DNA of 64,000 nucleotides from Rickettsiales bacterium. GTDB lineage: Bacteria > Pseudomonadota > Alphaproteobacteria > Rickettsiales > SXRF01. Under the pieces are notes generated by a model. That model worked only from the letters and a program-made list of their open reading frames with translations. It did not search any database and was not told where the DNA came from. How positions within the stretch are numbered: position 1 is the first letter of the stretch; the number at the start of each line of letters is the position of its first letter. The DNA lies in assembly GCA_021299465.1 (NCBI GenBank), contig JAJTHB010000022.1:25256-89255 (forward strand), in the 5' to 3' direction. Below, in pieces: positions 1 through 64,000 of the stretch. Made by a program: the position numbers and the translations under genes.

Positions 1-393
1 AACAACCTCTTTACTGCTATCCGCTGCAAGCTGGGCGCGCATGATCGTGCCTGACCAGGTCGCCTCACCGATCTCACCTTTTTTAAGGCCAGATGCGCCG
101 ATATACGCAGTTTCGCCGATCATGTTGTTGTAACCAGCTTTGTTTTTGCTGGAGTAAAATTTGCGCATGGGTTTCCATAGCGCGACCGTCCATAATGCGG
201 TGGCGGCAAGGAAGCTGATGAATTGCAGCAGGGTGTTGTCGGCGCCAACGAGATTTAGTTTGAGCAAAAATCCGGTGGTGAACGCCCCAAGCCCTGCAAA
301 GAGCAGCCCTGCGCCCGAAACACCAAGCGCTTCAGCGAGTAAAAGCAGCACGCCGGTAATTAGCCAGATGTAGCTGATGGTGGTGGGTTCCAT
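1..393 (-). CDS. NfeD-family membrane protein (C-terminus runs off window)
   Basis: The minus frame is open from 393 to the window edge. ATG at 393-391 is preceded by a GAGGAGA SD. The product starts MEPTTISYIWLITGVLLLLAEALG, has hydrophobic helices, then an NfeD-like C-terminal segment GETAYIG...GEIGEATWSGTIMRA. Confidence 0.65.
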   Translation of the reverse strand, partial: MEPTTISYIWLITGVLLLLAEALGVSGAGLLFAGLGAFTTGFLLKLNLVGADNTLLQFISFLAATALWTVALWKPMRKFYSSKNKAGYNNMIGETAYIGASGLKKGEIGEATWSGTIMRAQLAADSSKEVV

Positions 394-467
394 AGTTTCT
401 CCTCAATCCCCTAATTTATTGCGAGATATGGTTCTAAATATGACCGGACCTCGCCATTCGGCTGGGT

Positions 468-1019
468 TTAACGTAGTGTTTTCAAATAAGCGATCAGGTT
501 GGCGCGATCCTGCGGGTTTTTGATGCCAGCAAACGACATCTTATTGCCCGGGATATATTTGCGCGGATTTTCAATGAAGGCCGAAAGCTCCTGTTCGCTC
601 CATTTTTTCTTGCCGTGCAGCGTTTTCAGCGCATCCGAATAAGCAAAATCACTCTTATGGGCAAAGTCGCTATTATAAATCGCCCACTGGTTAGGGCCGA
701 CGCCGTTCTTGCCGCTATTGTCAAACGTATGGCAGGCTGTGCATTTTTTGATCTGCGCTTCGCCAGCCGCTACATCAGCTTTCGCCATGAACGGAGCGAT
801 ATCTTCCGGTACCCATTCCTTGGCTGCTTCAGTGCCTGCACCAGCGTCTGCCGTTTCGGCGCCTTCAATCGTGTAGCCACGTTTTTTCTCTGAATGAGCA
901 GAGTGGCTTCCGCCGCCGTGATAGAGGATCTCGCTGCCGATACCCGCAAACATTGCTACGACACCAGCGAGCAGCACGGCACCTGCAATTTTATTCATTT
1001 CAAATGACTGACGATCCAT
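468..1019 (-). CDS. membrane-anchored class I cytochrome c (CycM-like)
   Basis: 183 aa with an N-terminal TM helix (AGAVLLAGVVAMFAGI), the CTACH heme-binding motif and a distal Met region (PGNKMSFAG). Confidence 0.85.
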   Translation of the reverse strand: MDRQSFEMNKIAGAVLLAGVVAMFAGIGSEILYHGGGSHSAHSEKKRGYTIEGAETADAGAGTEAAKEWVPEDIAPFMAKADVAAGEAQIKKCTACHTFDNSGKNGVGPNQWAIYNSDFAHKSDFAYSDALKTLHGKKKWSEQELSAFIENPRKYIPGNKMSFAGIKNPQDRANLIAYLKTLR

Positions 1020-1097
1020 AATCTATCCAGAAAAATAAAAAAACTCGCGCTGTTATAATATGCTGGCGAAACGCAATCAACTATTTATAAAAACAAC

Positions 1098-1814
1098 ATG
1101 AACCCAATTATTCTGATACCTGCGCGCCTTGCTTCCGCGCGCCTGCCAAACAAGCCGCTCGCGGTGATCGGTGATGCGCCTATGATTGTGCAGGTGTGGC
1201 GCAGGGCAGTGGCATCCGGTGTGGGCGAGGTGGTGGTGGCGTGTGATTCACCAGCAATCAAAGAAGCGATTGAGAAAGAAGGGGGCAGGGCGGTGCTCAC
1301 CGACCCCGACCTGCCATCCGGCTCTGACCGAATTTACGCGGCGCTCACTCAGATCGATTCTGAAAAAAAATATGATGTGGTGGTGAATGTGCAGGGCGAT
1401 ATGCCGCTGCTGGAGCCTTCGATTATTGCGAGTGCCGTTGGGCTCCTTAGTAATGCGCTGGTTGATATTGGAACACTTGCTGCCATCATTACGCAAGAAG
1501 AAGAAAAAAAAGACAGTGCCGTGGTGAAAGCCGTGGTTGACCGTATTGGCCGCGCAACCAGCTTCACGCGCTCACCAAAATCCTGCCCTGATGGCCGGTT
1601 TTTGCACCATATCGGCGTGTATGCCTACCAGCGTGATGCGCTGGAAAAATTCGTGAGCCTGCCGCCCTCCGAGAGCGAAATGCGCGAAAAACTCGAGCAG
1701 CTGCGCGCTATGGATGCGGGAATGCGTATTGATGTCGCAGTGGTGGATGTGGTACCGCTGGGTGTGGATACGCCTGAAGGCTTAGAGAAGGCAAGGGCGA
1801 TGATGTCATCCTGA
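1098..1814 (+). CDS. kdsB: 3-deoxy-manno-octulosonate cytidylyltransferase (CMP-KDO synthetase)
   Basis: 238 aa. N-terminus IILIPARLASARLPNKPL and the internal motif VVNVQGDMPL are typical of KdsB. Confidence 0.9.
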   Translation: MNPIILIPARLASARLPNKPLAVIGDAPMIVQVWRRAVASGVGEVVVACDSPAIKEAIEKEGGRAVLTDPDLPSGSDRIYAALTQIDSEKKYDVVVNVQGDMPLLEPSIIASAVGLLSNALVDIGTLAAIITQEEEKKDSAVVKAVVDRIGRATSFTRSPKSCPDGRFLHHIGVYAYQRDALEKFVSLPPSESEMREKLEQLRAMDAGMRIDVAVVDVVPLGVDTPEGLEKARAMMSS

Positions 1815-1900
1815 GCGAAGCGCGTAGGCGCGAAGGCGAAGGATCTTTCTTAATGCGGTTGCAAAGATCCCTCGATTCGCTACGCTCACTCGGGATGACA
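1804..1900. repeat. GTCATCC-type long hairpin element
   Basis: TGTCATCCTGAGCGAAGCG pairs with CGCTCACTCGGGATGACA as the outer stem. GAAGGATCTTT and AAAGATCCCTC form an inner stem. The element overlaps the last codons and stop of kdsB. Confidence 0.7.
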
Positions 1901-1915
1901 AACTAAGGAGAAACT

Positions 1916-2896
1916 ATGACTAAACCCTATGACACACTCGGCATCGGCAACGCGATCGTGGATGTGCTGAGCTATGTGAATGACGATTTCCTTGCTGCGC
2001 AGAAACTTGCTAAAGGCACGATGACGCTCGTTGATGAAGCGCGCTCAAAAGCCCTCTATAAGCTAATCGGCCCATCTACGGAATGTTCCGGCGGGTCGGT
2101 TGCTAACACGATGGCGGGCATCGCCTCCCTTGGTGGCAAGGGTGCGTTTATTGGTAAGGTTGCAGATGACCAGCTGGGCAAAATCTTTTCGCATGATTTG
2201 CAATCGGTCGGTGTTCGTTATCATAGCAAACCGTCGCAAAGCGCCGAGCCGTCGACTGCGAACTGCCTGGTGTTTGTGACGCCGGACGCCCAGCGCACCA
2301 TGGCGACTTATATCGGCGCCTGCGCACTCTTATCCGAAGAAGATATCGATGAAACGCTGATCGCAAACGCGCGCACCGTGTATATCGAGGGCTATTTGTG
2401 GAATGAAGAACATAACAAAGCGGCGATCCGAAAAGCGATGTCACTCGCAGACGCGCACGGCGCCGACGTCGCATTTACGCTGTCGGATACATTCTGCGTG
2501 AATACGCACCGCGATCAATTCCTCGCGCTGGTGCAAAATGACCTGGACCTGCTCTTTGCCAATGAAGCAGAGATCAAAGCACTCACCGGATCGATGGATA
2601 TCGATGAAGCGATCACCGCTGCGCGCGGCCTCGCGCCCATCGTTGCGATCACCATGGGCGAGAAAGGCAGTGTCATCGTGACGCCGGAGCATACGTACCG
2701 CGCTCCAACCCAGCCGGTTTCGAAGCTGGTTGATACGACCGGCGCGGGTGATTTGTTTGCTGCGGGCTTTCTCCATGCGCGGGCTGAGGGAAGGCCGCTT
2801 GCGGAATGCGCACAGATGGGCAATCGCTCGGCCGGCTACATCATCCAGCAGCTCGGCGCGCGCGCGATGAAACCGCTGAAGGAACTCGTCGCTTAG
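1916..2896 (+). CDS. PfkB-family carbohydrate/nucleoside kinase (adenosine kinase-like)
   Basis: 326 aa with a strong SD (AAGGAG) and the PfkB signature DTTGAGDLFAAGFL near the C-terminus. Confidence 0.85.
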   Translation: MTKPYDTLGIGNAIVDVLSYVNDDFLAAQKLAKGTMTLVDEARSKALYKLIGPSTECSGGSVANTMAGIASLGGKGAFIGKVADDQLGKIFSHDLQSVGVRYHSKPSQSAEPSTANCLVFVTPDAQRTMATYIGACALLSEEDIDETLIANARTVYIEGYLWNEEHNKAAIRKAMSLADAHGADVAFTLSDTFCVNTHRDQFLALVQNDLDLLFANEAEIKALTGSMDIDEAITAARGLAPIVAITMGEKGSVIVTPEHTYRAPTQPVSKLVDTTGAGDLFAAGFLHARAEGRPLAECAQMGNRSAGYIIQQLGARAMKPLKELVA

Positions 2897-3510
2897 CCGG
2901 CGATGTTTGCCAGCTGGCGCTTGGGAGCAAAACCGGCGCTGGCCGCGCGCATGGCGGCATGATAGTTCGCCTGATCCTGCTGTGATTGTGCTGTGCGGCT
3001 ATATTCGCGATTTTCTTTTTCGCGCGTCTCCAGCGTGGCAGAAATTTCCGCCATGAGTTTGGCGAATGTTGTCATGCTAAGCTGTGCTGACGTTTTGCCT
3101 TCGCTTAGTGCCTCGACCAGACCCTGCATGATCAGCAGGGCGCGTGCCGCCGCAACACCGCGTGGCTTAGGGCCCTCAGCGCGCATCACCTGCTCGGCGA
3201 AGATTGACCAGCGGCGTAGGTAATGAATGAAATCAACCGCCGGGTTGTAATCAAAACGCCGCTCAGCATCGCGCAGGCCGCTCGAGTTTTTAGGCTTATG
3301 GTCGCGTTCCAGCGATACCATCCTTAGCATTTCGGCAACATAGCCGGAGGCTGGAAAAATCTGGAAAGTGACGTGGCGCTCATCGCATCCGGGCGAATAA
3401 TGCGATATGTGCGCTTCGTCGAGCATGGTCATCAGGTTTTTGAGGGTGAGCGCATATTCGCTACGAAACTGCGCGACCAATGATTCGAGTCCCTGATTCA
3501 TGTTTTGCAC
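2893..3510 (-). CDS. hypothetical protein (orphan)
   Basis: 205-aa ORF with no recognisable motif. Its stop overlaps the stop of the convergent kinase gene (TTAG). Confidence 0.55.
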   Translation of the reverse strand: MQNMNQGLESLVAQFRSEYALTLKNLMTMLDEAHISHYSPGCDERHVTFQIFPASGYVAEMLRMVSLERDHKPKNSSGLRDAERRFDYNPAVDFIHYLRRWSIFAEQVMRAEGPKPRGVAAARALLIMQGLVEALSEGKTSAQLSMTTFAKLMAEISATLETREKENREYSRTAQSQQDQANYHAAMRAASAGFAPKRQLANIAG

Positions 3511-3591
3511 CCTGCTTAGAAGTATGTTTTAACAACGAACCAGTAGCATAAAAATCACATAAAGTAAATAATTGGTAAACAAAAACGGCGT

Positions 3592-4872
3592 ATGCATATA
3601 AATCAGCAGCTTATGGCTTTAATCCGGCTTTATGCGCGGCCACGCTTAGTGGCGGTTTTGCTGCTTGGTTTCGCATCCGGATTGCCGCTCGCGCTGACTG
3701 CTTCGACCCTGTCGGTATGGCTCACTGAATCCGGCGTCAGTAAGGCGGCCATTGGCCTGTTTGCAGCGGTGGGCACGCCTTACGCGCTCAAATTCCTGTG
3801 GGCGCCCTTGGTGGACGGCCTGAGGCTGCCATTTTTCTGCCGCGTGTTTGGCCGCAGGCGCGGCTGGCTGCTGGCGACGCAGTGTTTGCTGGCGGCGGCG
3901 CTGGTGATGCTTGGCTTGGCTGACCCCGCTATTGACCCATGGCTGACCGCACTGGCGGCGATGTGTGTGGCGAGCTTATCTGCCACGCAGGATATCGTGA
4001 TTGATGCCTACCGCGTCGAGCTACTCAAAGAAGAAGAGCAGGGGGCAGGCGCGGCTGCCGTGGTGCTGGGCTATCGCTTCGGGATGATCGCGTCCAGCGC
4101 CGGCGCGCTGTTCCTTGCCACATGGTTTGGCTGGCAGGTGACCTATGTTCTGATGGCGTCGTTGCTGGCGGTGGGCGCGCTGGCGGCGCTGATGGCGGGG
4201 GAGCCGACGCAGGTTTCAGGGTTCAGGGTTCAGGGTTCAGAAAGAAAAAAGCTCAGCCAGTGGCTGCAAGACCATGTGGTTACGCCCTTTGCGGAGTTTA
4301 TGCAGCGGCCGCAGTGGCTCGCAATTTTGCTGTTTATTGTGCTGTATAAACTCGCTGATGCGTTCATGGGGGTGATGACCAATCCATTCCTGATCGAGAT
4401 TGGTTTTTCCAAAGAACAGATCGCAACCATCGTCAAGCTCTACGGGCTGATCGCTACCATTGCCGGAAGTTTTATCGGCGGGTGGATGGTCTATAAGCTC
4501 GGCATCATGCGGAGCCTGTGGATCTGCGGCATCGGCCACGGCGTAACCAATTTTATGTTTGTCGTGCAGGCATATGCTGGCGCGGATGAGGCGGTGCTGG
4601 CGCTCTCGATAACGCTGGAAAATGTCACCGGCGGCATGGGCACGGCCGCGTTTGTTGCTTACATCAGCCGCCTGACCAATGTGGCTTTCACCGCCACGCA
4701 ATATGCGCTGCTTTCCTCGCTTGCCGCCTTTGGCAGGACATGGCTTTCCACGCCTGCAGGCTGGGTGGCGGAGCAACTCGGCTGGCCGCTGTTTTTTGCC
4801 TTCGCCGCCGCGCTTGCCATCCCGGGTCTCGTGGTGCTGTGGTGGATGAGCTATTCAAGCCGTAAATTTTAA
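3592..4872 (+). CDS. ampG: AmpG-family muropeptide MFS permease
   Basis: 426 aa, multi-TM. N-terminal LLLGFASGLPLALTASTLSVWL is typical of AmpG. Confidence 0.85.
   Translation: MHINQQLMALIRLYARPRLVAVLLLGFASGLPLALTASTLSVWLTESGVSKAAIGLFAAVGTPYALKFLWAPLVDGLRLPFFCRVFGRRRGWLLATQCLLAAALVMLGLADPAIDPWLTALAAMCVASLSATQDIVIDAYRVELLKEEEQGAGAAAVVLGYRFGMIASSAGALFLATWFGWQVTYVLMASLLAVGALAALMAGEPTQVSGFRVQGSERKKLSQWLQDHVVTPFAEFMQRPQWLAILLFIVLYKLADAFMGVMTNPFLIEIGFSKEQIATIVKLYGLIATIAGSFIGGWMVYKLGIMRSLWICGIGHGVTNFMFVVQAYAGADEAVLALSITLENVTGGMGTAAFVAYISRLTNVAFTATQYALLSSLAAFGRTWLSTPAGWVAEQLGWPLFFAFAAALAIPGLVVLWWMSYSSRKF
4210..4240. repeat. tandem heptamer array (CAGGKTT x4.4) inside ampG
   Basis: The sequence reads CAGGTTT CAGGGTT CAGGGTT CAGGGTT CAG and encodes QVSGFRVQGSE in a predicted loop of AmpG. 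Confidence 0.8.
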
Positions 4873-5261
4873 GCTCGAGCGAGCGTACTTTTTGAGAGAT
4901 TGTCTAACACATCTTGCGCTTCGGGATACTGATTTGGATCAATGCTTCGTAACATCGCTTTAGTCGCCTTGACGAAAATAACTTTTGTTGGATCACGATC
5001 ATCCAGCTCGAAGACGTCTATTTTTTCTTGCAGTGCGGCGATTGCAGGCATCACATCGCCTTTCTGTTGAGCCTCTTTGATTTCAGCTTTTACCCTTCTA
5101 AGCATTGGGGTTAATTCCTGTGCTACGTAACCCCATGCAGGTGAATTATCTTTATCAAGTAACTTTTTTTCTTTGTCACGCATCACCATAATTTCGGCGT
5201 CTGCGACCTTAAACATGACACGAATGCCCTCATCGACATGGTATGGAATATCATATGACAT
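4869..5261 (-). CDS. hypothetical protein (orphan)
   Basis: 130-aa ORF with a GGGGG SD-like run upstream of the ATG. Its stop overlaps the ampG stop (TTAA). Confidence 0.55.
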   Translation of the reverse strand: MSYDIPYHVDEGIRVMFKVADAEIMVMRDKEKKLLDKDNSPAWGYVAQELTPMLRRVKAEIKEAQQKGDVMPAIAALQEKIDVFELDDRDPTKVIFVKATKAMLRSIDPNQYPEAQDVLDNLSKSTLARA

Positions 5262-5468
5262 ACCCCCAAAGGGTACATGAGCTCCTTGTTATTTGAAAAT
5301 GAAGCTTTTGTGACAATTGCGGGTGCTTCAGTTCTGCCCAAATCCTGAAGCCACCACGCCTTGCACGTATGGAGAATTTTCAACAACAATCCAGACGTTG
5401 CTGTGCCAAGCGGTACATTAGCGAGTCGTTAATTAATCTGGCGTAGAAATAAAAAAAGGTGGTTTACA

Positions 5469-6287
5469 TTGGCTTCAAACAAAGACGGATTTACATTAAT
5501 CGAACTATCTATTGTGCTGGTGATCACTGGCCTGCTTGCCGCAGGAGTGTTAATCGGCCGCGATTTGATCCGTGCTTCGGAGCTTCGCAGGGATATCGCC
5601 GAAATCGATAAGCTCAGCGCCGCTGTTAATACGTTCCGCGTAAAATATGGTTGTCTGCCCGGCGATTGCGGTAGTGTGCAGAGCTTTTTCCCAGAGGCTT
5701 TTGCTGGGGATGGCAATAGCCGTATTGTAAATATCGATGATGTGGGCGGCGTGCTGACGGAATCATCTGGTTTGCCACACCTTGATCGTGAACCTGCTTA
5801 TTTCATGGACCATCTTGCGCGTGCGCAAATGATTGCCAGCACGCCGTTTGACGCCACGCTGCCGGAAGATGCTTTTGCTATCGGCAAGGGGATTTATCCG
5901 CTGCGCTCAACCAACGTGAGCGGAGTTGCTGCACAGTGCCTTTATGATGATCTCTCATTCAGCAAGGTTGGTTGCCATTACTACGTGCTGGGAGTTTCAA
6001 AGTCCGAAGCTGCCGATGCGCTGGATACACTCCGCTCACCTTATGATGGTAAAGAGGCACGAAGCATCGATGAAAAAATAGATGATGGCAAACCACTCAC
6101 CGGCATCGTGGTGGGGCTGACATCTGCTCCATTTGATGACCAGCTAACGATCCCTCCCATCCCTTATGGCTCATTCACTGAGGGTCGCTGTGCGCTCGAC
6201 CCGATTGGCTATTACAGCGATGACACCTACTATAACCGTGTCAGTAGCAAAAAGCTGTGCGCACTCAGAATCAAGGCGCCGTTCTAG
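5469..6287 (+). CDS. type IV pilin-like protein (prepilin N-terminal methylation motif), paralog A
   Basis: TTG start with an AAGGTGG SD. Leader is MASNKDG followed by FTLIELSIVLVITGLLAAGVL with Glu at +5. It has KYGCLPGD after alpha1 and a C-terminal Cys-x22-Cys loop. 272 aa. Confidence 0.8.
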   Translation: MASNKDGFTLIELSIVLVITGLLAAGVLIGRDLIRASELRRDIAEIDKLSAAVNTFRVKYGCLPGDCGSVQSFFPEAFAGDGNSRIVNIDDVGGVLTESSGLPHLDREPAYFMDHLARAQMIASTPFDATLPEDAFAIGKGIYPLRSTNVSGVAAQCLYDDLSFSKVGCHYYVLGVSKSEAADALDTLRSPYDGKEARSIDEKIDDGKPLTGIVVGLTSAPFDDQLTIPPIPYGSFTEGRCALDPIGYYSDDTYYNRVSSKKLCALRIKAPF

Positions 6288-6289
6288 GC

Positions 6290-7765
6290 TTAGGCTCTGC
6301 CTTCTCCCGTGGCTTTAGCGTTTGGTGCCGGACGTTTGAAAGTGTGTTGGTAATAGGCTTCGTAACCCGCGAGCATTTGTTTATCCAGTTCATCAATCAT
6401 TGCGCAAAATTTTTCTTTTTGTTCTGGCGCAAGATATTTACAGGGATCATCCATTACTGCTTTCTTGGCATCATCTATATGGGCCCGTATCTCGCGAACA
6501 GCTTCCAGCGTTTGATCTGAGCTTAGACCGCACTCCTCTCCCAGCAAGTCAATTTTTCTGGGATTAATGCGGCTTAGCACATATTTACCTTGCTTGATCC
6601 CCAATGCTAACCATGAACGCTTGTACAGTGAGGTTGGCAGCAAGTCGTAATTTGGGGTTAGTTCCCACTTCCCATTTTCTTGCCTGAACGCAAAGTTTTT
6701 TAGGTGATTATCGGTATTGCCCATCAAGAGCTGGCCAACAATGCGCATAAAAACTTTCTTTTTGCCATCTTCGCCGAGATACTTTGTCGCCAGCTTTGCA
6801 AGGTCGCGATAGGTTCCCTCGTACTTCTTATAGGAGGGCTGCCCCATCATCTGAAGTGCCTCCTCAAAATGATGCCGCCCTCCTTTGTTATTCCTGTCAA
6901 AACGAGTAATGATCAGCGCTTTGTCATCAGTTCCTGAAAGCAGTGTAATCTGAGCTTTTGCGGTTTTATCTTCCGGTAACAGCTTGGCTGTTGCGACAAG
7001 GCTCATATACTCGTTTTCAAGCATGTCAGGAAAGCGCCTCATCCTTTCAGGCGTTTTGTGCCCCATCTTGACCATGTGCGTACTCATCTCACGCCTGCCA
7101 GTAGAGCGCACATCATTGTCGGCTTTAACCCCTAACATTTTACGCTGGGCACCGCCTAAGGTGCCGCGCGCATGCATACTTTCCTCAACTTCCTGTTCTT
7201 CAGTTGCGATTACATAGTCTGGTGCAACTGCATCAACCACCGCCACGGCACCGTGGAATCCACGGCCAAAAGTCAAAAAACGCTTGTAACGTTCAACGGT
7301 AGAATCCTGTTTCTCAAAATTATCGGTGGTCAGGATATCATCCTTGAGCCCTTCCATATGATGGCAGGCGTTACGCTGCTTAAGGCCAAGCCATCCCTCG
7401 GAAACTAGATTATCAAAAAATGGCAGGAGTGCCTTACCTTCGGGATCGCTGTAACGGTAGGGCTCTGTTCTTTTGGGAAGTGTGACTGAAAGTGGCTCAG
7501 TATGTGGGTCGTTTACATAATCCGGATGGTAGCAAAAAATAAATTCTTTGCCGTCACAGTAAGTAACACCAGCGGGAAAAATCGTTTGTCCATCCGGTTC
7601 GTGCCAGAATACGATGCCAACCTTGCCGATCCCTGCAGTACCATCAGAGTTTTTTTGTGGAATCGTTAGTTGTGGATAGCTCTTAAATTCATCAAACCAC
7701 TTCGGATCAAAGATGTAATCAAGCTTATCCTCGTCCCACCAATCTTTTGTCAGCCGAATCACCAT
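6290..7765 (-). CDS. hipA: HipA-family serine/threonine kinase toxin-like protein
   Basis: 491 aa. It has the coupling-domain motif LLPFFDNLVSEGWLG, the ATP-site motif GTLGGAQRKMLGV and the catalytic loop GNTDNHLKNFAF. Confidence 0.85.
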   Translation of the reverse strand: MVIRLTKDWWDEDKLDYIFDPKWFDEFKSYPQLTIPQKNSDGTAGIGKVGIVFWHEPDGQTIFPAGVTYCDGKEFIFCYHPDYVNDPHTEPLSVTLPKRTEPYRYSDPEGKALLPFFDNLVSEGWLGLKQRNACHHMEGLKDDILTTDNFEKQDSTVERYKRFLTFGRGFHGAVAVVDAVAPDYVIATEEQEVEESMHARGTLGGAQRKMLGVKADNDVRSTGRREMSTHMVKMGHKTPERMRRFPDMLENEYMSLVATAKLLPEDKTAKAQITLLSGTDDKALIITRFDRNNKGGRHHFEEALQMMGQPSYKKYEGTYRDLAKLATKYLGEDGKKKVFMRIVGQLLMGNTDNHLKNFAFRQENGKWELTPNYDLLPTSLYKRSWLALGIKQGKYVLSRINPRKIDLLGEECGLSSDQTLEAVREIRAHIDDAKKAVMDDPCKYLAPEQKEKFCAMIDELDKQMLAGYEAYYQHTFKRPAPNAKATGEGRA

Positions 7766-7840
7766 GCCTCCAGCATAACATGGCCGCGTGCCTTGTTTGT
7801 TAACGTTTTATGACAAATGATTTTGTGATTAAGCAATTGA

Positions 7841-7872
7841 TTAAAAAACAAAACCCGGCCTAAGCCGGGTTT
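7841..7872 (-). terminator. rho-independent terminator of the 7907..8926 gene
   Basis: On the minus strand, AAAACCCGGC-TTAG-GCCGGGTTTT is followed by GTTTTTT. Confidence 0.8.
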
Positions 7873-7906
7873 TGCACTAGCGATATGGCTGTCTGTATTT
7901 TACGGG

Positions 7907-8926
7907 CTAGCCCAGTACATCCAGCAGTTTGTTGGTTAGTTGTGCGCTTGCCGAATCAGCGGCCAGCCCGCTATTGTTATAGCCGTTGGCGACTGGTGTG
8001 GGGCTGTCTAACAATTTAGTACCACCAGTATTTGATGCTGGATCGGTCTCAAAAGGGTTTTTTCCAGCGCGGAAAGCAGCCAGAAACGCAACAAAGTCAG
8101 CCGGGCTTAGAGCACCGCTGCCATCAATATCAGCACTCATGTCTCCGGCACGAAAGCGACTTAACATCTCGTCAAACAGCTTCGGATCAAGTCCACCGGG
8201 ATTGTTGTTTCCAAGCGGAATGGTCGGTCCAGGGTTTGCCGTAAGTACAGGATCGCCCAGCGTTGGCGTAACCGGATATTCCGGAGTGCCAGGAATAGCA
8301 GGGAATGGTCCTGAAAATGTTGGATTTCCTAAATCAAACTTCATGCTATCGATGAACGAAAGCACATTGCCCAGCGAAGAATAAGCCTGCTTGGCACCTT
8401 CATCAGTCATGATGTTGGGGCGTGAGCCGTTCACCAGGCCATTTTCAGATAAAGAACGCAAGATCATCTTCATCGGGTCGCGTGGTGGGCGTGAAACCAG
8501 CGTCAGGACTTCGGCGCTTTCAGCAGATACAGGTGCACTGAAGAGCGACATCATGCCGCCGAAGATCTTATTAAATGCCTGCTGCATTTGCGAGCGGTCA
8601 GCATCTGTCAGATTGCCTGAAGCCGCCTTTTCGGCCAGGCCACGCAGCTGCGTAATCATGCTGCGAACCTGCGCGGGAGCGTTCGGGTAAACCGGCGTGA
8701 CCGGACCTGCTACCACATCAATCTGAGTTGCTGCTTTTTGTATTTTGGGATTCTTGGGCGGGTTCGGCGCTGTTGGCATAGTATCTGAAGCGACAGGAGG
8801 CGTTAATCCTGCCGTCTTTAATTTGCTGACCGATGCAATCTGCAATTCATTTGCTGCTGGCTTAATGCGATCAATGCTGCGCGCAGTGCTGGATTGGTAA
8901 TAGTTACCTAGGGATGAAATCGACAT
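7907..8926 (-). CDS. hypothetical Pro-rich protein with a flagellin-like helical motif and an EF-hand/dockerin-like loop
   Basis: I chose the start at ATG 8926 (AGGAGGA SD 5 nt upstream) rather than the ORF-track start at 9079. The product is 340 aa. Motifs are ITQLRGLAEKAASGNLTDADRSQMQQAF and DIDGSGALSPADFVAFLAAF. Confidence 0.65.
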   Translation of the reverse strand: MSISSLGNYYQSSTARSIDRIKPAANELQIASVSKLKTAGLTPPVASDTMPTAPNPPKNPKIQKAATQIDVVAGPVTPVYPNAPAQVRSMITQLRGLAEKAASGNLTDADRSQMQQAFNKIFGGMMSLFSAPVSAESAEVLTLVSRPPRDPMKMILRSLSENGLVNGSRPNIMTDEGAKQAYSSLGNVLSFIDSMKFDLGNPTFSGPFPAIPGTPEYPVTPTLGDPVLTANPGPTIPLGNNNPGGLDPKLFDEMLSRFRAGDMSADIDGSGALSPADFVAFLAAFRAGKNPFETDPASNTGGTKLLDSPTPVANGYNNSGLAADSASAQLTNKLLDVLG

Positions 8927-9094
8927 AGCGTCCTCCTGACACTTGGCTGTGGTTTGCCTATTGGCTCGCTCGAGCAGGCAATTACCATGCCATATAAATG
9001 GTTCTACATGATCCATGTCCTTTTTCGAAGGACAGCGGCGAGAGTAACAGCTGGGGGTTAAGAAATGATTAGCCGTCAAGATTGTGGTGAATCA

Positions 9095-9745
9095 CTAGAT
9101 AGTGTGACGACCTTTTTTATCCCCCGGGGGCGTGTCGTCCTTGCCGCGTTCTTCGGCTTCTTCCTGCTGCTTGCGAAGGCTGGCGCGAAAGCCGGCTTCT
9201 TCCTTGCGGTCTGATTTTACAAAATGTGCTTTCCAATCCGGTTCGATGCCGATGCGTCTTAAGGTGCCCTCAAGCAGAAGTTTTGCGCGGTCTGCCGAAA
9301 GCCCGTGCTCGCCAACATTCAGGAAAATCAGGTAGGTTTCGCTGCCGTTTCTTTTTTCGCTGCGCTTCTGGCGCTTGAGCGGATTTTGCGCATCATCATC
9401 CGGTAGCGAAAGAAAACCGCGAACGGCATTTTGTAATGTCTTTGCTTCGTTCCTGCCATTGACGCGCATCTGGATAACATGACCGCGTCCGGTGCTGATT
9501 TTATATTCGGCAAAATCCGTCATGCGCGAAGGGGCGATTTGCAGGTCGCTGGTCGGCGCCAGCTTTTTCAGCCCATCATTGGCGAGTTGCTGTAGCAGGC
9601 CGATGGCTTCTTTGTAGTTTTCTGAACCTTCGTCTATCTGCGTGACATAGCCGCGCGGCTTGCGCGGCGCATTGTCCGCGGCGGGAGGTGTTTCCTTATT
9701 TTTATTCTTGTCATCGCCACCGCCTAAAAGATCTCTCCAGCCCAT
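9095..9745 (-). CDS. hypothetical charged protein (orphan)
   Basis: 216-aa ORF with Lys/Glu-rich termini and no recognisable motif. Confidence 0.55.
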   Translation of the reverse strand: MGWRDLLGGGDDKNKNKETPPAADNAPRKPRGYVTQIDEGSENYKEAIGLLQQLANDGLKKLAPTSDLQIAPSRMTDFAEYKISTGRGHVIQMRVNGRNEAKTLQNAVRGFLSLPDDDAQNPLKRQKRSEKRNGSETYLIFLNVGEHGLSADRAKLLLEGTLRRIGIEPDWKAHFVKSDRKEEAGFRASLRKQQEEAEERGKDDTPPGDKKGRHTI

Positions 9746-9819
9746 TGCCCCTCCAGATTCTTAAACAGCCTGACTCTAGCGGAAGCGATGGCGATACGAA
9801 AATGAAGATTGGATGACAG

Positions 9820-10827
9820 CTATGGCCACTTTACCTCGGGCGGCATGGACATCAGGATGGCATCCACGTTGCCGCCGGTCATCAGGCCAAAGCGCGTGCC
9901 GCGATCATAGAGCAGGTTGAATTCCACATAGCGCCCGCGTTTTTTAAGCTGCCATTCGCGCTGCTCGGTTGTCCACGGCTTAAACATGTGGCGGCGGGCG
10001 ATGGCGGGGTAGATGTCTTTAAACGTCCTGCCGACCGCTTGGGTGAAGGCGAAATCCTGCTGCCAGTTGCCGGTGTTCACGTAATCATAAAATATCCCGC
10101 CGATGCCGCGCGGTTCATTCCGGTGTTTCAGGAAAAAATACTCATCGCACCATTTTTTGAACTTCGGATAATAGTCGGGATCAAACTGGTTGCAGGTGGT
10201 TTCAAATGCCGCGTGGAAATCGGCCGTGTCTTTTTCATTCGGGTACATCGGCGTGAGGTCGGCGCCGCCGCCGAACCAGAGGCGGTGGTCGGGGATCGGG
10301 GATCGGAGATCAGAATTTTGCTCATCCCTGACCCCTGACCCCTGAGCGCTGACGACGATCATTCTGGTATTCATATGCACCGCCGGCACCAGCGGCGAAC
10401 ACATATGCGCCACCAGCGAAATGCCTGACGCCCAGAAATAGGGCATGTCTGCCGCGCCCGGGATTTCTTTTCGAAACGCTTCCGAAAACTCACCATGCAC
10501 AGTCGAGATATTCACCCCGACTTTTTCAAACACGCGCCCTTTCATCACCGACATCTCGCCGCCGCCGCCTTGGTCCCTAGACCAAGGTGTCTTTTTAAAT
10601 GCGCCCGCGAAAATCTCCTGATTTTCGCATGGCGCGCCGCCAGCGGGCTGATGGCTCGCGCGGTCTGCTGCCCGCGCTTCTTCATAAAATTCCATCTCCA
10701 TTTTTTCAAACTCGGCGCAGATCTGATCGCGTAGCTCGCGAAACCAGTCCTGTGCAGTTGATTGTTGTTGTGGCAGGTCTAGGTTCATATCCATAGGCTG
10801 GCGAAGGTTAGCCTTGTGTGCAGTCAT
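9820..10827 (-). CDS. hemF: oxygen-dependent coproporphyrinogen III oxidase
   Basis: 335 aa. Motifs are [10 protein letters not shown] and [20 protein letters not shown] overlap with the upstream trmL. Confidence 0.9.
10289..10353. repeat. heptamer-array imperfect palindrome inside hemF
   Basis: The left arm is GGGGATC GGGGATC GGAGATC. The right arm is CCCTGAC CCCTGAC CCCTGAG CGCTGAC. It is translated in frame as [18 protein letters not shown]. Confidence 0.75.
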
Positions 10828-11297
10828 AGCGTCATCTTTCCAAAATGTCCCGTTTGCCGTAGCGCTTCGCTAAGCGCGATGCAAGCCGCTTGCGCGACAT
10901 TCAGTGATCGAACCCCAGCTTTCATCGGGATCATCACCGCCGCATCGCACGCTGCCGCCACCTCATCCGGAACCCCGCCTGTTTCCTGCCCAAGCAGCAG
11001 AATATCGTCAGGGCGGTAAGCGAAGTCCAGATAAGAGGTTGCTACACGCGGATAAACGAGTACCACACGCGGGTGCGGCGCGGCTTGTCTTAGATCAAGA
11101 AAACGCTGCCATGATGGGTGGCGATGGATGATGGCGTGATCCCCATAATCCATCATCGTCCGGCGGAGGCGTTTTTCATCCAGAATAAAACCGCACGGCT
11201 CAATGATGTGCAGCGGCACATCCAGACAGGCGCATAGCCGGATAATGCTGCCGGTGTTCTGGGGGATATCGGGCTGGTATAAAGCGAGAGAGGGCAT
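10824..11297 (-). CDS. trmL: tRNA (cytidine/uridine-2'-O)-methyltransferase, SpoU/TrmL type
   Basis: 157 aa. It has [13 protein letters not shown] and a C-terminal SLNVAQAA knot motif. Confidence 0.85.
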
Positions 11298-11303
11298 CTG
11301 AGG

Positions 11304-11419
11304 ACTCTACTATGTCGGATCGCTTGCTTGCAAGCCTGTGCTTCCGGTGCTCACATACTTAAACGTACGCTGCGCGCCGGTTCTCGCCTTGCGGCGCATC
11401 GATCTCGGCCTAGCGAGTC
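11304..11419 (+). repeat. long-hairpin element, copy E1 (diverged)
   Basis: It starts ACTCTACT and ends GCGAGTC like copies E2 and E4, with the same arm/centre layout. It lies directly upstream of the trmL start. Confidence 0.6.
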
Positions 11420-11511
11420 CTAAAAGCATTCTTAAACAAATGCTTATTTCTTAACAAAACCTTCACAAAAATCAGCTGGAAGCGGGCTTAGAGCTAAGGC
11501 ATAATCGTACT

Positions 11512-11760
11512 ATGTTTTTTCGCCGCCCGCCGCTCATGAATCAAGACCCGCGTGACCCGCGGTTTAATATTTTTTACATGCTGACCGGCGGTGTCACCTT
11601 TGTTGCGTTTGCCACCAGCTTCGGCCCCTGCCTCTTCAGTATCGATTCGATCCCCGCCTGTATCGAAAACGCGCATCAATGGGTGGATGTGCTGAAAGGT
11701 GTCGGCGACCATCTGATCGCCTGGGGCACCGCCTTCGTTAAAGCCGCTTTCGCGGCTTAG
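11512..11760 (+). CDS. small hypothetical protein (possible membrane protein)
   Basis: 82-aa ORF on the same strand as the repeat-protein gene, ending 19 nt before it. SD is weak. An alternative antisense ORF (11494..11826) cannot be excluded. Confidence 0.35.
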   Translation: MFFRRPPLMNQDPRDPRFNIFYMLTGGVTFVAFATSFGPCLFSIDSIPACIENAHQWVDVLKGVGDHLIAWGTAFVKAAFAA

Positions 11761-11779
11761 CTTAACCAAAGCCAGCCTG

Positions 11780-13468
11780 ATGACTGAATCCAGTAAGCCC
11801 AACTCCGGTGTTTCATTTTCTACCATTAAAGTGGATGGTCGCAGTCTTGAAACCAGTCAGGCATCATTTGAGGCGGCAAAAAAATGGCTTGCCGATCTTC
11901 GAGAAAAGATGCTTGAGCATCATAAATCATTTAGTGGCGCGAATTCTTTAGACGATGGCGTTCATTCTTTAGTGTCGGCAACTCAAATGCAGAGCGGAAT
12001 TATTGACGCATTGTCACACGGTGGTGCAACCAGCACGCTGATTGAGCAAACAGAAGAGGCGGCGCGGCGGCTGGGGATGCCCCCTGACGACGCCATCCGC
12101 CCCGCGCTTTACCGCATATTGGCCGTCGAGCTTCTTTCCAATGCGCAAAGCTATGACCTGCCATCGGAAAAAATGGTTATGTTAACAAAATATCAGGGTT
12201 TTTTGCCTTTACCTGAATTGCTGCTGGATACGGGAGGATATTTTGAAGGTAATGCCTCTACCGTGCAGCGGGTGGTGCTAAAGAACAAAGACCCTCGTCA
12301 AAAGTTGCGTGAGGTAAAAAAGGAAACAGACGCCATTCTGGCTGAAGAGGAATTTAAGGACTTCAAGGATAATGCCTCAACCGTGCAGCAGGTGGTGGTG
12401 AGAAACTTAGATCCGCGCCAAAAATTGCGCGACGTAAGGAGGGAAACGGACACGATTCTGGCCGAAGAGGAATTTAAAGACTTCAGGGATAATCGCTATA
12501 CCGTGCAGCAGGTGGCAGTGGATAACAAAGACCCACGCCAAAAGCTGCGCGACGTGATGAAAGAGACGTCGGCGATTCTGGCCGAAGAGGAATTTAAGGA
12601 CTTCAAAGATAATGCTTCTATCGTGCAGCAGGTGGTGGTGGATACAAAAAACCCGCGTGAAAAGCTGCGCGGCGTGATGAAAGAGACGTCGGCGATTCTG
12701 GCCGAAGAAGAATTTGTGAGCTTCAGGGATAATCACCTCACCGTGCAGCTTGTGGTGGTGGAAAATAAAAACCCGCGCGAAAAGCTGCGCGGCGTGATGA
12801 AAGAGACGTCGGCGATTCTGGCCGAAGAAGAATTTGTGAGTTTCAAGGATAATGCCTACACCGTGCAGCAGGTGGTTGCGGGGAACCAAGATCCTCGCCA
12901 AAAACTCCGTGACGTGAAGAGTGAAACGGACGCCATTCTGGCTGAAGAGGAATTTAAGGACTTTGTCGATAAGCACTCTACTGTGCAGTATGTAGTGGTT
13001 AGGAACAAAGACCCGCGCCAAAAGCTCCGTGACGTGAAGAAGCAAACGGACGCCATTCTGGCAGAAGTGGAATTTGAGGACTTCAGGGATAATCGCCCCA
13101 TCGTGCGGCGGTTGGTGGTGCAAAATAAAGAACCACGCCAAAAATTACGTGACGTGAAGAAGCAAACGGACGCTATTCTGGCTGAAGAGGAATTTAAGGA
13201 CTTCAAGGATAATGCCTCCACCGTGCAGCAGGTGGTGGTGGGGAATAAAGACCCTAGGGAAAGGCTCAGGTCAGCCTTAAAAAGCTATGAGTCCTTAGAG
13301 AAAGATTATCAAGAGCCGCTCGATGCTGGTAAGTTGACGAAAGCACATATTTTGCATGCCGCCGCCACTTACACGGGGCAGGGACAGAAAGATCGGTTGA
13401 ATGCGACACTGGCGAGAAAGCGCCTTGCGGCCTCACCGCTCGCTTCGTCGGTTGGGGTGGGCATATGA
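11780..13468 (+). CDS. orphan tandem-repeat protein (8.5 x 40-aa repeats)
   Basis: 562-aa ORF. Residues from about 159 to 498 are 40-aa units with consensus ASTVQQVVVxNKDPRQKLRDVKKETDAILAEEEFKDFKDN. Confidence 0.8.
   Translation: MTESSKPNSGVSFSTIKVDGRSLETSQASFEAAKKWLADLREKMLEHHKSFSGANSLDDGVHSLVSATQMQSGIIDALSHGGATSTLIEQTEEAARRLGMPPDDAIRPALYRILAVELLSNAQSYDLPSEKMVMLTKYQGFLPLPELLLDTGGYFEGNASTVQRVVLKNKDPRQKLREVKKETDAILAEEEFKDFKDNASTVQQVVVRNLDPRQKLRDVRRETDTILAEEEFKDFRDNRYTVQQVAVDNKDPRQKLRDVMKETSAILAEEEFKDFKDNASIVQQVVVDTKNPREKLRGVMKETSAILAEEEFVSFRDNHLTVQLVVVENKNPREKLRGVMKETSAILAEEEFVSFKDNAYTVQQVVAGNQDPRQKLRDVKSETDAILAEEEFKDFVDKHSTVQYVVVRNKDPRQKLRDVKKQTDAILAEVEFEDFRDNRPIVRRLVVQNKEPRQKLRDVKKQTDAILAEEEFKDFKDNASTVQQVVVGNKDPRERLRSALKSYESLEKDYQEPLDAGKLTKAHILHAAATYTGQGQKDRLNATLARKRLAASPLASSVGVGI
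12254..13273 (+). repeat. 120-bp in-frame tandem repeat array (8.5 copies)
   Basis: Units start at 12254, 12374, 12494, 12614, 12734, 12854, 12974, 13094 and 13214. There are no spacers and the reading frame is continuous. Confidence 0.9.
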
Positions 13469-13583
13469 TGCATCCCAGCCGCAGGCGCAGATAATTCTCA
13501 TTTTCTATGCGCCAGTACTTGCAACTTCGTTCGCGTTTGTTATAGAAATGACCCGATAGTCGTTTATTTTATCGGGATAATCC

Positions 13584-14123
13584 ATGAGTCATCACACCTC
13601 TTCTTCTGATCATTCGCACGAACCAACACGGCGCGATTTTATGGCACTCGCTGCTGGCGGCATGGCCGCTGTGGGCGGCTGCGCGGCGCTTTGGCCGTTT
13701 GTCGACAGCATGAATCCTGCTGCCGATACGCTGGCGCTTTCGACCATTGAGGTCGATCTTTCGCCGATTCAGCCCGGCCAGACCGTGCGCGTGAAATGGC
13801 GCGGTGTGCCGGTCTTTATCCGCCACCGCACGCAGGAAAATATCGATGAGGCGCGTGCGGTTGCCCTGACCGACCTCAAAGATCCACAAAGTGATGAAGA
13901 GCGCGTCCAAAAAGGCAAAGATCAGTGGCTGGTAATGGTCGGCGTCTGCACGCATCTTGGCTGTATTCCGGTGAATGATGCGGGTGATTACAAAGGCTGG
14001 TTCTGCCCCTGCCACGGCTCACATTATGATACGTCAGGGCGCATCCGCAAAGGTCCGGCGCCGACCAACCTCACCGTTCCAACCTATGCGTTCATCGCAG
14101 ATAACCGCATTAAAATCGGATAA
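13584..14123 (+). CDS. petA: ubiquinol-cytochrome c reductase Rieske iron-sulfur subunit
   Basis: 179 aa with a Tat-like N-terminus (TRRDFM) and the CTHLGC and CPCHGSHYD cluster motifs. Confidence 0.95.
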
Positions 14124-14128
14124 CACCC

Positions 14129-15400
14129 ATGGCACAAAAACCAACGACGCAGGCTCCCGGAGTTAAAGGCTGGATCGAGTACCGTCTGCCAATTTTCTCG
14201 TTCATCGATAATTCGCTCGGCAGCAAGTATCCCGCGCCGCGCAACCTGAATTACTGGTGGAATTTCGGCTCGCTTGCCGGCATTTGCCTTGTCATGCAGA
14301 TTTTAACCGGCCTGTTCCTGACCATGCATTATGTGCCACATACCTCGATGGCGTTTGACAGTGTGGAGCGCATCATGCGCGAGGTGAATTTCGGCTGGCT
14401 GCTTCGCTATATGCATGCGGTCGGTGCGTCGATGTTCTTTATTGTCGTTTATATCCATATCTCGCGCGGTCTGTATTACGGCTCCTACAAAGCGCCGCGC
14501 GAAATTCTCTGGTGGCTCGGCCTTGTGATTTTCCTGCTGATGATGGCGACCGCTTTCCTCGGCTATGTGCTTCCATGGGGGCAGATGAGCTTCTGGGGCG
14601 CGACTGTGATCACCAATTTATTCTCGGCGATTCCGGGTGTGGGCGAGGCGATTGTCCACTGGCTCTGGGGTGGTTTCTCGGTCGAGAACCCGACGCTGAA
14701 CCGCTTCTACTCGCTGCATTTCCTCTTGCCGTTTGTGATTGTCGGCGTGGTGATCCTTCATATCTGGGCGCTGCACGTGCATGGCTCGAACAACCCGCTC
14801 GGCATTGATGTGAAAACACCGCAGGATACCATCCCGTTTCATCCTTACTACACCTATAAGGATTTCTTCGGCTTTGGCGTTTTCGCGCTGGTCATGTTCA
14901 GCTTCGTGTTTTTTGCGCCGAACGTGCTTGGGCACCCAGACAATTACATTGAAGCCAATCCGCTGGTGACGCCGCCTCATATTGTGCCGGAGTGGTACTT
15001 CCTGCCGTTTTATGCGATTCTGCGCGCTACGCCCGACATCGGTATTCCGCTTACTAATATCATTTTCATCGAATCTAAACTCGCTGGTGTGATTGCGATG
15101 TTCGGTTCGATTCTTATTTTATTCGCGTTGCCGTGGATTGATCGCTCGCCGGTCAGAAGCGGTGATTTCCGCCCGCTCTTTAAGCCGCTTTATTACCTAT
15201 TCATGGTCAATATGGTGTTTCTTGGCTGGCTCGGCGCGATGCCAGCAGAAGGCATCTATGTGATCATGGGGCGCGTGGCTATGGCGATTTATTTTGGCTA
15301 TTTCGTAGCGCTGTGGCTGCTTTCTAAAAATGAAAAAACGTTGCCACTGCCGAAAAGTATCAGCGAAGCGGTGCTTTCAAAGCCTGCGGCCGCGCATTGA
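14129..15400 (+). CDS. petB: cytochrome b
   Basis: 423 aa, multi-TM. It has NYWWNFGSL and conserved His-bearing helices, and lies between petA and petC. Confidence 0.95.
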
Positions 15401-15411
15401 TTGGGGATGAT

Positions 15412-16173
15412 ATGAAAAAAAGAATTTTGTTTGCCGCATCGCTTTGGGTCGTTGTACTTGCCCCTTCAGCCTATGCAGCTGGTGATGTGAAGCATCCCCG
15501 TAGTGTGGAGTGGCCGTTTAAGGGTGTGTTCGGCACCGTCGATGAACAGGCGGCCCAGCGCGGTTTTCAGGTTTATAAAGAAGTCTGTGCGGCGTGCCAT
15601 GGCCTGAAGCGCATTGCCTTTCGTAACCTCGCTGATATTGGTTTTACCGAAGCAGAGATCAAGGCCTTGGCTGCGACCTACCAGATCAAGGATGGCCCCA
15701 ATGACGAAGGCGAAATGTATGAGCGTCCCGGCAAGCCGTCTGATTATTTCCCAAAACCTTATGCTAACGAAAACCAGGCGCGTGCTACCCATAACGGCGC
15801 TTATCCCCCCGACCAGAGCCTGATTATTAAAGCGCGTGAGAATGGTGCGAACTACCTTTATTCGCTACTCACCGGCTATGTGCCAGCACCGGCTGATGTT
15901 CAGCTGGGCGCCGGCATGCACTATAATCCTTACTTCCCGGGCGGTGCTCTCGCGATGGCCGCGCCGCTAGCTGATGGTCAGGTAACCTATCAGGACGGCA
16001 CGCAGGCGACTGTCGACCAGATGGCGCGTGATGTTACTATCTTCCTGCAATGGGCAGCAGAACCAGAGATGGAAGATCGCAAGCAGATGGGCATCAAGGT
16101 GTTATTCTTCCTTGCCGTATTCACGGGCTTTATGTTTGTGGCGTATCGCAGGTTGTGGAGTAATCTCCACTAA
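15412..16173 (+). CDS. petC: cytochrome c1
   Basis: ATG 15412 (MKKRILF signal peptide) is preferred over TTG 15397. It has the CAACH heme motif and a C-terminal TM anchor. Confidence 0.9.
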   Translation: MKKRILFAASLWVVVLAPSAYAAGDVKHPRSVEWPFKGVFGTVDEQAAQRGFQVYKEVCAACHGLKRIAFRNLADIGFTEAEIKALAATYQIKDGPNDEGEMYERPGKPSDYFPKPYANENQARATHNGAYPPDQSLIIKARENGANYLYSLLTGYVPAPADVQLGAGMHYNPYFPGGALAMAAPLADGQVTYQDGTQATVDQMARDVTIFLQWAAEPEMEDRKQMGIKVLFFLAVFTGFMFVAYRRLWSNLH

Positions 16174-16174
16174 T

Positions 16175-16293
16175 ACTCTACTTTGGCTTCAAATCTTGTT
16201 GCGATTGAGTCTCCCTAAGAAAACGTCATGTACTTGTATGTACACTCGTTTTCTCGTACTCTGTCGCGGCGCGCTTTTTTGCCAAAGCGAGTT
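16175..16293 (+). repeat. long-hairpin element, copy E2
   Basis: It starts 2 nt after the petC stop. The outer stem is CTTTGGC/GCCAAAG and the inner stem is GAAAACG/CGTTTTC. Positions 16184-16289 are identical to 18542-18647. Confidence 0.9.
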
Positions 16294-16329
16294 ATTCAAG
16301 CCCTCTATCTCTAACAGCATTGGTTTTCA

Positions 16330-18528
16330 ATGGCGTTAACTAAGCAGATACCCTGGTCAAGTTGCCGCTTGGTTCTACTCGCTACCATTTGCCTGCTTCC
16401 TTTTAACGCTTATCCGCAGCAGCAGTTTGGCCGAACCAGCTTTGGAGATGCAAGCCCGATTGCTGATGATGAGCCGGTGGTGCTTTCCGCTGATGATGTT
16501 TCGTATGACCAGGAAAGCGAGGAAGTCACCGCCAGCGGCAATGTTGAAGTGGTACAGGGCGAGACTGTGCTTGTGGCGCGCGAACTTTCCTATGACCAGA
16601 AAAACAACAAGGTGAAGGCAAAAGGCGATGTCAGCCTGATGGATCGTAATGGCCATGTGGTATTCGCCGATGAAATGGAACTTGCTGACGATATGAGTGT
16701 TGGCGTGATCCGGCATTTTAAAGCGCGACTTGCCGACGATTCGCTATTTGTTGCCACGCGTGGCCGCAAGGTTGACGAAAACGTGACCGAGCTGGAGCGT
16801 GCCGTTTATTCGCCGTGTAAAGTATTCTGCGAGGAAGGCCGTGCGAAAAATCCGATGTGGCAACTAAAGGCCGATCGCGTTCGTATCGATGAGGCCGAGC
16901 AGGAAGTAGTTTACCGCGATGTCGAAATGGAGGCCTTTGGTGTGCCGGTTTTCTACACGCCCTATCTTTCGCATGCAACACCCGGCGCTGATAACAAAAG
17001 CGGTTTCCTGACGCCTGAACTGCAAGCCAACGGTAATCTGGGCACCGTGGTCAAAACCCCTTATTACTATGTGATCGGTCAAGATCGCGACATGACCGTT
17101 ACCCCTTATAATACAACCAAAGAAGGCCTGGTGATGGCTGGTGAATATCGGCAGCGTTTCGATGACGGAACATTCACTACCGATGGTAGTATCACCCGCC
17201 CAAAAGATCGCAATGCCCTTGGCTTCGTCGATAGGGGTAACGAAATACGCGGCCATATCAATGCGACCGGCCAGTTTAAGTATGATGCTGATACTGACTG
17301 GGGTTTTGCTTTACGCCGCACTACGGACGACACTTATCTTCGTCGTTATAAATTCAGCCAGGACACGTTACTCACCTCGCGTGTTTTCGCCGAGCGTTAC
17401 AATCTCACGGCGCCGAGCGACCGAAGCTTCCTGCGTGCGCAGGGCCTTGCATTTCAAGGGCTGACAGCAAGTGATGATTCGGATCGCATCCCGATGATTG
17501 TGCCGCAAATTGATATGGCCTATGAAAGCGCGCCTGGCGCCTATAATTCACGCCTGTCGGTGGTTGCGAACAGCATGATGCTGACACGCGATGATGGCCC
17601 TAAAAGCCGCCGCCTGTCAATGACCGGTGGCTGGCGCCTGCCTTATATTACGAATGATGGACAGATTATCGAAGTGGCTAGCCGCCTTCGCACCGATGTG
17701 TATGATGTGGAAGATGTGACCCTTGCCGATGGTCGCCGTTTTGATGGTACAACCGGCCGCGTGATTCCGGAAGCATCGCTTTCCTGGCGTATGCCTTTTA
17801 TCAACCAGCTCAGTGAATCCCAGCATGTGATGATCGAGCCGGTGGCGGTGCTGGCGGCAAGCCCGCGTGGCGGTAACCCCGAAAAAATTCCCAATGAAGA
17901 TAGCCGTGTGCCGGAATTTACCGATACCAATCTTTTTGAAGCCAATCGTTTTGCGGGCTATGATCGTATCGAGACCGGCACGCGTGTCAGCTATGGTCTG
18001 CGAAGCCAGCTACAGTTTGCCGAAGGCTATGTGGTTGATGGCCTGATCGGCCAGCACTACCGCGGCGAAACCGACCGTAACTTCCCTTTTTCAAATGATC
18101 TGGACAGCCATTTTTCTGATTATGTGGGCAAGCTCGGCGTATCGCTGGCGCCGTTTGATATTGCCTATCGTTTCAGGCTGGACAAGGATGATTTTTCACC
18201 GCAGCGCAACGAGGTTGATGCCAACTTTTTCTACCGCCGCCTGAGCCTTACCGGCAACTATCTCATGCTCAATGACGATCCTATCCTCTCCGATAAGGAA
18301 GAAATCAGCGGCACCGCAACGCTTGGCCTTACGAGTGAGTGGCAGTGGTTCGTCACCAGCCGCCGCGATATCGAAACCGACTTCACCTCAGCGGCGAGCA
18401 CCGGCCTTACCTTTAAAAATGAATGCACCTATTTTACGACCGTGATTGGCAGGGAATTCACACGCGACCGCGATATCGAACCCACCACGACCTTCCTGTT
18501 TCGCATCGCGCTCAAAAATCTGGAGTAG
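16330..18528 (+). CDS. lptD: LPS-assembly outer membrane protein LptD
   Basis: 732 aa with a signal peptide, an OstA-like N-domain and a long beta-barrel region. It sits in the classical position upstream of surA. Confidence 0.9.
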   Translation: MALTKQIPWSSCRLVLLATICLLPFNAYPQQQFGRTSFGDASPIADDEPVVLSADDVSYDQESEEVTASGNVEVVQGETVLVARELSYDQKNNKVKAKGDVSLMDRNGHVVFADEMELADDMSVGVIRHFKARLADDSLFVATRGRKVDENVTELERAVYSPCKVFCEEGRAKNPMWQLKADRVRIDEAEQEVVYRDVEMEAFGVPVFYTPYLSHATPGADNKSGFLTPELQANGNLGTVVKTPYYYVIGQDRDMTVTPYNTTKEGLVMAGEYRQRFDDGTFTTDGSITRPKDRNALGFVDRGNEIRGHINATGQFKYDADTDWGFALRRTTDDTYLRRYKFSQDTLLTSRVFAERYNLTAPSDRSFLRAQGLAFQGLTASDDSDRIPMIVPQIDMAYESAPGAYNSRLSVVANSMMLTRDDGPKSRRLSMTGGWRLPYITNDGQIIEVASRLRTDVYDVEDVTLADGRRFDGTTGRVIPEASLSWRMPFINQLSESQHVMIEPVAVLAASPRGGNPEKIPNEDSRVPEFTDTNLFEANRFAGYDRIETGTRVSYGLRSQLQFAEGYVVDGLIGQHYRGETDRNFPFSNDLDSHFSDYVGKLGVSLAPFDIAYRFRLDKDDFSPQRNEVDANFFYRRLSLTGNYLMLNDDPILSDKEEISGTATLGLTSEWQWFVTSRRDIETDFTSAASTGLTFKNECTYFTTVIGREFTRDRDIEPTTTFLFRIALKNLE

Positions 18529-18532
18529 TTTC

Positions 18533-18650
18533 ACCCCGCTCTGGCTTCAAATCTTGTTGCGATTGAGTCTCCCTAAGAAAACGTCATGTACTTGTATGTA
18601 CACTCGTTTTCTCGTACTCTGTCGCGGCGCGCTTTTTTGCCAAAGCGGGT
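18533..18650 (+). repeat. long-hairpin element, copy E3
   Basis: It starts about 5 nt after the lptD stop. It shares a 106-bp perfect match with E2. Confidence 0.9.
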
Positions 18651-18673
18651 AAAGTGATCATTTTGGAGTTGTC

Positions 18674-19933
18674 ATGCGTTTCTGGCTCATCGTTCTTTTG
18701 CTTTTGGCTTCTGTGCCAGCGTTTGCACAGAAACCCGCTTCGGGCGGCCTTGCTATTGCGGCGGTGGTAGGTGATGAGGTGATCTCCTCCTATGATGTGG
18801 AGGCAAGGCTTCGTTTTATCGTGGCCACCACCAAACTCACCAATAACGCCGAAACGCTCGCTCGTGTGAGGCCTCAGGTGGTGCGCGCATTGATTGATGA
18901 ACGGCTGCAGCTGAAAGAAGCAACCCAAAATAACATCGCTGTGACGGATGAGGATGTGGCTAAAGCCATCGCTGGTATTGAGTCACAGCGCAGCATGCCT
19001 GCGGGCGCTATTGCGCGGATGCTCACGCAAAACAATGTACCCAAGGCTACGTTTGAGCAGCAAATTCGCGCACAGATTGCCTGGAGCAAATTTGTGGGCA
19101 AGCGTATTCGCCCTGCGATTAAGATCAGCGATGAAGAAGCTGTGGCGAAGCAAAAAACGATCAGCATACCCAAGGTTAATCAGGAGCTGGAAATTGCCTT
19201 CCTCACAGTACCGGTGGACAAGCGCAAGCGCGAGAACGAGGTGCGCGCTATTGCCGCCAAGCTTGCTTCTGAAATGCGTGCGGGCGCTAACTTTGAGGAG
19301 CTGGCACGGCAATTTTCCAGCCGCAGCGCTAAGATGGATCGTTTCTGGATAAAGCCCGAGCAACTCGAACCAAGCATAGGTAAAACCCTGACGACGGCTG
19401 AGGCAGGCACCATCACCGCACCGATTCGTACCGAAATCGGCTATACCATCGTTAAGGTCTATAACACCCGATCACTTGAGCAAAAAGCTGATCAAGACCA
19501 GCAGGTGAAAGTAAAAGATATTCTGCTGAAACTTAAGGCTGATGCAGAGAATCAAGAGGCGAGCACCCTGCTTGTGATCGCTGAGGAAATTGCAAAAAAT
19601 CCGGGAGCCTGCGAAGAAAAAGGTATTGCAGGTATTGCCAATCTCGAGGATGTCGAGGTGGTGGTGGCGATACGTGACGCTCTGTTTTCTGAACTTTCTG
19701 CCGCGCTGAAAGCGATCGTTAGCAATTTAAAGGTTGGCGAGGCCTCGCCACCGTTTGCGACCGATCGTGGTATTCAGCTCTATATGCTCTGTGACCGTAA
19801 GGAAGTGGCCCCAGCCCCTGCGATAGCCGACCTCGGCCAAGTCAAAAACCTTATTCTTGCTGAGCGGCTCGAGCTGGAAGCCCAGAAAACCATGAGGAAT
19901 CTGCGGAGCGATACCTATGTTGAAATACGCTAA
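18674..19933 (+). CDS. surA: SurA-like periplasmic chaperone / peptidyl-prolyl isomerase
   Basis: 419 aa with a signal peptide (LLLLASVPAFA). It has a SurA N-terminal-domain-like region and a parvulin-like segment. Synteny with lptD supports the call. Confidence 0.8.
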   Translation: MRFWLIVLLLLASVPAFAQKPASGGLAIAAVVGDEVISSYDVEARLRFIVATTKLTNNAETLARVRPQVVRALIDERLQLKEATQNNIAVTDEDVAKAIAGIESQRSMPAGAIARMLTQNNVPKATFEQQIRAQIAWSKFVGKRIRPAIKISDEEAVAKQKTISIPKVNQELEIAFLTVPVDKRKRENEVRAIAAKLASEMRAGANFEELARQFSSRSAKMDRFWIKPEQLEPSIGKTLTTAEAGTITAPIRTEIGYTIVKVYNTRSLEQKADQDQQVKVKDILLKLKADAENQEASTLLVIAEEIAKNPGACEEKGIAGIANLEDVEVVVAIRDALFSELSAALKAIVSNLKVGEASPPFATDRGIQLYMLCDRKEVAPAPAIADLGQVKNLILAERLELEAQKTMRNLRSDTYVEIR

Positions 19934-20783
19934 GCCGAGCGCGTATGGATTTACGCTCATTGAGCTATCCATTGTGCTGGTGATTATCGGCCTTATTTTC
20001 GGCGGTATCCTGATCGGCAGAGATCTGATCGCGGCGGCTGAGATTCGCCGGTTTATAACGCAGATTGAGCAGTATAATGCGGCAGTCAATGTGTTTAAGG
20101 ATAAATACAGGGGCTTGCCGGGTGATCTTGTTGATGGCACGAGTTTTGGTTTTAAAGGAAACGGCAACGGCGATAAATGCATTGGTCTTTGTAATTCCGG
20201 AAGTTTGATTACCGACCTGGTTCTTGGCGGTTTTTCCGTTAGTGGGGGCTGGCAACAAAATGAAATGTCGATGTTCTGGTCAATGCTATCCGACGCCAAA
20301 TTAATCAGCGGTACCTATGACGGCGCGACCGCTGATTTCAGCGCCAACCCGATTGGAACAACCATTCCTGCAACCGCAGTAGATGGCAGCATTGGGCTGC
20401 TTGCTTATTACGGCACGGAAAGTGTATTGCCCGGCTGGTCGAATACCCGCCACTACATCACGATGACCAGCTATGTTTCGAGCGCATTTCAGCTTATGTT
20501 TGACGTTACGACACAGCCACACCGTCTGAAGGCGGTTTGGGCGCAAAGTATGGATAAGAAAATGGATGATGGCTCGCCCGGCGCCGGGCGTGTACGCGCC
20601 GGGGTAAGCGTTGACGGTTTTTTTGATCAGGTGGCAGTGAACGGCGATGATACGCAGGCGCCTTCGCTACCGCTCGCAGCCGGTCAGAATTGCACCTATG
20701 TGCCCTCCGGATCAACCCAGTGGATCTATAATGTGGCCGACGCGGCCGCTTCATGCTGGATGCGATTTGAAGGGGGATTTTGA
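19917..20783 (+). CDS. type IV pilin-like protein, paralog B
   Basis: The ATG lies 17 nt inside the surA 3' end. Leader is MLKYAKPSAYG followed by FTLIELSIVLVIIGL with Glu at +5. It has KYRGLPGD, MDDGSPGAGRVRAG and a C-terminal Cys-x20-Cys. 288 aa. Confidence 0.8.
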   Translation: MLKYAKPSAYGFTLIELSIVLVIIGLIFGGILIGRDLIAAAEIRRFITQIEQYNAAVNVFKDKYRGLPGDLVDGTSFGFKGNGNGDKCIGLCNSGSLITDLVLGGFSVSGGWQQNEMSMFWSMLSDAKLISGTYDGATADFSANPIGTTIPATAVDGSIGLLAYYGTESVLPGWSNTRHYITMTSYVSSAFQLMFDVTTQPHRLKAVWAQSMDKKMDDGSPGAGRVRAGVSVDGFFDQVAVNGDDTQAPSLPLAAGQNCTYVPSGSTQWIYNVADAAASCWMRFEGGF

Positions 20784-20791
20784 TAGCCACC

Positions 20792-21742
20792 ATGTTAAAG
20801 AAATACGACAGAAAAGGCGCCTTCACCTTAGTCGAGATTTCGATTGTGATTGTGATTATTGGGCTGGTGCTTGGCGGAGTATTGGTGGGGCGGGATTTAA
20901 TTGCCGCGGCGGAGATGCGCGCAGTTATCAGCCAGCAGGAACAAATCAAAACAGCCGTTATGACCTTCAAGACAAAATATGCTGGCCTGCCCGGGGATAT
21001 GAATAATGCTGCTGCTTTTGGTTTTGCCTCAACACCATCAACGATTGGAAACGCCGATGGTTGTATCAGCGTTTGCTACGGCAGTTTTACCAGAAGCGGT
21101 AGTTACTACATGACGAAGATCGAGTCATTTGACATGACAGATAACGGTTTCGAGATTCCGAATTTCTGGCGTCATCTTTCGCAGGCTGGCCTTATCAGCG
21201 GAACTTATGATGGGAATGCCAATGGCTTTAATTCACAAAGTGTTGGCAAAACCATGCCGCCGGTTCAGGGTAAGGCTAAATTAGGTTGGGTTGTTTATGC
21301 CAATTATGAATCTCTTCCAACCAATGCGGCCATGATGCAAAGTCTGAATGATTCTGGTTCTGGTGTTGCCGTGCAGGGTAACATAGGAAACTACATGAGC
21401 ATGTTTCTGGTGGGTGAGTATGATAGTATTATTCCGCCGATCATGACTGGCGAGGCTTTCTCGCCACTTCAGGCAAAAGCGCTGGACGATAAGATTGATG
21501 ACGGCTTTCCCGGCAGCGGCATGGTTCGTGCTAACTATACGAACTATAACGACCTGGGTGGGTATGACTGGGACATTGATGCGGTGTTTGTTGATGGTTG
21601 GTATTATCTTACGCCACCGCCTGGCTCCCCCACGCTGGATGGATTATGGTGTGCGTATGTACCCTCTGGTAAGGTACAATGGGCGTATAATGTTCAGGAT
21701 GGCAATGCATCCTGCGGCATCAGAATTAGGGCTGGTTTTTAA
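20792..21742 (+). CDS. type IV pilin-like protein, paralog C
   Basis: ATG 20792 is preferred over TTG 20780. The N-terminus is MLKKYDRKGAFTLVEISIVIVIIGL. It has KYAGLPGD, IDDGFPGSGMVRAN and a C-terminal Cys-x20-Cys. About 316 aa. Confidence 0.8.
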   Translation: MLKKYDRKGAFTLVEISIVIVIIGLVLGGVLVGRDLIAAAEMRAVISQQEQIKTAVMTFKTKYAGLPGDMNNAAAFGFASTPSTIGNADGCISVCYGSFTRSGSYYMTKIESFDMTDNGFEIPNFWRHLSQAGLISGTYDGNANGFNSQSVGKTMPPVQGKAKLGWVVYANYESLPTNAAMMQSLNDSGSGVAVQGNIGNYMSMFLVGEYDSIIPPIMTGEAFSPLQAKALDDKIDDGFPGSGMVRANYTNYNDLGGYDWDIDAVFVDGWYYLTPPPGSPTLDGLWCAYVPSGKVQWAYNVQDGNASCGIRIRAGF

Positions 21743-21749
21743 TAGGGTG

Positions 21750-23534
21750 CTAGCTAATGACCTTGGCGTAGCTGCCGGGTGCGTCTTCGATCGCCTTGCC
21801 GATTTTGCGCGCCGGAACTTTACCGCCGGCGTGGGGCTGGTGCCATAGTAGCCAATCCGGCCACCACGAGCCTTTTACCTCGCGCGCGCCGGCCGCCCAT
21901 TCATCGGGTGATTTCGGATACGGAATGTTATTCACCCAGTGGCAGTATTTATCTTTGGAGGGCGGGTTGATGACACCGGCAATATGCCCGCTAGCCGCCA
22001 GCACGAATCGGATATCGCCCGCGTAAGTTTGTGTTGCGGCGTAGGTGGATTTCCACGGCGCGATGTGATCTTCACGCGAAGAAAGGACGTAAGTTGGCGT
22101 GTCGATGGTGGAAAGATCAATCGCCACACCACCCACCGTAATGCCGCCGCGTTTAATCAGCAGGTTTTTTTGATACATATTCCGTAAATAGAAGCTATGC
22201 ATGGCGGCCGGCATGCGCGTGGAATCGGCGTTCCAGTATAAGAGGTCAAACGGAAACGGCTCCTTGCCAAGCAGGTAGTTATTCACCACGAACGACCAGA
22301 TGAGATCATTGGCGCGCAGCATGTTGAACGTCATCGCCATTTCGGAGCCTTCGAGATAGCCCAGCTCCTTCATGCGTGATTCCATCAGCTGCAGCTGCTC
22401 GTCATCGATAAAGACCGACAGCTCGCCGCTATCAGCAAAATCAATCATGGTGGTGAGGTAGGTTACCGACTTCACACGCGAGGATTGTTTCTTCGCTTTT
22501 AGCCACGCGAGCGTGATGGCGGTCAGCGTGCCGCCTAAGCAGTAAGCGCCGATCGAGATTTCTTTTTCGCCGGTTGCTTTTTCAATGGCATCCAGCGCCG
22601 CGAGCGGTCCTTCCATCATGTAATCATCAAAGGTTTTTTTCGCGAGTGTTTCATCGGGGTTCACCCACGAAATCACAAACACGCTGTAGCCCTCATCCAC
22701 CAGATATTTCACCAGTGAATTTTCCGGCTGCAGGTCGAGGATGTAGTATTTGTTGATCCATGCAGGGATGACAAGCAGCGGCGTCTGGTAGACCTCTTTT
22801 GTCGTTGGCTCATACTGAATGAGTTGCATCAGATCATTTTGATAGATGACCTTGCCTGGTGTGACCGCCAGATTTTTGCCTACCTTGAACGCGCTATAAT
22901 CGGTCATGCTGATGCGAAGGTTGCCTTTGCTCTTTTCCAGATCAGACAGCAAATGCGAAAAACCCTTCACAAGGTTTTCGCCCTGGCTTTCGAGCGTTGC
23001 TTTCAGCACTTCGGGGTTGGTCATGATGAAGTTCGACGGCGACATCGCATCTACAAATTGGCGTGTGTAGAAATCAATTTTCTGCATGATTTTCGGATCT
23101 ACCCCCGATACATCTTTTACCGATTGCTGCATCCAGCGCGCCGTGAGCAGGTAGGATTGCTTGATAAAATCAAACACAGCGTTCTGGTCCCACGAGGCGT
23201 CTTTAAAGCGGCGGTCCTTGGGGTCGGCTTCAATGTAGGGTTTCAGGTTTTCGCCGAGGGCGCGGCTGGCGGCATTCTGCCATAGATTCATGGTCTCCTG
23301 CCACCATTCGAGCTGCTTTTCCCATAGCTTTGTGGGGTCCTGCAACGCCTGCGAAAACCACTCCGTCATTGCCGCATTGAGCCCGGCCGGATCAAACGGT
23401 TTGCGCTCGATATCCTGCATCTGCCGCGCCATGAATTCCTGATAGATGCGCTGGCACTGTTCGGCCGCCCTGGTCATGTTGCGGGTGAATTCGTTTAGGT
23501 CTGGCTTGGGATGGTTTTGTATCATAAATGCCAA
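21750..23534 (-). CDS. phaC: class I poly(3-hydroxyalkanoate) synthase
   Basis: 594 aa with the lipase-box-like motif GAYCLGG and an alpha/beta hydrolase C-terminal half. Confidence 0.9.
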   Translation of the reverse strand: MAFMIQNHPKPDLNEFTRNMTRAAEQCQRIYQEFMARQMQDIERKPFDPAGLNAAMTEWFSQALQDPTKLWEKQLEWWQETMNLWQNAASRALGENLKPYIEADPKDRRFKDASWDQNAVFDFIKQSYLLTARWMQQSVKDVSGVDPKIMQKIDFYTRQFVDAMSPSNFIMTNPEVLKATLESQGENLVKGFSHLLSDLEKSKGNLRISMTDYSAFKVGKNLAVTPGKVIYQNDLMQLIQYEPTTKEVYQTPLLVIPAWINKYYILDLQPENSLVKYLVDEGYSVFVISWVNPDETLAKKTFDDYMMEGPLAALDAIEKATGEKEISIGAYCLGGTLTAITLAWLKAKKQSSRVKSVTYLTTMIDFADSGELSVFIDDEQLQLMESRMKELGYLEGSEMAMTFNMLRANDLIWSFVVNNYLLGKEPFPFDLLYWNADSTRMPAAMHSFYLRNMYQKNLLIKRGGITVGGVAIDLSTIDTPTYVLSSREDHIAPWKSTYAATQTYAGDIRFVLAASGHIAGVINPPSKDKYCHWVNNIPYPKSPDEWAAGAREVKGSWWPDWLLWHQPHAGGKVPARKIGKAIEDAPGSYAKVIS

Positions 23535-23645
23535 TTGCGTTAAAAACGAGGCTACGATATATCTTTCCGGACGTTATCGTTAGATGTTTTTATGCAACGC
23601 TGACGGCTGCGTCGCTTAATTTAACTCAATTTAGGAATCTTTATT

Positions 23646-25343
23646 ATGCAGCGCCCACAATCTTTCCGATTTACCCTGCTTATTTCAGTTGCCGGGATTG
23701 TGACGCTTGCTGGCTGTGATACCAGCAACCTTGCAGATAAAATTTCCGGCCGTGAGGGCCGTAAAGAACAGCTGGTGGATGGCCCTCGCCGCGCGCCTTT
23801 GCTCAATCCGCGGCCAAATATGGCGCCGCCTGCCATGCCGCAAGAACAGCAAGCCCCCCCAGCCGCAAGGCCACAAGCGGCTGCTGACAGCCCATTTGAT
23901 CAGTTTGATGAAACGGGTGCAATGGTCGCGCCTGAGCCTGCTAAGCCGCTTGAAATGGCTGGCGGCGATGAGGCGGGCACCGTGGATAGCGGTTTTTTTG
24001 ACCGCCTGATACCGGATCGTAAAGCTGAGGCGCCTGCTGCTGAAGCAAAGAAAGCGCCAGAAAAGCCGATCAGAAAGCCATTTATTGCTAATGTGCTAAG
24101 CGCGAGTGATGAGGAGGCACCATTACTCGAGGCAGATGACCCAAAACCACTGGCAAAACAGGTCATGGAGCCTGAGCCGGTTTTCGCTGAGGCACCTGAG
24201 CCTAAATCCGAGCCCAAAACTAAGCCAGCCAAAATCGACAGAGCGCCCGAGCCTGCTTTGCCCGCTATTCCGCTGACAGCAGCACAAGATCGTGATGCTG
24301 TTACGGGTTTTGTGCCGCTTGCTCCGGAACCCGCCCAAGATAAGCCGCTGGCTGTTTCTGACGCTGAGCCCGTCAAGGTGACAGCAGAAAAACCAGCTGC
24401 CGTGACCGAAGAAAAACAGGTGGTGGAGCAGGAGCCGATCGCCGCTTCGAAACCCTCGCTCTTATCGCGCCTTATTGCGCCGGTGGTAGGGGATAAAACT
24501 GAAACCTCGCTTTCTGATGATGGTTCTGCTGACAAAGTAGAGCCCTTTCCGGAGCTTTCTTCAGTGCCGCCACGGCCTGAGACATTTAAGGCAATTCGTG
24601 GTGAGCGCGACCAGCAGATTGAAGCGCTAAAAAACGAACACGCGGCAGCAAAAGAACAAAAGCAGGTGCTTGCTGAAGAGCCATCTGAACTTGCGTCACC
24701 TTCCATGCTGGTATCGCCAAGCCTCCCTGTTGCCGAGCCAGTGAAACAGCCTGCCGCTATCGCTGCACCGCAACCGCCAGCTGAGGAGCCGGTTTTACTG
24801 GGGCGCATTGCCGATCCCAAGCTTGCCAATAATGGCGATGAGGCTACAGGCCAGCCAGCAGCCGCGCCAATTGAATATAAAGAAGATAAGATTGTCGAGC
24901 CGGTGAAATCTCAGCCAGCACCAGTTGCCCCAGCGAAGCCTGAAGCGGTCGTTATTGCTGAAACTCCACCTGCTGGTGATAAAGAACAAACGCCGTGGTG
25001 GAAGCGCCTTGGTGTATTTAGTGATCAGCCGGCAAGCGCTGATGACCCTGCCGTGCAGCAGGCTGACAAGCAGCCTAAAAAACCTCTGGTAATCGAAGAG
25101 CCAGTGACAACCGTTCAGCCGTTCAGACCAGAGCTGGAGGTTGCCCCAGTTCAGCCCTCCATCACTCCAATCATCGAGCCGGTCAAAGCCGTGAAGACTC
25201 GGGCGGCCGTGCAGAATGAGGATGAGCAAGGCGATAGCGCTGATGGCGCGCCGCCATTATCCGCTAAACCTGCTGATGTCAAAACGCTGCCGCCTTCACG
25301 CTACACGCCGCCGCGCCAGCGCCAATACTATCTCGTGCCGTAA
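23646..25343 (+). CDS. Pro/Ala/Glu-rich, probably disordered lipoprotein
   Basis: 565 aa with lipobox LAGC at residues 21-24. The rest is low-complexity (PEPAKP, EPKSEPKTKPAK and similar). No globular C-terminal domain is recognisable. Confidence 0.7.
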   Translation: MQRPQSFRFTLLISVAGIVTLAGCDTSNLADKISGREGRKEQLVDGPRRAPLLNPRPNMAPPAMPQEQQAPPAARPQAAADSPFDQFDETGAMVAPEPAKPLEMAGGDEAGTVDSGFFDRLIPDRKAEAPAAEAKKAPEKPIRKPFIANVLSASDEEAPLLEADDPKPLAKQVMEPEPVFAEAPEPKSEPKTKPAKIDRAPEPALPAIPLTAAQDRDAVTGFVPLAPEPAQDKPLAVSDAEPVKVTAEKPAAVTEEKQVVEQEPIAASKPSLLSRLIAPVVGDKTETSLSDDGSADKVEPFPELSSVPPRPETFKAIRGERDQQIEALKNEHAAAKEQKQVLAEEPSELASPSMLVSPSLPVAEPVKQPAAIAAPQPPAEEPVLLGRIADPKLANNGDEATGQPAAAPIEYKEDKIVEPVKSQPAPVAPAKPEAVVIAETPPAGDKEQTPWWKRLGVFSDQPASADDPAVQQADKQPKKPLVIEEPVTTVQPFRPELEVAPVQPSITPIIEPVKAVKTRAAVQNEDEQGDSADGAPPLSAKPADVKTLPPSRYTPPRQRQYYLVP

Positions 25344-25355
25344 CCGGTGGTGGCT

Positions 25356-26573
25356 ATGCAGGAGCATTTTCACCGTATTGGATTGTTGCCGCCTTACGTG
25401 TTTGCTGAAGTCAACAAGATGAAGGCCGCCGCGCGGGCGAAGGGTCATGACATCATTGATTTTGGCATGGGTAATCCCGACTCGATTCCGCCCAAGCATG
25501 TCACCGACAAGCTGGTCGAAACGCTGAAAGACCCGAAATTCAGCCGCTATTCGCTTTCGCGCGGCATTTATGGCTTAAGGAAAGCACAGGCTGCTTATTA
25601 CCAGCGGCGTTTTGGTGTGGAGCTTGATCCGGATTCGGAGATGGTGGTCACCATCGGCTCCAAGGAAGGCCTCGCCAATCTCGCGCAGGCGATCACTGGC
25701 CCGGGTGATTCGTTCATCGTACCGGATCCATCCTACCCGATCCATGTCTGGGGTTTCGTGATTGCCGGCGCGCAGATCATTTCGATACCGAACCAAACGG
25801 GGCCAGAGTTTTTTGAATCGCTCAAAAAAGCCATCGAATCCGCGCCGAAAAAACCGGTCGCGCTGATTGTCAATTTCCCCTGCAACCCGACCGCGTTTAC
25901 GGTCGATTTATCGTTTTATGAACAAGTGATCGATATCTGCCGCCATTACGGCATTTACGTGATCTCTGACCTTGCTTACTGCGAAATTTATTTTGACGGC
26001 AAGCCGCCGCCTTCAATCCTGCAGGTGAAGGGCGCGAAAGATATTGCGGTGGAGTTTACCACCGTTTCTAAAAGCTACTCGATGGCGGGCTGGCGTATCG
26101 GGTTTTGTGTCGGCAATAAAACGCTAGTGGCGGCGCTCACCAAAATCAAATCTTACCTTGATTACGGCACGTTTCTGCCGGTGCAGGTGGCCGCTGCCGC
26201 GGCGCTCGGCGGCCCGCAGGATTATGTGGTGGAGATGCGAAAGCTCTATAAAGAGCGCCGCGATGTACTCGCTGAAGGCTTGATTGACGCCGGGTGGGAA
26301 GGCCTTGTCGTGCCCGATGCGTCGATGTTTTTCTGGGCGCCGATTCCGAAGGCTTACGCCCATCTCGGCTGCCTTGAATTTTCCAAGCTGCTTTTATCGA
26401 AAGCCGATGTGGCGGTGGCGCCGGGCATCGGCTTTGGCGCCGGCGGCGAAGGGTTTGTGCGCATCGCGCTCGTGGAAAACAAGCACCGCATCCGCCAGGC
26501 CGTGCGCGGCATTAAATCCTTCCTTGCTGAAGACCCGGGGCATAATCTTAAGGCAGTAAATAAAGCCGTTTAG
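25356..26573 (+). CDS. class I/II PLP-dependent aminotransferase
   Basis: ATG 25356 is preferred over GTG 25347. The PLP-lysine context is SKSYSMAGWRIGF. It also has NPTA and a C-terminal RIAL motif. Confidence 0.85.
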   Translation: MQEHFHRIGLLPPYVFAEVNKMKAAARAKGHDIIDFGMGNPDSIPPKHVTDKLVETLKDPKFSRYSLSRGIYGLRKAQAAYYQRRFGVELDPDSEMVVTIGSKEGLANLAQAITGPGDSFIVPDPSYPIHVWGFVIAGAQIISIPNQTGPEFFESLKKAIESAPKKPVALIVNFPCNPTAFTVDLSFYEQVIDICRHYGIYVISDLAYCEIYFDGKPPPSILQVKGAKDIAVEFTTVSKSYSMAGWRIGFCVGNKTLVAALTKIKSYLDYGTFLPVQVAAAAALGGPQDYVVEMRKLYKERRDVLAEGLIDAGWEGLVVPDASMFFWAPIPKAYAHLGCLEFSKLLLSKADVAVAPGIGFGAGGEGFVRIALVENKHRIRQAVRGIKSFLAEDPGHNLKAVNKAV

Positions 26574-26621
26574 CCTTGTTTTAAAGGCGTTCTCATGCTA
26601 TGATGTATGTGAGAGGTGTAT

Positions 26622-26900
26622 ATGGACACGCACATGGAACGCACACAAATTTATTTGCCTAAGCAGCTTAAAATCGAGCTGCACACGATTGCAGCAGTAG
26701 AGCAAAGCAACTTAAGTGAGTTATTGCGGCAAGCCGGTCAAAAGCTGGTGGAAGAGCATAAAAAGCAAAAGCGCAGTAAAGATAAAGAATTTAAGCGCGC
26801 GCTTGATCGCTGCTTTGGGATTTGGAAGGATCGCGATCCCAAGGAATTTGAGGAAATCCGCCGCAGCGCCGATAGAAAGTTTCCCGGATGGAACGATTAG
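26622..26900 (+). CDS. vapB: ribbon-helix-helix antitoxin (VapB-like)
   Basis: ATG 26622 follows a GAGAGG SD. The N-terminal segment is ERTQIYLPKQLKIELHTIAAVEQSNLSELLRQA (RHH-type). It overlaps the PIN gene by 13 nt. Confidence 0.75.
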   Translation: MDTHMERTQIYLPKQLKIELHTIAAVEQSNLSELLRQAGQKLVEEHKKQKRSKDKEFKRALDRCFGIWKDRDPKEFEEIRRSADRKFPGWND

Positions 26901-27271
26901 TTCTGGATGCCGATGTGTTCATCGATATGCTGCGAGGACACCGTCCTGCGTATGATTTTATTTTGCAGCATCAAGAACGATTGATTCTTTCGGTCACGAC
27001 TCTTACGGAGGTGCTTGCTGGGTTCAAATCAAAGGCGGAGGAATCGGCGATTATCGGGACGGCGAGTCTGCTTCAAAAAGTGCCGCTTACCGAAGCCATG
27101 GCGATGCGCGCCGGCTATTTAAAACAGGCTTATTATAAAGCGCACGGTTGCGGCATCATTGATTGCATGGTGGCCGCGACAGCAGAAGCGCTGGATGCCA
27201 GCATCGTAACCCTCAACAAAAAACACTACCCGATGCTGAAAGGCAAGGTGGTGGTGCCGTATAAAAAATGA
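26888..27271 (+). CDS. vapC: PIN-domain toxin (VapC-like)
   Basis: 127 aa with an N-terminal LVLDADVFID acidic motif and an internal IDCMVAATA motif. It is coupled to the upstream RHH gene. Confidence 0.8.
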   Translation: MERLVLDADVFIDMLRGHRPAYDFILQHQERLILSVTTLTEVLAGFKSKAEESAIIGTASLLQKVPLTEAMAMRAGYLKQAYYKAHGCGIIDCMVAATAEALDASIVTLNKKHYPMLKGKVVVPYKK

Positions 27272-27274
27272 AAC

Positions 27275-27592
27275 TCAGGTTACGTCACGCGCAGAAACCA
27301 CGGAGGACATGTAGGAGTCAGCAAGCGGTTTAAGTCCAGGACTTTCCAAACTAATATAGTGATTGACCGCCATCCTTGCATATGAAGCTGCGTCTTTTTG
27401 CCCTCTGATGATGTGCTCACGCGCGGAGAAAGACAAGTTTTCTGGTAAAGGCTGTTGGTTAAAAGTGCTGACTTCCAGAAATACCTTTAGAAGTCGCTCC
27501 AATTCTTCTGGGACAATAACATGTCCGGGAACTTTGAGGGCTGCTTGCTGCAAGAGTGTGTCGTGTTTTTCTTTGTCAAATACCAAAGCCAT
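27275..27592 (-). CDS. hypothetical protein (orphan)
   Basis: 105-aa ORF that ends 3 nt from the vapC stop. It is preceded by the conserved promoter-like motif at 27626-27657. Confidence 0.55.
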   Translation of the reverse strand: MALVFDKEKHDTLLQQAALKVPGHVIVPEELERLLKVFLEVSTFNQQPLPENLSFSAREHIIRGQKDAASYARMAVNHYISLESPGLKPLADSYMSSVVSARDVT

Positions 27593-27625
27593 ATATCATG
27601 CTCATTCATTTAATAAAACTAACGC

Positions 27626-27657
27626 ATCTTAACAAATGGAGGGGGGTAAGCAAGCGG
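27626..27657 (-). promoter_or_regulatory. conserved promoter-like motif (copy 1)
   Basis: The minus-strand sense reads CCGCTTGCTTACCCCCCTCCATTTGTTAAGAT. This gives TTGCTT, a 16-nt spacer, and an extended -10 TGTTAAGAT, about 33 nt upstream of ATG 27592. A near-identical copy is at 50747-50778. Confidence 0.45.
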
Positions 27658-27776
27658 CGTTTGATGACATTACCATGACGATGCCCTCAAATTCAGTAGA
27701 TTATGGCGAAACAGTGGGTTAAAAGGGCGGGATGATAGAAAAAACTACTAATTTTCCGCTTTGCATACATTTTTAT

Positions 27777-27845
27777 TGTCATGCCGCACTTGTTGCGGCA
27801 TCTGGTTATTATTGCGCCAGACCCCGCAATAAATGCGGGGTGACA
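27777..27845. repeat. GTCATGC-type double hairpin element
   Basis: It reads TGTCATGCCGCA-CTTG-TTGCGGCAT then CCCCGCA-ATAAA-TGCGGGGTGACA. It abuts the hom start. Confidence 0.65.
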
Positions 27846-27847
27846 GC

Positions 27848-29194
27848 ATGAATAATTCCCTTCGCATCGGCATCGCAGGGCTTGGCACGGTTGGCGGCGG
27901 GGCGCTGAAGATTCTGCTTGGCCAGCCGCAGCTGCTGGCGGCGCGCGCGGGGCGCAGCCTTCAGGTGGTCGCGGTTTCGGCGCGGGATAAGAAGAAGTAT
28001 GAGCGGCTAGTGGCGGGGATTGGTGCTGATACCCACCCCCTCACCCCACCCCTCTCCCCACAGGGGAGAGGGAGTATCAAGTGGGTGGATAACCCGCTTG
28101 AGCTTGCCTCTGACCCTGACATTGATGTGGTGGTGGAGTGCATTGGTGGCTCGGAAGGCGTAGCAAAGGCGCTCGTGGAGACCGCACTTAAAAACAAGAA
28201 ATCGGTGGTCACCGCCAATAAGGCGCTGATCGCCCATCACGGTGTAGCACTCGCCAAGCTTGCTGAAACAAGCGGTGCGCTGCTGGCATTTGAAGCGGCG
28301 GTGGCGGGCGGCATCCCCATTATCAAGGGCCTGCGCGATGGCTTGGCCGCAAACCGTTTCACCCGTATTGCCGGAATCTTAAACGGCACCTGCAACTACA
28401 TTCTCACTACCATGTGGCATGAAAAGCGTGACTTTGCTGATGTGCTGGCCGAGGCGCAGGCGAAAGGCTACGCCGAGGCAGATCCAAGTTTTGATATTGA
28501 TGGCGTGGACGCGGCGCACAAGCTTGCGATCCTGGGAAGCCTTGCTTACGGGATAGCGCCAGCGATTGATAAGGTGAGTATCGAAGGCATTCGCCGCGTG
28601 ACGCTGGCCGACATGCAGTTTGCCGATGAGCTTGGTTATGTCATTAAGCTGCTGGGTATTGCCGGCGAAAGTATGGAAGGTGTGCTGATGCGCGTGCATC
28701 CGTGTTTGGTGGCCAAGGGCACGCAACTTGCGGCAGTGGGCGGCGCGTTTAATGCAGTGCTGGTGGAAGGTGATAGCGTTGGCACGGTGCTGTTTGAAGG
28801 GCGCGGCGCAGGCGAGGGACCAACGGCATCGTCGGTGGTAGCGGATATTATGGATATTGCGCGCGGTGTTTCTTACAAGCCGTTTACGCTGCCTGCCGCC
28901 AAGCTTGCCAGCGGCAAATTTGCCGAGCTTTCCGGTTTTAGTTGTTCGTATTATCTGCGCCTCAGTGTGATCGATCAGCCGGGCGTGCTCGCCGATGTGA
29001 CCGCTATTTTCAAAAAAGAAGGCATCTCGATGCGCTCGGTGATCCAGCATTCGCATAGTCCGGGCGAAATGGTGCAGGTGGTCATTACCACCCATGCCAC
29101 GCAGGAAGCAGCAATGGAGCGCGCGCTGGCCGCCATTGCCAAACTGCCATTTATGAAAGAAGCGCCGTTTAGAATCAGGATTGAGGGATTTTGA
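27848..29194 (+). CDS. hom: homoserine dehydrogenase
   Basis: ATG 27848 (MNNSLRIGIAGLGTVGGG) is preferred over 27833, which lies inside the hairpin element. It has a C-terminal ACT-like domain. Confidence 0.9.
   Translation: MNNSLRIGIAGLGTVGGGALKILLGQPQLLAARAGRSLQVVAVSARDKKKYERLVAGIGADTHPLTPPLSPQGRGSIKWVDNPLELASDPDIDVVVECIGGSEGVAKALVETALKNKKSVVTANKALIAHHGVALAKLAETSGALLAFEAAVAGGIPIIKGLRDGLAANRFTRIAGILNGTCNYILTTMWHEKRDFADVLAEAQAKGYAEADPSFDIDGVDAAHKLAILGSLAYGIAPAIDKVSIEGIRRVTLADMQFADELGYVIKLLGIAGESMEGVLMRVHPCLVAKGTQLAAVGGAFNAVLVEGDSVGTVLFEGRGAGEGPTASSVVADIMDIARGVSYKPFTLPAAKLASGKFAELSGFSCSYYLRLSVIDQPGVLADVTAIFKKEGISMRSVIQHSHSPGEMVQVVITTHATQEAAMERALAAIAKLPFMKEAPFRIRIEGF
28031..28075. repeat. C-rich heptamers plus CCCTCTCCCC/GGGGAGAGGG palindrome inside hom
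   Basis: The core palindrome is 28050-28059 / 28063-28072. It is translated in frame as HPLTPPLSPQGRGS. The same core is found at 50105-50127. Confidence 0.8.
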
Positions 29195-29195
29195 T

Positions 29196-30212
29196 ATGAA
29201 AACTACAACCAAAAAGAAACCAGCTCCCGCAGCCAAAACCGCTTTCTGGAGTGATCGTAACTTTGCACTTGAAGCCGTGCGCGTGACCGAAGCCGCTGCT
29301 CTGGCCTGCTCACGGCTCATGGGACGTGGCGATGAAAAAGCCGCCGACCAGGCCGCGGTGAATGCGATGCGCGAGGCGCTGAATTCGCTGTCGATCGACG
29401 GTACCGTAGTGATCGGCGAAGGCGAGCGCGACAAAGCGCCGATGCTCTATATCGGAGAAAAAGTGGGCAGTAGCTTTGGCCCATCGGTGGATATTGCGCT
29501 CGATCCGCTCGAGGGCACGACCATTTGTGCCAAGGGTGGCGTCAATGCGATGGCAGTGGTAGCCATGGCGGAAAAAGGTGGCTTCCTGCATGCGCCGGAT
29601 GTCTATATGAACAAAATCGCGGTTGGGCATGGTTTGCCAGATGGCGTGGTGGATCTGGATGATAGCATTGCAACCAACTTAAAGCGTCTTGCAAAAGCCA
29701 AGAAATGCGACGTGGCGGATCTGGTCGTGTGTATTTTAGAACGCGACCGCCACAAAGAGCTGATCGCTAAAACCCGTGAAGCTGGTGCGCGTATTCAGTT
29801 GATTCTTGATGGCGATGTCGCTGGTGTCATCGCCGCGTCGATGCCCGATACTGGTGTTGATTTATATGCCGGCATTGGCGGCGCTCCGGAAGGTGTGCTG
29901 GCGGCGGCGGCGCTGCGCTCGATTGGTGGGCAGATGCAGGGGCGACTGCTCTTTAAAACGGCAGAGGAAAAGAGCCGTGCCAAGCGTATGGGCATCAGTG
30001 ATCTGAACAAGGTCTACGCTTTAGAAGAACTGGCAAAAGGTGATGTGATGTTCGCCGCAACCGGTGTTACCGATGGCTCGATGCTAAAGGGTGTGCGTCG
30101 CTATCCGGGTGGGGCGATGACGCACTCGATCGTGATGCGATCAAAAACCGGTACGGTGCGTATGGTAGAGGCGCACCATAACTTCACCCGCAAGACCTGG
30201 GGCGACGTTTAA
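29196..30212 (+). CDS. glpX: class II fructose-1,6-bisphosphatase
   Basis: The ATG is 1 nt after the hom stop. It has ALEAVRVTEAAALA and the metal-site region DPLEGT. Confidence 0.9.
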   Translation: MKTTTKKKPAPAAKTAFWSDRNFALEAVRVTEAAALACSRLMGRGDEKAADQAAVNAMREALNSLSIDGTVVIGEGERDKAPMLYIGEKVGSSFGPSVDIALDPLEGTTICAKGGVNAMAVVAMAEKGGFLHAPDVYMNKIAVGHGLPDGVVDLDDSIATNLKRLAKAKKCDVADLVVCILERDRHKELIAKTREAGARIQLILDGDVAGVIAASMPDTGVDLYAGIGGAPEGVLAAAALRSIGGQMQGRLLFKTAEEKSRAKRMGISDLNKVYALEELAKGDVMFAATGVTDGSMLKGVRRYPGGAMTHSIVMRSKTGTVRMVEAHHNFTRKTWGDV

Positions 30213-30216
30213 TAGA

Positions 30217-30334
30217 ACTCTACTCCAGCTTCAAATCTGCTTGCGATGAAGCCTCCCTCGGAAATGTCGTGTACTTTCATGTACACTCATTTCCTCGGAC
30301 TCCATCGCTTCGCGCTTTTTTGCTGGAGCGAGTT
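30217..30334 (+). repeat. long-hairpin element, copy E4
   Basis: It starts 4 nt after the glpX stop. The layout matches E2, but the stems are CTCCAGC/GCTGGAG and GGAAATG/CATTTCC (compensatory changes). Confidence 0.85.
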
Positions 30335-30452
30335 CCTGATCTAGTCCGATAGAATTAATGGATCAGTCAGCCTTGCTATGCGCTTAGCTCAAGCTAGCGA
30401 GTTTACTGAGCTCAATCAGCATCTGCCGCAGCCTAGCGAAATTAAATAGAGA

Positions 30453-31493
30453 TTATGGTTTTTTGCTTTTCGGCTTCTGGATGATCACCGAATACCAGCC
30501 GAGGCCATTATATTCCTGATAGCCGATGGTCTTCGCAAAGGCGACGAGCTCGCCATTGTCAGTGAAGTAATGGCCTTTTTGCTTACCATTACTTTTGAGC
30601 GCAAACGGCAGCAGAATATCATTGCCATCGGACGATGCGATTACCCGCATACCGGCATCAAGCAGTAATACACGCGTGCGCTGCCATTCTTCTTGCGAGA
30701 GTGATGGCTCCACCTGCACGATCACCCGCGCCTGTTCTTCCCAATCAAAATTGACCCCCAAGGTGCCTAGAATTTTGCCATCGACCTTGCCGCCTTCGCG
30801 CACAGCGGTGGCATAGATGCAGGCGAGCTTATTATCGTGGATGCTATCGCGGAAAATATCATCGACCACATACTGGTCACCGCTATTCGTAGCGAGAGAT
30901 TTTTTGACCCAGGGCAGATCCGAAGCATCTGCGCCGATGCAGCGGTGAAATTTGGATGGCTGCGAGCAGGCGATGACATTGCCGCTAGTATCGGTGAGGA
31001 TCAAATTCGAATAAACCGAATAAAAGCGATTAATAAGGCCAAGGCGCTCAATCGCGAAATCAATGTCTTTCTTTTCCAGCGTCTGAAGCGCTTGATACAG
31101 TGAGGTATCGGTTGCCCACCAGCGCACATCGGCGGTGCGTTCGTAGAGGTTGCGTACAATCAGCTGCACCAGCGTTTGCGCCATTTCCGAGAGGCGGCCA
31201 TATTCTTTTTCTTCAAATTGCTGTTCCAATTCATGGGTTTCTTCGCGGATTTTAGCAAGCGCGACGGTGCGTAGCTCCTTGGAATTTTCAGCGGCTTGCT
31301 TGGCAAGGTTTTTCACTTCGGCGGCAACCACGGAAAAACCGCGACCAGCCTCGCCAGCTCGCGCAGCTTCGATAGTAGCGTTCAGTGCCAGCAGGTTGGT
31401 TTGGGTTGCTATTTTTTCGTTGGCATTGGCAAAAGCCGCCACGCGATGTTCGATGTTCCCAATAATGGTCTTAATATCTAGCTGAACCGACAT
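30453..31493 (-). CDS. soluble MCP-signalling-tip protein with C-terminal Cache/PAS-like sensor region
   Basis: 346 aa with no TM helix. The N-terminal [33 protein letters not shown] is the conserved MCP hairpin tip. The C-terminal half resembles a ligand-binding alpha/beta domain. Confidence 0.75.
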
Positions 31494-31603
31494 ATCCTAC
31501 CTGATCTATCTGTGTCTTATTCTATACCATAAGAATTGATGAATCCTTAACAAGAAAAAGGGCGATGTGATGACTCACACCGCCCAGTCTAATTTAGAGG
31601 TTG

Positions 31604-32932
31604 TTAGCTGTAGCTGCGGCGATCATGGAAGCGCGCTGCTTCACCATGCACCGAAGTATCCAGACCCGCTGTTTCATCTTTCTGCGACACGCGGATTGGC
31701 GTGATGACACCCACGAGCTTGATCAGTATGTAGGTGACAATCGCGGTATAGACACACACCGCGACCACCGCTACGATATTCGCGATGAAGAGCTTGGTTT
31801 CGCCGCTGATCAAAACGCCCTGAACGCTCACCGCCGGATTGATGGTAGAGCTTGCGAACATACCGGTCATGATGGCACCCAAGATGCCGCCCATGCCGTG
31901 GCAGGCGAAGACATCCAGCGCGTCATCGAGCCGTGTCTGGGTTTTGATGAAGTGAGCAAACAGGTTGCACAGCACACCGGACACCGCGCACATCAGGATC
32001 GCATGGCCGACTGAGACGAAACCAGCCGCTGGTGTGATGGTGACGAGGCCGACCACAAGGCCGATTGCACCGCCCACCGCGCTTGGTTTTTTATGCTTGA
32101 TCCAATCCACCATCATCCAGGCGATGAAGGCGGCGCCGGCGCCAACGAACGTGGTCATGAAGGCATGGGCAGCGAGGTGGCCAGCGACAATCGCCGAACC
32201 GGCGTTAAAGCCGAACCAGCCGAACCACAGAAGCGCTGCGCCAAGCATGATCATCGACACGTCGTTCGGGCGGTTCATTTCCTCGGCATTGATACGCTTG
32301 CCGAACATGAGCGCGGCAACCAGACCCGCGACACCGGCGGTGATATGCACCACAAGGCCACCGGCGAAATCAAGACCGCCATCCGCCATAATCCAGCCGC
32401 CAGGACCCCATACCCAATGTGCGACTGGCACATAGACGGCAAGGCTCCAAAGGGCAAGCATGAACATCCACGCCTTGAAATGCACGCGCTCTGCAATCGC
32501 GCCGGTGATCAGCGCCGGTGTGATCACCGCAAACATCATCTGGAAGGCGATGAATGCGTAATGCGGCACTTTGCTATCGGCACTGTAAAGCTGATTGGAG
32601 AGGCCTTCGAGCATGAAGAAATTTGTGCCGCCGATAATGCCTGGGATCAGTGCGTTATCACCGCTGAAAACAAGGCTGTAACCAATGACAACCCACAAAA
32701 TGCCAACTACGCCAAGTGCGACAAAATTCTGAAGGAGCGTTGAAACAACGTTTTTACGATTCACCATGCCGGCATAGAAAAATGCAAGGCCGGGTGTCAT
32801 CAGCATCACCAGTGCGGCGCACATGAGAAGCCATGCGGTGTTGCCTGAGTCAGGCGCGATAGGCGCGTCCTGCGCAAGCGCAGGCACGGCAGTGGCCAGT
32901 GTCAATAAGCTGGCGATTAGTAGTTTCTTCAT
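31604..32932 (-). CDS. amt: ammonium transporter
   Basis: ATG 32932 (MKKLLIASLLTLATAVPALA signal peptide, GGGAG SD) is preferred over 32962. It has Amt motifs AFFYAGMV and a multi-TM core. Confidence 0.9.
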   Translation of the reverse strand: MKKLLIASLLTLATAVPALAQDAPIAPDSGNTAWLLMCAALVMLMTPGLAFFYAGMVNRKNVVSTLLQNFVALGVVGILWVVIGYSLVFSGDNALIPGIIGGTNFFMLEGLSNQLYSADSKVPHYAFIAFQMMFAVITPALITGAIAERVHFKAWMFMLALWSLAVYVPVAHWVWGPGGWIMADGGLDFAGGLVVHITAGVAGLVAALMFGKRINAEEMNRPNDVSMIMLGAALLWFGWFGFNAGSAIVAGHLAAHAFMTTFVGAGAAFIAWMMVDWIKHKKPSAVGGAIGLVVGLVTITPAAGFVSVGHAILMCAVSGVLCNLFAHFIKTQTRLDDALDVFACHGMGGILGAIMTGMFASSTINPAVSVQGVLISGETKLFIANIVAVVAVCVYTAIVTYILIKLVGVITPIRVSQKDETAGLDTSVHGEAARFHDRRSYS

Positions 32933-32961
32933 GGTTGGTTTGCTCCCTATAATTATTAACA

Positions 32962-32985
32962 CAGCACATAGCTATCTATGTGCTG
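32962..32985. promoter_or_regulatory. perfect 10-bp inverted repeat upstream of amt
   Basis: CAGCACATAG-CTAT-CTATGTGCTG lies 30-53 nt upstream of the amt ATG and about 50 nt downstream of the 33034 gene's stop. Confidence 0.35.
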
Positions 32986-33033
32986 AACAGACACAACCGG
33001 TAGAAGATAAACATTAAATTAGGGTTAATGGAC

Positions 33034-33717
33034 TCAGGAGTCTTTCTGTGGGAAGCTGATCACATTGCTTTCGCGTTTTCCTTCCCAGATATCGGCATAG
33101 TCGCCGAGTAACATGCGGGGCAGCAGCAAATCGCCACCATTAATGCGCTGGGTGTATTCGAGCATCGTTTCGCTTAGGCCTGCTTGTTTGCGAAGCAGAT
33201 CAAGTCGCTCGATATCATCTTCCTCTTCCATTGGCTTGGGCACGAAACAGCCATTGGCCGCCTCGCGGATTTGTGTGCCGAAGCGCTGATGATGGCCTTC
33301 GTTGCATAGAATACGGTCGGTAAGGAAGGCGAGGTAGCCGAGCTTTATTTTTCCAAGGGTGGCAAGCTTTAGCATCAGCTGGTGGCAATGTTTCTGAAAC
33401 TCCAAATCATAATCCGCGTGCAGCACAATCATGAAGGCGGCCGCTTCAGCGTGGTCAGTGTAGCGATCATCCTGCGGCCAACCTTCCCCTTCCACGATGC
33501 TTTTGAGTGCATCACTTTTGGCCTTATGCACGCTTGCCAGAAACATAAGCGAGGAATCCGACCAGCGCGTGGTTAGATGGGGCGGTTCTAATCCTTCGGG
33601 GGTATTAAGCGAGAAAAGTGTAAGAAGGTGAGCGTCGATCAGCATAGCGGTGTTGTAGTGATGGGGTGTTAAGGTGTTTGAAATATAAGGTGATAGAAAT
33701 GTGGAGTATTTCCTCAT
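33034..33717 (-). CDS. hypothetical protein (orphan)
   Basis: 227-aa ORF. An alternative start at internal MLIDAHLL is possible. No motif recognised. Confidence 0.5.
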   Translation of the reverse strand: MRKYSTFLSPYISNTLTPHHYNTAMLIDAHLLTLFSLNTPEGLEPPHLTTRWSDSSLMFLASVHKAKSDALKSIVEGEGWPQDDRYTDHAEAAAFMIVLHADYDLEFQKHCHQLMLKLATLGKIKLGYLAFLTDRILCNEGHHQRFGTQIREAANGCFVPKPMEEEDDIERLDLLRKQAGLSETMLEYTQRINGGDLLLPRMLLGDYADIWEGKRESNVISFPQKDS

Positions 33718-33732
33718 TACTCCATTATCCCA

Positions 33733-34605
33733 TCACTTCATATCTCGTTTAACCGCCTCTCTATGAGCGATATAGACGGTGCTGGCAACAATAATTAACG
33801 AGCCGATGATGGTCTGGTCATCCATGACTTCGCCAAACACCATGTAAGCTAATGCAGCGGTAAAGATCAGCCGCGTAAAGTCAAATGGCATCAGCACCAC
33901 GACATCCGCTCTCATGTAGGCACGCGCCAGCATCAGATGTGCGCCGGTGGAAAACAGCGCAATCAAAAACGCCCAGCCCACATGCACCAGCGTGAAATCA
34001 CGCCAGTAAAGCGCCGCCGGTACAATCGACCAGACGGTCATGATCAATGACATATAAAAAACAATGGTTTCCGGTGGTTCGGTGCGCGTTAGGCTTTTGA
34101 CCACCGTGCCAGCAATGGCCATAAGACTCGACGAAACCAGCACAAAGGTGGCATTCGGGGTGATGCCGCCCATGTCTGGCCGCAGGATCACCAGCATCCC
34201 GATAAAACCAGCAAAAATTGCCCCCCAGCGGCGAAAACCGGCTTTTTCTCCCAGAAACAGGATCGCAATGATCGTTGAAAGAATAGGGGTGATGAAGGAA
34301 ATAGCGGTGGCCAGCGTGAGTTCCATGATGGTAATCGCATGAAACCAAAGCTCCATTGACACGAGGCCTATGGTGCCGCGCCAGATATGGCCAGACATGC
34401 GCTCGGTTGGAAAGCGTGGCCGCCCGCGTTGCATGACGGCAGCGATTGCGACAATAATAAGCAAACTCAGTATGTTGCGCATAAATACCATCTGGGTCGA
34501 GTGCAGATCCACCGCCAGATAGCGGATGACGGTATTCATTGCCGAAAAACACAGCATGCTGGCCAGCATGAAGCCAATGGCAGATAAGGTGCGGTTTACA
34601 TTCAT
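33733..34605 (-). CDS. DMT-superfamily (EamA-like) permease
   Basis: ATG 34605 (MNVNRTLSAIGFMLASMLCF) was chosen because the longer ORF would overlap the glnD start. It has about 10 TM helices in two EamA-like halves. Confidence 0.8.
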   Translation of the reverse strand: MNVNRTLSAIGFMLASMLCFSAMNTVIRYLAVDLHSTQMVFMRNILSLLIIVAIAAVMQRGRPRFPTERMSGHIWRGTIGLVSMELWFHAITIMELTLATAISFITPILSTIIAILFLGEKAGFRRWGAIFAGFIGMLVILRPDMGGITPNATFVLVSSSLMAIAGTVVKSLTRTEPPETIVFYMSLIMTVWSIVPAALYWRDFTLVHVGWAFLIALFSTGAHLMLARAYMRADVVVLMPFDFTRLIFTAALAYMVFGEVMDDQTIIGSLIIVASTVYIAHREAVKRDMK

Positions 34606-34657
34606 CGCCGCAAAATAGCTGCTGCATGCTCTCGCGCAAGCGGCTAAACTGTACCGG

Positions 34658-37300
34658 ATGAAGAAAAACGAACCAATAAGTCCAGAACGGCGCAAAGCCG
34701 CTATGCTGAAGCGCGCAAAAACCTGGCTTGCCACCGAGAAAAAAAATCTACACGAACAGTTTTTAATGCATGGCAATCCAGAAACCATGCTGCGTGCCCA
34801 TGCCGATCTGATCGATGCGCTGCTTGCTGAATTTTATACCGAACTTGCCGGTGATGACAAGCAGGGTATGGCACTCGTTGCTGTTGGTGGATATGGGCGG
34901 CATGAGCTTTACCCTTATTCTGATGTTGATCTTTTGCTGCTCTATGAAGGCAAACATCACAAAGAGGCTGCTCGCTTTTCAGAATTAATCGTGCAGCTAC
35001 TGTGGGATCTCAAACTCAAAGTAGGCCATGCACATCGCAGTGTTGATGAGGCCATTGAGGCTTCAAAAAGCGAGATGACTGTTCGCACCAGCCTCCTCGA
35101 TTCGCGCATTGTCGCCGGAGATGTGGAGCTCTATAAACACTACCGCACACGCTTTGAAAAAGAAGTGATTGCGGGCAGTGAAGCCGCCTTTATTGAAGCG
35201 AAACTTGAAGAGCGCACTCAGCGACACAAGCGCTTCGGTGCGTCGCGTTATATGCTTGAGCCAAACGTGAAAGAGGGCAAGGGGGGCTTGCGCGATTTGC
35301 ATACGCTGTGGTGGCTCGCGACCTATGTTTATCCGATACGGCGCCTTGATGAGCTGGTGGGGATGGGGCACCTGACTGAAAGCGAATATCGCGTCTATGA
35401 TGAGGCGCAAAAATTTCTCCAGCGTGTGCGCATTCACCTGCATTATCTCTCTGGCCGTGCCGAAGAGCGTCTCGGGTTTGATGTGCAGCTTGCGCTCGCA
35501 CAGGCGATGGGTTACGCCCACCCCAACGCCAACACCGCGATTACGCGTTTCATGCGCCGCTATTTCATTGCTGTGCGAACTGTGGGCTCGGTGACGCGAC
35601 AATTCTGCACACTGCTTGAAGAGGCGCATAAGCGCGCGCCAAAAAATGCCTTCACCGCGCTGTGGCAGAATCCATGGCGGCTTGGTGCGTTCAAGCTTGC
35701 GGGTCAGCGTTTGATGCCGAAGCAGGATTCACTTTTTGCTAAACAGCCAGCCATGATGCTGGAGCTGTTTCGCACCGCGCAGCAGCATGGGCTTGATATT
35801 CATCCGCGCGCGCTGCAGCTGGTCTCACGTAACCTGCATCATATGAATAAAACGGTGCAGGATGACCCCAAGGCGAATAGCATTTTTTTAGACATTCTGC
35901 TCTCGCCAAACGATGCTGAAATCACACTCAGACGCATGAGCGAAGCTGGCGTGCTTGGAAAATTTATTCCGGATTTTGGCCGCGTGATCGGCATGACACA
36001 GTTTAACCGTTACCACATTTACACGGTGGATGAGCACACGTTGGTGGCGCTTGGTGTTTTGCATGCGATTGAGCAGGGGGGGGTCATCGAAGAGGTGCCG
36101 CTTGCCAGCGATGTCATTCACCGCGTGCGTATGAAGCGCGTACTCTATGTGGCGCTGCTTTGTCACGACATTGCCAAGGGCAGGGGGGGCGATCATTCGC
36201 TGATGGGCGAGGTGATTGCGCGCCGTCTGTGCCAGCGCTTTGGTTTTGCCGAGGATGAAACCGAAACCACCGCCTGGCTGGTACGAAACCACCTGCTGCT
36301 TTCCAATACCGTATTTAAGCGTGATGTGACCGATCCTAAAACGGTGCAGGACTTTGTGCAGGAAGTGAAACATTCGGAGCGCCTGAAACTACTTCTGGTG
36401 CTGACCGTTGCCGATATGCGTGCGGTGGCGCCCGGGGTGTGGAATCACTGGAAGGGTGCGCTGATGCGCGATCTTTACTATCGCGCGGAAGAGGCGATGG
36501 GCGCGGCGCCGGCTGCGAGCCGTGCCAAGCAGGATGAGCAATTCGCACAAAAACTTACCCTGCGCCTGCCAGACTGGCCGGAAAAAACTATCGCGGAATA
36601 TGTGGCGCTTGGTAACGCTGCGGTGTGGACGGCCTGCGATGTGGATCGCCATGCGCTGATCGCGCGCATGCTGTTCGACGCCCAGTCCGAGACGATGCCG
36701 CTCGCCATTCATACCGAGCATCACTACGAGCACCGTGTGAGCGATGTCACGCTGGTGGCGAGTGATCAGCATGGGCTCTTTTCAAAAATTGCTGGTGCGA
36801 TGGCGCTCGCTGGCGCCAACATCACCGGCGCTAAAATTTTCACGCTCAAAAACTCCATGGCGGTTGAGCTGTTTCAGGTTCAGGACATGGCCGCCGATGT
36901 GTTTGACGCGCCGGATAAGCTCGCGAAAATGTCGGTCTATATTCGTCAGGTTCTTACCGGCGAACTGGATCTGACCGTTGCGTTCGGCAAACGCATGCGC
37001 GATTACCGCCTGCCGGAAAGTGGCGTGCAGCCGATTACAACGCAGGTCTTTATTGATAATGACGCCAGCGAGCAGCACACGGTGATTGAGCTTACTGGCC
37101 GAGACCGACCCGGGTTTTTGTATCAGGTGACGAGGGCGATTGCCGATCTTGGCCTATCCATCAGCACCGCACATATTTCAACCTACGGGCTGCAGGTTGC
37201 CGACGTGTTTTATGTCAAAGACCAGTTCGGCATGAAAATCACCCACGAGGCTAAACTGAAAATGATCAAAGAAACGCTGATGGATGCCGTGGCGGGCTGA
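34658..37300 (+). CDS. glnD: [protein-PII] uridylyltransferase / uridylyl-removing enzyme
   Basis: 880 aa. It has the nucleotidyltransferase motif GGYGRHELYPYSDVDLLLL, the HD motif LLCHDIAKG and two C-terminal ACT-like domains. Confidence 0.9.
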   Translation: MKKNEPISPERRKAAMLKRAKTWLATEKKNLHEQFLMHGNPETMLRAHADLIDALLAEFYTELAGDDKQGMALVAVGGYGRHELYPYSDVDLLLLYEGKHHKEAARFSELIVQLLWDLKLKVGHAHRSVDEAIEASKSEMTVRTSLLDSRIVAGDVELYKHYRTRFEKEVIAGSEAAFIEAKLEERTQRHKRFGASRYMLEPNVKEGKGGLRDLHTLWWLATYVYPIRRLDELVGMGHLTESEYRVYDEAQKFLQRVRIHLHYLSGRAEERLGFDVQLALAQAMGYAHPNANTAITRFMRRYFIAVRTVGSVTRQFCTLLEEAHKRAPKNAFTALWQNPWRLGAFKLAGQRLMPKQDSLFAKQPAMMLELFRTAQQHGLDIHPRALQLVSRNLHHMNKTVQDDPKANSIFLDILLSPNDAEITLRRMSEAGVLGKFIPDFGRVIGMTQFNRYHIYTVDEHTLVALGVLHAIEQGGVIEEVPLASDVIHRVRMKRVLYVALLCHDIAKGRGGDHSLMGEVIARRLCQRFGFAEDETETTAWLVRNHLLLSNTVFKRDVTDPKTVQDFVQEVKHSERLKLLLVLTVADMRAVAPGVWNHWKGALMRDLYYRAEEAMGAAPAASRAKQDEQFAQKLTLRLPDWPEKTIAEYVALGNAAVWTACDVDRHALIARMLFDAQSETMPLAIHTEHHYEHRVSDVTLVASDQHGLFSKIAGAMALAGANITGAKIFTLKNSMAVELFQVQDMAADVFDAPDKLAKMSVYIRQVLTGELDLTVAFGKRMRDYRLPESGVQPITTQVFIDNDASEQHTVIELTGRDRPGFLYQVTRAIADLGLSISTAHISTYGLQVADVFYVKDQFGMKITHEAKLKMIKETLMDAVAG

Positions 37301-37302
37301 AT

Positions 37303-37935
37303 CTAATCGGTGGCTTCCATCACTTGTTTCGCTAGCGGAATGGTAATGCGGCGATGCTGGCTGAGAGCGATTCTGTCAATGTGCTCAACCAGCCTTGATG
37401 CCGCGCGAAAGCCACGCTCCATGCGCGCCGTGATGTAGGTGATGACCTCGTCATCCACCATCAGTTGCCGATCTGAAAATTGTTTGCGCAGCAGCGCGCT
37501 AAGCAGGTCATCATCCGGTGCATGAATGGCGACTGCAGGCAGCGCCTTTAGTCTTGATGTGAGATCCGGCAGCGTGAAATGAAGCAGGCTTGCTGGTTTG
37601 CTGGCGGTGAGCAGCAGGCTCAGTTTTTTCTCGCGCGCGATGTTGAGGATATGAAACAGCAAGGTTTCATCATAGCGCTCAATGTCATCTATCAATCTAT
37701 GCGTATCAAGCTCCGGTTTGGAGATGGCCTCAATGCTGGCACCGCTGCGCGCCGTCCAGATATGGCCGAGATGCGTTTTTCCTGAGCCCTCTTCGCCATA
37801 AATGATCAGCCCGTAAGACGGCCAATCCGGCCAGCGAAGGATGTGATCCAGCGCTTCGCTGTTGCAAGCGGAGCGAATAAAATTCTGCTCGAGATAGATC
37901 GGTGTTGAGGGCAGGCTCAGTGGCAATTGCGACAT
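37303..37935 (-). CDS. hda: DnaA-related regulatory inactivator (Hda/HdaA-like AAA+)
   Basis: 210 aa with Walker A in YGEEGSGKTHLGHIW. Synteny with the AI-2E permease and purMN supports the call. Confidence 0.8.
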   Translation of the reverse strand: MSQLPLSLPSTPIYLEQNFIRSACNSEALDHILRWPDWPSYGLIIYGEEGSGKTHLGHIWTARSGASIEAISKPELDTHRLIDDIERYDETLLFHILNIAREKKLSLLLTASKPASLLHFTLPDLTSRLKALPAVAIHAPDDDLLSALLRKQFSDRQLMVDDEVITYITARMERGFRAASRLVEHIDRIALSQHRRITIPLAKQVMEATD

Positions 37936-37938
37936 GAC

Positions 37939-38988
37939 CTATCCGTGATAGTAGCGGCTTTCCAGATAGCGCTCGGTGCCAAAGCGAAGCAGCACGCCCA
38001 GAATCGCTGCCACCGGAATAGCAAGCAGCACGCCTACAAACCCAAACAATGCGCCGCCAGCGAGCATGGCGAAAATGATCCACACCGGATGCAAGCCCAC
38101 TTTCTCACCCACGAGTTTGGGCGTTAAAATATAGCTTTCCAGCACCTGCCCGATCATGAACACCACCAGCACCGCGATCATAGCGCCGAAATCGCCAAAT
38201 TGGAAAAAAGCCACCGCCATGCCGGTGATGAAGCCCAGTGCAAAACCAAGGTATGGTACGATAGCCAGCAGGCCAGTAATCAGGCCGATGACGATGCCGA
38301 ATTTTAAGCCCACCACCGACAAGCCAATGGCATAAAATGCTGCAAGAATGAAACATACGTTCAGCTGGCCGCGAATGAAACCGGCAAGCGTATTATCAAT
38401 AATTACCAGCTGCTCGCGGATTGTATGCTCGTGCTTGCGTGGCAGCAGGTTATCAACGTGTGACACAACCTTATCCCAATCACGCAGCAGGTAAAACGTG
38501 ACCAGCGGCGTAATGAGCATGAGCGACAGCAGATTGATGAAGGCCATGCCCGAGGCAAAAAGATTGCCCGCGACATCGGTGAGCCACTTCACCATCACAC
38601 CCGAAAAATTTGCCACCGCTTCCTTGGCGCGATCCATTTGGTCTGCCGGCAGCATGCCGATGAAGGCCTGAATCTCTGGCGCAATCTCCTGCTCAAACTG
38701 GGCTGCATATCCAGGCAGCGACGATAGCAGGCCAGAAAACTGTTCGCCGATCAGCGGTACGATCAGCAGGCATAGAAGGCCAACCGTAATGAAGAAACAG
38801 GCGGTGATGATGCTGGTGGCTGTGGTGCGCGATAGCTTCAGGCGCTCAAGCCGGTCAGCCGCTGGATCGAGAAAATAGGCAGTCAGGATTCCCAGCACAA
38901 ATGGCAGCAGGATCGATTTGATCGCAAATAAAAAGGCAAACAGCGCCAGCGTCATGATGATCCAGAATATTGCGCTACGATTAATCAC
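37939..38988 (-). CDS. AI-2E family (PerM/YhhT-like) transporter
   Basis: 349 aa, about 8 TM, with a typical Gly-rich C-terminal TM bundle. Confidence 0.85.
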   Translation of the reverse strand: MINRSAIFWIIMTLALFAFLFAIKSILLPFVLGILTAYFLDPAADRLERLKLSRTTATSIITACFFITVGLLCLLIVPLIGEQFSGLLSSLPGYAAQFEQEIAPEIQAFIGMLPADQMDRAKEAVANFSGVMVKWLTDVAGNLFASGMAFINLLSLMLITPLVTFYLLRDWDKVVSHVDNLLPRKHEHTIREQLVIIDNTLAGFIRGQLNVCFILAAFYAIGLSVVGLKFGIVIGLITGLLAIVPYLGFALGFITGMAVAFFQFGDFGAMIAVLVVFMIGQVLESYILTPKLVGEKVGLHPVWIIFAMLAGGALFGFVGVLLAIPVAAILGVLLRFGTERYLESRYYHG

Positions 38989-40066
38989 GTGAAATTACCC
39001 AAAATGCAGGATTGTTTTTATTAAGCCTCAGCTTTTGTGCTTCCAGCGCCGTGGCCAGCGATTCCAGCGAACCGCGGTAATGAAGCTGCATATCCACCTG
39101 CTGCGGCGACATAGCAATCAGTTCAATGCGCTCGATCATGGTCATCGATGATAGCCGTGCACGGATATCCGTCCATGCCCTTAAGGTTCCAACACTGGCC
39201 AGCACCATGATCTTGCCGCGCTCGCCGCCGGCAGTGCTGCGAATGGCTGTAACTTCCTCGGATTTTTGATTTTGCAGGTTATCGACAATGTCGCGCGCGG
39301 CACGTGCGAGCAGCGTATCGCGTGTTTCCTGAGGATCAGCGCGGAAGGTGAGCAGGTTGACCTCGTTGCGCGCCCGATTGATGCGGCGCTTAACGACCGT
39401 GAGCAGCATTTCCGGCGCACGCGAATAGCGAGCCTCCAGAATGAGGATATCGGTCACACCGTAGCGGATGGCCAGCGGTGATAAGGCCGAATAATTGGCC
39501 GCACTTATGGTTTTGGTATCGACAATCCCGCTGTCGGTGGCATCACCATAGGCCACTACGATATCGCCGCTGATAACCTCAAGACCAAGGCTTTTCCACG
39601 CCGAAGCCCACGGGTTGTCACTTTCCCACAATAGTTTATTGCCTTCTTCCTCATAAAACGGAATCACCAGAAATGCGCCGGTGGTAACCGAACCTGCATC
39701 TGCGGCATCGGCCGCGGCAAGTTTGCCCACCAGTGCGCTGATCTCATCAGCATCAAAGCTTACAATCAGCTTGGCGCGATAACGATCCGAGGTGATTTTT
39801 TCGTCGAGCACCTCCACACCCCGCACCAGCGCTGAGATTTTTTTGGCATCCAGCCTGGCGATGATATCCTGAGACTGCCCGGGGGCGGTGAGTTTATTCA
39901 GCAGGTCCGTCAGTGCATCAAGCTCGCCTTTAGTCATTGCCTGTGTGCGTGCATCCGCAGCGTCCTTACCAGTGACATCGACCGTGACCTCACTTGTCAC
40001 CAGCGCATCTCCAGCCAGCGCCGGAGAGGCGAGCAACAAGAAACATAGAAAAAGCAGACGTTTCAT
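38981..40066 (-). CDS. periplasmic protein, DUF2066-like (conserved purM-divergent neighbour)
   Basis: 361 aa with a signal peptide (LLLASPALA). The family call rests mainly on conserved position next to purM and the AI-2E permease. Confidence 0.6.
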   Translation of the reverse strand: MKRLLFLCFLLLASPALAGDALVTSEVTVDVTGKDAADARTQAMTKGELDALTDLLNKLTAPGQSQDIIARLDAKKISALVRGVEVLDEKITSDRYRAKLIVSFDADEISALVGKLAAADAADAGSVTTGAFLVIPFYEEEGNKLLWESDNPWASAWKSLGLEVISGDIVVAYGDATDSGIVDTKTISAANYSALSPLAIRYGVTDILILEARYSRAPEMLLTVVKRRINRARNEVNLLTFRADPQETRDTLLARAARDIVDNLQNQKSEEVTAIRSTAGGERGKIMVLASVGTLRAWTDIRARLSSMTMIERIELIAMSPQQVDMQLHYRGSLESLATALEAQKLRLNKNNPAFWVISRD

Positions 40067-40142
40067 GGATTAAGCGCTTGAATGTTGTATGAACTCTGGC
40101 ATATCTCTAGCCGTTATTGACACTTTTCGCAAGGACTGCCAA

Positions 40143-41183
40143 ATGACCAGCGCCACCTACCATAAAGCAGGCGTGGATATTGATGCTGGCGACGCGCTGG
40201 TTGAACGTATCAAGCCCTTTGCCAAAATGACACGCCGAAGCGGCTGCATGGATGAGCTGGGCGGGTTCGGCGCGCTGTTTGATCCCAAGGCCGCTGGCTT
40301 TAAAGATCCGCTGCTGGTTTCTTCCACTGATGGGGTTGGCACCAAGCTTAAAATTGCTCAGGAAGCTGGCAGGCATGACACGATCGGCATCGATCTGGTT
40401 GCGATGTGTGTGAATGATCTTGTTGTGCAGGGCGCCGAGCCGCTATTTTTCCTTGATTATTTCGCAACCGGAAAATTATCCGTTGATGTGGCTGAGGCCG
40501 TGGTGAAGGGGATTGCAACGGGCTGCAAAGAAGCTGGCTGCGCGCTGATTGGCGGTGAAACTGCTGAAATGCCCGGCATGTATGCGCCGGGCGAGTATGA
40601 CCTTGCCGGATTTACGGTGGGTGCTGTTGAGCGTGAGCAATTGCTACCCAAGAAAACGGTTGGTCAGGGTGATGTGCTGCTTGGGCTTGCTTCGAGCGGC
40701 GTACATTCTAACGGTTATTCGCTGGTGCGCTACATCATGAAAGAGGCGGGGCTTAATTACCATGACAAGGCTGCGTTTGATGCTTCAAAAAGTTATGCCG
40801 AAGCGCTCCTTGCCCCCACGCGAATTTATGTGAAGCCCTGTTTGCAGGCAATTCGTGATGCATCGTGCGGCATCAAGGCGCTTGCCCATATTACCGGCGG
40901 CGGCCTGCCCGATAATTTGCCGCGCGTGCTGCCAGACACTATTTCCGCAATGATTAATCGTGCCTCGTGGCAACGCCCGGCCATATTTGAATGGCTGCAA
41001 AAAACCGGCAATGTGCCGGAGGCCGATATGCTCCGCACCTTTAACTGCGGCATTGGTATGGTGCTGGTGGCGGAAAAAGGAGCTGCCGATAGAGCCAAGG
41101 CGGTTCTTGAGGCTGCGGGCGAGCAGGTGTTCGTGATCGGCGAGCTGGCCGCGCGCGGTGCACAAGAAGTTGTGATCGCATGA
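40143..41183 (+). CDS. purM: phosphoribosylformylglycinamidine cyclo-ligase
   Basis: ATG 40143 ([17 protein letters not shown]) is preferred over 40089. It has the GGFGALF motif. Confidence 0.9.
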
Positions 41184-41767
41184 GCAAAACGCTTCTTGCC
41201 GTACTCATTTCCGGCAATGGCAGCAACTTACAGGCACTGATTGATGCGTGCCGCGTGCCGGACTTTCCGGCAGAGATCGCGCTGGTGATTTCCAACAAAG
41301 CGGATGGTTACGGGCTGACGCGCGCTAAGCAGGCAGGTATTCCTGCCCTTGTCATTGATCACAAGGCGTATGCATCACGCGAAGATTTTGATCGGGCAAT
41401 GCATGAGGAATTGACCAGACATCAGGTGCAGATGGTGTGTCTTGCCGGTTTTATGCGCCTGCTTTCTTCCGAATTTGTGGAAAAGTGGCAGCGCCGCATG
41501 ATTAATATCCACCCTTCGCTACTACCGAAATTCAAAGGTGCGCATGCCATCCGTGATGCATTGGCGGCGGGTGAAAAAGTCACCGGCTGCAGCGTGCATT
41601 ATGTGGTGGCGGAGATGGATGCGGGTGAGATCATCCTGCAGGAAGAAGTTGAGATTCGCCCCGGCGATACACACGACACGCTGGCCGCGCGCATCCACGC
41701 GGCTGAACACCGGATTTATGTCGAAGCAGTAAGACGGCTTGCTAGCCTACCAGTTCAATATCGCTGA
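41180..41767 (+). CDS. purN: phosphoribosylglycinamide formyltransferase
   Basis: 195 aa. Motifs are [13 protein letters not shown] and [12 protein letters not shown] overlap with purM. Confidence 0.9.
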
Positions 41768-42164
41768 AGAAAAAGCGGATTTCCTGCGCGGCATTTTCTG
41801 CGGAATCCGAACCATGCACCGAGTTGCGCTCGATGTTTTCAGCAAATTCGCGGCGGATGGTGCCGGGAGCAGCTTTGGACGGATCGGTAGCGCCCATTAG
41901 CTCGCGGTTTTTAGCAACCGCATTTTCTCCCTCAAGCACCTGCACCACGACCGGCGCAGACACCATATATTCCACCAGCTCTTCATAAAACGGGCGCTCT
42001 TTGTGAACCGCGTAAAATTCACGCGCTTGCAAACGCGACAGGCGGATGCGCTTCGACGCTACGATACGCAGGCCGTTTTCTTCAAATTTGGTGGTGATTT
42101 TACCGGTGAGATTGCGCGCGGTGGCGTCCGGTTTGATGATCGAGAAGGTGCGTTCTTTAGCCAT
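41742..42164 (-). CDS. ndk: nucleoside diphosphate kinase
   Basis: 140 aa with [10 protein letters not shown] and active-site NSVHGSDS. It overlaps the purN end convergently by 26 nt. Confidence 0.95.
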
Positions 42165-42331
42165 GGCTTGATTCCTTGTGTGGTTTTAAAAGTTGCCCGC
42201 TTATAAAATGCAGCCCGCGCAAAAGCAACCATTTTATGCCCGCTTCCGATGCCTCGGCTTGGGGCTGTACAAATGCATAAAAAAAGCTATGTTGGGGACA
42301 AGAGCAAAAAAATATACAACGGGTAGTAGGT

Positions 42332-42781
42332 ATGCGCGCAAAGCTCGCACTCATGTCGCTGGTGTGGCTCGCTGGTTGCGAAGGCCAGCTTTCAAGCCTG
42401 AAACAGGCCGACCTCACGCGCGACGATTTTGCCACGGCGCTTGCCCGTGAATATCGTGATTATGCTGACTCTGAAGCCGAGCAGGGACGAACCGGCGAGG
42501 CCGAGCGCTTTGCCGCCAAGGGGCTTGCTGTACTTTCCGGCCAGAGCGCTGCGCCCGATGAGCCTGAAAGTGCCAGCAAAAAACTTTCGCAGGCGCGCGG
42601 CGAACTGATAGCGCTGCTCACTGAGGAGAATAAAGATTATGATCCTGCGGCCCTTGCGCGAGCGCAGGTGCTTTTTGATTGCTGGATCAGCGAAGACAAT
42701 CGTGGTCATCAAAACGAGAGCGATGCATGTGCGGCTGAGTTTCGTGCAGTGGTTGATCGCTTGAAAGAGGATTTGCAATGA
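42332..42781 (+). CDS. lipoprotein, paralogous to the N-domain of the next gene
   Basis: 149 aa with lipobox LAGC. It shares ...YRDYAD... and LLTEENK...LFDCWISE with the N-terminal half of 42778..43626. Confidence 0.6.
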   Translation: MRAKLALMSLVWLAGCEGQLSSLKQADLTRDDFATALAREYRDYADSEAEQGRTGEAERFAAKGLAVLSGQSAAPDEPESASKKLSQARGELIALLTEENKDYDPAALARAQVLFDCWISEDNRGHQNESDACAAEFRAVVDRLKEDLQ

Positions 42782-43626
42782 AACGCAGTCTGATGGCTTT
42801 ACTTGCAATGACAACGCTCTCTGCCTGTAGCGGCTACAGCCTGCAGGAGCTTCGTCATACTACGCCGTCTGGCTCTGAATTTAATCAAACACTGACCTGG
42901 CGCTACCTCGATTATGCCGAAGAACTGGCGCGCCGCTATGACTGGGATGGTTCAGCACGCTTTGCCGATAAAGGGCTGCTCGTTGCTTATGATAACGAGG
43001 TCGGCCCTGAAGAAATTGCAGCATACGTAGAAAACCCCGATGCCGCGATTGAACTCAGTAAAGCAAGAAGCGATTTGCTGGCGCTGCTCACCGATAAAAA
43101 TATGGCACAGCGACCAGCGGTTGCTGCGGATGCCCTGTTTTTCTTCGATTGCTGGCTGGCCGAACAGGCCAAGCAACGCCGCGCTGATGAAGCAGCTATG
43201 TGTAAAGAACGTTTCAGCGATCGCACCGCCGAACTCGCCGATACCAGCTATGAGAAAATCCTGAAAGAACAAGGCGAGCTGCCAGCGGTTGATACCAGTT
43301 CCTATATTGTATTTTTTCTCTGGGGCCAGACAGAGATCAGCGATGAAGGCGCAAAAGTGATCGATGATGTGGCGGCGCTGCTTGCGCCGAGTGAGAAATA
43401 CGACGTGGTGCTCAACGGCCACAGCGATTTATCGGGCGATGCGAAATATAATCTGCAGCTTTCCAAACGTCGCGCTGAGGTTGTGAAAGAACGCCTAGTC
43501 AAGGCAGGGGTTAAGGAATCCGCCATTACTATTTTTGCGTTTGGCGAGTCCGATCCACTTATCAAAACCGCCGATGGTGTGAAGGAAATTAAGAACCGCC
43601 GCGTGGAAATTTTCCTCGGCGAGTAA
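42778..43626 (+). CDS. OmpA-family lipoprotein
   Basis: 282 aa with lipobox LSAC. The C-terminal OmpA-like domain has NGHSDLSGDAKYNLQLSKRRAEVV and NRRVEI. Confidence 0.8.
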   Translation: MKRSLMALLAMTTLSACSGYSLQELRHTTPSGSEFNQTLTWRYLDYAEELARRYDWDGSARFADKGLLVAYDNEVGPEEIAAYVENPDAAIELSKARSDLLALLTDKNMAQRPAVAADALFFFDCWLAEQAKQRRADEAAMCKERFSDRTAELADTSYEKILKEQGELPAVDTSSYIVFFLWGQTEISDEGAKVIDDVAALLAPSEKYDVVLNGHSDLSGDAKYNLQLSKRRAEVVKERLVKAGVKESAITIFAFGESDPLIKTADGVKEIKNRRVEIFLGE

Positions 43627-43814
43627 GCTATTTGCTGCGTCCTTAACGAAATTGTCACAAATTTTTCTCCCAGCCGTCATCAAACTGTCACATTTCTTTG
43701 CTAGGCTAATTCCTGCAAGGTAACCAAACCTTGTAAGTTTCTGACCAACGAGTCAGGGCTTTACCATAAGCGACTGGCTGACGCTATTCAGCCCAATAAA
43801 AAAAAGAGGTTATT

Positions 43815-44243
43815 ATGAGGACCCTAGTATCTACACCAACTAAAGCAGCGCTCGTCTCCCTACTGGCGCTGCTTTCTTTTTCTGCAACCACAGCAAACGC
43901 TCAGATAGCACATTTAAGTGCCGCCAAAGCACTTGCTGTACTTGAAGAAGAGCCAAGTGTCGAGCCGCTGGTTTATGCGGATGTGACGTGCTTCCTTTTT
44001 ACGCCGTCGATCACGAACCCGTATGTTCGCATACGTCAGTTTATCAATTATAATCAAATTGGCTTTTTTGACTTCGGGTTTAACCCATCTGATGGTGAGC
44101 CTTATGCCAAATGGCTTGCCTTGCAACGCATTACATGCCGTGCAGCCGCAGAGGATCTCTGCTCACGTCAAGGAGTGCAAACCGTAAGTATTGCAAGCAA
44201 TATCCTGACACCTGCGAATCAGGTTCATCAGTGCAGCAACTAA
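43815..44243 (+). CDS. small secreted 4-Cys protein, paralog 1
   Basis: 142 aa with a strong SD (AAGAGG) and a signal peptide ending ANA. It ends NQVHQCSN. Confidence 0.6.
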   Translation: MRTLVSTPTKAALVSLLALLSFSATTANAQIAHLSAAKALAVLEEEPSVEPLVYADVTCFLFTPSITNPYVRIRQFINYNQIGFFDFGFNPSDGEPYAKWLALQRITCRAAAEDLCSRQGVQTVSIASNILTPANQVHQCSN

Positions 44244-44269
44244 CACGTTAACCTTTGGTTTGGTTGAAG

Positions 44270-44308
44270 CATCCCCACTATCTTAAGTCCCGGGGTGGGG
44301 ATGTTTTT
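44270..44308 (+). terminator. rho-independent terminator
   Basis: CATCCCCA...TGGGGATG stem followed by TTTTT. Confidence 0.75.
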
Positions 44309-44334
44309 GTTATGGGACCAATTCAGGAGACTTT

Positions 44335-44883
44335 ATGTCTAGAAAAGTTAATAGTATTTTGTTAGCGGTTGCCTTTACAGCGTATGCGCAAACGGCAAAT
44401 GCACAATTTGAAGGGAATGTTTCTATTTCGGAAGGAGCTATTGAAAGTATCAAGGAGGAGCTTAAAAAACGTAATCATACCACTCATTTTGAAGCCGCCT
44501 CCTCTCTTCCAACAGATGAGGAACCGGTTCCCGTGGTATCAGCACTTCGCGGTCCATCTTCGGTAACGCTATCTATACCTTCGCATGGGCTGTTAGTTGA
44601 TGATGAATCTGAAATTGCTCCTGTAGCAGGCAATGAGGCTATTGTTGGGTGTAATTTCAGTGGGTTCCCAATCTTTAACTTGTCGTTTTCTGCCAGCTAT
44701 CTGGGCTATACTTTCCTAAGTCTTCAGGGGCCATATGCAGGTACTACGCCTTATGATCAATGCACGAGGCTCTCAAGAGATGTGTGTTATTTTCTAACAC
44801 AAGAGATTGGTGTGCCGCAGCCTTTAGCAGTTCGTAATACTGGAAATATTAGTAATCAAGTCCGTCAATGCGGGACATTCTAA
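44335..44883 (+). CDS. small secreted 4-Cys protein, paralog 2
   Basis: 182 aa with a GGAGA SD and a signal peptide ending ANA. It ends NQVRQCGTF. Confidence 0.6.
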   Translation: MSRKVNSILLAVAFTAYAQTANAQFEGNVSISEGAIESIKEELKKRNHTTHFEAASSLPTDEEPVPVVSALRGPSSVTLSIPSHGLLVDDESEIAPVAGNEAIVGCNFSGFPIFNLSFSASYLGYTFLSLQGPYAGTTPYDQCTRLSRDVCYFLTQEIGVPQPLAVRNTGNISNQVRQCGTF

Positions 44884-44904
44884 ACCTAGTTATCAATTAG
44901 AAAG

Positions 44905-44937
44905 ACAGCCCCTGTCTCCCCGGGGGCTGTTTTTTTT
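44905..44937 (+). terminator. rho-independent terminator
   Basis: ACAGCCCC...GGGGCTGT stem followed by TTTTTTT. Confidence 0.8.
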
Positions 44938-44982
44938 GTGCGGAGCGTTGCGTTTCGGCTTTTGTGACGCTACAAGGCGTGC

Positions 44983-46530
44983 ATGACCGATAAAATCCTT
45001 ATTCTTGATTTTGGTTCGCAGGTGACGCAGCTGATTGCGCGGCGTGTGCGCGAGGCCAATGTTTATTGCGAAATCAAACCCTATAACGCCTCCGAAAGTG
45101 AGATTAAAAACTTCGGCGCGAAGGGCATTATTTTATCCGGTGGCCCTGCTTCGGTGCACCAGTCTTTTTCGCCCACCATCTCGCCATCCATCTTTGAGAT
45201 GGGCGTGCCGGTGCTGGGCATCTGCTACGGCGAGCAGCTGATGTGTCAGCTACTCGGCGGCAAGGTTGAGGCTTCCGACAAGCGGGAATTTGGCCGCCAG
45301 ATGGTCGATATTGTGGATGATTGCCCGCTTTTTATGGGCGTGTGGGCAAAGGGCGAGCAGCGGCAGGTGTGGATGAGCCACGGCGATAAGGTGACCGCTT
45401 TGCCGGACGGCTTTCGTGCGGTTGCGCGCACGTTATCGGCGCCCTATGCCGCGATTGCGCATAACAGCAAGCCGTTTTACGGGGTGCAGTTCCACCCCGA
45501 AGTGGTGCATACGCTGGATGGCGCGCGGCTGCTTGCCAATTTTGTGCACAAAATCTGCGGCTGCGCAGCAAGCTGGACGATGGCTGCCTTCAAGCAAACC
45601 GCTATTGCGAGCGTGCGCGCGCAGGTGGGAAGTGGCCGCGTGATCTGCGGTGTTTCCGGCGGCGTGGATTCCTCGGTGGTGGCAGGACTTCTGCATGAGG
45701 CGATTGGCGAGCAGGTGGTGGCGATTTTTGTCAATACCGGCCTGCTGCGTGAGAATGAGCCAGAGCAGGTGGAGGCGCTGTTTCGTGACCATTTCAACAT
45801 GAAGCTGGTGCATGTGGATGCCAGCGCGCTGTTTCTTTCACGTCTGCACGGCATCACCGATCCAGAACGAAAACGCAAAATCATCGGCGAGACCTTTATC
45901 GAGGTGTTTGAGAAAGAAGCAGAAGAAGCAGGCGGCGCTGATTTTCTGGCGCAGGGTACGCTTTATCCCGATGTGATTGAATCCGTGTCATTTACCGGCG
46001 GGCCTTCGGTGACCATCAAATCGCACCATAATGTCGGCGGCCTGCCTGAGCGCATGAACATGAAGCTGGTTGAACCGCTTCGCGAACTCTTCAAGGATGA
46101 GGTGCGCGCGCTTGGCCGCGAGCTGGGTATGCCCGATGAGATGGTCGGCCGGCATCCGTTTCCCGGGCCTGGCCTTGCCGTTCGTATCCCGGGCGAAATC
46201 ACACCCGAAAAATGCGCCCTGCTTCGTAAGGCCGACGCGATTTACATTGATGAAATCAGGAAAGCCGGACTTTATAGCGAAATCTGGCAGGCTTTTGCCG
46301 TGCTGCTGCCGGTGAAAACCGTTGGCGTGATGGGCGATGCTCGCACCTATGATTATGTCTGCGCGCTGCGGGCGGTGACCTCCACCGACGGCATGACAGC
46401 GGATTATTACCATTTCAGCCATGATTTCCTGAGCCGTACGGCAAACCGCATCATCAACGAAGTGCGCGGTATTAACCGTATTGTGTATGATATAACCAGC
46501 AAACCCCCTGGGACGATTGAGTGGGAGTAA
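44983..46530 (+). CDS. guaA: glutamine-hydrolysing GMP synthase
   Basis: 515 aa. It has the GATase Cys in GICYGEQL and the ATP pyrophosphatase P-loop SGGVDSSV. Confidence 0.95.
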
Positions 46531-46534
46531 AGTT

Positions 46535-46604
46535 GTGCCTAGTGCCTTGTGCTTAGTGCGTTGTAGCGCTATGACTAAGCACAAAGCACCAATTACGAGG
46601 CACC
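46535..46604. repeat. heptamer-array palindrome (intergenic)
   Basis: The left arm is GTGCCTA GTGCCTT GTGCTTA GTGCGTT. The right arm is CTAAGCAC AAAGCAC ... GAGGCAC. It lies between guaA and the yfgM-like gene. Confidence 0.75.
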
Positions 46605-46610
46605 TATCCT

Positions 46611-47240
46611 ATGAACGAATTATTACGCGAAATTGAAGACGATATCCGCGCTGAACGTGTCCAGAATTTCTGGAGCAAATTCGGGCGGCAGGCCGTGTGG
46701 GTCAGTGTCGCGATTGTTGCGGGCACGGCCGCAGGCATCTTATGGCGTGAATGGCAGCAAAGCAAAGCCGCCAGCGAAACCAACCTGCTGATTGCAGGCA
46801 GCCAAAAACTAGACAGTGGGGACTACAAAGGTGCCATTGAAAGTTTTAACAAGATCCCAGTTAGCGAAAGCTCGGCGCGCTATGCGATGAGCCTGCTGAA
46901 AAAAGCTGATGCCGAGCGAGCCAGTGGCGATAGCGCGGCGGCAGAAAAAACACTGGAACTGCTCGCCTCGATGAAGCGTAGCAGCGAGGTTGCCCTCTTT
47001 GTCGATCTGGCGCGAGTATCCTCGGCGGATACCAGCAGGCCGATCGATAAAGACTCGCCTTTAGCTCTCACGCTGGCCGAAAAGAAAGCATGGGCGCTGG
47101 CCGCTGAAGGCAAAAACGATGAAGCAGCGAATTATTTTGGGGCCCTCTACCATGATCCGAAAACCTCGCCTTCGATGCGTGCGCGGGTGCGTCTCGCGCT
47201 GCAAAGCATGGCGCCGGAGAAATTATCGAGCGAGAAATAA
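46611..47240 (+). CDS. YfgM-like membrane-anchored TPR-like protein
   Basis: 209 aa with one N-terminal TM helix after a charged leader. It holds the conserved position upstream of bamB-der. Confidence 0.7.
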   Translation: MNELLREIEDDIRAERVQNFWSKFGRQAVWVSVAIVAGTAAGILWREWQQSKAASETNLLIAGSQKLDSGDYKGAIESFNKIPVSESSARYAMSLLKKADAERASGDSAAAEKTLELLASMKRSSEVALFVDLARVSSADTSRPIDKDSPLALTLAEKKAWALAAEGKNDEAANYFGALYHDPKTSPSMRARVRLALQSMAPEKLSSEK

Positions 47241-47241
47241 T

Positions 47242-48573
47242 ATGACGATTCGCCGCGCTATCCTGCCACTCGTTTTGCTCGTAGCACTTTCTGGGTGTGA
47301 TTACCTGCCAAGCTGGCTTGGTGGTAAAGAGCCAGAGGTTGTGCGCCTGCCGGGTGATCGGCAAGTGGTCATGCCAGCGGCTACAGAGCTGCAGGCCGAT
47401 GAGACGCTGAAGGCGCTGCCGGTTGCAGTTCCAGCCGTTAATCCTAATGGCGAATGGCCGCAACATAGCGGTCAGTTTGATGCAGCTGGCGGTAATTTGG
47501 CCGGTGGTGATTTCGCATCCGAAACGAATGATAAAGCTGGCGACGGATCGTCCTTCGAGCGACCACTCGTGCCAAGGCCGGTGGTTGGTGGCGGGCTGGT
47601 CTTTGCGATGGATAGCGAGGGGCGTATTTCTGCCCATGATGTCGCCAATATTGATAGCAAACGATTTGTATCTGAAGCACTGGTGGATGATGATGAAGAT
47701 ATCAATGGCGGCGGACTCGCGTACGAGAGTGGCAGGCTTTATGCAGTTTCAGGGCGCGGCATGGTCGCGGCGATTGATGCAGCCAGCGGCCAGACCATAT
47801 GGAAAAAAACCGGATTTGCCCCGTTTCGATCAAGCCCGAAAGTAGCGGCTGGCAAGCTGTATGCGATTACCCTCGATAGCCAGCTTTTTGCGCTCGACGC
47901 TGCAAATGGCGAAACACTCTGGACGCATCGCGGTATCGATGAAACGGCGGCGTTCCTTCATTCGGTTTCGCCAACGGCGGCTGGCGGCACGCTGCTCGTG
48001 CCTTATGAATCAGGCGAAATTTATGCGCTCGCAACCAGCGATGGCAGGGAGCTGTGGAGTGGTTCGCTGGCGCTTAGCAGCCGCACGCAAGCGACCAATA
48101 TTTTCTCGGGTGTCGGCGGTGATCCGGTGGTGGATGGCGATGTCGTGTTTGCAGTCTCCAGCGGCGGGCTCCTTGCAGCTTACGGTATTCCGCTCGGCCA
48201 GCGCTTATGGGAAAAGCCAATTTCCTCGATGACCACGCCCTGGCTCGCTGGAGATTTTCTTTATGTGCTCGCCAGCGACAACACGCTGCTGGCACTGGTG
48301 AAATATGATGGCCGCGTGCGCTGGGCGACTAAACTTCCCAGCTTTGAAGATGAAGAGAAGAAGCGCCGCCCTATATTCTGGCGCGGGCCTGTGATGGCAG
48401 GCGGTAAACTTTACCTTGCAGGCTCGCGTGGACAAATGAAGGTGGTAAATAGCGCCGATGGCTTAATCGCCGGCGATATTGATATTCCGGATGATGTGCT
48501 GACCTCGCCGGTTATCGCCGGTGGCACGATGTTTCTCGTGACGCAGGATGCCCAGCTGGTAGCGCTTAGATAA
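47242..48573 (+). CDS. bamB: outer membrane protein assembly factor BamB
   Basis: ATG 47242 (MTIRRAILPLVLLVALSGC lipobox) is preferred over 47119. It has PQQ-like beta-propeller repeats. Confidence 0.85.
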   Translation: MTIRRAILPLVLLVALSGCDYLPSWLGGKEPEVVRLPGDRQVVMPAATELQADETLKALPVAVPAVNPNGEWPQHSGQFDAAGGNLAGGDFASETNDKAGDGSSFERPLVPRPVVGGGLVFAMDSEGRISAHDVANIDSKRFVSEALVDDDEDINGGGLAYESGRLYAVSGRGMVAAIDAASGQTIWKKTGFAPFRSSPKVAAGKLYAITLDSQLFALDAANGETLWTHRGIDETAAFLHSVSPTAAGGTLLVPYESGEIYALATSDGRELWSGSLALSSRTQATNIFSGVGGDPVVDGDVVFAVSSGGLLAAYGIPLGQRLWEKPISSMTTPWLAGDFLYVLASDNTLLALVKYDGRVRWATKLPSFEDEEKKRRPIFWRGPVMAGGKLYLAGSRGQMKVVNSADGLIAGDIDIPDDVLTSPVIAGGTMFLVTQDAQLVALR

Positions 48574-48575
48574 CC

Positions 48576-49949
48576 ATGACCTTTACCCTCGCCATTATCG
48601 GTCGTCCGAATGTCGGCAAGTCCACGCTCTATAACCGCCTGACCGGAAGGCGCTCGGCGATTGTCGATGATATGCCGGGTGTGACGCGTGATGTGCGGCG
48701 CGGCAAGGGCAATCTTGGTGGGCTTGAATTTGATGTGCTCGATACGGCGGGGCTTGATGAGGCTAAAGAAGGCACGCTGGCCAGCCGCATGACGGCGCTT
48801 TCGCAGCAGGCGATAGCGCAGTGTGATGTGGCGCTTATGCTGGTGGATGGCCGCGCCGGCATCACGCCAACGGATGAGCATTTCGCCCGCTGGCTCAGGA
48901 AGCAGAAAAAACCAGTCATTCTCTGCGTGAACAAGGCCGAGGGGAAAGCCGGTGATCTTGCCCTTGCTGAAGCGAACCGGCTTGGCCTCGGCGAACCAAT
49001 CGCCATTTCCGCGGAACATGGTGAGGGGATGGGAGAGCTGTTTGAGGCCTTATCAGGCATTAGGGATTTGGCATTAGGGATTAGAGAAGAGGGCAGTGAT
49101 AACCCTAATCCCCAATCCCTAATGCCTAATCCCCCCCTGCAAATCGCCATCATCGGCCGGCCGAACGCTGGTAAATCGACCTTGTTTAACCAGATTCTCG
49201 GCGAAGAGCGTACGCTCACCGGCCCGGAAGCGGGTATCACGCGCGATGCGATTATGGTGGAAACCAGCTTTGAAGGCAAAACCATCCGGCTCGTGGATAC
49301 GGCGGGGATGCGTAAAAAAGCCAACGTTACCGGCAAGGTGGAAAAGCTCGCGGTGGCCGATAGCATCGATACGCTGCAATTCGCCCATGTGGTGATTTTG
49401 CTGCTGGATGCCACGCAGCCCCTCGAAAAGCAGGATAATGCGCTGGCGGCGCTCGTCGAGCAGGAAGGTCGCGCGCTGGTGATCGCGGTGAATAAATGGG
49501 ACCTGATTGATGATAAGATGGCTTATATCAAAGCCATTCACCAGCGCTTAGAGAAAGTATTGCCGCAGGTGAAGGGCGTGCCGGTGGTGCCGGTTTCCGG
49601 GCTTACCGGCCATAATATCGATAAGCTGCTTCGCGCCTGCTTTAAGATGTATGAATTATGGAACACCGAGCTTTCCACTGGCCAGCTGAACCGCTGGCTC
49701 ACGGCCGCGCTGGAAGAATATACCCCGCCGCTGGTTTCCGGCCGGCGCATTAAAATCCGCTACATGACCCAGAAAACAGCAAGGCCGCCGACCTTCATTT
49801 TATTTTCCAATATGGGAGAAAGCGAAATTCCCGAAAGTTACCAGCGCTACCTCGGCAATTCCATGCGTGAGGCGTTTGACCTGCCGGGCGTGCCGATTCG
49901 TTTGCGCGTGAGGAAGAATAAGAATCCGTATGCGGAGAACGAAAACTAG
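48576..49949 (+). CDS. der: ribosome-associated GTPase Der (EngA)
   Basis: 457 aa with two G domains (GRPNVGKST and GRPNAGKST P-loops) and a KH-like C-terminus. Confidence 0.9.
   Translation: MTFTLAIIGRPNVGKSTLYNRLTGRRSAIVDDMPGVTRDVRRGKGNLGGLEFDVLDTAGLDEAKEGTLASRMTALSQQAIAQCDVALMLVDGRAGITPTDEHFARWLRKQKKPVILCVNKAEGKAGDLALAEANRLGLGEPIAISAEHGEGMGELFEALSGIRDLALGIREEGSDNPNPQSLMPNPPLQIAIIGRPNAGKSTLFNQILGEERTLTGPEAGITRDAIMVETSFEGKTIRLVDTAGMRKKANVTGKVEKLAVADSIDTLQFAHVVILLLDATQPLEKQDNALAALVEQEGRALVIAVNKWDLIDDKMAYIKAIHQRLEKVLPQVKGVPVVPVSGLTGHNIDKLLRACFKMYELWNTELSTGQLNRWLTAALEEYTPPLVSGRRIKIRYMTQKTARPPTFILFSNMGESEIPESYQRYLGNSMREAFDLPGVPIRLRVRKNKNPYAENEN
49055..49135. repeat. heptamer-array palindrome inside the der inter-domain linker
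   Basis: The left arm is AGGCATTAGGGATTTGGCATTAGGGATTAG. The right arm is CCCTAATCCCCAATCCCTAATGCCTAATCCCC. It is translated in frame as SGIRDLALGIREEGSDNPNPQSLMPNPP. Confidence 0.85.
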
Positions 49950-50155
49950 CTTCTTATGCTTCTCCCCGGCGGGGAGCCGCCTGCGTTCTTGCGAACTTCG
50001 GCGAGCCTGTGTGCCTTGCCTCGCCATAGCGTATTCGGAGGCGGGAAGGGCGGGATGAGTGGGTGGTTCAAGGATAAACTAAACATTTTACCCCCTCAAC
50101 CTAACCCTCTCCCCGTTGGGGAGAGGGAATAGGCGCAAGAATAAGAATCCTTATG
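49914..50155. repeat. 19-bp imperfect direct repeats flanking a hairpin-rich insert at the der 3' end
   Basis: AAGAATAAGAATCCGTATG (49914-49932) matches AAGAATAAGAATCCTTATG (50137-50155). The insert contains CTCCCCGGCGGGGAG and CCCTCTCCCC-GTT-GGGGAGAGGG hairpins. Confidence 0.75.
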
Positions 50156-50202
50156 TGGGTGAGGGGAGAGCGACTCGTAGGTGCAGACAGAAAGAAATCC
50201 AA

Positions 50203-50694
50203 TTATTCCAGTTTAATATGGCCTGCATTCTCAGTTCTTCTTAGTAGCTCTCTTTTTGCTCTTGGAGTAATTCCAGCGGATTTCAATCCGTCACTCAAAG
50301 CCTGTGCTAAATCATTAGGCGATTCCTTAAGTCCTGATGCAACAATAGCAGCAGCGATTTCTTCTTTAAGGTAAGCGCGTCTGCACTGATTAGCTATGTC
50401 CGGATTATTTTTGAACGGTAGTAGTAACCGAGACATTCCGAATTCGTTGGGTTCTGCAATTTCAGCAACGATACCATGTGATGCAAGGCGTTCAATCAGG
50501 GGCTCTTGTTTATAGAAATGAGTGTCTAAAAGTAATCCCCCGACATCTGGCCTAACCCATTTGCCATTGCTATCCTGCTCCTTGACAACAAAAGTGGGGT
50601 AAGTTCTGTTTCCTAAAAAGACACTTGCAATAAATTCCTCATCATCTTCAGTGACAATTGGCATACTTTTTTGACCGGTACTTTTGGCTGTCAT
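50203..50694 (-). CDS. hypothetical protein (orphan)
   Basis: 163-aa ORF in an AT-richer patch. It is preceded by the conserved promoter-like motif at 50747-50778. Confidence 0.55.
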   Translation of the reverse strand: MTAKSTGQKSMPIVTEDDEEFIASVFLGNRTYPTFVVKEQDSNGKWVRPDVGGLLLDTHFYKQEPLIERLASHGIVAEIAEPNEFGMSRLLLPFKNNPDIANQCRRAYLKEEIAAAIVASGLKESPNDLAQALSDGLKSAGITPRAKRELLRRTENAGHIKLE

Positions 50695-50746
50695 AATTTT
50701 CTCATCTTAATTGAAACTCTTTCTATTATTGCCCAAATCTTAACAA

Positions 50747-50778
50747 ATGGGGGGGGTAAACAAGCCGGGTTTTGTGAA
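50747..50778 (-). promoter_or_regulatory. conserved promoter-like motif (copy 2)
   Basis: The minus-strand sense reads CCGGCTTGTTTACCCCCCCCATTTGTTAAGAT, about 52 nt upstream of ATG 50694. It aligns with 27626-27657 with 3 substitutions and 1 indel. Confidence 0.45.
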
Positions 50779-50866
50779 GTTTTGGTGACAGCTGCGGGTT
50801 ATTTAGTCTTGCGAAAAGTGCCTGAAACCCATATAATAGCTCCTATTAGAACCTAATAGGATTTTT

Positions 50867-51109
50867 ATGGAAACGCTTTCTTTTCAAGCACCTAGCGAGC
50901 TTAAAGCCAAACTTGAGCATTTTGCCAAAGAGATGGATCGCAGCAAGGCGTACCTCATTCGGCAGGCACTGGAGGAATATCTCAATGAACGTAAAGCCTG
51001 GAGCGAGCTGGGTGAGTTCATGGCACCACGTATTGCGGCAGCGAAGCGAGGCGATATACTTAATGAGGATTTTGATACGATCATCGCTCAGGCAGACGCG
51101 AAAAAATGA
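50867..51109 (+). CDS. ribbon-helix-helix antitoxin (CopG/ParD-like)
   Basis: 80 aa. The RHH-type segment is LSFQAPSELKAKLEHFAKEMDRSKAYLIRQALEEYL. 4-nt overlap with the parE-like gene. Confidence 0.75.
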   Translation: METLSFQAPSELKAKLEHFAKEMDRSKAYLIRQALEEYLNERKAWSELGEFMAPRIAAAKRGDILNEDFDTIIAQADAKK

Positions 51110-51426
51110 GTCCTAAACTTACGCTTCGCCTCACGTCGCAGGCCAAAGCGGATCTACAGTCCATCTGGCGCTACACTATTGAGACATGGTCAAATGATCA
51201 GGCAAATCGCTATGTCGATTCTATCAAGCAGGCCTGCTTACAGCTCATGCATCATCCTGCGCTTGGGCGGCGCCTGATAGAAATCGACCCGGGTTTGCGC
51301 GTCTATCGCTTGCAGCATCACTTTATTTTTTATCTGGAGGATAGAAGCGGCGTGATTTTTATTGCATTCCTCCATGAACGGATGGACATAGTGAACCGGC
51401 TTATTCACCGTTTGGAACAACCATGA
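51106..51426 (+). CDS. parE: ParE/RelE-superfamily toxin
   Basis: 106 aa with LTSQAKADLQSIWRYTIETW at the N-terminus and IAFLHERMD at the C-terminus, typical of ParE. Confidence 0.8.
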   Translation: MSPKLTLRLTSQAKADLQSIWRYTIETWSNDQANRYVDSIKQACLQLMHHPALGRRLIEIDPGLRVYRLQHHFIFYLEDRSGVIFIAFLHERMDIVNRLIHRLEQP

Positions 51427-52352
51427 CCCCCGCGATTGAAATCACGAACCTCAAAAAAACCTATCCTGGCAGCAAGAAGATGCCGCCGAAGGAGGCCTTG
51501 AAGGGCGTGAGCCTGAGTGTACCGCGCGGCTCGTTTTTTGGGCTGCTGGGGCCTAATGGCGCCGGTAAATCCACCATGATCAACATCATGGCTGGCCTCG
51601 TGCTGAAAACTTCCGGCGAGGTGAAAATCTGCGGCCACGATATTATCACCGACATGCGCGCGGCGCGCAGCGCGCTCGGCGTCGTGCCGCAGGAACTCAT
51701 TTTAGATACGTTCTTCACCGTGCGCGAGGCGCTGGATATCCATGCCGGTTATTACGGTGTGCCAAAGGCGAAGCGCCGCACGCAGGAAATCATCGATGCG
51801 ATGGGGCTTTCGGATAAGGCCGACGTGCCGTCGCGCCGCCTGTCAGGCGGGATGCGCAGGCGATTACTGGTGGCCAAAGCGCTGGTGCATAGTCCTGAGG
51901 TGCTGATTCTTGATGAGCCGACCGCGGGGGTGGATGTGGAGCTGCGCACCCAGCTGTGGGATTATGTCAAAGAGCTGAACCGAAATGGAACTACCGTGCT
52001 GCTCACCACCCATTACCTCGAAGAAGCACAGGAACTGTGTGATACCATCGCGGTGATTAATCACGGCGAGGTGGTGGCGTATGACAGCAAAGCGAACATG
52101 CTGAAGATGATGGATAGCAAGCAGCTGGTGCTGACACTTTCTGAGAAGCTGGCGCAGGCGCCACAGGCGCTTTCCATGTGGCAACCACAGATGGATGCGG
52201 AGGGCAAGCTGGTGCTGACCTACAAACCGAGCAAAGAATCGCTTCAGGATATTTTGGACGCGGTGCATGGCGCTGGCTTGGTTGTGCGCGATATCACCAC
52301 TCGCGAAGCGGATCTCGAAGATGTGTTTGTTCATCTAACTCATGCTGCTTAG
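51423..52352 (+). CDS. ABC transporter ATP-binding protein (ABC-2/YadG-like)
   Basis: 309 aa. It has Walker A GPNGAGKST, signature LSGGMRRRL and Walker B LILDEPTAGVD. ATGA overlap with the parE stop. No permease gene follows. Confidence 0.9.
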   Translation: MTPAIEITNLKKTYPGSKKMPPKEALKGVSLSVPRGSFFGLLGPNGAGKSTMINIMAGLVLKTSGEVKICGHDIITDMRAARSALGVVPQELILDTFFTVREALDIHAGYYGVPKAKRRTQEIIDAMGLSDKADVPSRRLSGGMRRRLLVAKALVHSPEVLILDEPTAGVDVELRTQLWDYVKELNRNGTTVLLTTHYLEEAQELCDTIAVINHGEVVAYDSKANMLKMMDSKQLVLTLSEKLAQAPQALSMWQPQMDAEGKLVLTYKPSKESLQDILDAVHGAGLVVRDITTREADLEDVFVHLTHAA

Positions 52353-52355
52353 CGG

Positions 52356-52468
52356 GCGAATTCTGGCGGATGATCTGCTTGTCATGTTCGTGCTCGAATC
52401 CTCATGTAGCGCTGCTACACTGCGGTTCTACGCGCGCCCATTTCGCGCGCTCATCTCGCCATAATCGC
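52356..52468 (+). repeat. long-hairpin element, copy E5 (diverged)
   Basis: It starts 4 nt after the ABC gene stop. The outer arms are GCGAATTCTGGCGGATGA and TCATCTCGCCATAATCGC. The centre is CATGTAGCGCTGCTACA. Confidence 0.6.
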
Positions 52469-52482
52469 CCTTTGGAAAACCC

Positions 52483-53655
52483 ATGACGATGATTACTGCA
52501 CGTCTTAAAAAAGGCAAAGAAGCTGCGATTAGGGGTGGTTTTCCATGGATTTATCGCGGTGATGTGCTGGAGTCATCCGAGTGGCTGCTGGCGGAGGCGG
52601 AGAGCCTCGCGCGGGTAGAAGATCATAAGGGTGCGCTGGTTGGTATTGCCACGCTGAATCCAGCCTCCACCATCACCTGCCGCGTACTCACACTCAAAGA
52701 TGAGGCGATCGATGAGGCGTGGTTTGCGGCGCGGTTTAAGGCGGCGCTTGCAAGGCGCGAAAAGCTTTTTGAGGAGCCGTATTATCGCCTGATTCATTCC
52801 GAAGGCGATATGATTCCTGGCCTGCTGGTGGATCGCTACGGCGATACCTTAGTCGCGCAGGTCGGCACGGCGGGGATGGAGCGGCTGCAGAAGGTCTGGA
52901 TGAGTGCGCTGGAAAGATTGGTTTCGCCAAAAGCCGTGGTGCTGAAGAATGATAGCGGCGCAAGGAAGCTCGAGGGGCTAAAGCAGGAAGTAACACTTAC
53001 TGGCGGAGAGCTTGCTGGTCCCATTAGACTCGTTGAAAATAATGTCACCTACCTTGCGGATTTAATTCATGGCCAGAAAACCGGCTGGTTTTATGATCAG
53101 CGCGATAACCGTCGCATGGTGGCTGAGCTCGCCGCCGGAAAAACGTTCCTTGATGTCTATTCTCATTCCGGCGGGTTTGGCCTGCTTGCGGCAAAGCATG
53201 GCGCGCGCGCAACACTGGTGGATAGCTCAAAGCTGGCGCTGGATCTGGCGAAAGAGGCGGCAGCGATCAACCAGCTTTCAGTGGAGGTGGTGCAGGGCGA
53301 TGCCATCCGCGTCATGCAGCAGCTCCACGCAGAGGGCAAGCGCTATGAGGTGGTGAGTGCTGACCCGCCGGCCTATGTGAAAAGCAAAAAAGATATTGCT
53401 GCTGGCATGAAGGGCTATGCCAAGGTGGCGGCGCATGCAGCGGCGCTGGTGGCACCGGGCGGGCTTTTGTTTGTGGCCAGCTGCTCGCACCATGCCTCGC
53501 GCGGGGCGTTTAACAAGGCGGTGCTCGAAGGCGTAAAAAAAGCGGGTCGCACTGCTGAGATTGTAAGGCAAACCGGCGCATCCGCCGATCACCCGCGCCA
53601 CCCACAGCTACCGCAGAGTGAATATTTAAAAGGGCTGTTATTAAAAGTTGTGTAG
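52483..53655 (+). CDS. rlmI: PUA-domain class I SAM-dependent rRNA (cytosine-C5) methyltransferase, RlmI-like
   Basis: 390 aa. The N-terminus LKKGKEAAIRGGFPWIYRGDV is PUA-like. It has the SAM-binding motif VLDVYSHSGGFG and DPPA. Confidence 0.8.
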   Translation: MTMITARLKKGKEAAIRGGFPWIYRGDVLESSEWLLAEAESLARVEDHKGALVGIATLNPASTITCRVLTLKDEAIDEAWFAARFKAALARREKLFEEPYYRLIHSEGDMIPGLLVDRYGDTLVAQVGTAGMERLQKVWMSALERLVSPKAVVLKNDSGARKLEGLKQEVTLTGGELAGPIRLVENNVTYLADLIHGQKTGWFYDQRDNRRMVAELAAGKTFLDVYSHSGGFGLLAAKHGARATLVDSSKLALDLAKEAAAINQLSVEVVQGDAIRVMQQLHAEGKRYEVVSADPPAYVKSKKDIAAGMKGYAKVAAHAAALVAPGGLLFVASCSHHASRGAFNKAVLEGVKKAGRTAEIVRQTGASADHPRHPQLPQSEYLKGLLLKVV

Positions 53656-53721
53656 ATGAGATAAATTTTTTATCTTACGATTTATTATGTATCGCATGAC
53701 AATCACCAAGCAGGGGAACCT

Positions 53722-53952
53722 ATGAAGAAAATACTATTAATGCCGGCGCTTTTACTTTTTTCTGCATGCACGACCCCGATGACTACACTGCGTCATGGCA
53801 AGACTGAGCAGGTGGTGACTTGTGGCGGCAGTGCGACTGGATCTATGGTGGGCGGCGCTATCGGTTATCATATCCAAAAAGATAACGATAATGACTGCGT
53901 AAAAAACTACGAGAAGCAAGGCTTTAAAGTTATCGATAAAACTGAGAAATAG
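53722..53952 (+). CDS. small lipoprotein
   Basis: 76 aa with a GGGGAA SD and lipobox LFSAC. Confidence 0.6.
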   Translation: MKKILLMPALLLFSACTTPMTTLRHGKTEQVVTCGGSATGSMVGGAIGYHIQKDNDNDCVKNYEKQGFKVIDKTEK

Positions 53953-53961
53953 GCGGCATCC

Positions 53962-54366
53962 ATGCTCAACGAATTTAAGTCATTTATCATGCGCGGCAAT
54001 GTGCTCGACCTTGCGGTCGGTATCATTATCGGCGCGGCCTTTACCGGTATTGTGAATTCGCTGGTGGCGGATATCCTGATGCCGCCGATCGGGATGCTCA
54101 TGGGCGGTATCGATTTCAAAGATTATTTTATCAACATGTCGGGCGGTGAGCATGCTACGCTTGCAGCTGCCAAGGCTGCCGGCGCCGCGACGATTAATTA
54201 TGGCCTGTTTCTCAATCAGGTGATCAATTTCCTGATTGTTGGCTTTGCGATTTTCATTTTGATCAAGAACGTCAATCGTATCGTCAAAAAACAAGAAGCG
54301 GCTCCTGCAGCGCCGCCGCGCAGTGAAAAACTGCTTGAAGAAATCCGCGATCTGCTTAAAAAGTAA
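53962..54366 (+). CDS. mscL: large-conductance mechanosensitive channel
   Basis: 134 aa. [23 protein letters not shown] is the canonical MscL N-terminus. Confidence 0.9.
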
Positions 54367-54389
54367 GTGCTATAAAAACAGGGAGACGA

Positions 54390-54417
54390 AAAAGGCGCTG
54401 GTCACCCAGCGCCTTTT
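54390..54417. terminator. bidirectional terminator between mscL and putA
   Basis: AAAAGGCGCTGG-TCAC-CCAGCGCCTTTT has A/T runs on both sides. Confidence 0.8.
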
Positions 54418-57400
54418 TTATTTCTTCATCAGCAGTTCCAGATTCCCGCCGATGGCTGCGACATTGATGGTGGTGGTGCGTTCGGTGAGGAATTTTTGCA
54501 GGTAATGCGGCCCGCCCGCTTTCGGCCCTGTGCCCGATAAACCTTCGCCGCCAAAGGGCTGCACGCCGACCACTGCGCCGGTCATGCTGCGGTTTACATA
54601 GAGGTTTCCGGCGCGGATGGCGCGCGTGAAAAACTGGATATGGTCATCGATGCGGCTGTGCAGGCCAAAAGTGAGGCCATAACCGCTGCGGTTAATCTCA
54701 GCTGCAATCTTTTTAAGTTCGCTGCCCTTAAAGCATACCACATGCAGCACCGGGCCAAAAATTTCCTTTTCCAGCACGTTCATGGACGCAATTTCAAACG
54801 CATGCGGCGTGACAAAATGGCCGATATCGTCGGACGGCGTAGCTGCGGCGATCAGCTTCGCTTCACGTTTCATGCGCTCAATGTGCGCTTCCAGCATCCG
54901 CTTGGCATCGGCATCAATCACGGGGCCAATATCCGCCGCAAACTGCGAGGGGGTGCCGACATTCAGTTCGGCCATCGCGCCTTTCAGCAGCGTAAGCAGG
55001 CTGTCCGCAATTTCTTCCTGCACATAGAGCACACGCAGCGCCGAGCAGCGCTGCCCCGCGCTTCCAAACGCGGAGAGCACAATATCATCCACCGCCGCTT
55101 CGAGCAGCGCTGAAGAATCCACCACCATCGCATTCATGCCGCCGGTTTCGGCAATGAGCGGCACGATTGGCCCCGATTTGGCGGCAAGCGTGCGGTTAAT
55201 GATTTGCGCTACTTCCACCGAGCCGGTGAAAACGACTCCGGCGATACGCGGATCATTAACCAGCGCCCCGCCGATAGCGCCATCGCCGTAAACAAGTTGG
55301 AGTACATCTTTTGGAATGCCTGCTTGATAAAGCAAATCGGCGGCGAATTTGGCGATGATCGGCGTTTGCTCCGCCGGTTTGGCGACGACGCTATTACCGG
55401 TTGCAAGTACGGCTGCGACTTGGCCAAGGAAAATAGCGAGCGGAAAATTCCACGGGCTGATCGCGGCAAACACACCGCGCGGATGAAGACTTAAGTGATT
55501 GGATTCGCCGGTGGGGCCGCTGAGTGTTTCATCTTTTCCAAGCAGCTTTCGTGCATGCAGCGCATAGTAGCGGCAGAAATCCGCCGCCTCGCGCACTTCG
55601 CTGATGGCATCGGGGATGGTTTTTCCTGCTTCATGCACCAGCAGCGCCACCAGCTCGTTGCGCTTTGTTTCGATAAGATCGGCCGCTTTTTCGAGCATTG
55701 CCGCGCGCGCATCCACGCCCTCAGATGCCCAAGCTGAAAAGGCAGCCTCTGCGCTGCTGACTTGCTGTTTCACTTGATCCATCGTGCTATCCGCCGGCCT
55801 TCCAAGGCGCTGGGCGATGTCGCAGTGGCGCGCCAGTTCACGTTCCAGTGGCTCACGCAGATGCAGGTAGCCACTATCGATGCCGCTGGAATTTTTGCGG
55901 TCAGGATAAAGGTGAAGCGGCAGGGCAAGTGTTTCGGTGGTGACGGTCGCTACACTGATGGCGCGCGGGTCGGCGAGCAGCGTATCGAGGCTTACTTCCT
56001 GATCCATCAGCAGATTGACAAAGGAGGTGTTCGCGCCGTTTTCAAGCAGGCGGCGAATGAGGTAGGCAAGCAGATCTTTATGTTCACCGATCGGGGCATA
56101 GATACGCGATGCGTAGCCATCCGCCACGATCATGTCATGCAGCTTTTCGCCCATGCCGTGCAGCCGCTGGAATTCAAACTGCGAGGGCGTGAGTTTATAA
56201 CGCTCGGCGAGCACCTGAATGCTGGCGATAGTGCGCGCATTATGGGTGGCGAATTGCGGGTAAAACGCGTGGCTGTTTGAAAGGATTTTATCGGCGCAGG
56301 CGAGGTAAGAAAGATCGGTATGCTGCTTCTTCGTAAAGACCGGATAGCCGGAAAGTCCCATCACCTGCGCGTGCTTGATCTCGCTGTCCCAATACGCGCC
56401 TTTCACCAGCCGCAGCGGTATGACACGACGGTGTTTCTGCGCGAGCTCAGCCAGCCAGTCGATCACATGGAAGGCGCGTTTCTGGTATGCCTGAAGCACA
56501 AAGCCGACACCGTTCCAGCCGGCAAGCTCCGGCTCTGCCAGCAGCTCTTCAAACAAAATCATTTCGATATCGAGTCGATTTGCTTCCTCGGCATCAATCG
56601 ATACCGCGATGTGATGTTTCTTCGCCAGCAGCAGAATCTCTTTCAGGCGCGGCTTCAGCTCAGCCAGCACGCGGCCGCGCTGGCTTAAGCTGTAGCGCGG
56701 GTGTAGCGCCGATAGCTTTACGGAAATGCCGGCATTGGAAAGCAAGCTTTCTTCGTTTGCACCATGCCCCACTTTTGCAATCGCGTGGTGATAGGCGGCG
56801 ATGTAGTGCTGCGACTGGGCATCGCTGCGCGCGCCTTCGCCCAGAATATCGTAGGAAAAGCGGTAGCCTTTTTTCGCCCAGCTGCTGCCATTTGCGATGC
56901 CGGATTCAATGGTTTCGCCGAGCACGAACTGGCTGCCGATGAGTTTCATCGCTTGCCGAAGCGCGGTGCGCACCACCGGCTCGCTGACTTTGGAGGCCAG
57001 GCCTTTGAGGGTAGCGGTGATGCCGCGTGAGGTGTCATCGCCAAAATCCACCACCGTGCCAGCCAGCAGCAAGCCCCAGCTGGAGGCGGAGACCAGCCAT
57101 GATTCGCTGTCTTTCGCGTGGCTGCGGAAATCGCGGCCTTCAAACGTATCGGCGATGAGTTGATCGGCGGTCTTGCTATCGGGGATGCGAAGCAGCGCTT
57201 CAGCAAGGCACATCAGCGCCACGCCCTCGCGCGTGCTCAGGCTGTAGGTGTGGAGGAACGCTTCCATGCCGTGACCTGCACCGCCTGCGCGAATCGCCTC
57301 GGCGTAGCGCCGCGCGCGCGGCATGATCTCGGCCTCCAGCGATGCCAGCGGCTTAGTCGCATCCAGCAGATGCTGAGCGCACTTCGCCTCATCCTGAAAG

Positions 57401-57471
57401 GCTAGCGAACTGATGGAGGAGATGGTTTCCTTAGCCATAGAATTAGATATGATCGCCATGTTTGATTTCAT
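54418..57471 (-). CDS. putA: bifunctional proline dehydrogenase / L-glutamate gamma-semialdehyde dehydrogenase
   Basis: ATG 57471 (MKSNMAII, GGAAG SD) is preferred over TTG 57483. About 1017 aa. The aldehyde dehydrogenase half has ETGGMNAM and GQRCSAL. No N-terminal RHH DNA-binding domain is evident. Confidence 0.9.
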   Translation of the reverse strand: MKSNMAIISNSMAKETISSISSLAFQDEAKCAQHLLDATKPLASLEAEIMPRARRYAEAIRAGGAGHGMEAFLHTYSLSTREGVALMCLAEALLRIPDSKTADQLIADTFEGRDFRSHAKDSESWLVSASSWGLLLAGTVVDFGDDTSRGITATLKGLASKVSEPVVRTALRQAMKLIGSQFVLGETIESGIANGSSWAKKGYRFSYDILGEGARSDAQSQHYIAAYHHAIAKVGHGANEESLLSNAGISVKLSALHPRYSLSQRGRVLAELKPRLKEILLLAKKHHIAVSIDAEEANRLDIEMILFEELLAEPELAGWNGVGFVLQAYQKRAFHVIDWLAELAQKHRRVIPLRLVKGAYWDSEIKHAQVMGLSGYPVFTKKQHTDLSYLACADKILSNSHAFYPQFATHNARTIASIQVLAERYKLTPSQFEFQRLHGMGEKLHDMIVADGYASRIYAPIGEHKDLLAYLIRRLLENGANTSFVNLLMDQEVSLDTLLADPRAISVATVTTETLALPLHLYPDRKNSSGIDSGYLHLREPLERELARHCDIAQRLGRPADSTMDQVKQQVSSAEAAFSAWASEGVDARAAMLEKAADLIETKRNELVALLVHEAGKTIPDAISEVREAADFCRYYALHARKLLGKDETLSGPTGESNHLSLHPRGVFAAISPWNFPLAIFLGQVAAVLATGNSVVAKPAEQTPIIAKFAADLLYQAGIPKDVLQLVYGDGAIGGALVNDPRIAGVVFTGSVEVAQIINRTLAAKSGPIVPLIAETGGMNAMVVDSSALLEAAVDDIVLSAFGSAGQRCSALRVLYVQEEIADSLLTLLKGAMAELNVGTPSQFAADIGPVIDADAKRMLEAHIERMKREAKLIAAATPSDDIGHFVTPHAFEIASMNVLEKEIFGPVLHVVCFKGSELKKIAAEINRSGYGLTFGLHSRIDDHIQFFTRAIRAGNLYVNRSMTGAVVGVQPFGGEGLSGTGPKAGGPHYLQKFLTERTTTINVAAIGGNLELLMKK

Positions 57472-57495
57472 AAAAACTTCCAAAGTAACAAGCGA

Positions 57496-57509
57496 ATGCT
57501 AGCAGGAGA
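57496..57509 (-). promoter_or_regulatory. conserved 14-mer in the putA leader
   Basis: TCTCCTGCTAGCAT (minus sense) ends 24 nt upstream of the putA ATG. An identical 14-mer at 58560-58573 has identical spacing to another ATG. Confidence 0.4.
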
Positions 57510-57647
57510 ATTGAATTTGTAAATTCTAGTAAAGTTGACGCGAGTTTGTATTAAAAAAACCAGAAAACAACATAATCATTTAGATTGTATAAAATGAATA
57601 TTTAATATATTTTAATGAAATTATTTTTTACATATGTAGGGGTTACT

Positions 57648-58379
57648 ATGAGTGAAATTAAATCCATACAAGATCTTGAAAAACTCAAACAACAAATATC
57701 CACCGTACGATTAAAATGTAAACGTAAAGCAGAATACAAAAAAATGGGTTTCTTTGAACGCCTTCGGGAGGGTGGTTCGGTACCTCTAGAAGATGATTGC
57801 AATCGCCACAATGAGTCAGCGTATCAAGATTTGCCTCAAGAGGTCGTTGTTAGTCCGGAGATAGCACAATTACTCATAGCTTTGTTTACTGATCATGTAA
57901 AAGAAAACAAGGCTTTAGATGATAAAGAAAAGCTAATGGCCTTTAAAACTGCAGGCAAATTTATAACAACTGTAATTTTTCCAAATCCTTTGTCTTTAGG
58001 CTCACTTGCTCTTGATGGAATAAAAGCTCAAAGAAACCTCGGGAAAGACGAAGGGATGGATGAATTATTAAGAAAAGCCGATATTAATATGAAAGAGGTT
58101 CTGGGTTCCTACCAACTTACTAAGAAAGATGACGGTAGTTTTGTATTAAAACGCGGGGCATGGAGTGTGTATTTCGAAGAAAAAGTTCACTCAGTTGGGC
58201 CTATGGGAAGTAAGGTTTCTACTCAGGTACATTTTTCAGCACTAAAGAATATCGGTGTTGATAAAAAACTATTACCTGCTGAGCAACAAAGTACGATAGA
58301 CAGTTTTGAAAGATTTCCAAATCGTTCTATGACTATGGGACGTTGGGAAGGGCGCTGGGAAGAAGAGCTTTCTAGATAA
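57648..58379 (+). CDS. hypothetical protein in an AT-rich insert (orphan)
   Basis: ORF with ATG 57648 (MSEIKSIQ, GGGG upstream). The alternative start is 57615. Composition is visibly AT-richer than the flanks. Confidence 0.55.
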   Translation: MSEIKSIQDLEKLKQQISTVRLKCKRKAEYKKMGFFERLREGGSVPLEDDCNRHNESAYQDLPQEVVVSPEIAQLLIALFTDHVKENKALDDKEKLMAFKTAGKFITTVIFPNPLSLGSLALDGIKAQRNLGKDEGMDELLRKADINMKEVLGSYQLTKKDDGSFVLKRGAWSVYFEEKVHSVGPMGSKVSTQVHFSALKNIGVDKKLLPAEQQSTIDSFERFPNRSMTMGRWEGRWEEELSR

Positions 58380-58535
58380 CTAAATCGATAGATCACTCTC
58401 AATTTGACGAGAATTTAGCGTCGTACCCAGTAAGTTGCTGACAGCGACTTCAGCCTGAAAAGCCAATCTGCTGATGGTGTTGATACTGACCTGCTGTGCG
58501 GAGAAGGGGGAATGTTTGGCGGTGGTTATTTTCAT
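58380..58535 (-). pseudogene. diverged duplicate of the putA 5' end (51-codon remnant)
   Basis: The product is MKITTAKHSPFSAQQVSINTISRLAFQAEVAVSNLLGTT. It aligns with the PutA N-terminus MKSNMAIISNSMAKETISSISSLAFQDEAKCAQHLLDAT. It has the same leader 14-mer and the same 24-nt spacing. Confidence 0.45.
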
Positions 58536-58559
58536 GCGAACCTCAGAACGAAGGTATGC

Positions 58560-58573
58560 ATGCTAGCAGGAGA
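58560..58573 (-). promoter_or_regulatory. second copy of the putA-leader 14-mer
   Basis: TCTCCTGCTAGCAT (minus sense) ends 24 nt upstream of ATG 58535. Confidence 0.4.
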
Positions 58574-58593
58574 TTTTAAGGCGGTAAATGATG

Positions 58594-59589
58594 TTATCGT
58601 GTGGCCATCGGCGCAGATGGCGGAGTGATTTCCAAGCGCTGTGACCAGCTGGCCGGTTTCCCTGATACGATGTGTGCCTCGTCTAGTTTTTGATGCAGCA
58701 GTTTGGCAATATCGGCCGCTGATTTTTTGATTTCAGGCTGTGATGAAATGAAGCCAGAGACGTTATGTATCAACGCTTCCTGAACTTCTCTGGGTTGTGC
58801 GTTAATAACTGAGGCCGCCGTTTCTGCTAGTGCTGAGAGGATAGCTTCTTTTCCATCATCACCAGCACCGCTGCTGTCGCGCGAAGATATAGCAAGCAGT
58901 GAGTTGGCAAATACATAACTCGCCGCAGTCAGATAGCGAGCGACATAGCTTTTATTTCCTTGTTTATGTTTTCTGTAAGCTTCTGCAAAGAGCGGCACGT
59001 TATTAGCAAGATACAGAGCGCCTGAAACACGTAGTGGTTTTTGCTGCGCGCTTTCCCATAATTTGCCCAACATACCGCTGGCGGGATGGTCAGCATCGGG
59101 CTGCTTTTCCTGAATAAGTAGTCCCGCTAACGCTCCTGCCGTCACCAAAATGCCACTCGCCACGTCCATCTTGTTGTGTTTTTTAATGCCGCCGACGAGT
59201 GTCATGGCGCCGCCAAGCGCATAAAAGCTATTCAGCAACTCTGATGGGTTGGCATACAGGAATGATTGTATGTGGTGGATGATTCCGTGCTGCTTGGTTA
59301 ATTCTTCTGTGGTTGGATTTCTAGGAATGGCAACCGATTGCTTCCTGAGATACTGCCCGAGGCGTTCTTCTAAAAAACATAGCTGCTTCTCAGCGGATGG
59401 ATTGCCAAACGTCGCAGCCGCAAGACCGCCAGCTGCCCATATTGCAGCGCCGCCCAAGCCGTGCTTATCCCCTTCCTGATGCTTGGCGATCGCAAGTGCG
59501 GCGTCGCCAGCCAGATAACTAAAGCCGGCAATTTTCAGGCTTTGCTTTTTCAGGCCTGCTAGCTTTGAAGTTGGTTTTTCTTCTTCCAT
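58594..59589 (-). CDS. hypothetical membrane-associated protein (orphan)
   Basis: 331-aa ORF with Gly/Ala-rich hydrophobic segments (GGAAIWAAGGLAAATFG, ASGILVTAGALAGLLI). No family recognised. Confidence 0.6.
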   Translation of the reverse strand: MEEEKPTSKLAGLKKQSLKIAGFSYLAGDAALAIAKHQEGDKHGLGGAAIWAAGGLAAATFGNPSAEKQLCFLEERLGQYLRKQSVAIPRNPTTEELTKQHGIIHHIQSFLYANPSELLNSFYALGGAMTLVGGIKKHNKMDVASGILVTAGALAGLLIQEKQPDADHPASGMLGKLWESAQQKPLRVSGALYLANNVPLFAEAYRKHKQGNKSYVARYLTAASYVFANSLLAISSRDSSGAGDDGKEAILSALAETAASVINAQPREVQEALIHNVSGFISSQPEIKKSAADIAKLLHQKLDEAHIVSGKPASWSQRLEITPPSAPMATR

Positions 59590-59691
59590 TTGTCAATCAT
59601 ACCAATTTCGCACTTTCCCGTATACAGCGGGATTGTTACAGTTTAGTGTCAGTGGTCTAAGCTAAAAACAAAGTATTACAGGGAGATAGCC

Positions 59692-61068
59692 ATGGTTGAA
59701 ACCATTATTGCGTCGCTGGTTGGCGTGCTTTCGGCGGTGCTGTTCTTTGATATTGGCGGGTTTCCGTTTATCGTGTTGTGGCTGGTGGTGGCCGCGTTTT
59801 TCTTCACTTTTTACCTGCGCGGTGTGAATTTCCGGCTGTTTCGCCATGCCTGCCAGATTGTGGCGGGCAAGTTTGATAAGCATGATGACGCAGGCGAGGT
59901 GAGCCATTTGCAGGCGCTGCTTTCGGCGCTTTCGGCAACGGTCGGCCTTGGCTCGATTGCGGGGATTTCGGTGGGCGTGGCCATCGGCGGGCCGGGCGCG
60001 ATTTTCTGGATTGTGGTGGCCGGCCTGCTCGGCATGGCCACGAAATTCGCTGAGGTGACGCTCTCCATGTGCTACCGCCGCATTGACAGTGATGGCAAAG
60101 TGTTTGGCGGGCCGTTTGAGTATATCAAAGGCGGGCTGAATGATATTGGCAGACCGGCGCTCGGCAAATTCCTTGCAATCGTGTTTGCGATTTTCTGCCT
60201 CGGCGGCGCGCTGGGCGGTGGGAATATGTTCCAATCCAACCAGGTGGTGAAAATCATGACCACCACGTTTGAGCCACTCAAAGATCTCGGCTGGCTGGTG
60301 GCGCTTGCCATGGCACTGCTGGTATTCTTTGTGCTGATCGGCTCCATCAAGCGCATCGCCAAGGTGGCAGAAAAAATGGTGCCGCTCAAAGGCATTCTCT
60401 ATCTCATCTGCGCGCTCATCGTGGTAGCAGCGCATATCGACCAGCTGCCGGCAGCGCTTGCGCTCATCATCTCCGAAGCCTTCACCGGCAGTGCCGCGCA
60501 GGGCGGCTTCATCGCGATGATCGCGATTGCCTTTAAGCGTGCGAGTTTTGCGAACGAAGCAGGCCTCGGCTCGGCGCCGATTGCCCATGCCGCAGCGAGA
60601 ACCACCGAGCCGGTGCGCGAGGGGGCAGTAGCCTTGCTGGAGCCATTTTTTGCGGCGATGATCGCGCTGCTCACCGGCCTGATGGTGGTGATCACCGGCG
60701 CTTATGTCGGCGCGACGGCAAATGACGGCGTGGCGATTGCGGGAGCCGCTTTTGCCAGCGTCGCGCCGTGGTTTACCATCTTACTTGCCGCCAATGTTTT
60801 CGTGTTCGCCTACACCACCACCATCGGCTGGAGCTATTATGGCGAGATGGCGTGGAGCTACCTGTTTGGCCGCAAGCAAATACGCCTCTACCAGCTGATT
60901 TTCTGCGCCGCGACCTTCCTCGGCGGTATCCTGCATTTCGGCGTGGTGCTGGATTTTTCGGATCTGCTGATTCTCGGCATGGCGCTGCCGAACCTGATAG
61001 TCGTTTATATGCTGCGCGGGCGGATTAAAAGCGAGATGGAAAATTATATTCGCAAGTATCAGCTCTAG
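59692..61068 (+). CDS. alanine/glycine:cation symporter (AGCS family)
   Basis: 458 aa, multi-TM. GPGAIFWIVVAGLLGMATKFAEV is typical of AGCS transporters. Confidence 0.9.
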   Translation: MVETIIASLVGVLSAVLFFDIGGFPFIVLWLVVAAFFFTFYLRGVNFRLFRHACQIVAGKFDKHDDAGEVSHLQALLSALSATVGLGSIAGISVGVAIGGPGAIFWIVVAGLLGMATKFAEVTLSMCYRRIDSDGKVFGGPFEYIKGGLNDIGRPALGKFLAIVFAIFCLGGALGGGNMFQSNQVVKIMTTTFEPLKDLGWLVALAMALLVFFVLIGSIKRIAKVAEKMVPLKGILYLICALIVVAAHIDQLPAALALIISEAFTGSAAQGGFIAMIAIAFKRASFANEAGLGSAPIAHAAARTTEPVREGAVALLEPFFAAMIALLTGLMVVITGAYVGATANDGVAIAGAAFASVAPWFTILLAANVFVFAYTTTIGWSYYGEMAWSYLFGRKQIRLYQLIFCAATFLGGILHFGVVLDFSDLLILGMALPNLIVVYMLRGRIKSEMENYIRKYQL

Positions 61069-61087
61069 TGTTATAGCTGCCCGCTGT

Positions 61088-61164
<77 letters not shown>

Positions 61165-61167
61165 TCC

Positions 61168-61235
61168 GTCAATCCAGCAAGCTTTGCTTGCTTGGGATTG
61201 ACGAGATCCTCGTCACTACGCAAGTAGTGACGGGA
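61168..61235. repeat. double hairpin element downstream of tRNA-Arg
   Basis: It reads GTCAATCCAGCAAGC-TTT-GCTTGCTTGGGATTGAC then CGTCACTAC-GCAA-GTAGTGACG. It may terminate both the tRNA and the convergent mlaC-like gene. Confidence 0.65.
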
Positions 61236-61264
61236 AGCAAAGATGAATAAGATTAAATCGCTAT

Positions 61265-61891
61265 TTACTTCTTAGCGGTTACTTCGGCGCTTAGGGACTT
61301 GCTGGCAAGTTTGCCTATCAGCTCGTCGATGCCCTTGTTGTTTAAAATCGCGCCGAATTCGGAGCGCTGGGTGGTGATCATGCTCACGCCCTCAACGATC
61401 ACATCAAAAACCTTGAAGCCGCCCTTGCCAGCGCGTACGCGGTAATCCACCGCGACCGGCTCAGCGCCTTTATCACCGGTTTCCATTTTCATGCTGATGG
61501 TAAATTCGCCGTCGCCGGTTTTCTTCGCATCGGTCACCGCAAATTTGCCGCCGGAATATTCCGCAAAACGCGATGCATAATGGGTGACGACAAAATTTTC
61601 ATATTCCTTCAAATAGCGCTGCTGCTGCTCCGGCGTTGCGGTGCGCCAGAAACGGCCCATCACAAAACGACCCACCCATGCAATATCGACGTTAGTGGAA
61701 AAGATTTTTTCCAGCTTTTTTTGTTTTTGATCTTTGGATGTTTTATTTTCCTTGATGATGGCGATGGCCTGATTGCCAAGCGACTCAACATATTTGGAAG
61801 CCTCAGCCTCGCTGGCAGCGCGCACCGGAACCGAAAACAAGACTGCCGCGCTCATCAGCGCGGCAGTGGCTAAACGAAGAATGGATGTCAT
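61265..61891 (-). CDS. mlaC: MlaC/Ttg2D-like periplasmic phospholipid-binding protein
   Basis: 208 aa with a signal peptide. It has the Ttg2D-like motif VGRFVMGRFWRTATPEQQQRYLKEYENF. It is adjacent to mlaA. Confidence 0.75.
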   Translation of the reverse strand: MTSILRLATAALMSAAVLFSVPVRAASEAEASKYVESLGNQAIAIIKENKTSKDQKQKKLEKIFSTNVDIAWVGRFVMGRFWRTATPEQQQRYLKEYENFVVTHYASRFAEYSGGKFAVTDAKKTGDGEFTISMKMETGDKGAEPVAVDYRVRAGKGGFKVFDVIVEGVSMITTQRSEFGAILNNKGIDELIGKLASKSLSAEVTAKK

Positions 61892-61897
61892 AATCTA

Positions 61898-62659
61898 CTA
61901 ATTATCAACTTTCTCTAGGGATTCTTTACGTGCTTGCTTGGCGCGTTTGATTTCACTCGCACGGCGCTGCTCATAGCCACTTTTGAAGGTGGTGTAGGGA
62001 TCAAGCGAGGTGCGGAACACATCGTCGATCAGCGTCATGTTGCGCGAGCGCGCATCGACAGCGGTGACACCGGCCTTCACCATGTTCACGCCATCATCGA
62101 CATAATTGAATGGGTCCATCGCCATATCGGCCACGCGGCCAATGCCGTCGCGTACGTTCGATGGGCCAAGGATCGGCAATACCAGATAGCTACCGGAATC
62201 TGCACCGTAAATCGCAAGCGTCTGGCCGAAATCTGTTTCGCGCGGCTTCAGCGGAATTTCACTCGCCACATCAAACAAACCACCCATACCAAAGGCAGTA
62301 TTCACGAAAAAGCTCCAGAAGGATTTAAACGTGTTCTGAGCATCAAGCTGGAGCACGGAATTTGCCATGTTGACCGGCATGCCAAGGTTATCAATGAAGT
62401 TTGAGACCAGCTCACGGCCTTTTTCCGGCGTGACTTCACGGTAAAGCTGGGTGACGGGCTTGAGTGCCATCGTGTCCACCGCCTGGTTGAACTGGAAAAT
62501 CGCGCGGTTCATCGGCTCGAGCGGATCATCATTCGCGGCCAGCTGGTCGGGATCTGATTGACCCTGCGGTGCATGGCTGCAAGCGGCAAGTGCAAGCATA
62601 CCAGCGCAAGCGGCAAGCCTTAATGCAGAGCGGACAGATAATTCATAGTGGCAAAACAT
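61898..62659 (-). CDS. mlaA: MlaA/VacJ family outer membrane lipoprotein
   Basis: 253 aa with lipobox LAAC and the VacJ motif DPLEPMNRAIFQFN. Confidence 0.85.
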   Translation of the reverse strand: MFCHYELSVRSALRLAACAGMLALAACSHAPQGQSDPDQLAANDDPLEPMNRAIFQFNQAVDTMALKPVTQLYREVTPEKGRELVSNFIDNLGMPVNMANSVLQLDAQNTFKSFWSFFVNTAFGMGGLFDVASEIPLKPRETDFGQTLAIYGADSGSYLVLPILGPSNVRDGIGRVADMAMDPFNYVDDGVNMVKAGVTAVDARSRNMTLIDDVFRTSLDPYTTFKSGYEQRRASEIKRAKQARKESLEKVDN

Positions 62660-62829
62660 GTAGCAGTTACTCCTTACGTCATCTAATTGACCATGATTCT
62701 AGCAAAGAGTACTTAATCATTTATGAAATGCTTAAATCACCAAATAGACTTGACTTTGTCCGGCAATCTAGTGTGATGGCGACTGATAATAAACCATAAA
62801 TATAGACTGATGCGTGCAATTTATCACAA

Positions 62830-63681
62830 ATGCATGCCATTGTTGCTTCCATGTCACATAGCGTTTCATTTGAATTTTTCCCCCCTAAAACTGAAGAGAT
62901 GGAACAGAAGCTATGGCAGGCAGTTTCTGAACTCTCGCCATTTTCGCCAAGCTTTGTATCGGTGACGTATGGTGCCGGTGGCTCCACCCGCGAACGCACC
63001 CATGCCATTGTGAAGAAAATGGCTGAGGAAACGACATTGAAACCAGCCGCGCACCTTACTTGCGTGAATGCCAGCCGCGAAGAAGTGGATGCAGTGGCCG
63101 ATGGCTATTGGCAGGCAGGTGTGCGCCATATCGTTGCGCTGCGCGGCGATCCGCCGCAGGGTATGGAGACTTACGAGCCCCATCCTGGCGGATATCGCTA
63201 TGCTAATGAGCTGGTGGCCGGCCTGAAAAAGCGCCATGATTTTGAAATCACCGTTGCAGCTTTTCCGGAAAAGCACCCGCAATCGATAAGCTTTGAGCAG
63301 GATATTGATGTGCTTAAGGCCAAGATCGATGCCGGAGCTACACGCGCCATCACCCAGTATTTTTTTGATACCACTCATTATGCGCGGTTTCTGGAACGTG
63401 TTCGCAGGGCGGGCATCACCATCCCCATTCTGCCTGGTGTGATTCCGATTGGAAATTTTGCGACAATCAAAAAATTCTCTACCCTCTGTGGTACCCATGT
63501 CCCACCGTGGCTGGAAGATATTTTTGCGCCGCTCGAACATCAACCCGAACTACGAAATCAAAGAGCGATCGAGGTTGCGATAAAGCAATGTGAGGAGCTT
63601 AAAGCGCTTGGCTGTGAGCAGCTGCATTTTTATACGCTCAACCGCGCAGACCTAACCAAGGCCATCTGCACAGCGATCTAA
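62830..63681 (+). CDS. metF: methylenetetrahydrofolate reductase
   Basis: 283 aa with the N-terminal SFEFFPPKT motif and a TIM-barrel MetF pattern. Confidence 0.9.
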   Translation: MHAIVASMSHSVSFEFFPPKTEEMEQKLWQAVSELSPFSPSFVSVTYGAGGSTRERTHAIVKKMAEETTLKPAAHLTCVNASREEVDAVADGYWQAGVRHIVALRGDPPQGMETYEPHPGGYRYANELVAGLKKRHDFEITVAAFPEKHPQSISFEQDIDVLKAKIDAGATRAITQYFFDTTHYARFLERVRRAGITIPILPGVIPIGNFATIKKFSTLCGTHVPPWLEDIFAPLEHQPELRNQRAIEVAIKQCEELKALGCEQLHFYTLNRADLTKAICTAI

Positions 63682-63694
63682 GTTTATTGCCGCG

Positions 63695-64000
63695 CTATTT
63701 TTTAGCAGCCGCCAGCTGAACCAGATCGCTGCGTGACTGGTCCATGGCAGCGGCGATGGCGCTGCTTTTCTGCATAGCGTTTTTGTTGATTAAAACCATG
63801 CGAGAGCCTGCGGCGGCGCTGCCATGTTCATCACGGTCGATTTTAAAATCATCGCCCGCTTTCAGGCCCGCATTTCGCAGTGCTATTACCAGTCGCTCGG
63901 CAAAATCAGGAAATACATTGCCGATGGTCAAATGATTGTCGGTGGCGTAGTCAAAAGTTGGCTTGTCGACATTGCTACCCAGATAGGCCTGGTGCGCACC
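63695..64000 (-). CDS. hypothetical protein (N-terminus off window)
   Basis: The minus frame stays open from stop 63695 to the window edge. The listed 78-aa ORF with a TTG start is probably only the C-terminal part. Confidence 0.45.
   Translation of the reverse strand, partial: GAHQAYLGSNVDKPTFDYATDNHLTIGNVFPDFAERLVIALRNAGLKAGDDFKIDRDEHGSAAAGSRMVLINKNAMQKSSAIAAAMDQSRSDLVQLAAAKK

Follow-up and report, generated by a model that had tools for sequence, protein, structure and literature searches.

A 562-amino-acid repeat protein encoded within a 64,000-nucleotide stretch of metagenome-derived bacterial DNA (the window) is, judged by sequence comparison, a divergent member of a previously undescribed bacterial protein family. 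The gene is real and is under purifying selection. The best explanation, which is held with moderate confidence, is that the protein forms an alpha-solenoid whose repeat array serves as a modular binder, comparable to mTERF, PUF and TALE proteins, and that the ligand is probably nucleic acid.

The gene is a complete open reading frame on the + strand (11780..13468), with a 562-aa product, and TRF confirms the in-frame 120-bp array originally noted. It is located between trmL and petABC in a metagenome-assembled genome (MAG) labelled 'Rickettsiales bacterium', as a single insertion amid housekeeping genes. Identical DNA is found on a second, independent metagenome contig. The NCBI record of the protein is presumed to be MCE2927611.1. 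Upstream, the ORF list includes an 82-aa reading frame (11512..11760, + strand; NCBI hypothetical protein MCE2927610.1) that stops 19 nt 5′ of the repeat gene ATG and is possibly co-transcribed with it. The product of the upstream frame contains a hydrophobic stretch, as read from the sequence, and no counterpart was seen beside the other family members that were examined. A search for insertion scars and for flanking direct or inverted repeats around the gene yielded just one 11-mer, which is at chance level, and an Rfam search of the region gave no match. A promoter and terminator scan around the gene was uninformative, and candidate terminators on the minus strand were rejected as copies of the repeat itself.

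The array begins at nt 12254 (aa 159) and consists of eight full units of 120 bp, or 40 aa (12254..13213, + strand), and one partial unit (aa 479-509; 13214..13306, + strand), with unit starts at 12254 + 120k. The full units are delimited by TRF (120-bp period, 8.4 copies, 12246-13254), the unit table, DSSP on the structural model and a unit HMM. The ninth unit is recognized by an HMM built from relatives alone (domain 9, E 6.5e-6, aligned aa 482-509); it matches the consensus up to DPRERLR and is divergent beyond. In each full unit, helix A corresponds to PRQKLRDVKKETDAILA (positions 14-30), helix B to EEFKDFKDNASTVQQVVVx (positions 32-40 and 1-10), and the loop to N-K-D (positions 11-13). 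The units were originally described as near-identical, a description that does not fit their mean pairwise identity of 71% at the amino acid level and 76% at the nucleotide level, or a between-unit dS of 0.81. With a dN of 0.20 the dN/dS ratio is about 0.25, and this ratio together with the protein identity of ~71% therefore indicates an old, selected coding array.

The unit table confirms the consensus and the string of position-10 residues that had been read from the sequence (K,R,D,D,E,G,R,Q,G), and gives 16 invariant columns (14.2 expected) in place of the 17 claimed. The pairs of residues at positions 6 and 10 read, by unit, RK-QR-QD-QD-LE-QG-YR-RQ, with QG in the partial unit; their codons lie between 12269 and 13243 (+ strand), at +15 and +27 of each unit, and were singled out by analyses of diversity and co-variation. 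Variability within the window protein peaks at position 10, with position 6 tied for second. The 41 substitution events over 40 columns are nevertheless compatible with a uniform spread (P(max>=5)=0.13), and the focus of diversity on single positions originally claimed does not reach significance when the window protein is judged by itself; it does so family-wide, and for positions 6 and 10 only.

An exhaustive phmmer/HMMER search identified 111 relatives of the window protein, 59 of them at E<=1e-10, and a small profile of four sequences re-found 58. The protein is thus not the orphan that it was first taken to be. Word-indexed searches that used the window protein or a profile of 33 sequences gave nothing beyond a member of the query itself, an artefact of the limited sensitivity that the candidate cap imposes. 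Members of the family share an N-terminal helical module of ~130-150 aa followed by 3-12 tandem units, the period being 40 aa in the window protein and 41 aa in the relatives. A unit HMM derived from the relatives alone matches all nine units of the window protein, with E values of 1e-11 to 1e-14 for the full units. Searches of Pfam, NCBIfam, PHROGs, PADLOC and PDB sequences returned no match for the window protein or the family, and the match to a described repeat family that was to have counted against the original prediction is absent from all five; PADLOC and PHROGs gave summed sub-threshold matches only, with no single significant stretch. A literature search on the family motifs returned no papers.

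The family is represented in MAGs assigned to Planctomycetia and Elusimicrobiota and in those labelled Rickettsiales. About half of the relatives are in regions that resemble integrative and conjugative elements (ICEs) or plasmids, where their neighbours include ArdC, DUF736, H-NS-like, KlcB, orphan methylase and toxin-antitoxin (TA) genes; the remainder, the window gene included, are single insertions amid housekeeping genes. No match was found by tblastn against 72,556 plasmids or among viral contigs, and Foldseek against BFVD returned only tape-measure-like noise. The lone match in a genome collection, a Saprospiraceae Sel1-like protein, was judged spurious, as it rests on the shared word EEFKDFK. 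Two apparent transposase fusions (P0116 and P0131) were likewise rejected as functional fusions, the transposases belonging to IS1595 and IS5 elements inserted beside or within a family gene. Neither the additional C-terminal domain of P0001 nor the additional N-terminal domain of P0055 matches Pfam or PDB sequences, and no member is fused to a domain of established nucleic-acid function.

The N-terminal module of the window protein (aa 1-158; 11780..12253, + strand) is defined by alignments of relatives and by AF2 secondary structure, in which ~6 helices come after a short beta hairpin (aa 16-23). In two family alignments R41, G53, R97, L114, E117, N121, T136 and G140 are near-invariant, and many relatives align to the window protein from aa 26-38 on into the repeats. 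The statement that this flank belongs to no recognized family is correct insofar as no curated family matches it, but the module is conserved in the relatives. Cryptic repeat units are not detectable in it, as hhalign places overlap with the first unit at the boundary only. The C-terminal tail (aa 510-562; 13307..13465, + strand; pI 9.7) is modelled with lower confidence (pLDDT 56-73), with predicted helices at aa 521-530 and 534-551. By eye, the stretch AHILHAAATY...RLNATLARKRL in the tail resembles a degenerate unit, and the unit HMM does not detect one there.

The AF2 model of the window protein (pLDDT 88.1, pTM 0.74) has an all-alpha repeat region, and that of the consensus member P0006 (pLDDT 93.2, pTM 0.83) has three helices per 41 aa. 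The strand-turn-helix unit first proposed can thus be set aside, since both models are all-alpha across the repeats and contain no beta strand there. The predicted consensus unit consists of H1 of ~6 aa (EEFxxF), a T-P-G turn, H2 of ~10 aa (IFRxAAVx), an N-P-S-D loop and H3 of ~17 aa (PRxFLRKV...). In the model of the window protein there are two helices per unit, with H1 and H2 merged into one. Human MTERF1-DNA complexes account for six of the seven top Foldseek matches of P0006, and MTERF3 is also listed. The best of them (3mvb_O) is sub-significant (E 0.068, probability 0.92, TM 0.25/0.29), as are the MTERF matches of P0006 overall (E 0.07-1, TM 0.25-0.30). For the window model nothing falls below E 0.9; the matches are generic long-helix proteins (dynein stalk, MSP-1, tape-measure proteins), with the MTERF1 structure 3n6s in sixth place (E 3.2).

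Variation between the units of one protein is concentrated at the same two positions across the family. Among 35 relatives, within-protein diversity is highest at position 10 (0.82) and second highest at position 6 (0.75), which bears out the original observation that position 6 is variable. In 11 relatives whose repeats are otherwise near-identical, positions 6 and 10 score 0.73-0.75 and all other columns 0.50 or less, and each of the two positions ranks first or second in 15 of the 35 relatives (P about 8e-11). Positions 1-2, also proposed as specificity sites, are variable in the window protein only and correspond to the conserved T-P-G turn in the relatives. Residue usage in the family is restricted to N/S/H/G/R/K/Y at position 10 and R/H/Q/Y at position 6, with hydrophobic residues making up just 5-10%, and the two positions co-vary (mutual information z = 4.2). 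Both lie on the middle helix H2, four residues apart (i and i+4), and this helical periodicity and the residue types suggest that they are exposed and aligned on one face. Conserved basic residues at positions 5, 15, 19 and 20 flank the pair, and positions 31-33 and 39, on the other edge, are conserved as acidic. The units are close to neutral (net charge about 0), and the pI is 6.1 for the window protein and 5.0 for its N-terminal module. The idea of a rigid scaffold of repeats in which a few positions are specificity-like is accordingly supported, as positions 6 and 10 are polar and the most variable in independent relatives.

As a modular binder, the array would contact a linear polymer element by element, each unit offering its position-6/10 pair together with the neighbouring conserved Arg/Lys (positions 5, 15, 19 and 20). 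The polymer would most likely be DNA or RNA, as with mTERF, PUF and TALE proteins, and the 8.5 units of the window protein would recognize a site of roughly 8-9 elements. A role as cap, nucleation domain or partner-binding domain would fall to the N-terminal module. The family travels with elements of integrative, conjugative or plasmid-like type, and is found as single-gene insertions too. The sub-significant MTERF1 fold match, the flanking basic residues and the co-variation of the pair lend indirect support to the code-type binder or effector envisaged in the original prediction. A stronger version, which is put forward only tentatively, is that the family constitutes a new programmable code-type class of nucleic-acid-binding proteins, distinct from TALE, PUF, PPR and mTERF, in which positions 6 and 10 of each unit would supply a di-residue code for one element of DNA or RNA, and which would be spread by conjugative and integrative elements and occasionally be fixed in chromosomes.

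Several observations run against nucleic acid as the ligand. The MTERF match is sub-significant, the units are neutral and the window protein is acidic, and the conserved basic residues might serve structure by pairing with the acidic ones in salt bridges. Polar hypervariable positions at i and i+4 on an inner helix are also found in the TPR, ARM and ankyrin protein binders. The position-10 residues of the window protein include D and E, which would be unusual for nucleic-acid contact, and the surplus diversity at position 10 does not reach significance when this protein is taken by itself.

The principal competing explanation, possible and clearly less probable than a modular binder of nucleic acid, is that the array is a protein- or peptide-binding scaffold in the manner of ARM, TPR or HEAT adaptors, serving mobile elements in anti-defence or establishment, or secreted as an effector by an intracellular bacterium, with the 6/10 pairs diversifying in an arms race against protein targets. 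A 41-aa unit of three helices in the order short, medium and long has the topology of an armadillo repeat, and a neutral to acidic net charge is consistent with protein binding. Anti-defence genes cluster in ICE and plasmid accessory regions of the kind that make up about half of the family's contexts (PMC11541004, PMC7213743); PADLOC, however, offers no match for an anti-defence role. Secretion as an effector would fit the Rickettsiales label of the host MAG and the signal peptide carried by one member, P0055, but the window protein lacks a signal peptide, as originally noted, and the window encodes a metabolically rich rather than a reduced genome. Adaptor-type binding is also difficult to reconcile with the lack of Arm, HEAT, TPR or Ank Pfam signal in all 58 members, even at E<=1, with Foldseek rankings in which no ARM, HEAT or TPR structure outranks mTERF, and with the four to five conserved surface Arg/Lys residues per unit beside the variable pair.

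It is improbable that the array serves simply as a structural rod or spacer, binding no specific ligand and varying at positions 6 and 10 because these are the least constrained sites on its surface. The spread of substitutions in the window protein fits a uniform model, as a spacer would predict, and the generic long-helix proteins matched by its model are of the expected kind. Many other positions are exposed, yet the same two columns lead in independent relatives, most conspicuously in those with otherwise near-identical repeats. Co-variation of the pair and its limitation to H-bonding and aromatic residue types likewise argue against relaxed constraint, and the conserved N-terminal module with its invariant polar residues suggests a specific function. 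Finally, an assembly artefact or an open non-coding satellite might be suspected from the metagenomic origin of the sequence, a 244-aa antisense ORF likewise open across the array and the lack of a clear Shine-Dalgarno sequence 5′ of the ATG, but is effectively refuted by a dS ~4x dN between units in the + frame, identical DNA in two independent assemblies, protein homologs in many lineages with conserved non-repeat N-terminal modules, and a confident AF2 model.

Modular binding, probably of nucleic acid, remains the preferred reading. TALE, PUF, PPR and, of later date, STAR and pTERF proteins, in which one or two residues per unit determine specificity, are tools for targeting genomes or transcripts, and few such scaffolds are known. 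The family described here comprises more than 100 sequence clusters, with very confident predicted structures and clean variability at two positions, and is absent from Pfam, NCBIfam and the PDB. If the 6/10 pair encodes ligand specificity, the family would provide a new engineerable scaffold, and would raise the question of what mobile elements and bacteria with a single copy use it for. If the ligand is instead protein, it would still be a new repeat fold family tied to plasmid and ICE accessory regions.

The original statement that there is no sequence homology to TALE/BurrH, PUF or PPR proteins is supported by the lack of a Pfam match in 58 members at E<=1, and the Pfam repeat models for PPR, TPR, Sel1, HEAT and ARM likewise give none at that threshold among the 58. 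ARM repeats have a period of ~42 aa with helices in the order short, medium and long, and contact their ligands mainly through H3. The period and helix order of the consensus unit are almost those of ARM repeats, whereas its variable pair is on H2 rather than H3, and the Foldseek matches include no ARM structure. PUF proteins are eukaryotic and are built from three-helix units of 36 aa, usually eight per domain, with specificity residues at positions 12, 13 and 16. The likeness to the family lies in the location of these residues on the middle helix at fixed spacing, and in the use of R/H/Y at one site and N/S/Q at the other; there is no match to Pfam PF00806 in the 58 members and no PUF structure among the Foldseek matches.

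TALE units are 33-35 aa in length and consist of two helices, with adjacent variable residues 12 and 13 in the loop. TALE and TALE-like proteins (AvrBs3, RipTAL, BurrH/Bat, MOrTL, STAR) share with the family near-constant helical units and two variable positions that close the shorter helix, directly before the inter-helix loop (PMC4787788). Further points of likeness are the basic or polar residues conserved at the onset of the next long helix, and variable sites rich in N, H, S, G, K and D. The family differs in its 40/41-aa units, the three helices of consensus members, and variable residues spaced i and i+4 on a helix, and it gives no match to PF03377 (TAL_effector) in the 58 members, no match among PDB sequences for the family profile and no TALE structure in Foldseek.

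The closest solved fold, by a sub-significant match, is that of mTERF proteins (MTERF1 and MTERF3; 3MVA, 3MVB, 3N6S, 3M66), which are likewise all-alpha solenoids of tandem three-helix units. Theirs is the only solved fold ranked first by Foldseek for P0006, and it recurs for the window model; the PDB entry titles among these matches describe MTERF1 bound to double-stranded DNA. Neither the window protein nor the 58 members match the mTERF Pfam PF02536/SMART motif at E<=1, and a pair of hypervariable code positions is not known from mTERFs. The units of mTERFs measure about 30-35 aa, and in eukaryotic proteins they depart from strict tandem order (PMC11417379), whereas the family has units of 40/41 aa in strict tandem. 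In prokaryotes, mTERF-like repeats termed pTERF bind specific dsDNA motifs, and rearrangement of the repeats changes the motif (Hu et al., NAR 2024; PMC11417379). Like the family, pTERF is bacterial, known from metagenomes only, strictly tandem, composed of three-helix units and without close relatives. Its description sets the two apart, as pTERF has a 35-aa period (TR_35_C32_2), originates from Bacillota MAGs and carries annotated mTERF motifs (PMC11417379), whereas the family has a 40/41-aa period, no mTERF annotation and a distribution in other lineages. The pTERF screen covered periods of 15-35 aa only, and since periods above 35 aa were left out of this largest published screen for DNA-binding tandem repeats (PMC11417379), a family with units of 40/41 aa would have been missed.

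The repeat gene of the window occupies 11780..13468 on the forward strand as a 562-aa ORF. A 120-bp period (8.4 copies, 78% matches) is found at 12246-13254 by Tandem Repeats Finder, and the units, read on the same strand from nt 12254 (aa 159), comprise eight full 40-aa units and a ninth, partial unit that keeps the consensus over about 18-30 residues. The unit consensus and the string of residues at position 10, numbering each unit 1-40 from nt 12254, appear in the unit table as first reported. The units had also been described as near-identical with 17 invariant positions; their mean pairwise identity is 71% for protein and 76% for DNA, and 16 of the 40 columns are invariant, with 14.2 expected. 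Between units the mean dN is 0.20 and dS 0.81 (Nei-Gojobori ratio 0.25), indicating that the array is old and under purifying selection in the forward frame. The exact protein is encoded by two JGI metagenome contigs, each from a different sample; the shorter matches the window base for base across 11540-14507, and this identity counts against mis-assembly of the array. The ORF is a real, selected gene, and an artefactual array with no genuine gene behind it is excluded. A 244-aa ORF on the reverse strand (12407-13141) is a by-product of the DNA repeat rather than an independent feature, and three identical terminator-like hairpins, also on the reverse strand (12569-12585, 12689-12705 and 12809-12825), are a consequence of it. 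The GC content of the gene (0.50; 0.48 in its N-terminal part) is slightly below the 0.53-0.57 of its neighbours, and no insertion scars were found around it.

Contrary to the original prediction, the protein is not an orphan. Although a word-indexed search with the window protein gave no match, exhaustive phmmer searching over 1.84 billion cluster representatives recovers 111 proteins at E<=1e-3, 59 of them reaching E<=1e-10 and 5 reaching E<=1e-30, and a unit HMM built from the relatives alone detects all nine window units. For many relatives the alignment begins near residue 30 of the window protein and runs on through the repeats, so that the 158-aa N-terminal flank, which indeed matches no library family, is a conserved module of an unnamed family (consensus ...SGK..G...LS...L.ERFEEMCRRR....LRP.I..LL..EL..N...L....T.Y.G.). 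The units that come after it read EF..FRDTPGIF..AA...PSDP..FLR.V...I..L..D and number about 3 to 12 per member; their dominant period is 41 aa in the relatives as against 40 aa in the window protein. In two members (P0002, 667 aa, and P0032, 773 aa) the whole architecture of N-terminal module and repeats occurs twice per polypeptide. Planctomycetia and Elusimicrobiota MAGs are among the named hosts, and the window holds a single family gene. In two further relatives (P0116 and P0131) IS1595-/IS5-type transposase genes run in-frame into the family genes, probably reflecting IS insertions beside or within repeat genes.

That no described repeat family matches, as originally predicted, is borne out by every library searched. 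Pfam gives no recurrent repeat-family match for the window protein, for 16 relatives searched singly or for the 58 members of the family alignment at E<=1, and its results include none of Arm, HEAT, TPR, Sel1, PPR, PUF, mTERF or TAL_effector. NCBIfam gives no match, nor does a PDB sequence search with the single protein or the family profile, and PADLOC and PHROGs return nothing beyond summed sub-threshold noise. The family was not found in 72,556 sequenced plasmids or in viral contigs, and a literature search for its motifs found no paper. Source names for members are 'hypothetical protein', with one 'uncharacterized Zn finger protein' and one 'MFS transporter', the last evidently spurious. 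The largest published screen for DNA-binding tandem repeats considered only periods of 15-35 aa with >=6 units (PMC11417379) and a TALE-inspired screen demanded >=11 near-identical units (PMC5472282); neither would have caught this family. A 758-aa Saprospiraceae MAG protein (L003, 8399-10675), retrieved through one shared word only, was rejected as a relative; it combines a P-loop-like N-terminal part with Sel1-like 36-aa repeats (YNLAILYENEFKDFKKAEKYYLLAIEKG), and part of the protein is masked as X.

Diversity had been predicted to focus on single positions of a constant scaffold. In the window protein alone, 41 substitution events fall across 40 columns and the probability of some column receiving >=5 is 0.13, which lends the claim no support; family-wide it holds for positions 6 and 10. 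When 356 units from about 100 proteins were aligned to one model and pairwise mismatch was taken within each protein, positions 10 and 6 were the most variable columns (0.82 and 0.75) among 35 relatives with >=4 units. In 11 relatives with otherwise nearly identical repeats they reach 0.73-0.75, the next column 0.50 and the others <=0.41, and each takes first or second rank among the columns of 15 of the 35 relatives, against about 2 expected (binomial P about 8e-11, ties included). Position 10 (N, S, H, G, R, K, Y) is the final residue of the second helix (H2), directly before a conserved loop, and position 6 (R, H, Q, Y) lies one helical turn earlier, so that the two share a face; hydrophobic residues make up only 5-10% at these positions. 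Their co-variation (mutual information z = 4.2 versus shuffles) is only suggestive because the shuffle ignores the relatedness of units; nine pairs (YN, HN, RS, HH, RG, QR, RN, RH and QN) account for about 40% of units. Around the pair, positions 5, 15, 19 and 20 are conserved as basic, whereas 31-33 and 39, at the opposite edge of the unit, are conserved as acidic; the net charge per unit is about zero. In sum, each unit has a pair of hypervariable polar positions that co-vary, lie on one face and have conserved basic neighbours.

AlphaFold2, run with the 58-sequence alignment, confidently predicts an all-alpha solenoid of 40/41-aa units (mean pLDDT 88.1, pTM 0.74 for the window protein). In the window model the N-terminal module has a short beta hairpin (aa 16-23) and six helices. 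Each unit comprises helix A (positions 14-30, PRQKLRDVKKETDAILA), a one-residue break, and helix B (positions 32-40 and 1-10, EEFKDFKDNASTVQQVVVx) followed by the loop N-K-D, so the stretch TVQQVVV, earlier read as a beta strand, is helical. The model of a near-consensus relative, P0006, scores higher (pLDDT 93.2, pTM 0.83) and shows the ancestral unit to be three-helical: a T-P-G turn separates H1 (about 6 aa, DEFAEF) from H2 (about 10 aa), and an N-P-S-D loop leads on to H3 (about 17 aa). The T-P-G turn is lost from the window protein and the variable positions 1-2 fall exactly there; their variability is therefore lineage-specific, and positions 1-2 drop out as specificity sites.

The proteins encoded on either side of the repeat gene (HemF, TrmL, PetA, PetB, LptD and SurA) are identical or >=90% identical to 'Rickettsiales bacterium' MAG proteins (MCE2927608-616). 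Exactly two MAG accession numbers lie between trmL and petA, one being MCE2927610.1 and the other presumably the repeat gene. MCE2927610.1 is a hypothetical 82-aa ORF (11512-11760, forward) that ends 19 nt ahead of the repeat gene, is seen on 9 contigs and has a hydrophobic, possibly membrane-spanning stretch; no equivalent was seen beside other family members. Other products of the window, PutA, GlnD, homoserine dehydrogenase, AmtB and PhaC among them, imply that the genome is not strongly reduced. Just upstream of hemF, on the reverse strand, lie two genes that have no family assignment, one for a 216-aa hypothetical protein (MCE2927607.1, 9095-9745) and one for a 390-aa Pro/Ala-rich protein (7907-9079) whose match to a GC-type dockerin (E 3e-5) stays below threshold. 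The gene of a HipA-family toxin kinase (Couple_hipA and HipA_C) follows at 6290-7765, also reverse. Apart from a tRNA-Arg (CCT) gene at 61088-61164 on the forward strand, no RNA gene was detected in the window. Several genes bearing prepilin-type N-terminal methylation motifs lie in the window (5469-6287 and 19917-20783) and at loci with family members (L004, L006 and L012), with no functional link seen, and window position 4554 differs by one base from the source-contig copy (L001 position 2775).

The family is associated with mobile elements in about half of the members examined: of 13 loci, six are clearly mobile or defence islands, one is ambiguous and six are single insertions among housekeeping genes, with no recurrent partner gene common to all. 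In L004, ArdC, a characterised anti-restriction protein (PMC7213743), is encoded directly upstream of the family gene, and the locus also has an integrase gene and CBASS-type E2/ThiF genes. Clustering of anti-defence genes is known from the leading regions of plasmids (PMC11541004). L010 carries RepA, ParA, KlcB, a methylase and VapC, and L028 is flanked by two integrases, with ORF6N and TA modules. L011 and L012, from different samples, have in common a TrwC relaxase, a 156-aa ORF, an H-NS-like ORF and a 213-221-aa ORF and, further on, DUF736 and the family gene (L012 adds ArdC), suggesting a conserved ICE or plasmid backbone that bears the family. In L027 a resolvase gene lies directly downstream of the family gene; a bAvd gene (diversity-generating retroelement accessory) lies about 5.4 kb downstream (13324-13614). 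At the housekeeping loci the family gene lies between UPF0262 and infA, after guaA, adjoining COX15, near trpCDG and, in the window, as a single insertion. In L009 (P0026, 8001-8993) it separates the acetolactate synthase large (TPP enzyme) and small (ACT/ALS_ss_C) subunit genes, upstream of ilvC, an unusual site for an accessory gene.

The array may act as a modular surface for recognition, with DNA or RNA as the most likely ligand, a reading that we put at close to an even chance on the analogy with mTERF/pTERF in fold and with PUF and TALE. The original observation is mostly correct once amended as above, and its interpretation gains partial support: the code-type binder keeps its scaffold logic, at family level, for positions 6 and 10 and its lack of a described family match; binding itself we infer. 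The main rival, distinctly less probable, is that the array is a scaffold for binding proteins, for instance in an effector or in a factor for anti-defence or establishment. The ARM-like topology of the unit, a charge that ranges from neutral to acidic, and the setting of family genes in plasmid accessory regions speak for it. A structural rod without a ligand is improbable, given that the variable 6/10 pair is specific and recurrent. As a possible new programmable scaffold, the family merits experimental follow-up.

The family is new within a known kind, the helical tandem-repeat binders. Against the PDB the window model finds nothing below E 0.9 and its TM-scores do not exceed 0.2, with human mTERF (3n6s) at rank 6, and against BFVD it returns tape-measure-like noise only. 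Human MTERF1 in complex with its DNA termination sequence accounts for six of the seven top PDB matches of P0006 (best 3mvb: E 0.068, Foldseek probability 0.92, TM 0.25-0.29), with MTERF3 at rank 14, a sub-significant result that is consistent with an mTERF-like fold; no ARM, HEAT, TPR, PUF, PPR or TALE structure appears among the matches of either model. By published description the closest bacterial analogue is pTERF, with three-helix tandem units of 35-aa period in Bacillota MAGs that bind specific dsDNA motifs (PMC11417379). The likeness to mTERF and pTERF lies in the fold and that to ARM in topology, while PUF likewise has a three-helix unit with specificity residues on the middle helix, and TALE places its variable residues at the end of a short helix, ahead of a loop and a basic helix start.

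Follow-up and report, generated by a model that had tools for sequence, protein, structure and literature searches.

The enterobacterial ERIC or IRU sequence, a 127-bp MITE, is an imperfect palindrome over its whole length, found in transcribed intergenic regions and carried on the same transcripts as the neighbouring genes (review PMC2229807). How it affects the upstream mRNA varies with its orientation, and it matters whether ribosomes finish translation next to it (PMC2229807). REPINs are extragenic, hairpin-forming doublets of ~70-110 nt in which compensatory changes are common and which persist for a long time in their lineages (PMC3116915), and enzymes acting on folded single strands recognise the strand via bulges, as is the case for TnpA-REP (PMC8266576). 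The IS630-type MITEs, such as Correia/NEMIS of Neisseria and RUP of pneumococcus, measure 100-155 bp, carry terminal inverted repeats, insert at TA targets, are co-transcribed and fold as RNA hairpins (PMC2229807).

The window analysed here, a stretch of 64,000 nucleotides from a Rickettsiales bacterium (GCA_021299465.1 JAJTHB010000022.1:25256-89255), holds five hairpin elements (E1 to E5), and about 45 further copies were recovered in total from many metagenomes. They probably represent a new superfamily of mobile palindromic elements of the MITE/REPIN kind, both non-coding and non-autonomous. The superfamily resembles ERIC, the Correia/RUP-type MITEs and the REPINs in kind, and is excluded from ERIC by its sequence and from the REPINs by its architecture. 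As in ERIC, the size is similar and the imperfect palindrome spans the whole element. However, there is no sequence similarity to ERIC (blastn with a word size of 11 gave no match in 5,426 complete E. coli genomes), the hosts are uncultured alphaproteobacteria and 57% of the copies sit in a single orientation against a stop codon, a placement that is not described for ERIC in PMC2229807. The extragenic position and the hairpin with compensatory changes are shared with the REPINs, but the arms are not REP palindromes preceded by GTAG and do not self-fold consistently, CTAC being present only in the left arm of some copies. Moreover, no RAYT gene was found in the sequence examined, and the ends often look like TA-flanked inverted repeats. 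In contrast to the IS630-type MITEs, our elements give no more than hints of a TA duplication, a parent IS sharing their ends was not found, and the orientation bias relative to the upstream gene is unexpected from a symmetric TA target. The elements do have several of the traits by which bacterial MITEs are recognised: they are shorter than 300 bp and non-coding, with terminal inverted repeats, dispersed copies and presence or absence at orthologous sites. The five copies in the window, and the parts of the focal copy E4, are the following:

11301..11421, + strand: E1, subfamily S3; fold z = -3.4; carries the shared apex motif
16175..16292, + strand: E2, subfamily S1; 106 bits with covariance model R1; preceded by the petC stop codon (16171-16173) and followed by lptD, which starts at 16330
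18531..18657, + strand: E3, subfamily S1, with its core at 18533-18650; 92 bits with R1
30215..30335, + strand: E4, the focal copy, subfamily S1; 120 bits with R1, E = 1.6e-22
30228..30238, + strand: left-arm block GCTTCAAATCT of E4, conserved and largely unpaired
30270..30288, + strand: apical hairpin of E4, TGTAC-loop-GTACA plus flanking TCA/CTC bases, a module common to all subfamilies
30313..30323, + strand: right-arm block CGCTTTTTTGC of E4 with a T6 run, specific to S1, which served as a search anchor
52354..52470, + strand: E5, subfamily S4; fold z = -3.8; carries the shared apex motif

A sequence-only reading of this DNA had described five copies in the same orientation, at 11304-11419, 16175-16293, 18533-18650, 30217-30334 and 52356-52468 on the + strand, and these were placed correctly. 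Each of them is one long imperfect hairpin of -42 to -48 kcal/mol, with z-scores of -3.4 to -7.7 against dinucleotide shuffles, none of which folded as stably. In E4 the fold reaches -46.5 kcal/mol (z = -7.7), and the palindrome, GAACTC...GAGTTC, begins 3 nt behind the TAA stop codon of glpX (30210-30212). E2 is 95% identical to E3 over the full length and 79% identical to E4. The termini ACTCTAC...GCGAGT, which had been reported for three copies, are common to E1, E2 and E4, and the paired substitutions described between E2 and E4 are present in both stems: CTTTGGC/GCCAAAG becomes CTCCAGC/GCTGGAG in the outer stem and GAAAACG/CGTTTTC becomes GGAAATG/CATTTCC in the inner stem. The core of the left-arm block, ATCTGCTTG, is kept also in copies recovered without that core as a search anchor, and the apical stem covaries among copies (GTAC/GTAC, GTAT/ATAC, TTAT/ATAA, GTAG/CTAC). 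Across the superfamily the elements are 113-150 nt long and non-coding, with no ORF of at least 80 aa confined to them.

Four of the five copies had been said to begin shortly after the stop codon of a plus-strand gene. The ORF listing and the family scans agree: the stop codons of petC, lptD, glpX and the ABC ATPase gene end at 16173, 18528, 30212 and 52352, and E2, E3, E4 and E5 start 2, 5, 5 and 4 nt further on, respectively, which leaves gaps of 1-4 nt. E3 comes after the lptD stop codon (18526-18528) and before surA, which starts at 18674; E5 comes after the ABC-ATPase stop codon (52350-52352), and the gene behind it, which starts at 52483, encodes an RlmI-like methyltransferase. E1 adjoins the trmL start, as had been proposed, at a distance of about 6-7 nt; its site is a divergent spacer between trmL (minus strand, start codon at 11297) and an 82-aa ORF (11512). 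We also observed that E2 and E3, direct and 95% identical, flank the essential lptD gene with a spacing of 2.36 kb. The pair indicates recent copying or gene conversion, and as a direct pair around lptD it is a potential deletion substrate.

Metagenome contigs were searched with a two-block pattern in which all helices were free to vary and which was validated on the window beforehand. The pattern matched at least 120 loci; about 40 among the 120 loci listed are full-length copies with unrelated flanks from many projects, and the others are AT-rich chance matches. The covariance model R1, built from a 40-copy alignment (A4), also recovered copies without the anchor blocks when run on these loci, and the further subfamilies come from these unanchored copies and from a scan for the apex motif. 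The five window copies had been taken as a single family. This holds for the superfamily, to which all five belong given that they share the same length class, termini and apical module, but not at the lower level, where only E2-E4 form S1 and both E1 and E5 stand apart, making three subfamilies in the window. With R1, which is of the E4 type, E1 and E5 score only 10.5 and 10.4 bits, respectively (E about 8). The global alignment of E1 with L142:13027 has a z of 9.6 and that with L051:7028 a z of 7.3; these two, together with copies in L055 near 6722 and in L145 near 5412, are the E1-like members of S3. The central 60 nt of E5 are matched at about 88% (by eye) by L167:2612-2735 and L166:2720-2843, the E5-like members of S4, and L077:2762 is an S1 variant without the T-run. 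The superfamily has at least four subfamilies, with the apex motif CTCAYGTAC..GTACRCTGCG, termini of the type (T)AAACTC.../...GAGTTT(A) and the length class in common. Two length classes of palindrome, 117-127 nt and 141-150 nt, are seen, the long forms (~142-150 nt) adding a 13-bp outer stem to a core of ~118-125 nt. No solo copies of the 13-bp outer palindrome were found, so the long forms did not arise by insertion into some other small repeat.

The host bacteria form a clade of uncultured alphaproteobacteria. Pattern scans of viral contigs gave chance matches only, and blastn gave no match to plasmids or phages. In the window, the gathering score of Rfam 15 was reached by a tRNA only, and at E up to 10 nothing overlapped E2 or E3. 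A literal motif search met the family motifs in none of the papers that it covered. The elements add a well-supported and so far uncatalogued repeat superfamily for a poorly known uncultured alphaproteobacterial clade, whose nearest MAGs are named 'Rickettsiales bacterium' (NCBI).

The nearest relatives were found through their GlpX, LptD and MreC homologues. These are MAGs of uncultured alphaproteobacteria, listed at NCBI as 'Rickettsiales bacterium', 'Alphaproteobacteria bacterium' or 'Pseudomonadota bacterium'. E3 and E4 are missing from the syntenic loci L151, L152, L153 and L155-157 (GlpX identity of 93%, 87%, 85% and 83%), and also from L166 and L167 (LptD identity of 77 and 76%, respectively). 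The gap between lptD and surA is 1-4 nt in the E3-free relatives L152, L153, L155, L166 and L167, and in L151, L152, L153 and L155 glpX is followed by other sequence, with no E4. GlpX, LptD and PetC have the same C-termini and stop codons in the window as in the relatives. Since the native stop codons are kept and syntenic relatives are without E3 and E4 (and L167 also without E2), the copies are insertions. R1 found no copy over ~150 kb of relatives (GlpX relatives of 83-93% and MreC relatives of 65-66% identity). The MITE-like spread suggested by the sequence-only reading is thereby upheld, both by the dozens of dispersed copies with differing flanks and by the syntenic relatives without E3 and E4.

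The sole nearly empty E2 site is that of L167, in which an 11-nt spacer is all that separates petC from lptD. In L166 the same spacer has 75 nt and begins with GCTCTAATGCGGCGGGGAATCTGCTT, which resembles the left end of the element, and the L155 site has GCAAAGCGAGT, a 10-nt match to the right end that is anecdotal and found no support from the covariance model. It is possible that L166 and L155 carry remnants at the E2 site, that of L155 being perhaps a decayed copy. Separately, unrelated long palindromes lie right after the glpX stop codon at L153:11036-11112, L155:11060-11170 and L151:3200-3290 (for example TGTCATCCTGAGCGTAAGCAAAGGA...TCCTTTGCTTACGCTCAGGATGACA), and several kinds of hairpin repeat seem to gather behind this gene.

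The paired substitutions between E2 and E4 had been read as covariation, and this is seen as well in the larger alignment. In the MAFFT alignment A4, of 40 sequences, RNAalifold gives 24 pairs in four helices, and 16 of these 24 stem pairs show compensatory changes. The cells are paired in 95% of cases, compared with 79.8% in shuffles and 39-47% in slid controls, and there are 173 double-change cells against 60.5 ± 8.1 in shuffles (0/500 reach the observed value) and 13-28 in slid controls. Given that the anchor blocks are unpaired, search anchoring does not inflate the covariation. G-U-type cells (25) are about as frequent as A-C-type cells (20), and the wobble pairs are without strand bias. 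Pairing is therefore kept equally on both strands, which gives no support for selection specific to the sense transcript. The hairpin is not demonstrably an RNA feature, and the constraint could be on the DNA.

Strong covariation, conserved unpaired blocks and an orientation that is fixed relative to the upstream gene are also what would be expected of a conserved structured cis-regulatory RNA or a small RNA gene that is not mobile. However, we consider this very unlikely: the associated genes are unrelated, the elements are missing at most of the orthologous sites compared in close relatives, several copies can occur within a few kb, and there is neither a wobble strand bias nor an Rfam match. 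For mobile palindromic elements, the reading that we prefer, the copies form an unusually clean data set on what repeat hairpin covariation says of RNA function versus DNA-level mobility, as it joins strong covariation to the lack of a G-U over A-C bias and to copies that are tolerated in tight operon junctions.

The placement at gene ends was evaluated in 47 copies, with ORFs of at least 80 aa ending near the element; the null was random placement in the non-ORF space of the same loci (6.2%), with a binomial p. The bias toward stop codons extends from the window to the family as a whole, as 27 of the 47 copies abut a same-strand stop codon by their 5′ end (null 0.062, p = 8.5e-21). Only five copies abut in antisense, a sense to antisense ratio of 27:5 (p = 1e-4). 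The distance from the stop codon to the core is -3 to +5 nt in the short forms and 10-17 nt in the long forms, the latter corresponding to the outer boundary. The count is conservative, as L070 and L080 apparently adjoin the ends of secA and infA at contig edges (by eye); L148, which adjoins ftsQ by synteny, is likewise beyond the 27 counted. The upstream genes are housekeeping genes (queE, lptG, ftsQ, degP, lpd, DAHP synthase, acetolactate synthase, mreC, plsX and cobA), and in the at least seven copies that lie between convergent genes the sense gene is always the nearer.

The L139 copy starts 9 nt after a tRNA-Leu gene. At two further loci, L091:4790-4856 and L046 (minus strand, just upstream of 4239), the copies come directly after a tRNA-like 3′ end with T-arm, acceptor strand and CCA. 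ARAGORN and Rfam made no call on these tRNA-like ends, which could be a tRNA fragment or a piece of a two-piece tmRNA.

The sense-oriented abutment to gene ends is a robust property of the family, and an unexplained one. If it is due to insertion specificity, it would represent an undescribed targeting mechanism; if it is due to selection, it would be a strong rule for the tolerance of long hairpins in compact genomes. E. coli REP elements reportedly also occur close to stop codons, in work by Liang, Rudd and Deutscher from 2015, where a stable hairpin within ~15 nt of the stop codon is said to be placed so that it could disturb the terminating ribosome. The functional effect belongs to a short REP that is unrelated to our elements, and the likeness noted here is one of position.

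Imperfect hairpins of this size, located right after ORFs and in the ORF orientation, are reminiscent of integron attC sites, and ...AAC / GTT... is found near the element ends. It is nevertheless exceedingly improbable that the copies are orphan attC-like recombination sites, a reading that the genomic context contradicts, since the flanks are syntenic housekeeping genes and not cassettes, with no intI gene and no array. In addition, the ends are a misfit to RYYYAAC / GTTRRRY, as in GAACTC...GAGTTCCTG.

A role in transcription termination had also been proposed for the elements, on the ground that the right arm would hold a GC-rich mini-hairpin next to a T-run. That ground does not stand, since GCGCGC alone is unable to form a hairpin and the T-run is, in the predicted fold, a part of the long stem, where it pairs with an AAA run upstream. 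Only S1 carries the T6 run: it is missing from E1, E5, L077:2762, S3 and S4, all of which are still at gene ends, and three subfamilies are without it. A consensus terminator scan makes no call at the elements, which do not show what defines intrinsic terminators, a compact G+C-rich stem-loop with a U-tract immediately behind it, placed where transcription units end. Furthermore, in about half of the sense-abutting copies the next co-directional gene lies 11-50 nt downstream, and sense copies with the T-run are found in operon junctions 11-40 nt upstream of the next cistron. The gap from copy to next gene is 11 nt in plsX|fabH and in 107-aa ORF|rimM, 18 nt in lptD|surA and 36 nt in X|gshB, and the queE|queC junction also holds a sense copy with the T-run. 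The ilvI|ilvH pair was dropped as an operon example, the ORF downstream of L108:10092 having no family match. With copies in such tight junctions, an efficient terminator would silence essential downstream genes.

The rival reading would be that of a portable intrinsic terminator or 3′-end stabiliser, in which the inner hairpin with C-U6 behind it would, in the sense orientation, halt RNA polymerase or keep out 3′ exonucleases, and copies right behind genes would be retained by host selection. It could draw on the S1 long hairpin, which is directly followed by CUUUUUUG and has an AAA run upstream, on the sense orientation of 27/32 abutting copies, and on the copies between convergent genes with the sense gene nearer. 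We find it unlikely, however, given the gene-end copies without a T-run, the silent consensus scan, the U6 run that is embedded in the outer stem through its pairing with AAA, the wobble pairs without strand bias, and the T-run copies within plsX|fabH, queE|queC, 107-aa ORF|rimM and lptD|surA. A general terminator function is thus not supported, and the elements are probably not primarily transcription terminators, even though copies at convergent sites such as glpX/MCP (E4) may be candidates for partial termination or mRNA-end stabilisation. For annotation, knowing the superfamily helps with hairpins that are otherwise mistakable for terminators, sRNAs or assembly artefacts.

In regards to how the mobile elements would move, terminal inverted repeats are present, of the form AAACTC(TA)CTTTGGC / GCCAAAG(C)GAGTTT or TAGACTTCCTCA.../...TGAGGAAGTCTA. 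The palindromes commonly end in TA...TA or TAG...CTA, with exact TA..TA ends in 9/46 copies and several more that are off by 1-2 nt. Family-wide, no 9-mer stood above the permutation control as a target-site duplication, and the TGGAGTAGT/TGGAGTTGT repeat around E3, a candidate for one, is within chance. TA-containing stop codons are not significantly enriched at the insertion sites (p = 0.25), and a transposase that cuts TA symmetrically would leave the 27:5 orientation bias unaccounted for. The earlier statement that the window has no transposase is borne out as far as tested, by Pfam scans and by synteny with relatives, and ~300 kb of copy-bearing loci hold no recurrent protein family and no transposase or RAYT with matching ends.

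The elements land at stop codons or a few bases after them, in one case after a tRNA 3′ end, mostly with the same end toward the gene, and the native stop codon and C-terminus stay intact. We propose that the inserted copies would then be co-transcribed in 3′ UTRs or intercistronic spacers. A putative moving enzyme that recognises the folded strand or the inverted ends would account for the upkeep of both the whole-length and the apical hairpins, and the retained hairpin may make the insert structurally compact and hence tolerated.

Several features concern the strand on which the elements lie. Neighbouring copies within loci are co-oriented 12:1, and an asymmetry at the stem base (CTC-TA-C on the left, G-C-GAG on the right) recurs in S1 and S3. 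GC skew is positive over the whole window and all five copies are on that strand; among the copy-bearing loci, the non-gene-flipping skew on the element strand is +0.026 (p = 0.017; 16/23 loci with genes on both strands), with an overall gene content of 51% on the element strand in the 23 skew loci. The co-orientation, the GC skew and the stem-base asymmetry fit, in a weak and indirect way, a strand-specific mechanism that acts on a folded DNA strand.

Two more specific readings, neither of which we hold more than tentatively, can be built on such a mechanism. It is conceivable, if doubtful, that the family is a gene-end-homing element, whose folded asymmetric hairpin a putative strand-specific recombinase integrates behind stop codons or tRNA 3′ ends, in one orientation tied to the direction of the gene and/or of replication; copies would then persist or re-seed at the petC, ftsQ and trmL-upstream sites across species. 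If true, gene-end homing would be a mode of target selection undescribed for bacterial MITEs or REPINs. The other possibility, on which we would place little weight for now, is that the element is REPIN-like and persists by vertical inheritance, with a single-copy HUH enzyme (RAYT or IS200/IS605-type) that acts on one folded DNA strand during replication, which would give strand- and replication-direction-specific placement. Under it, one would expect what is seen in several respects: the element forms a hairpin over its full length and compensatory changes in it are frequent, as for REPINs (PMC3116915); the stem-base asymmetry recurs in S1 and S3, and TnpA-REP tells strands apart by bulges (PMC8266576); copies near each other share their orientation 12:1; the G-rich strand, after the coding-strand correction, tends to be that of the element (+0.026, p = 0.017, 16/23 loci); and the same gene ends are occupied in different genomes. 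However, the arms are not short REP palindromes and have no GTAG 5′ of the stem, a Y1 transposase gene occurs neither in the window nor in the copy-bearing loci, and the GC-skew signal, drawn from loci of only 3-14 kb, is weak.

The occupation of the same gene ends in different genomes was found repeatedly. The petC end is occupied in the window (E2) and in L113, by two copies, with the PetC proteins 63% identical; the ftsQ end holds a short form in L112 and a long form in L148; and the end of the gene for one 198-200-aa protein holds S3 in L055 and S1 in L114. The spacer upstream of trmL, equally long (~215 nt) in three lineages, is occupied in all of them, by S3 in the window and by S4 in L166 and L167. 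The recurrent gene ends often hold different subfamilies or forms. By a rough estimate, three coincidences among ~30 abutting copies are ~10 times what independent insertion at ~2,000 gene ends would give. The recurrence may reflect a limited number of tolerated sites, a site preference, or old insertions homogenised in each genome, and the shared occupied gene ends could also stem from long-term retention under host selection instead of mobility.

Among the occupied sites, the two L113 copies (1123-1246 and 1311-1436) stand in tandem after petC and belong to different subfamilies, and the second of them is flanked by a ~31-nt direct repeat, GCTCGAT.AA.AACCTGATTTTCGCTGAGG. In L160, inverted copies at 869-993 (-) and 2489-2613 (+) bracket a cob(I)alamin adenosyltransferase gene and mreC. 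As the same two genes lie close to one another, in the same order and without copies, in L158 and L163, the L160 arrangement is no obvious composite transposon.

The window carries other repeats as well. A 42-nt palindromic repeat, CCCTCTCCCC..GGGGAGAGGG, lies at 28035-28076, with a second, intergenic copy at 50090-50131. The first copy is in frame in the homoserine dehydrogenase gene (27833-29194), which has ~23 extra residues compared with L152 and L155; the homoserine dehydrogenase of L151 has a longer insert at the same position. In-frame palindromic inserts are known from Rickettsia, and the repeat in the homoserine dehydrogenase gene resembles them. A 38-nt direct repeat, ATCTTAACAAATGGAGGGGGGTAAGCAAGC..., is found at 27626-27663 and 50737-50774 (76% identical), upstream of hom and of parD/parE, respectively, and could be a shared promoter or leader motif. 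A 562-aa ORF at 11780-13468 contains nine tandem repeats of 120 nt (40 aa) and has no NCBIfam match; it is missing in the syntenic L166 and L167, where the 82-aa ORF is directly followed by petA. Finally, the toxin-antitoxin genes of the window encode ParD/ParE (50867-51426), a PIN-domain protein (26888-27271) and HipA (6290-7765).
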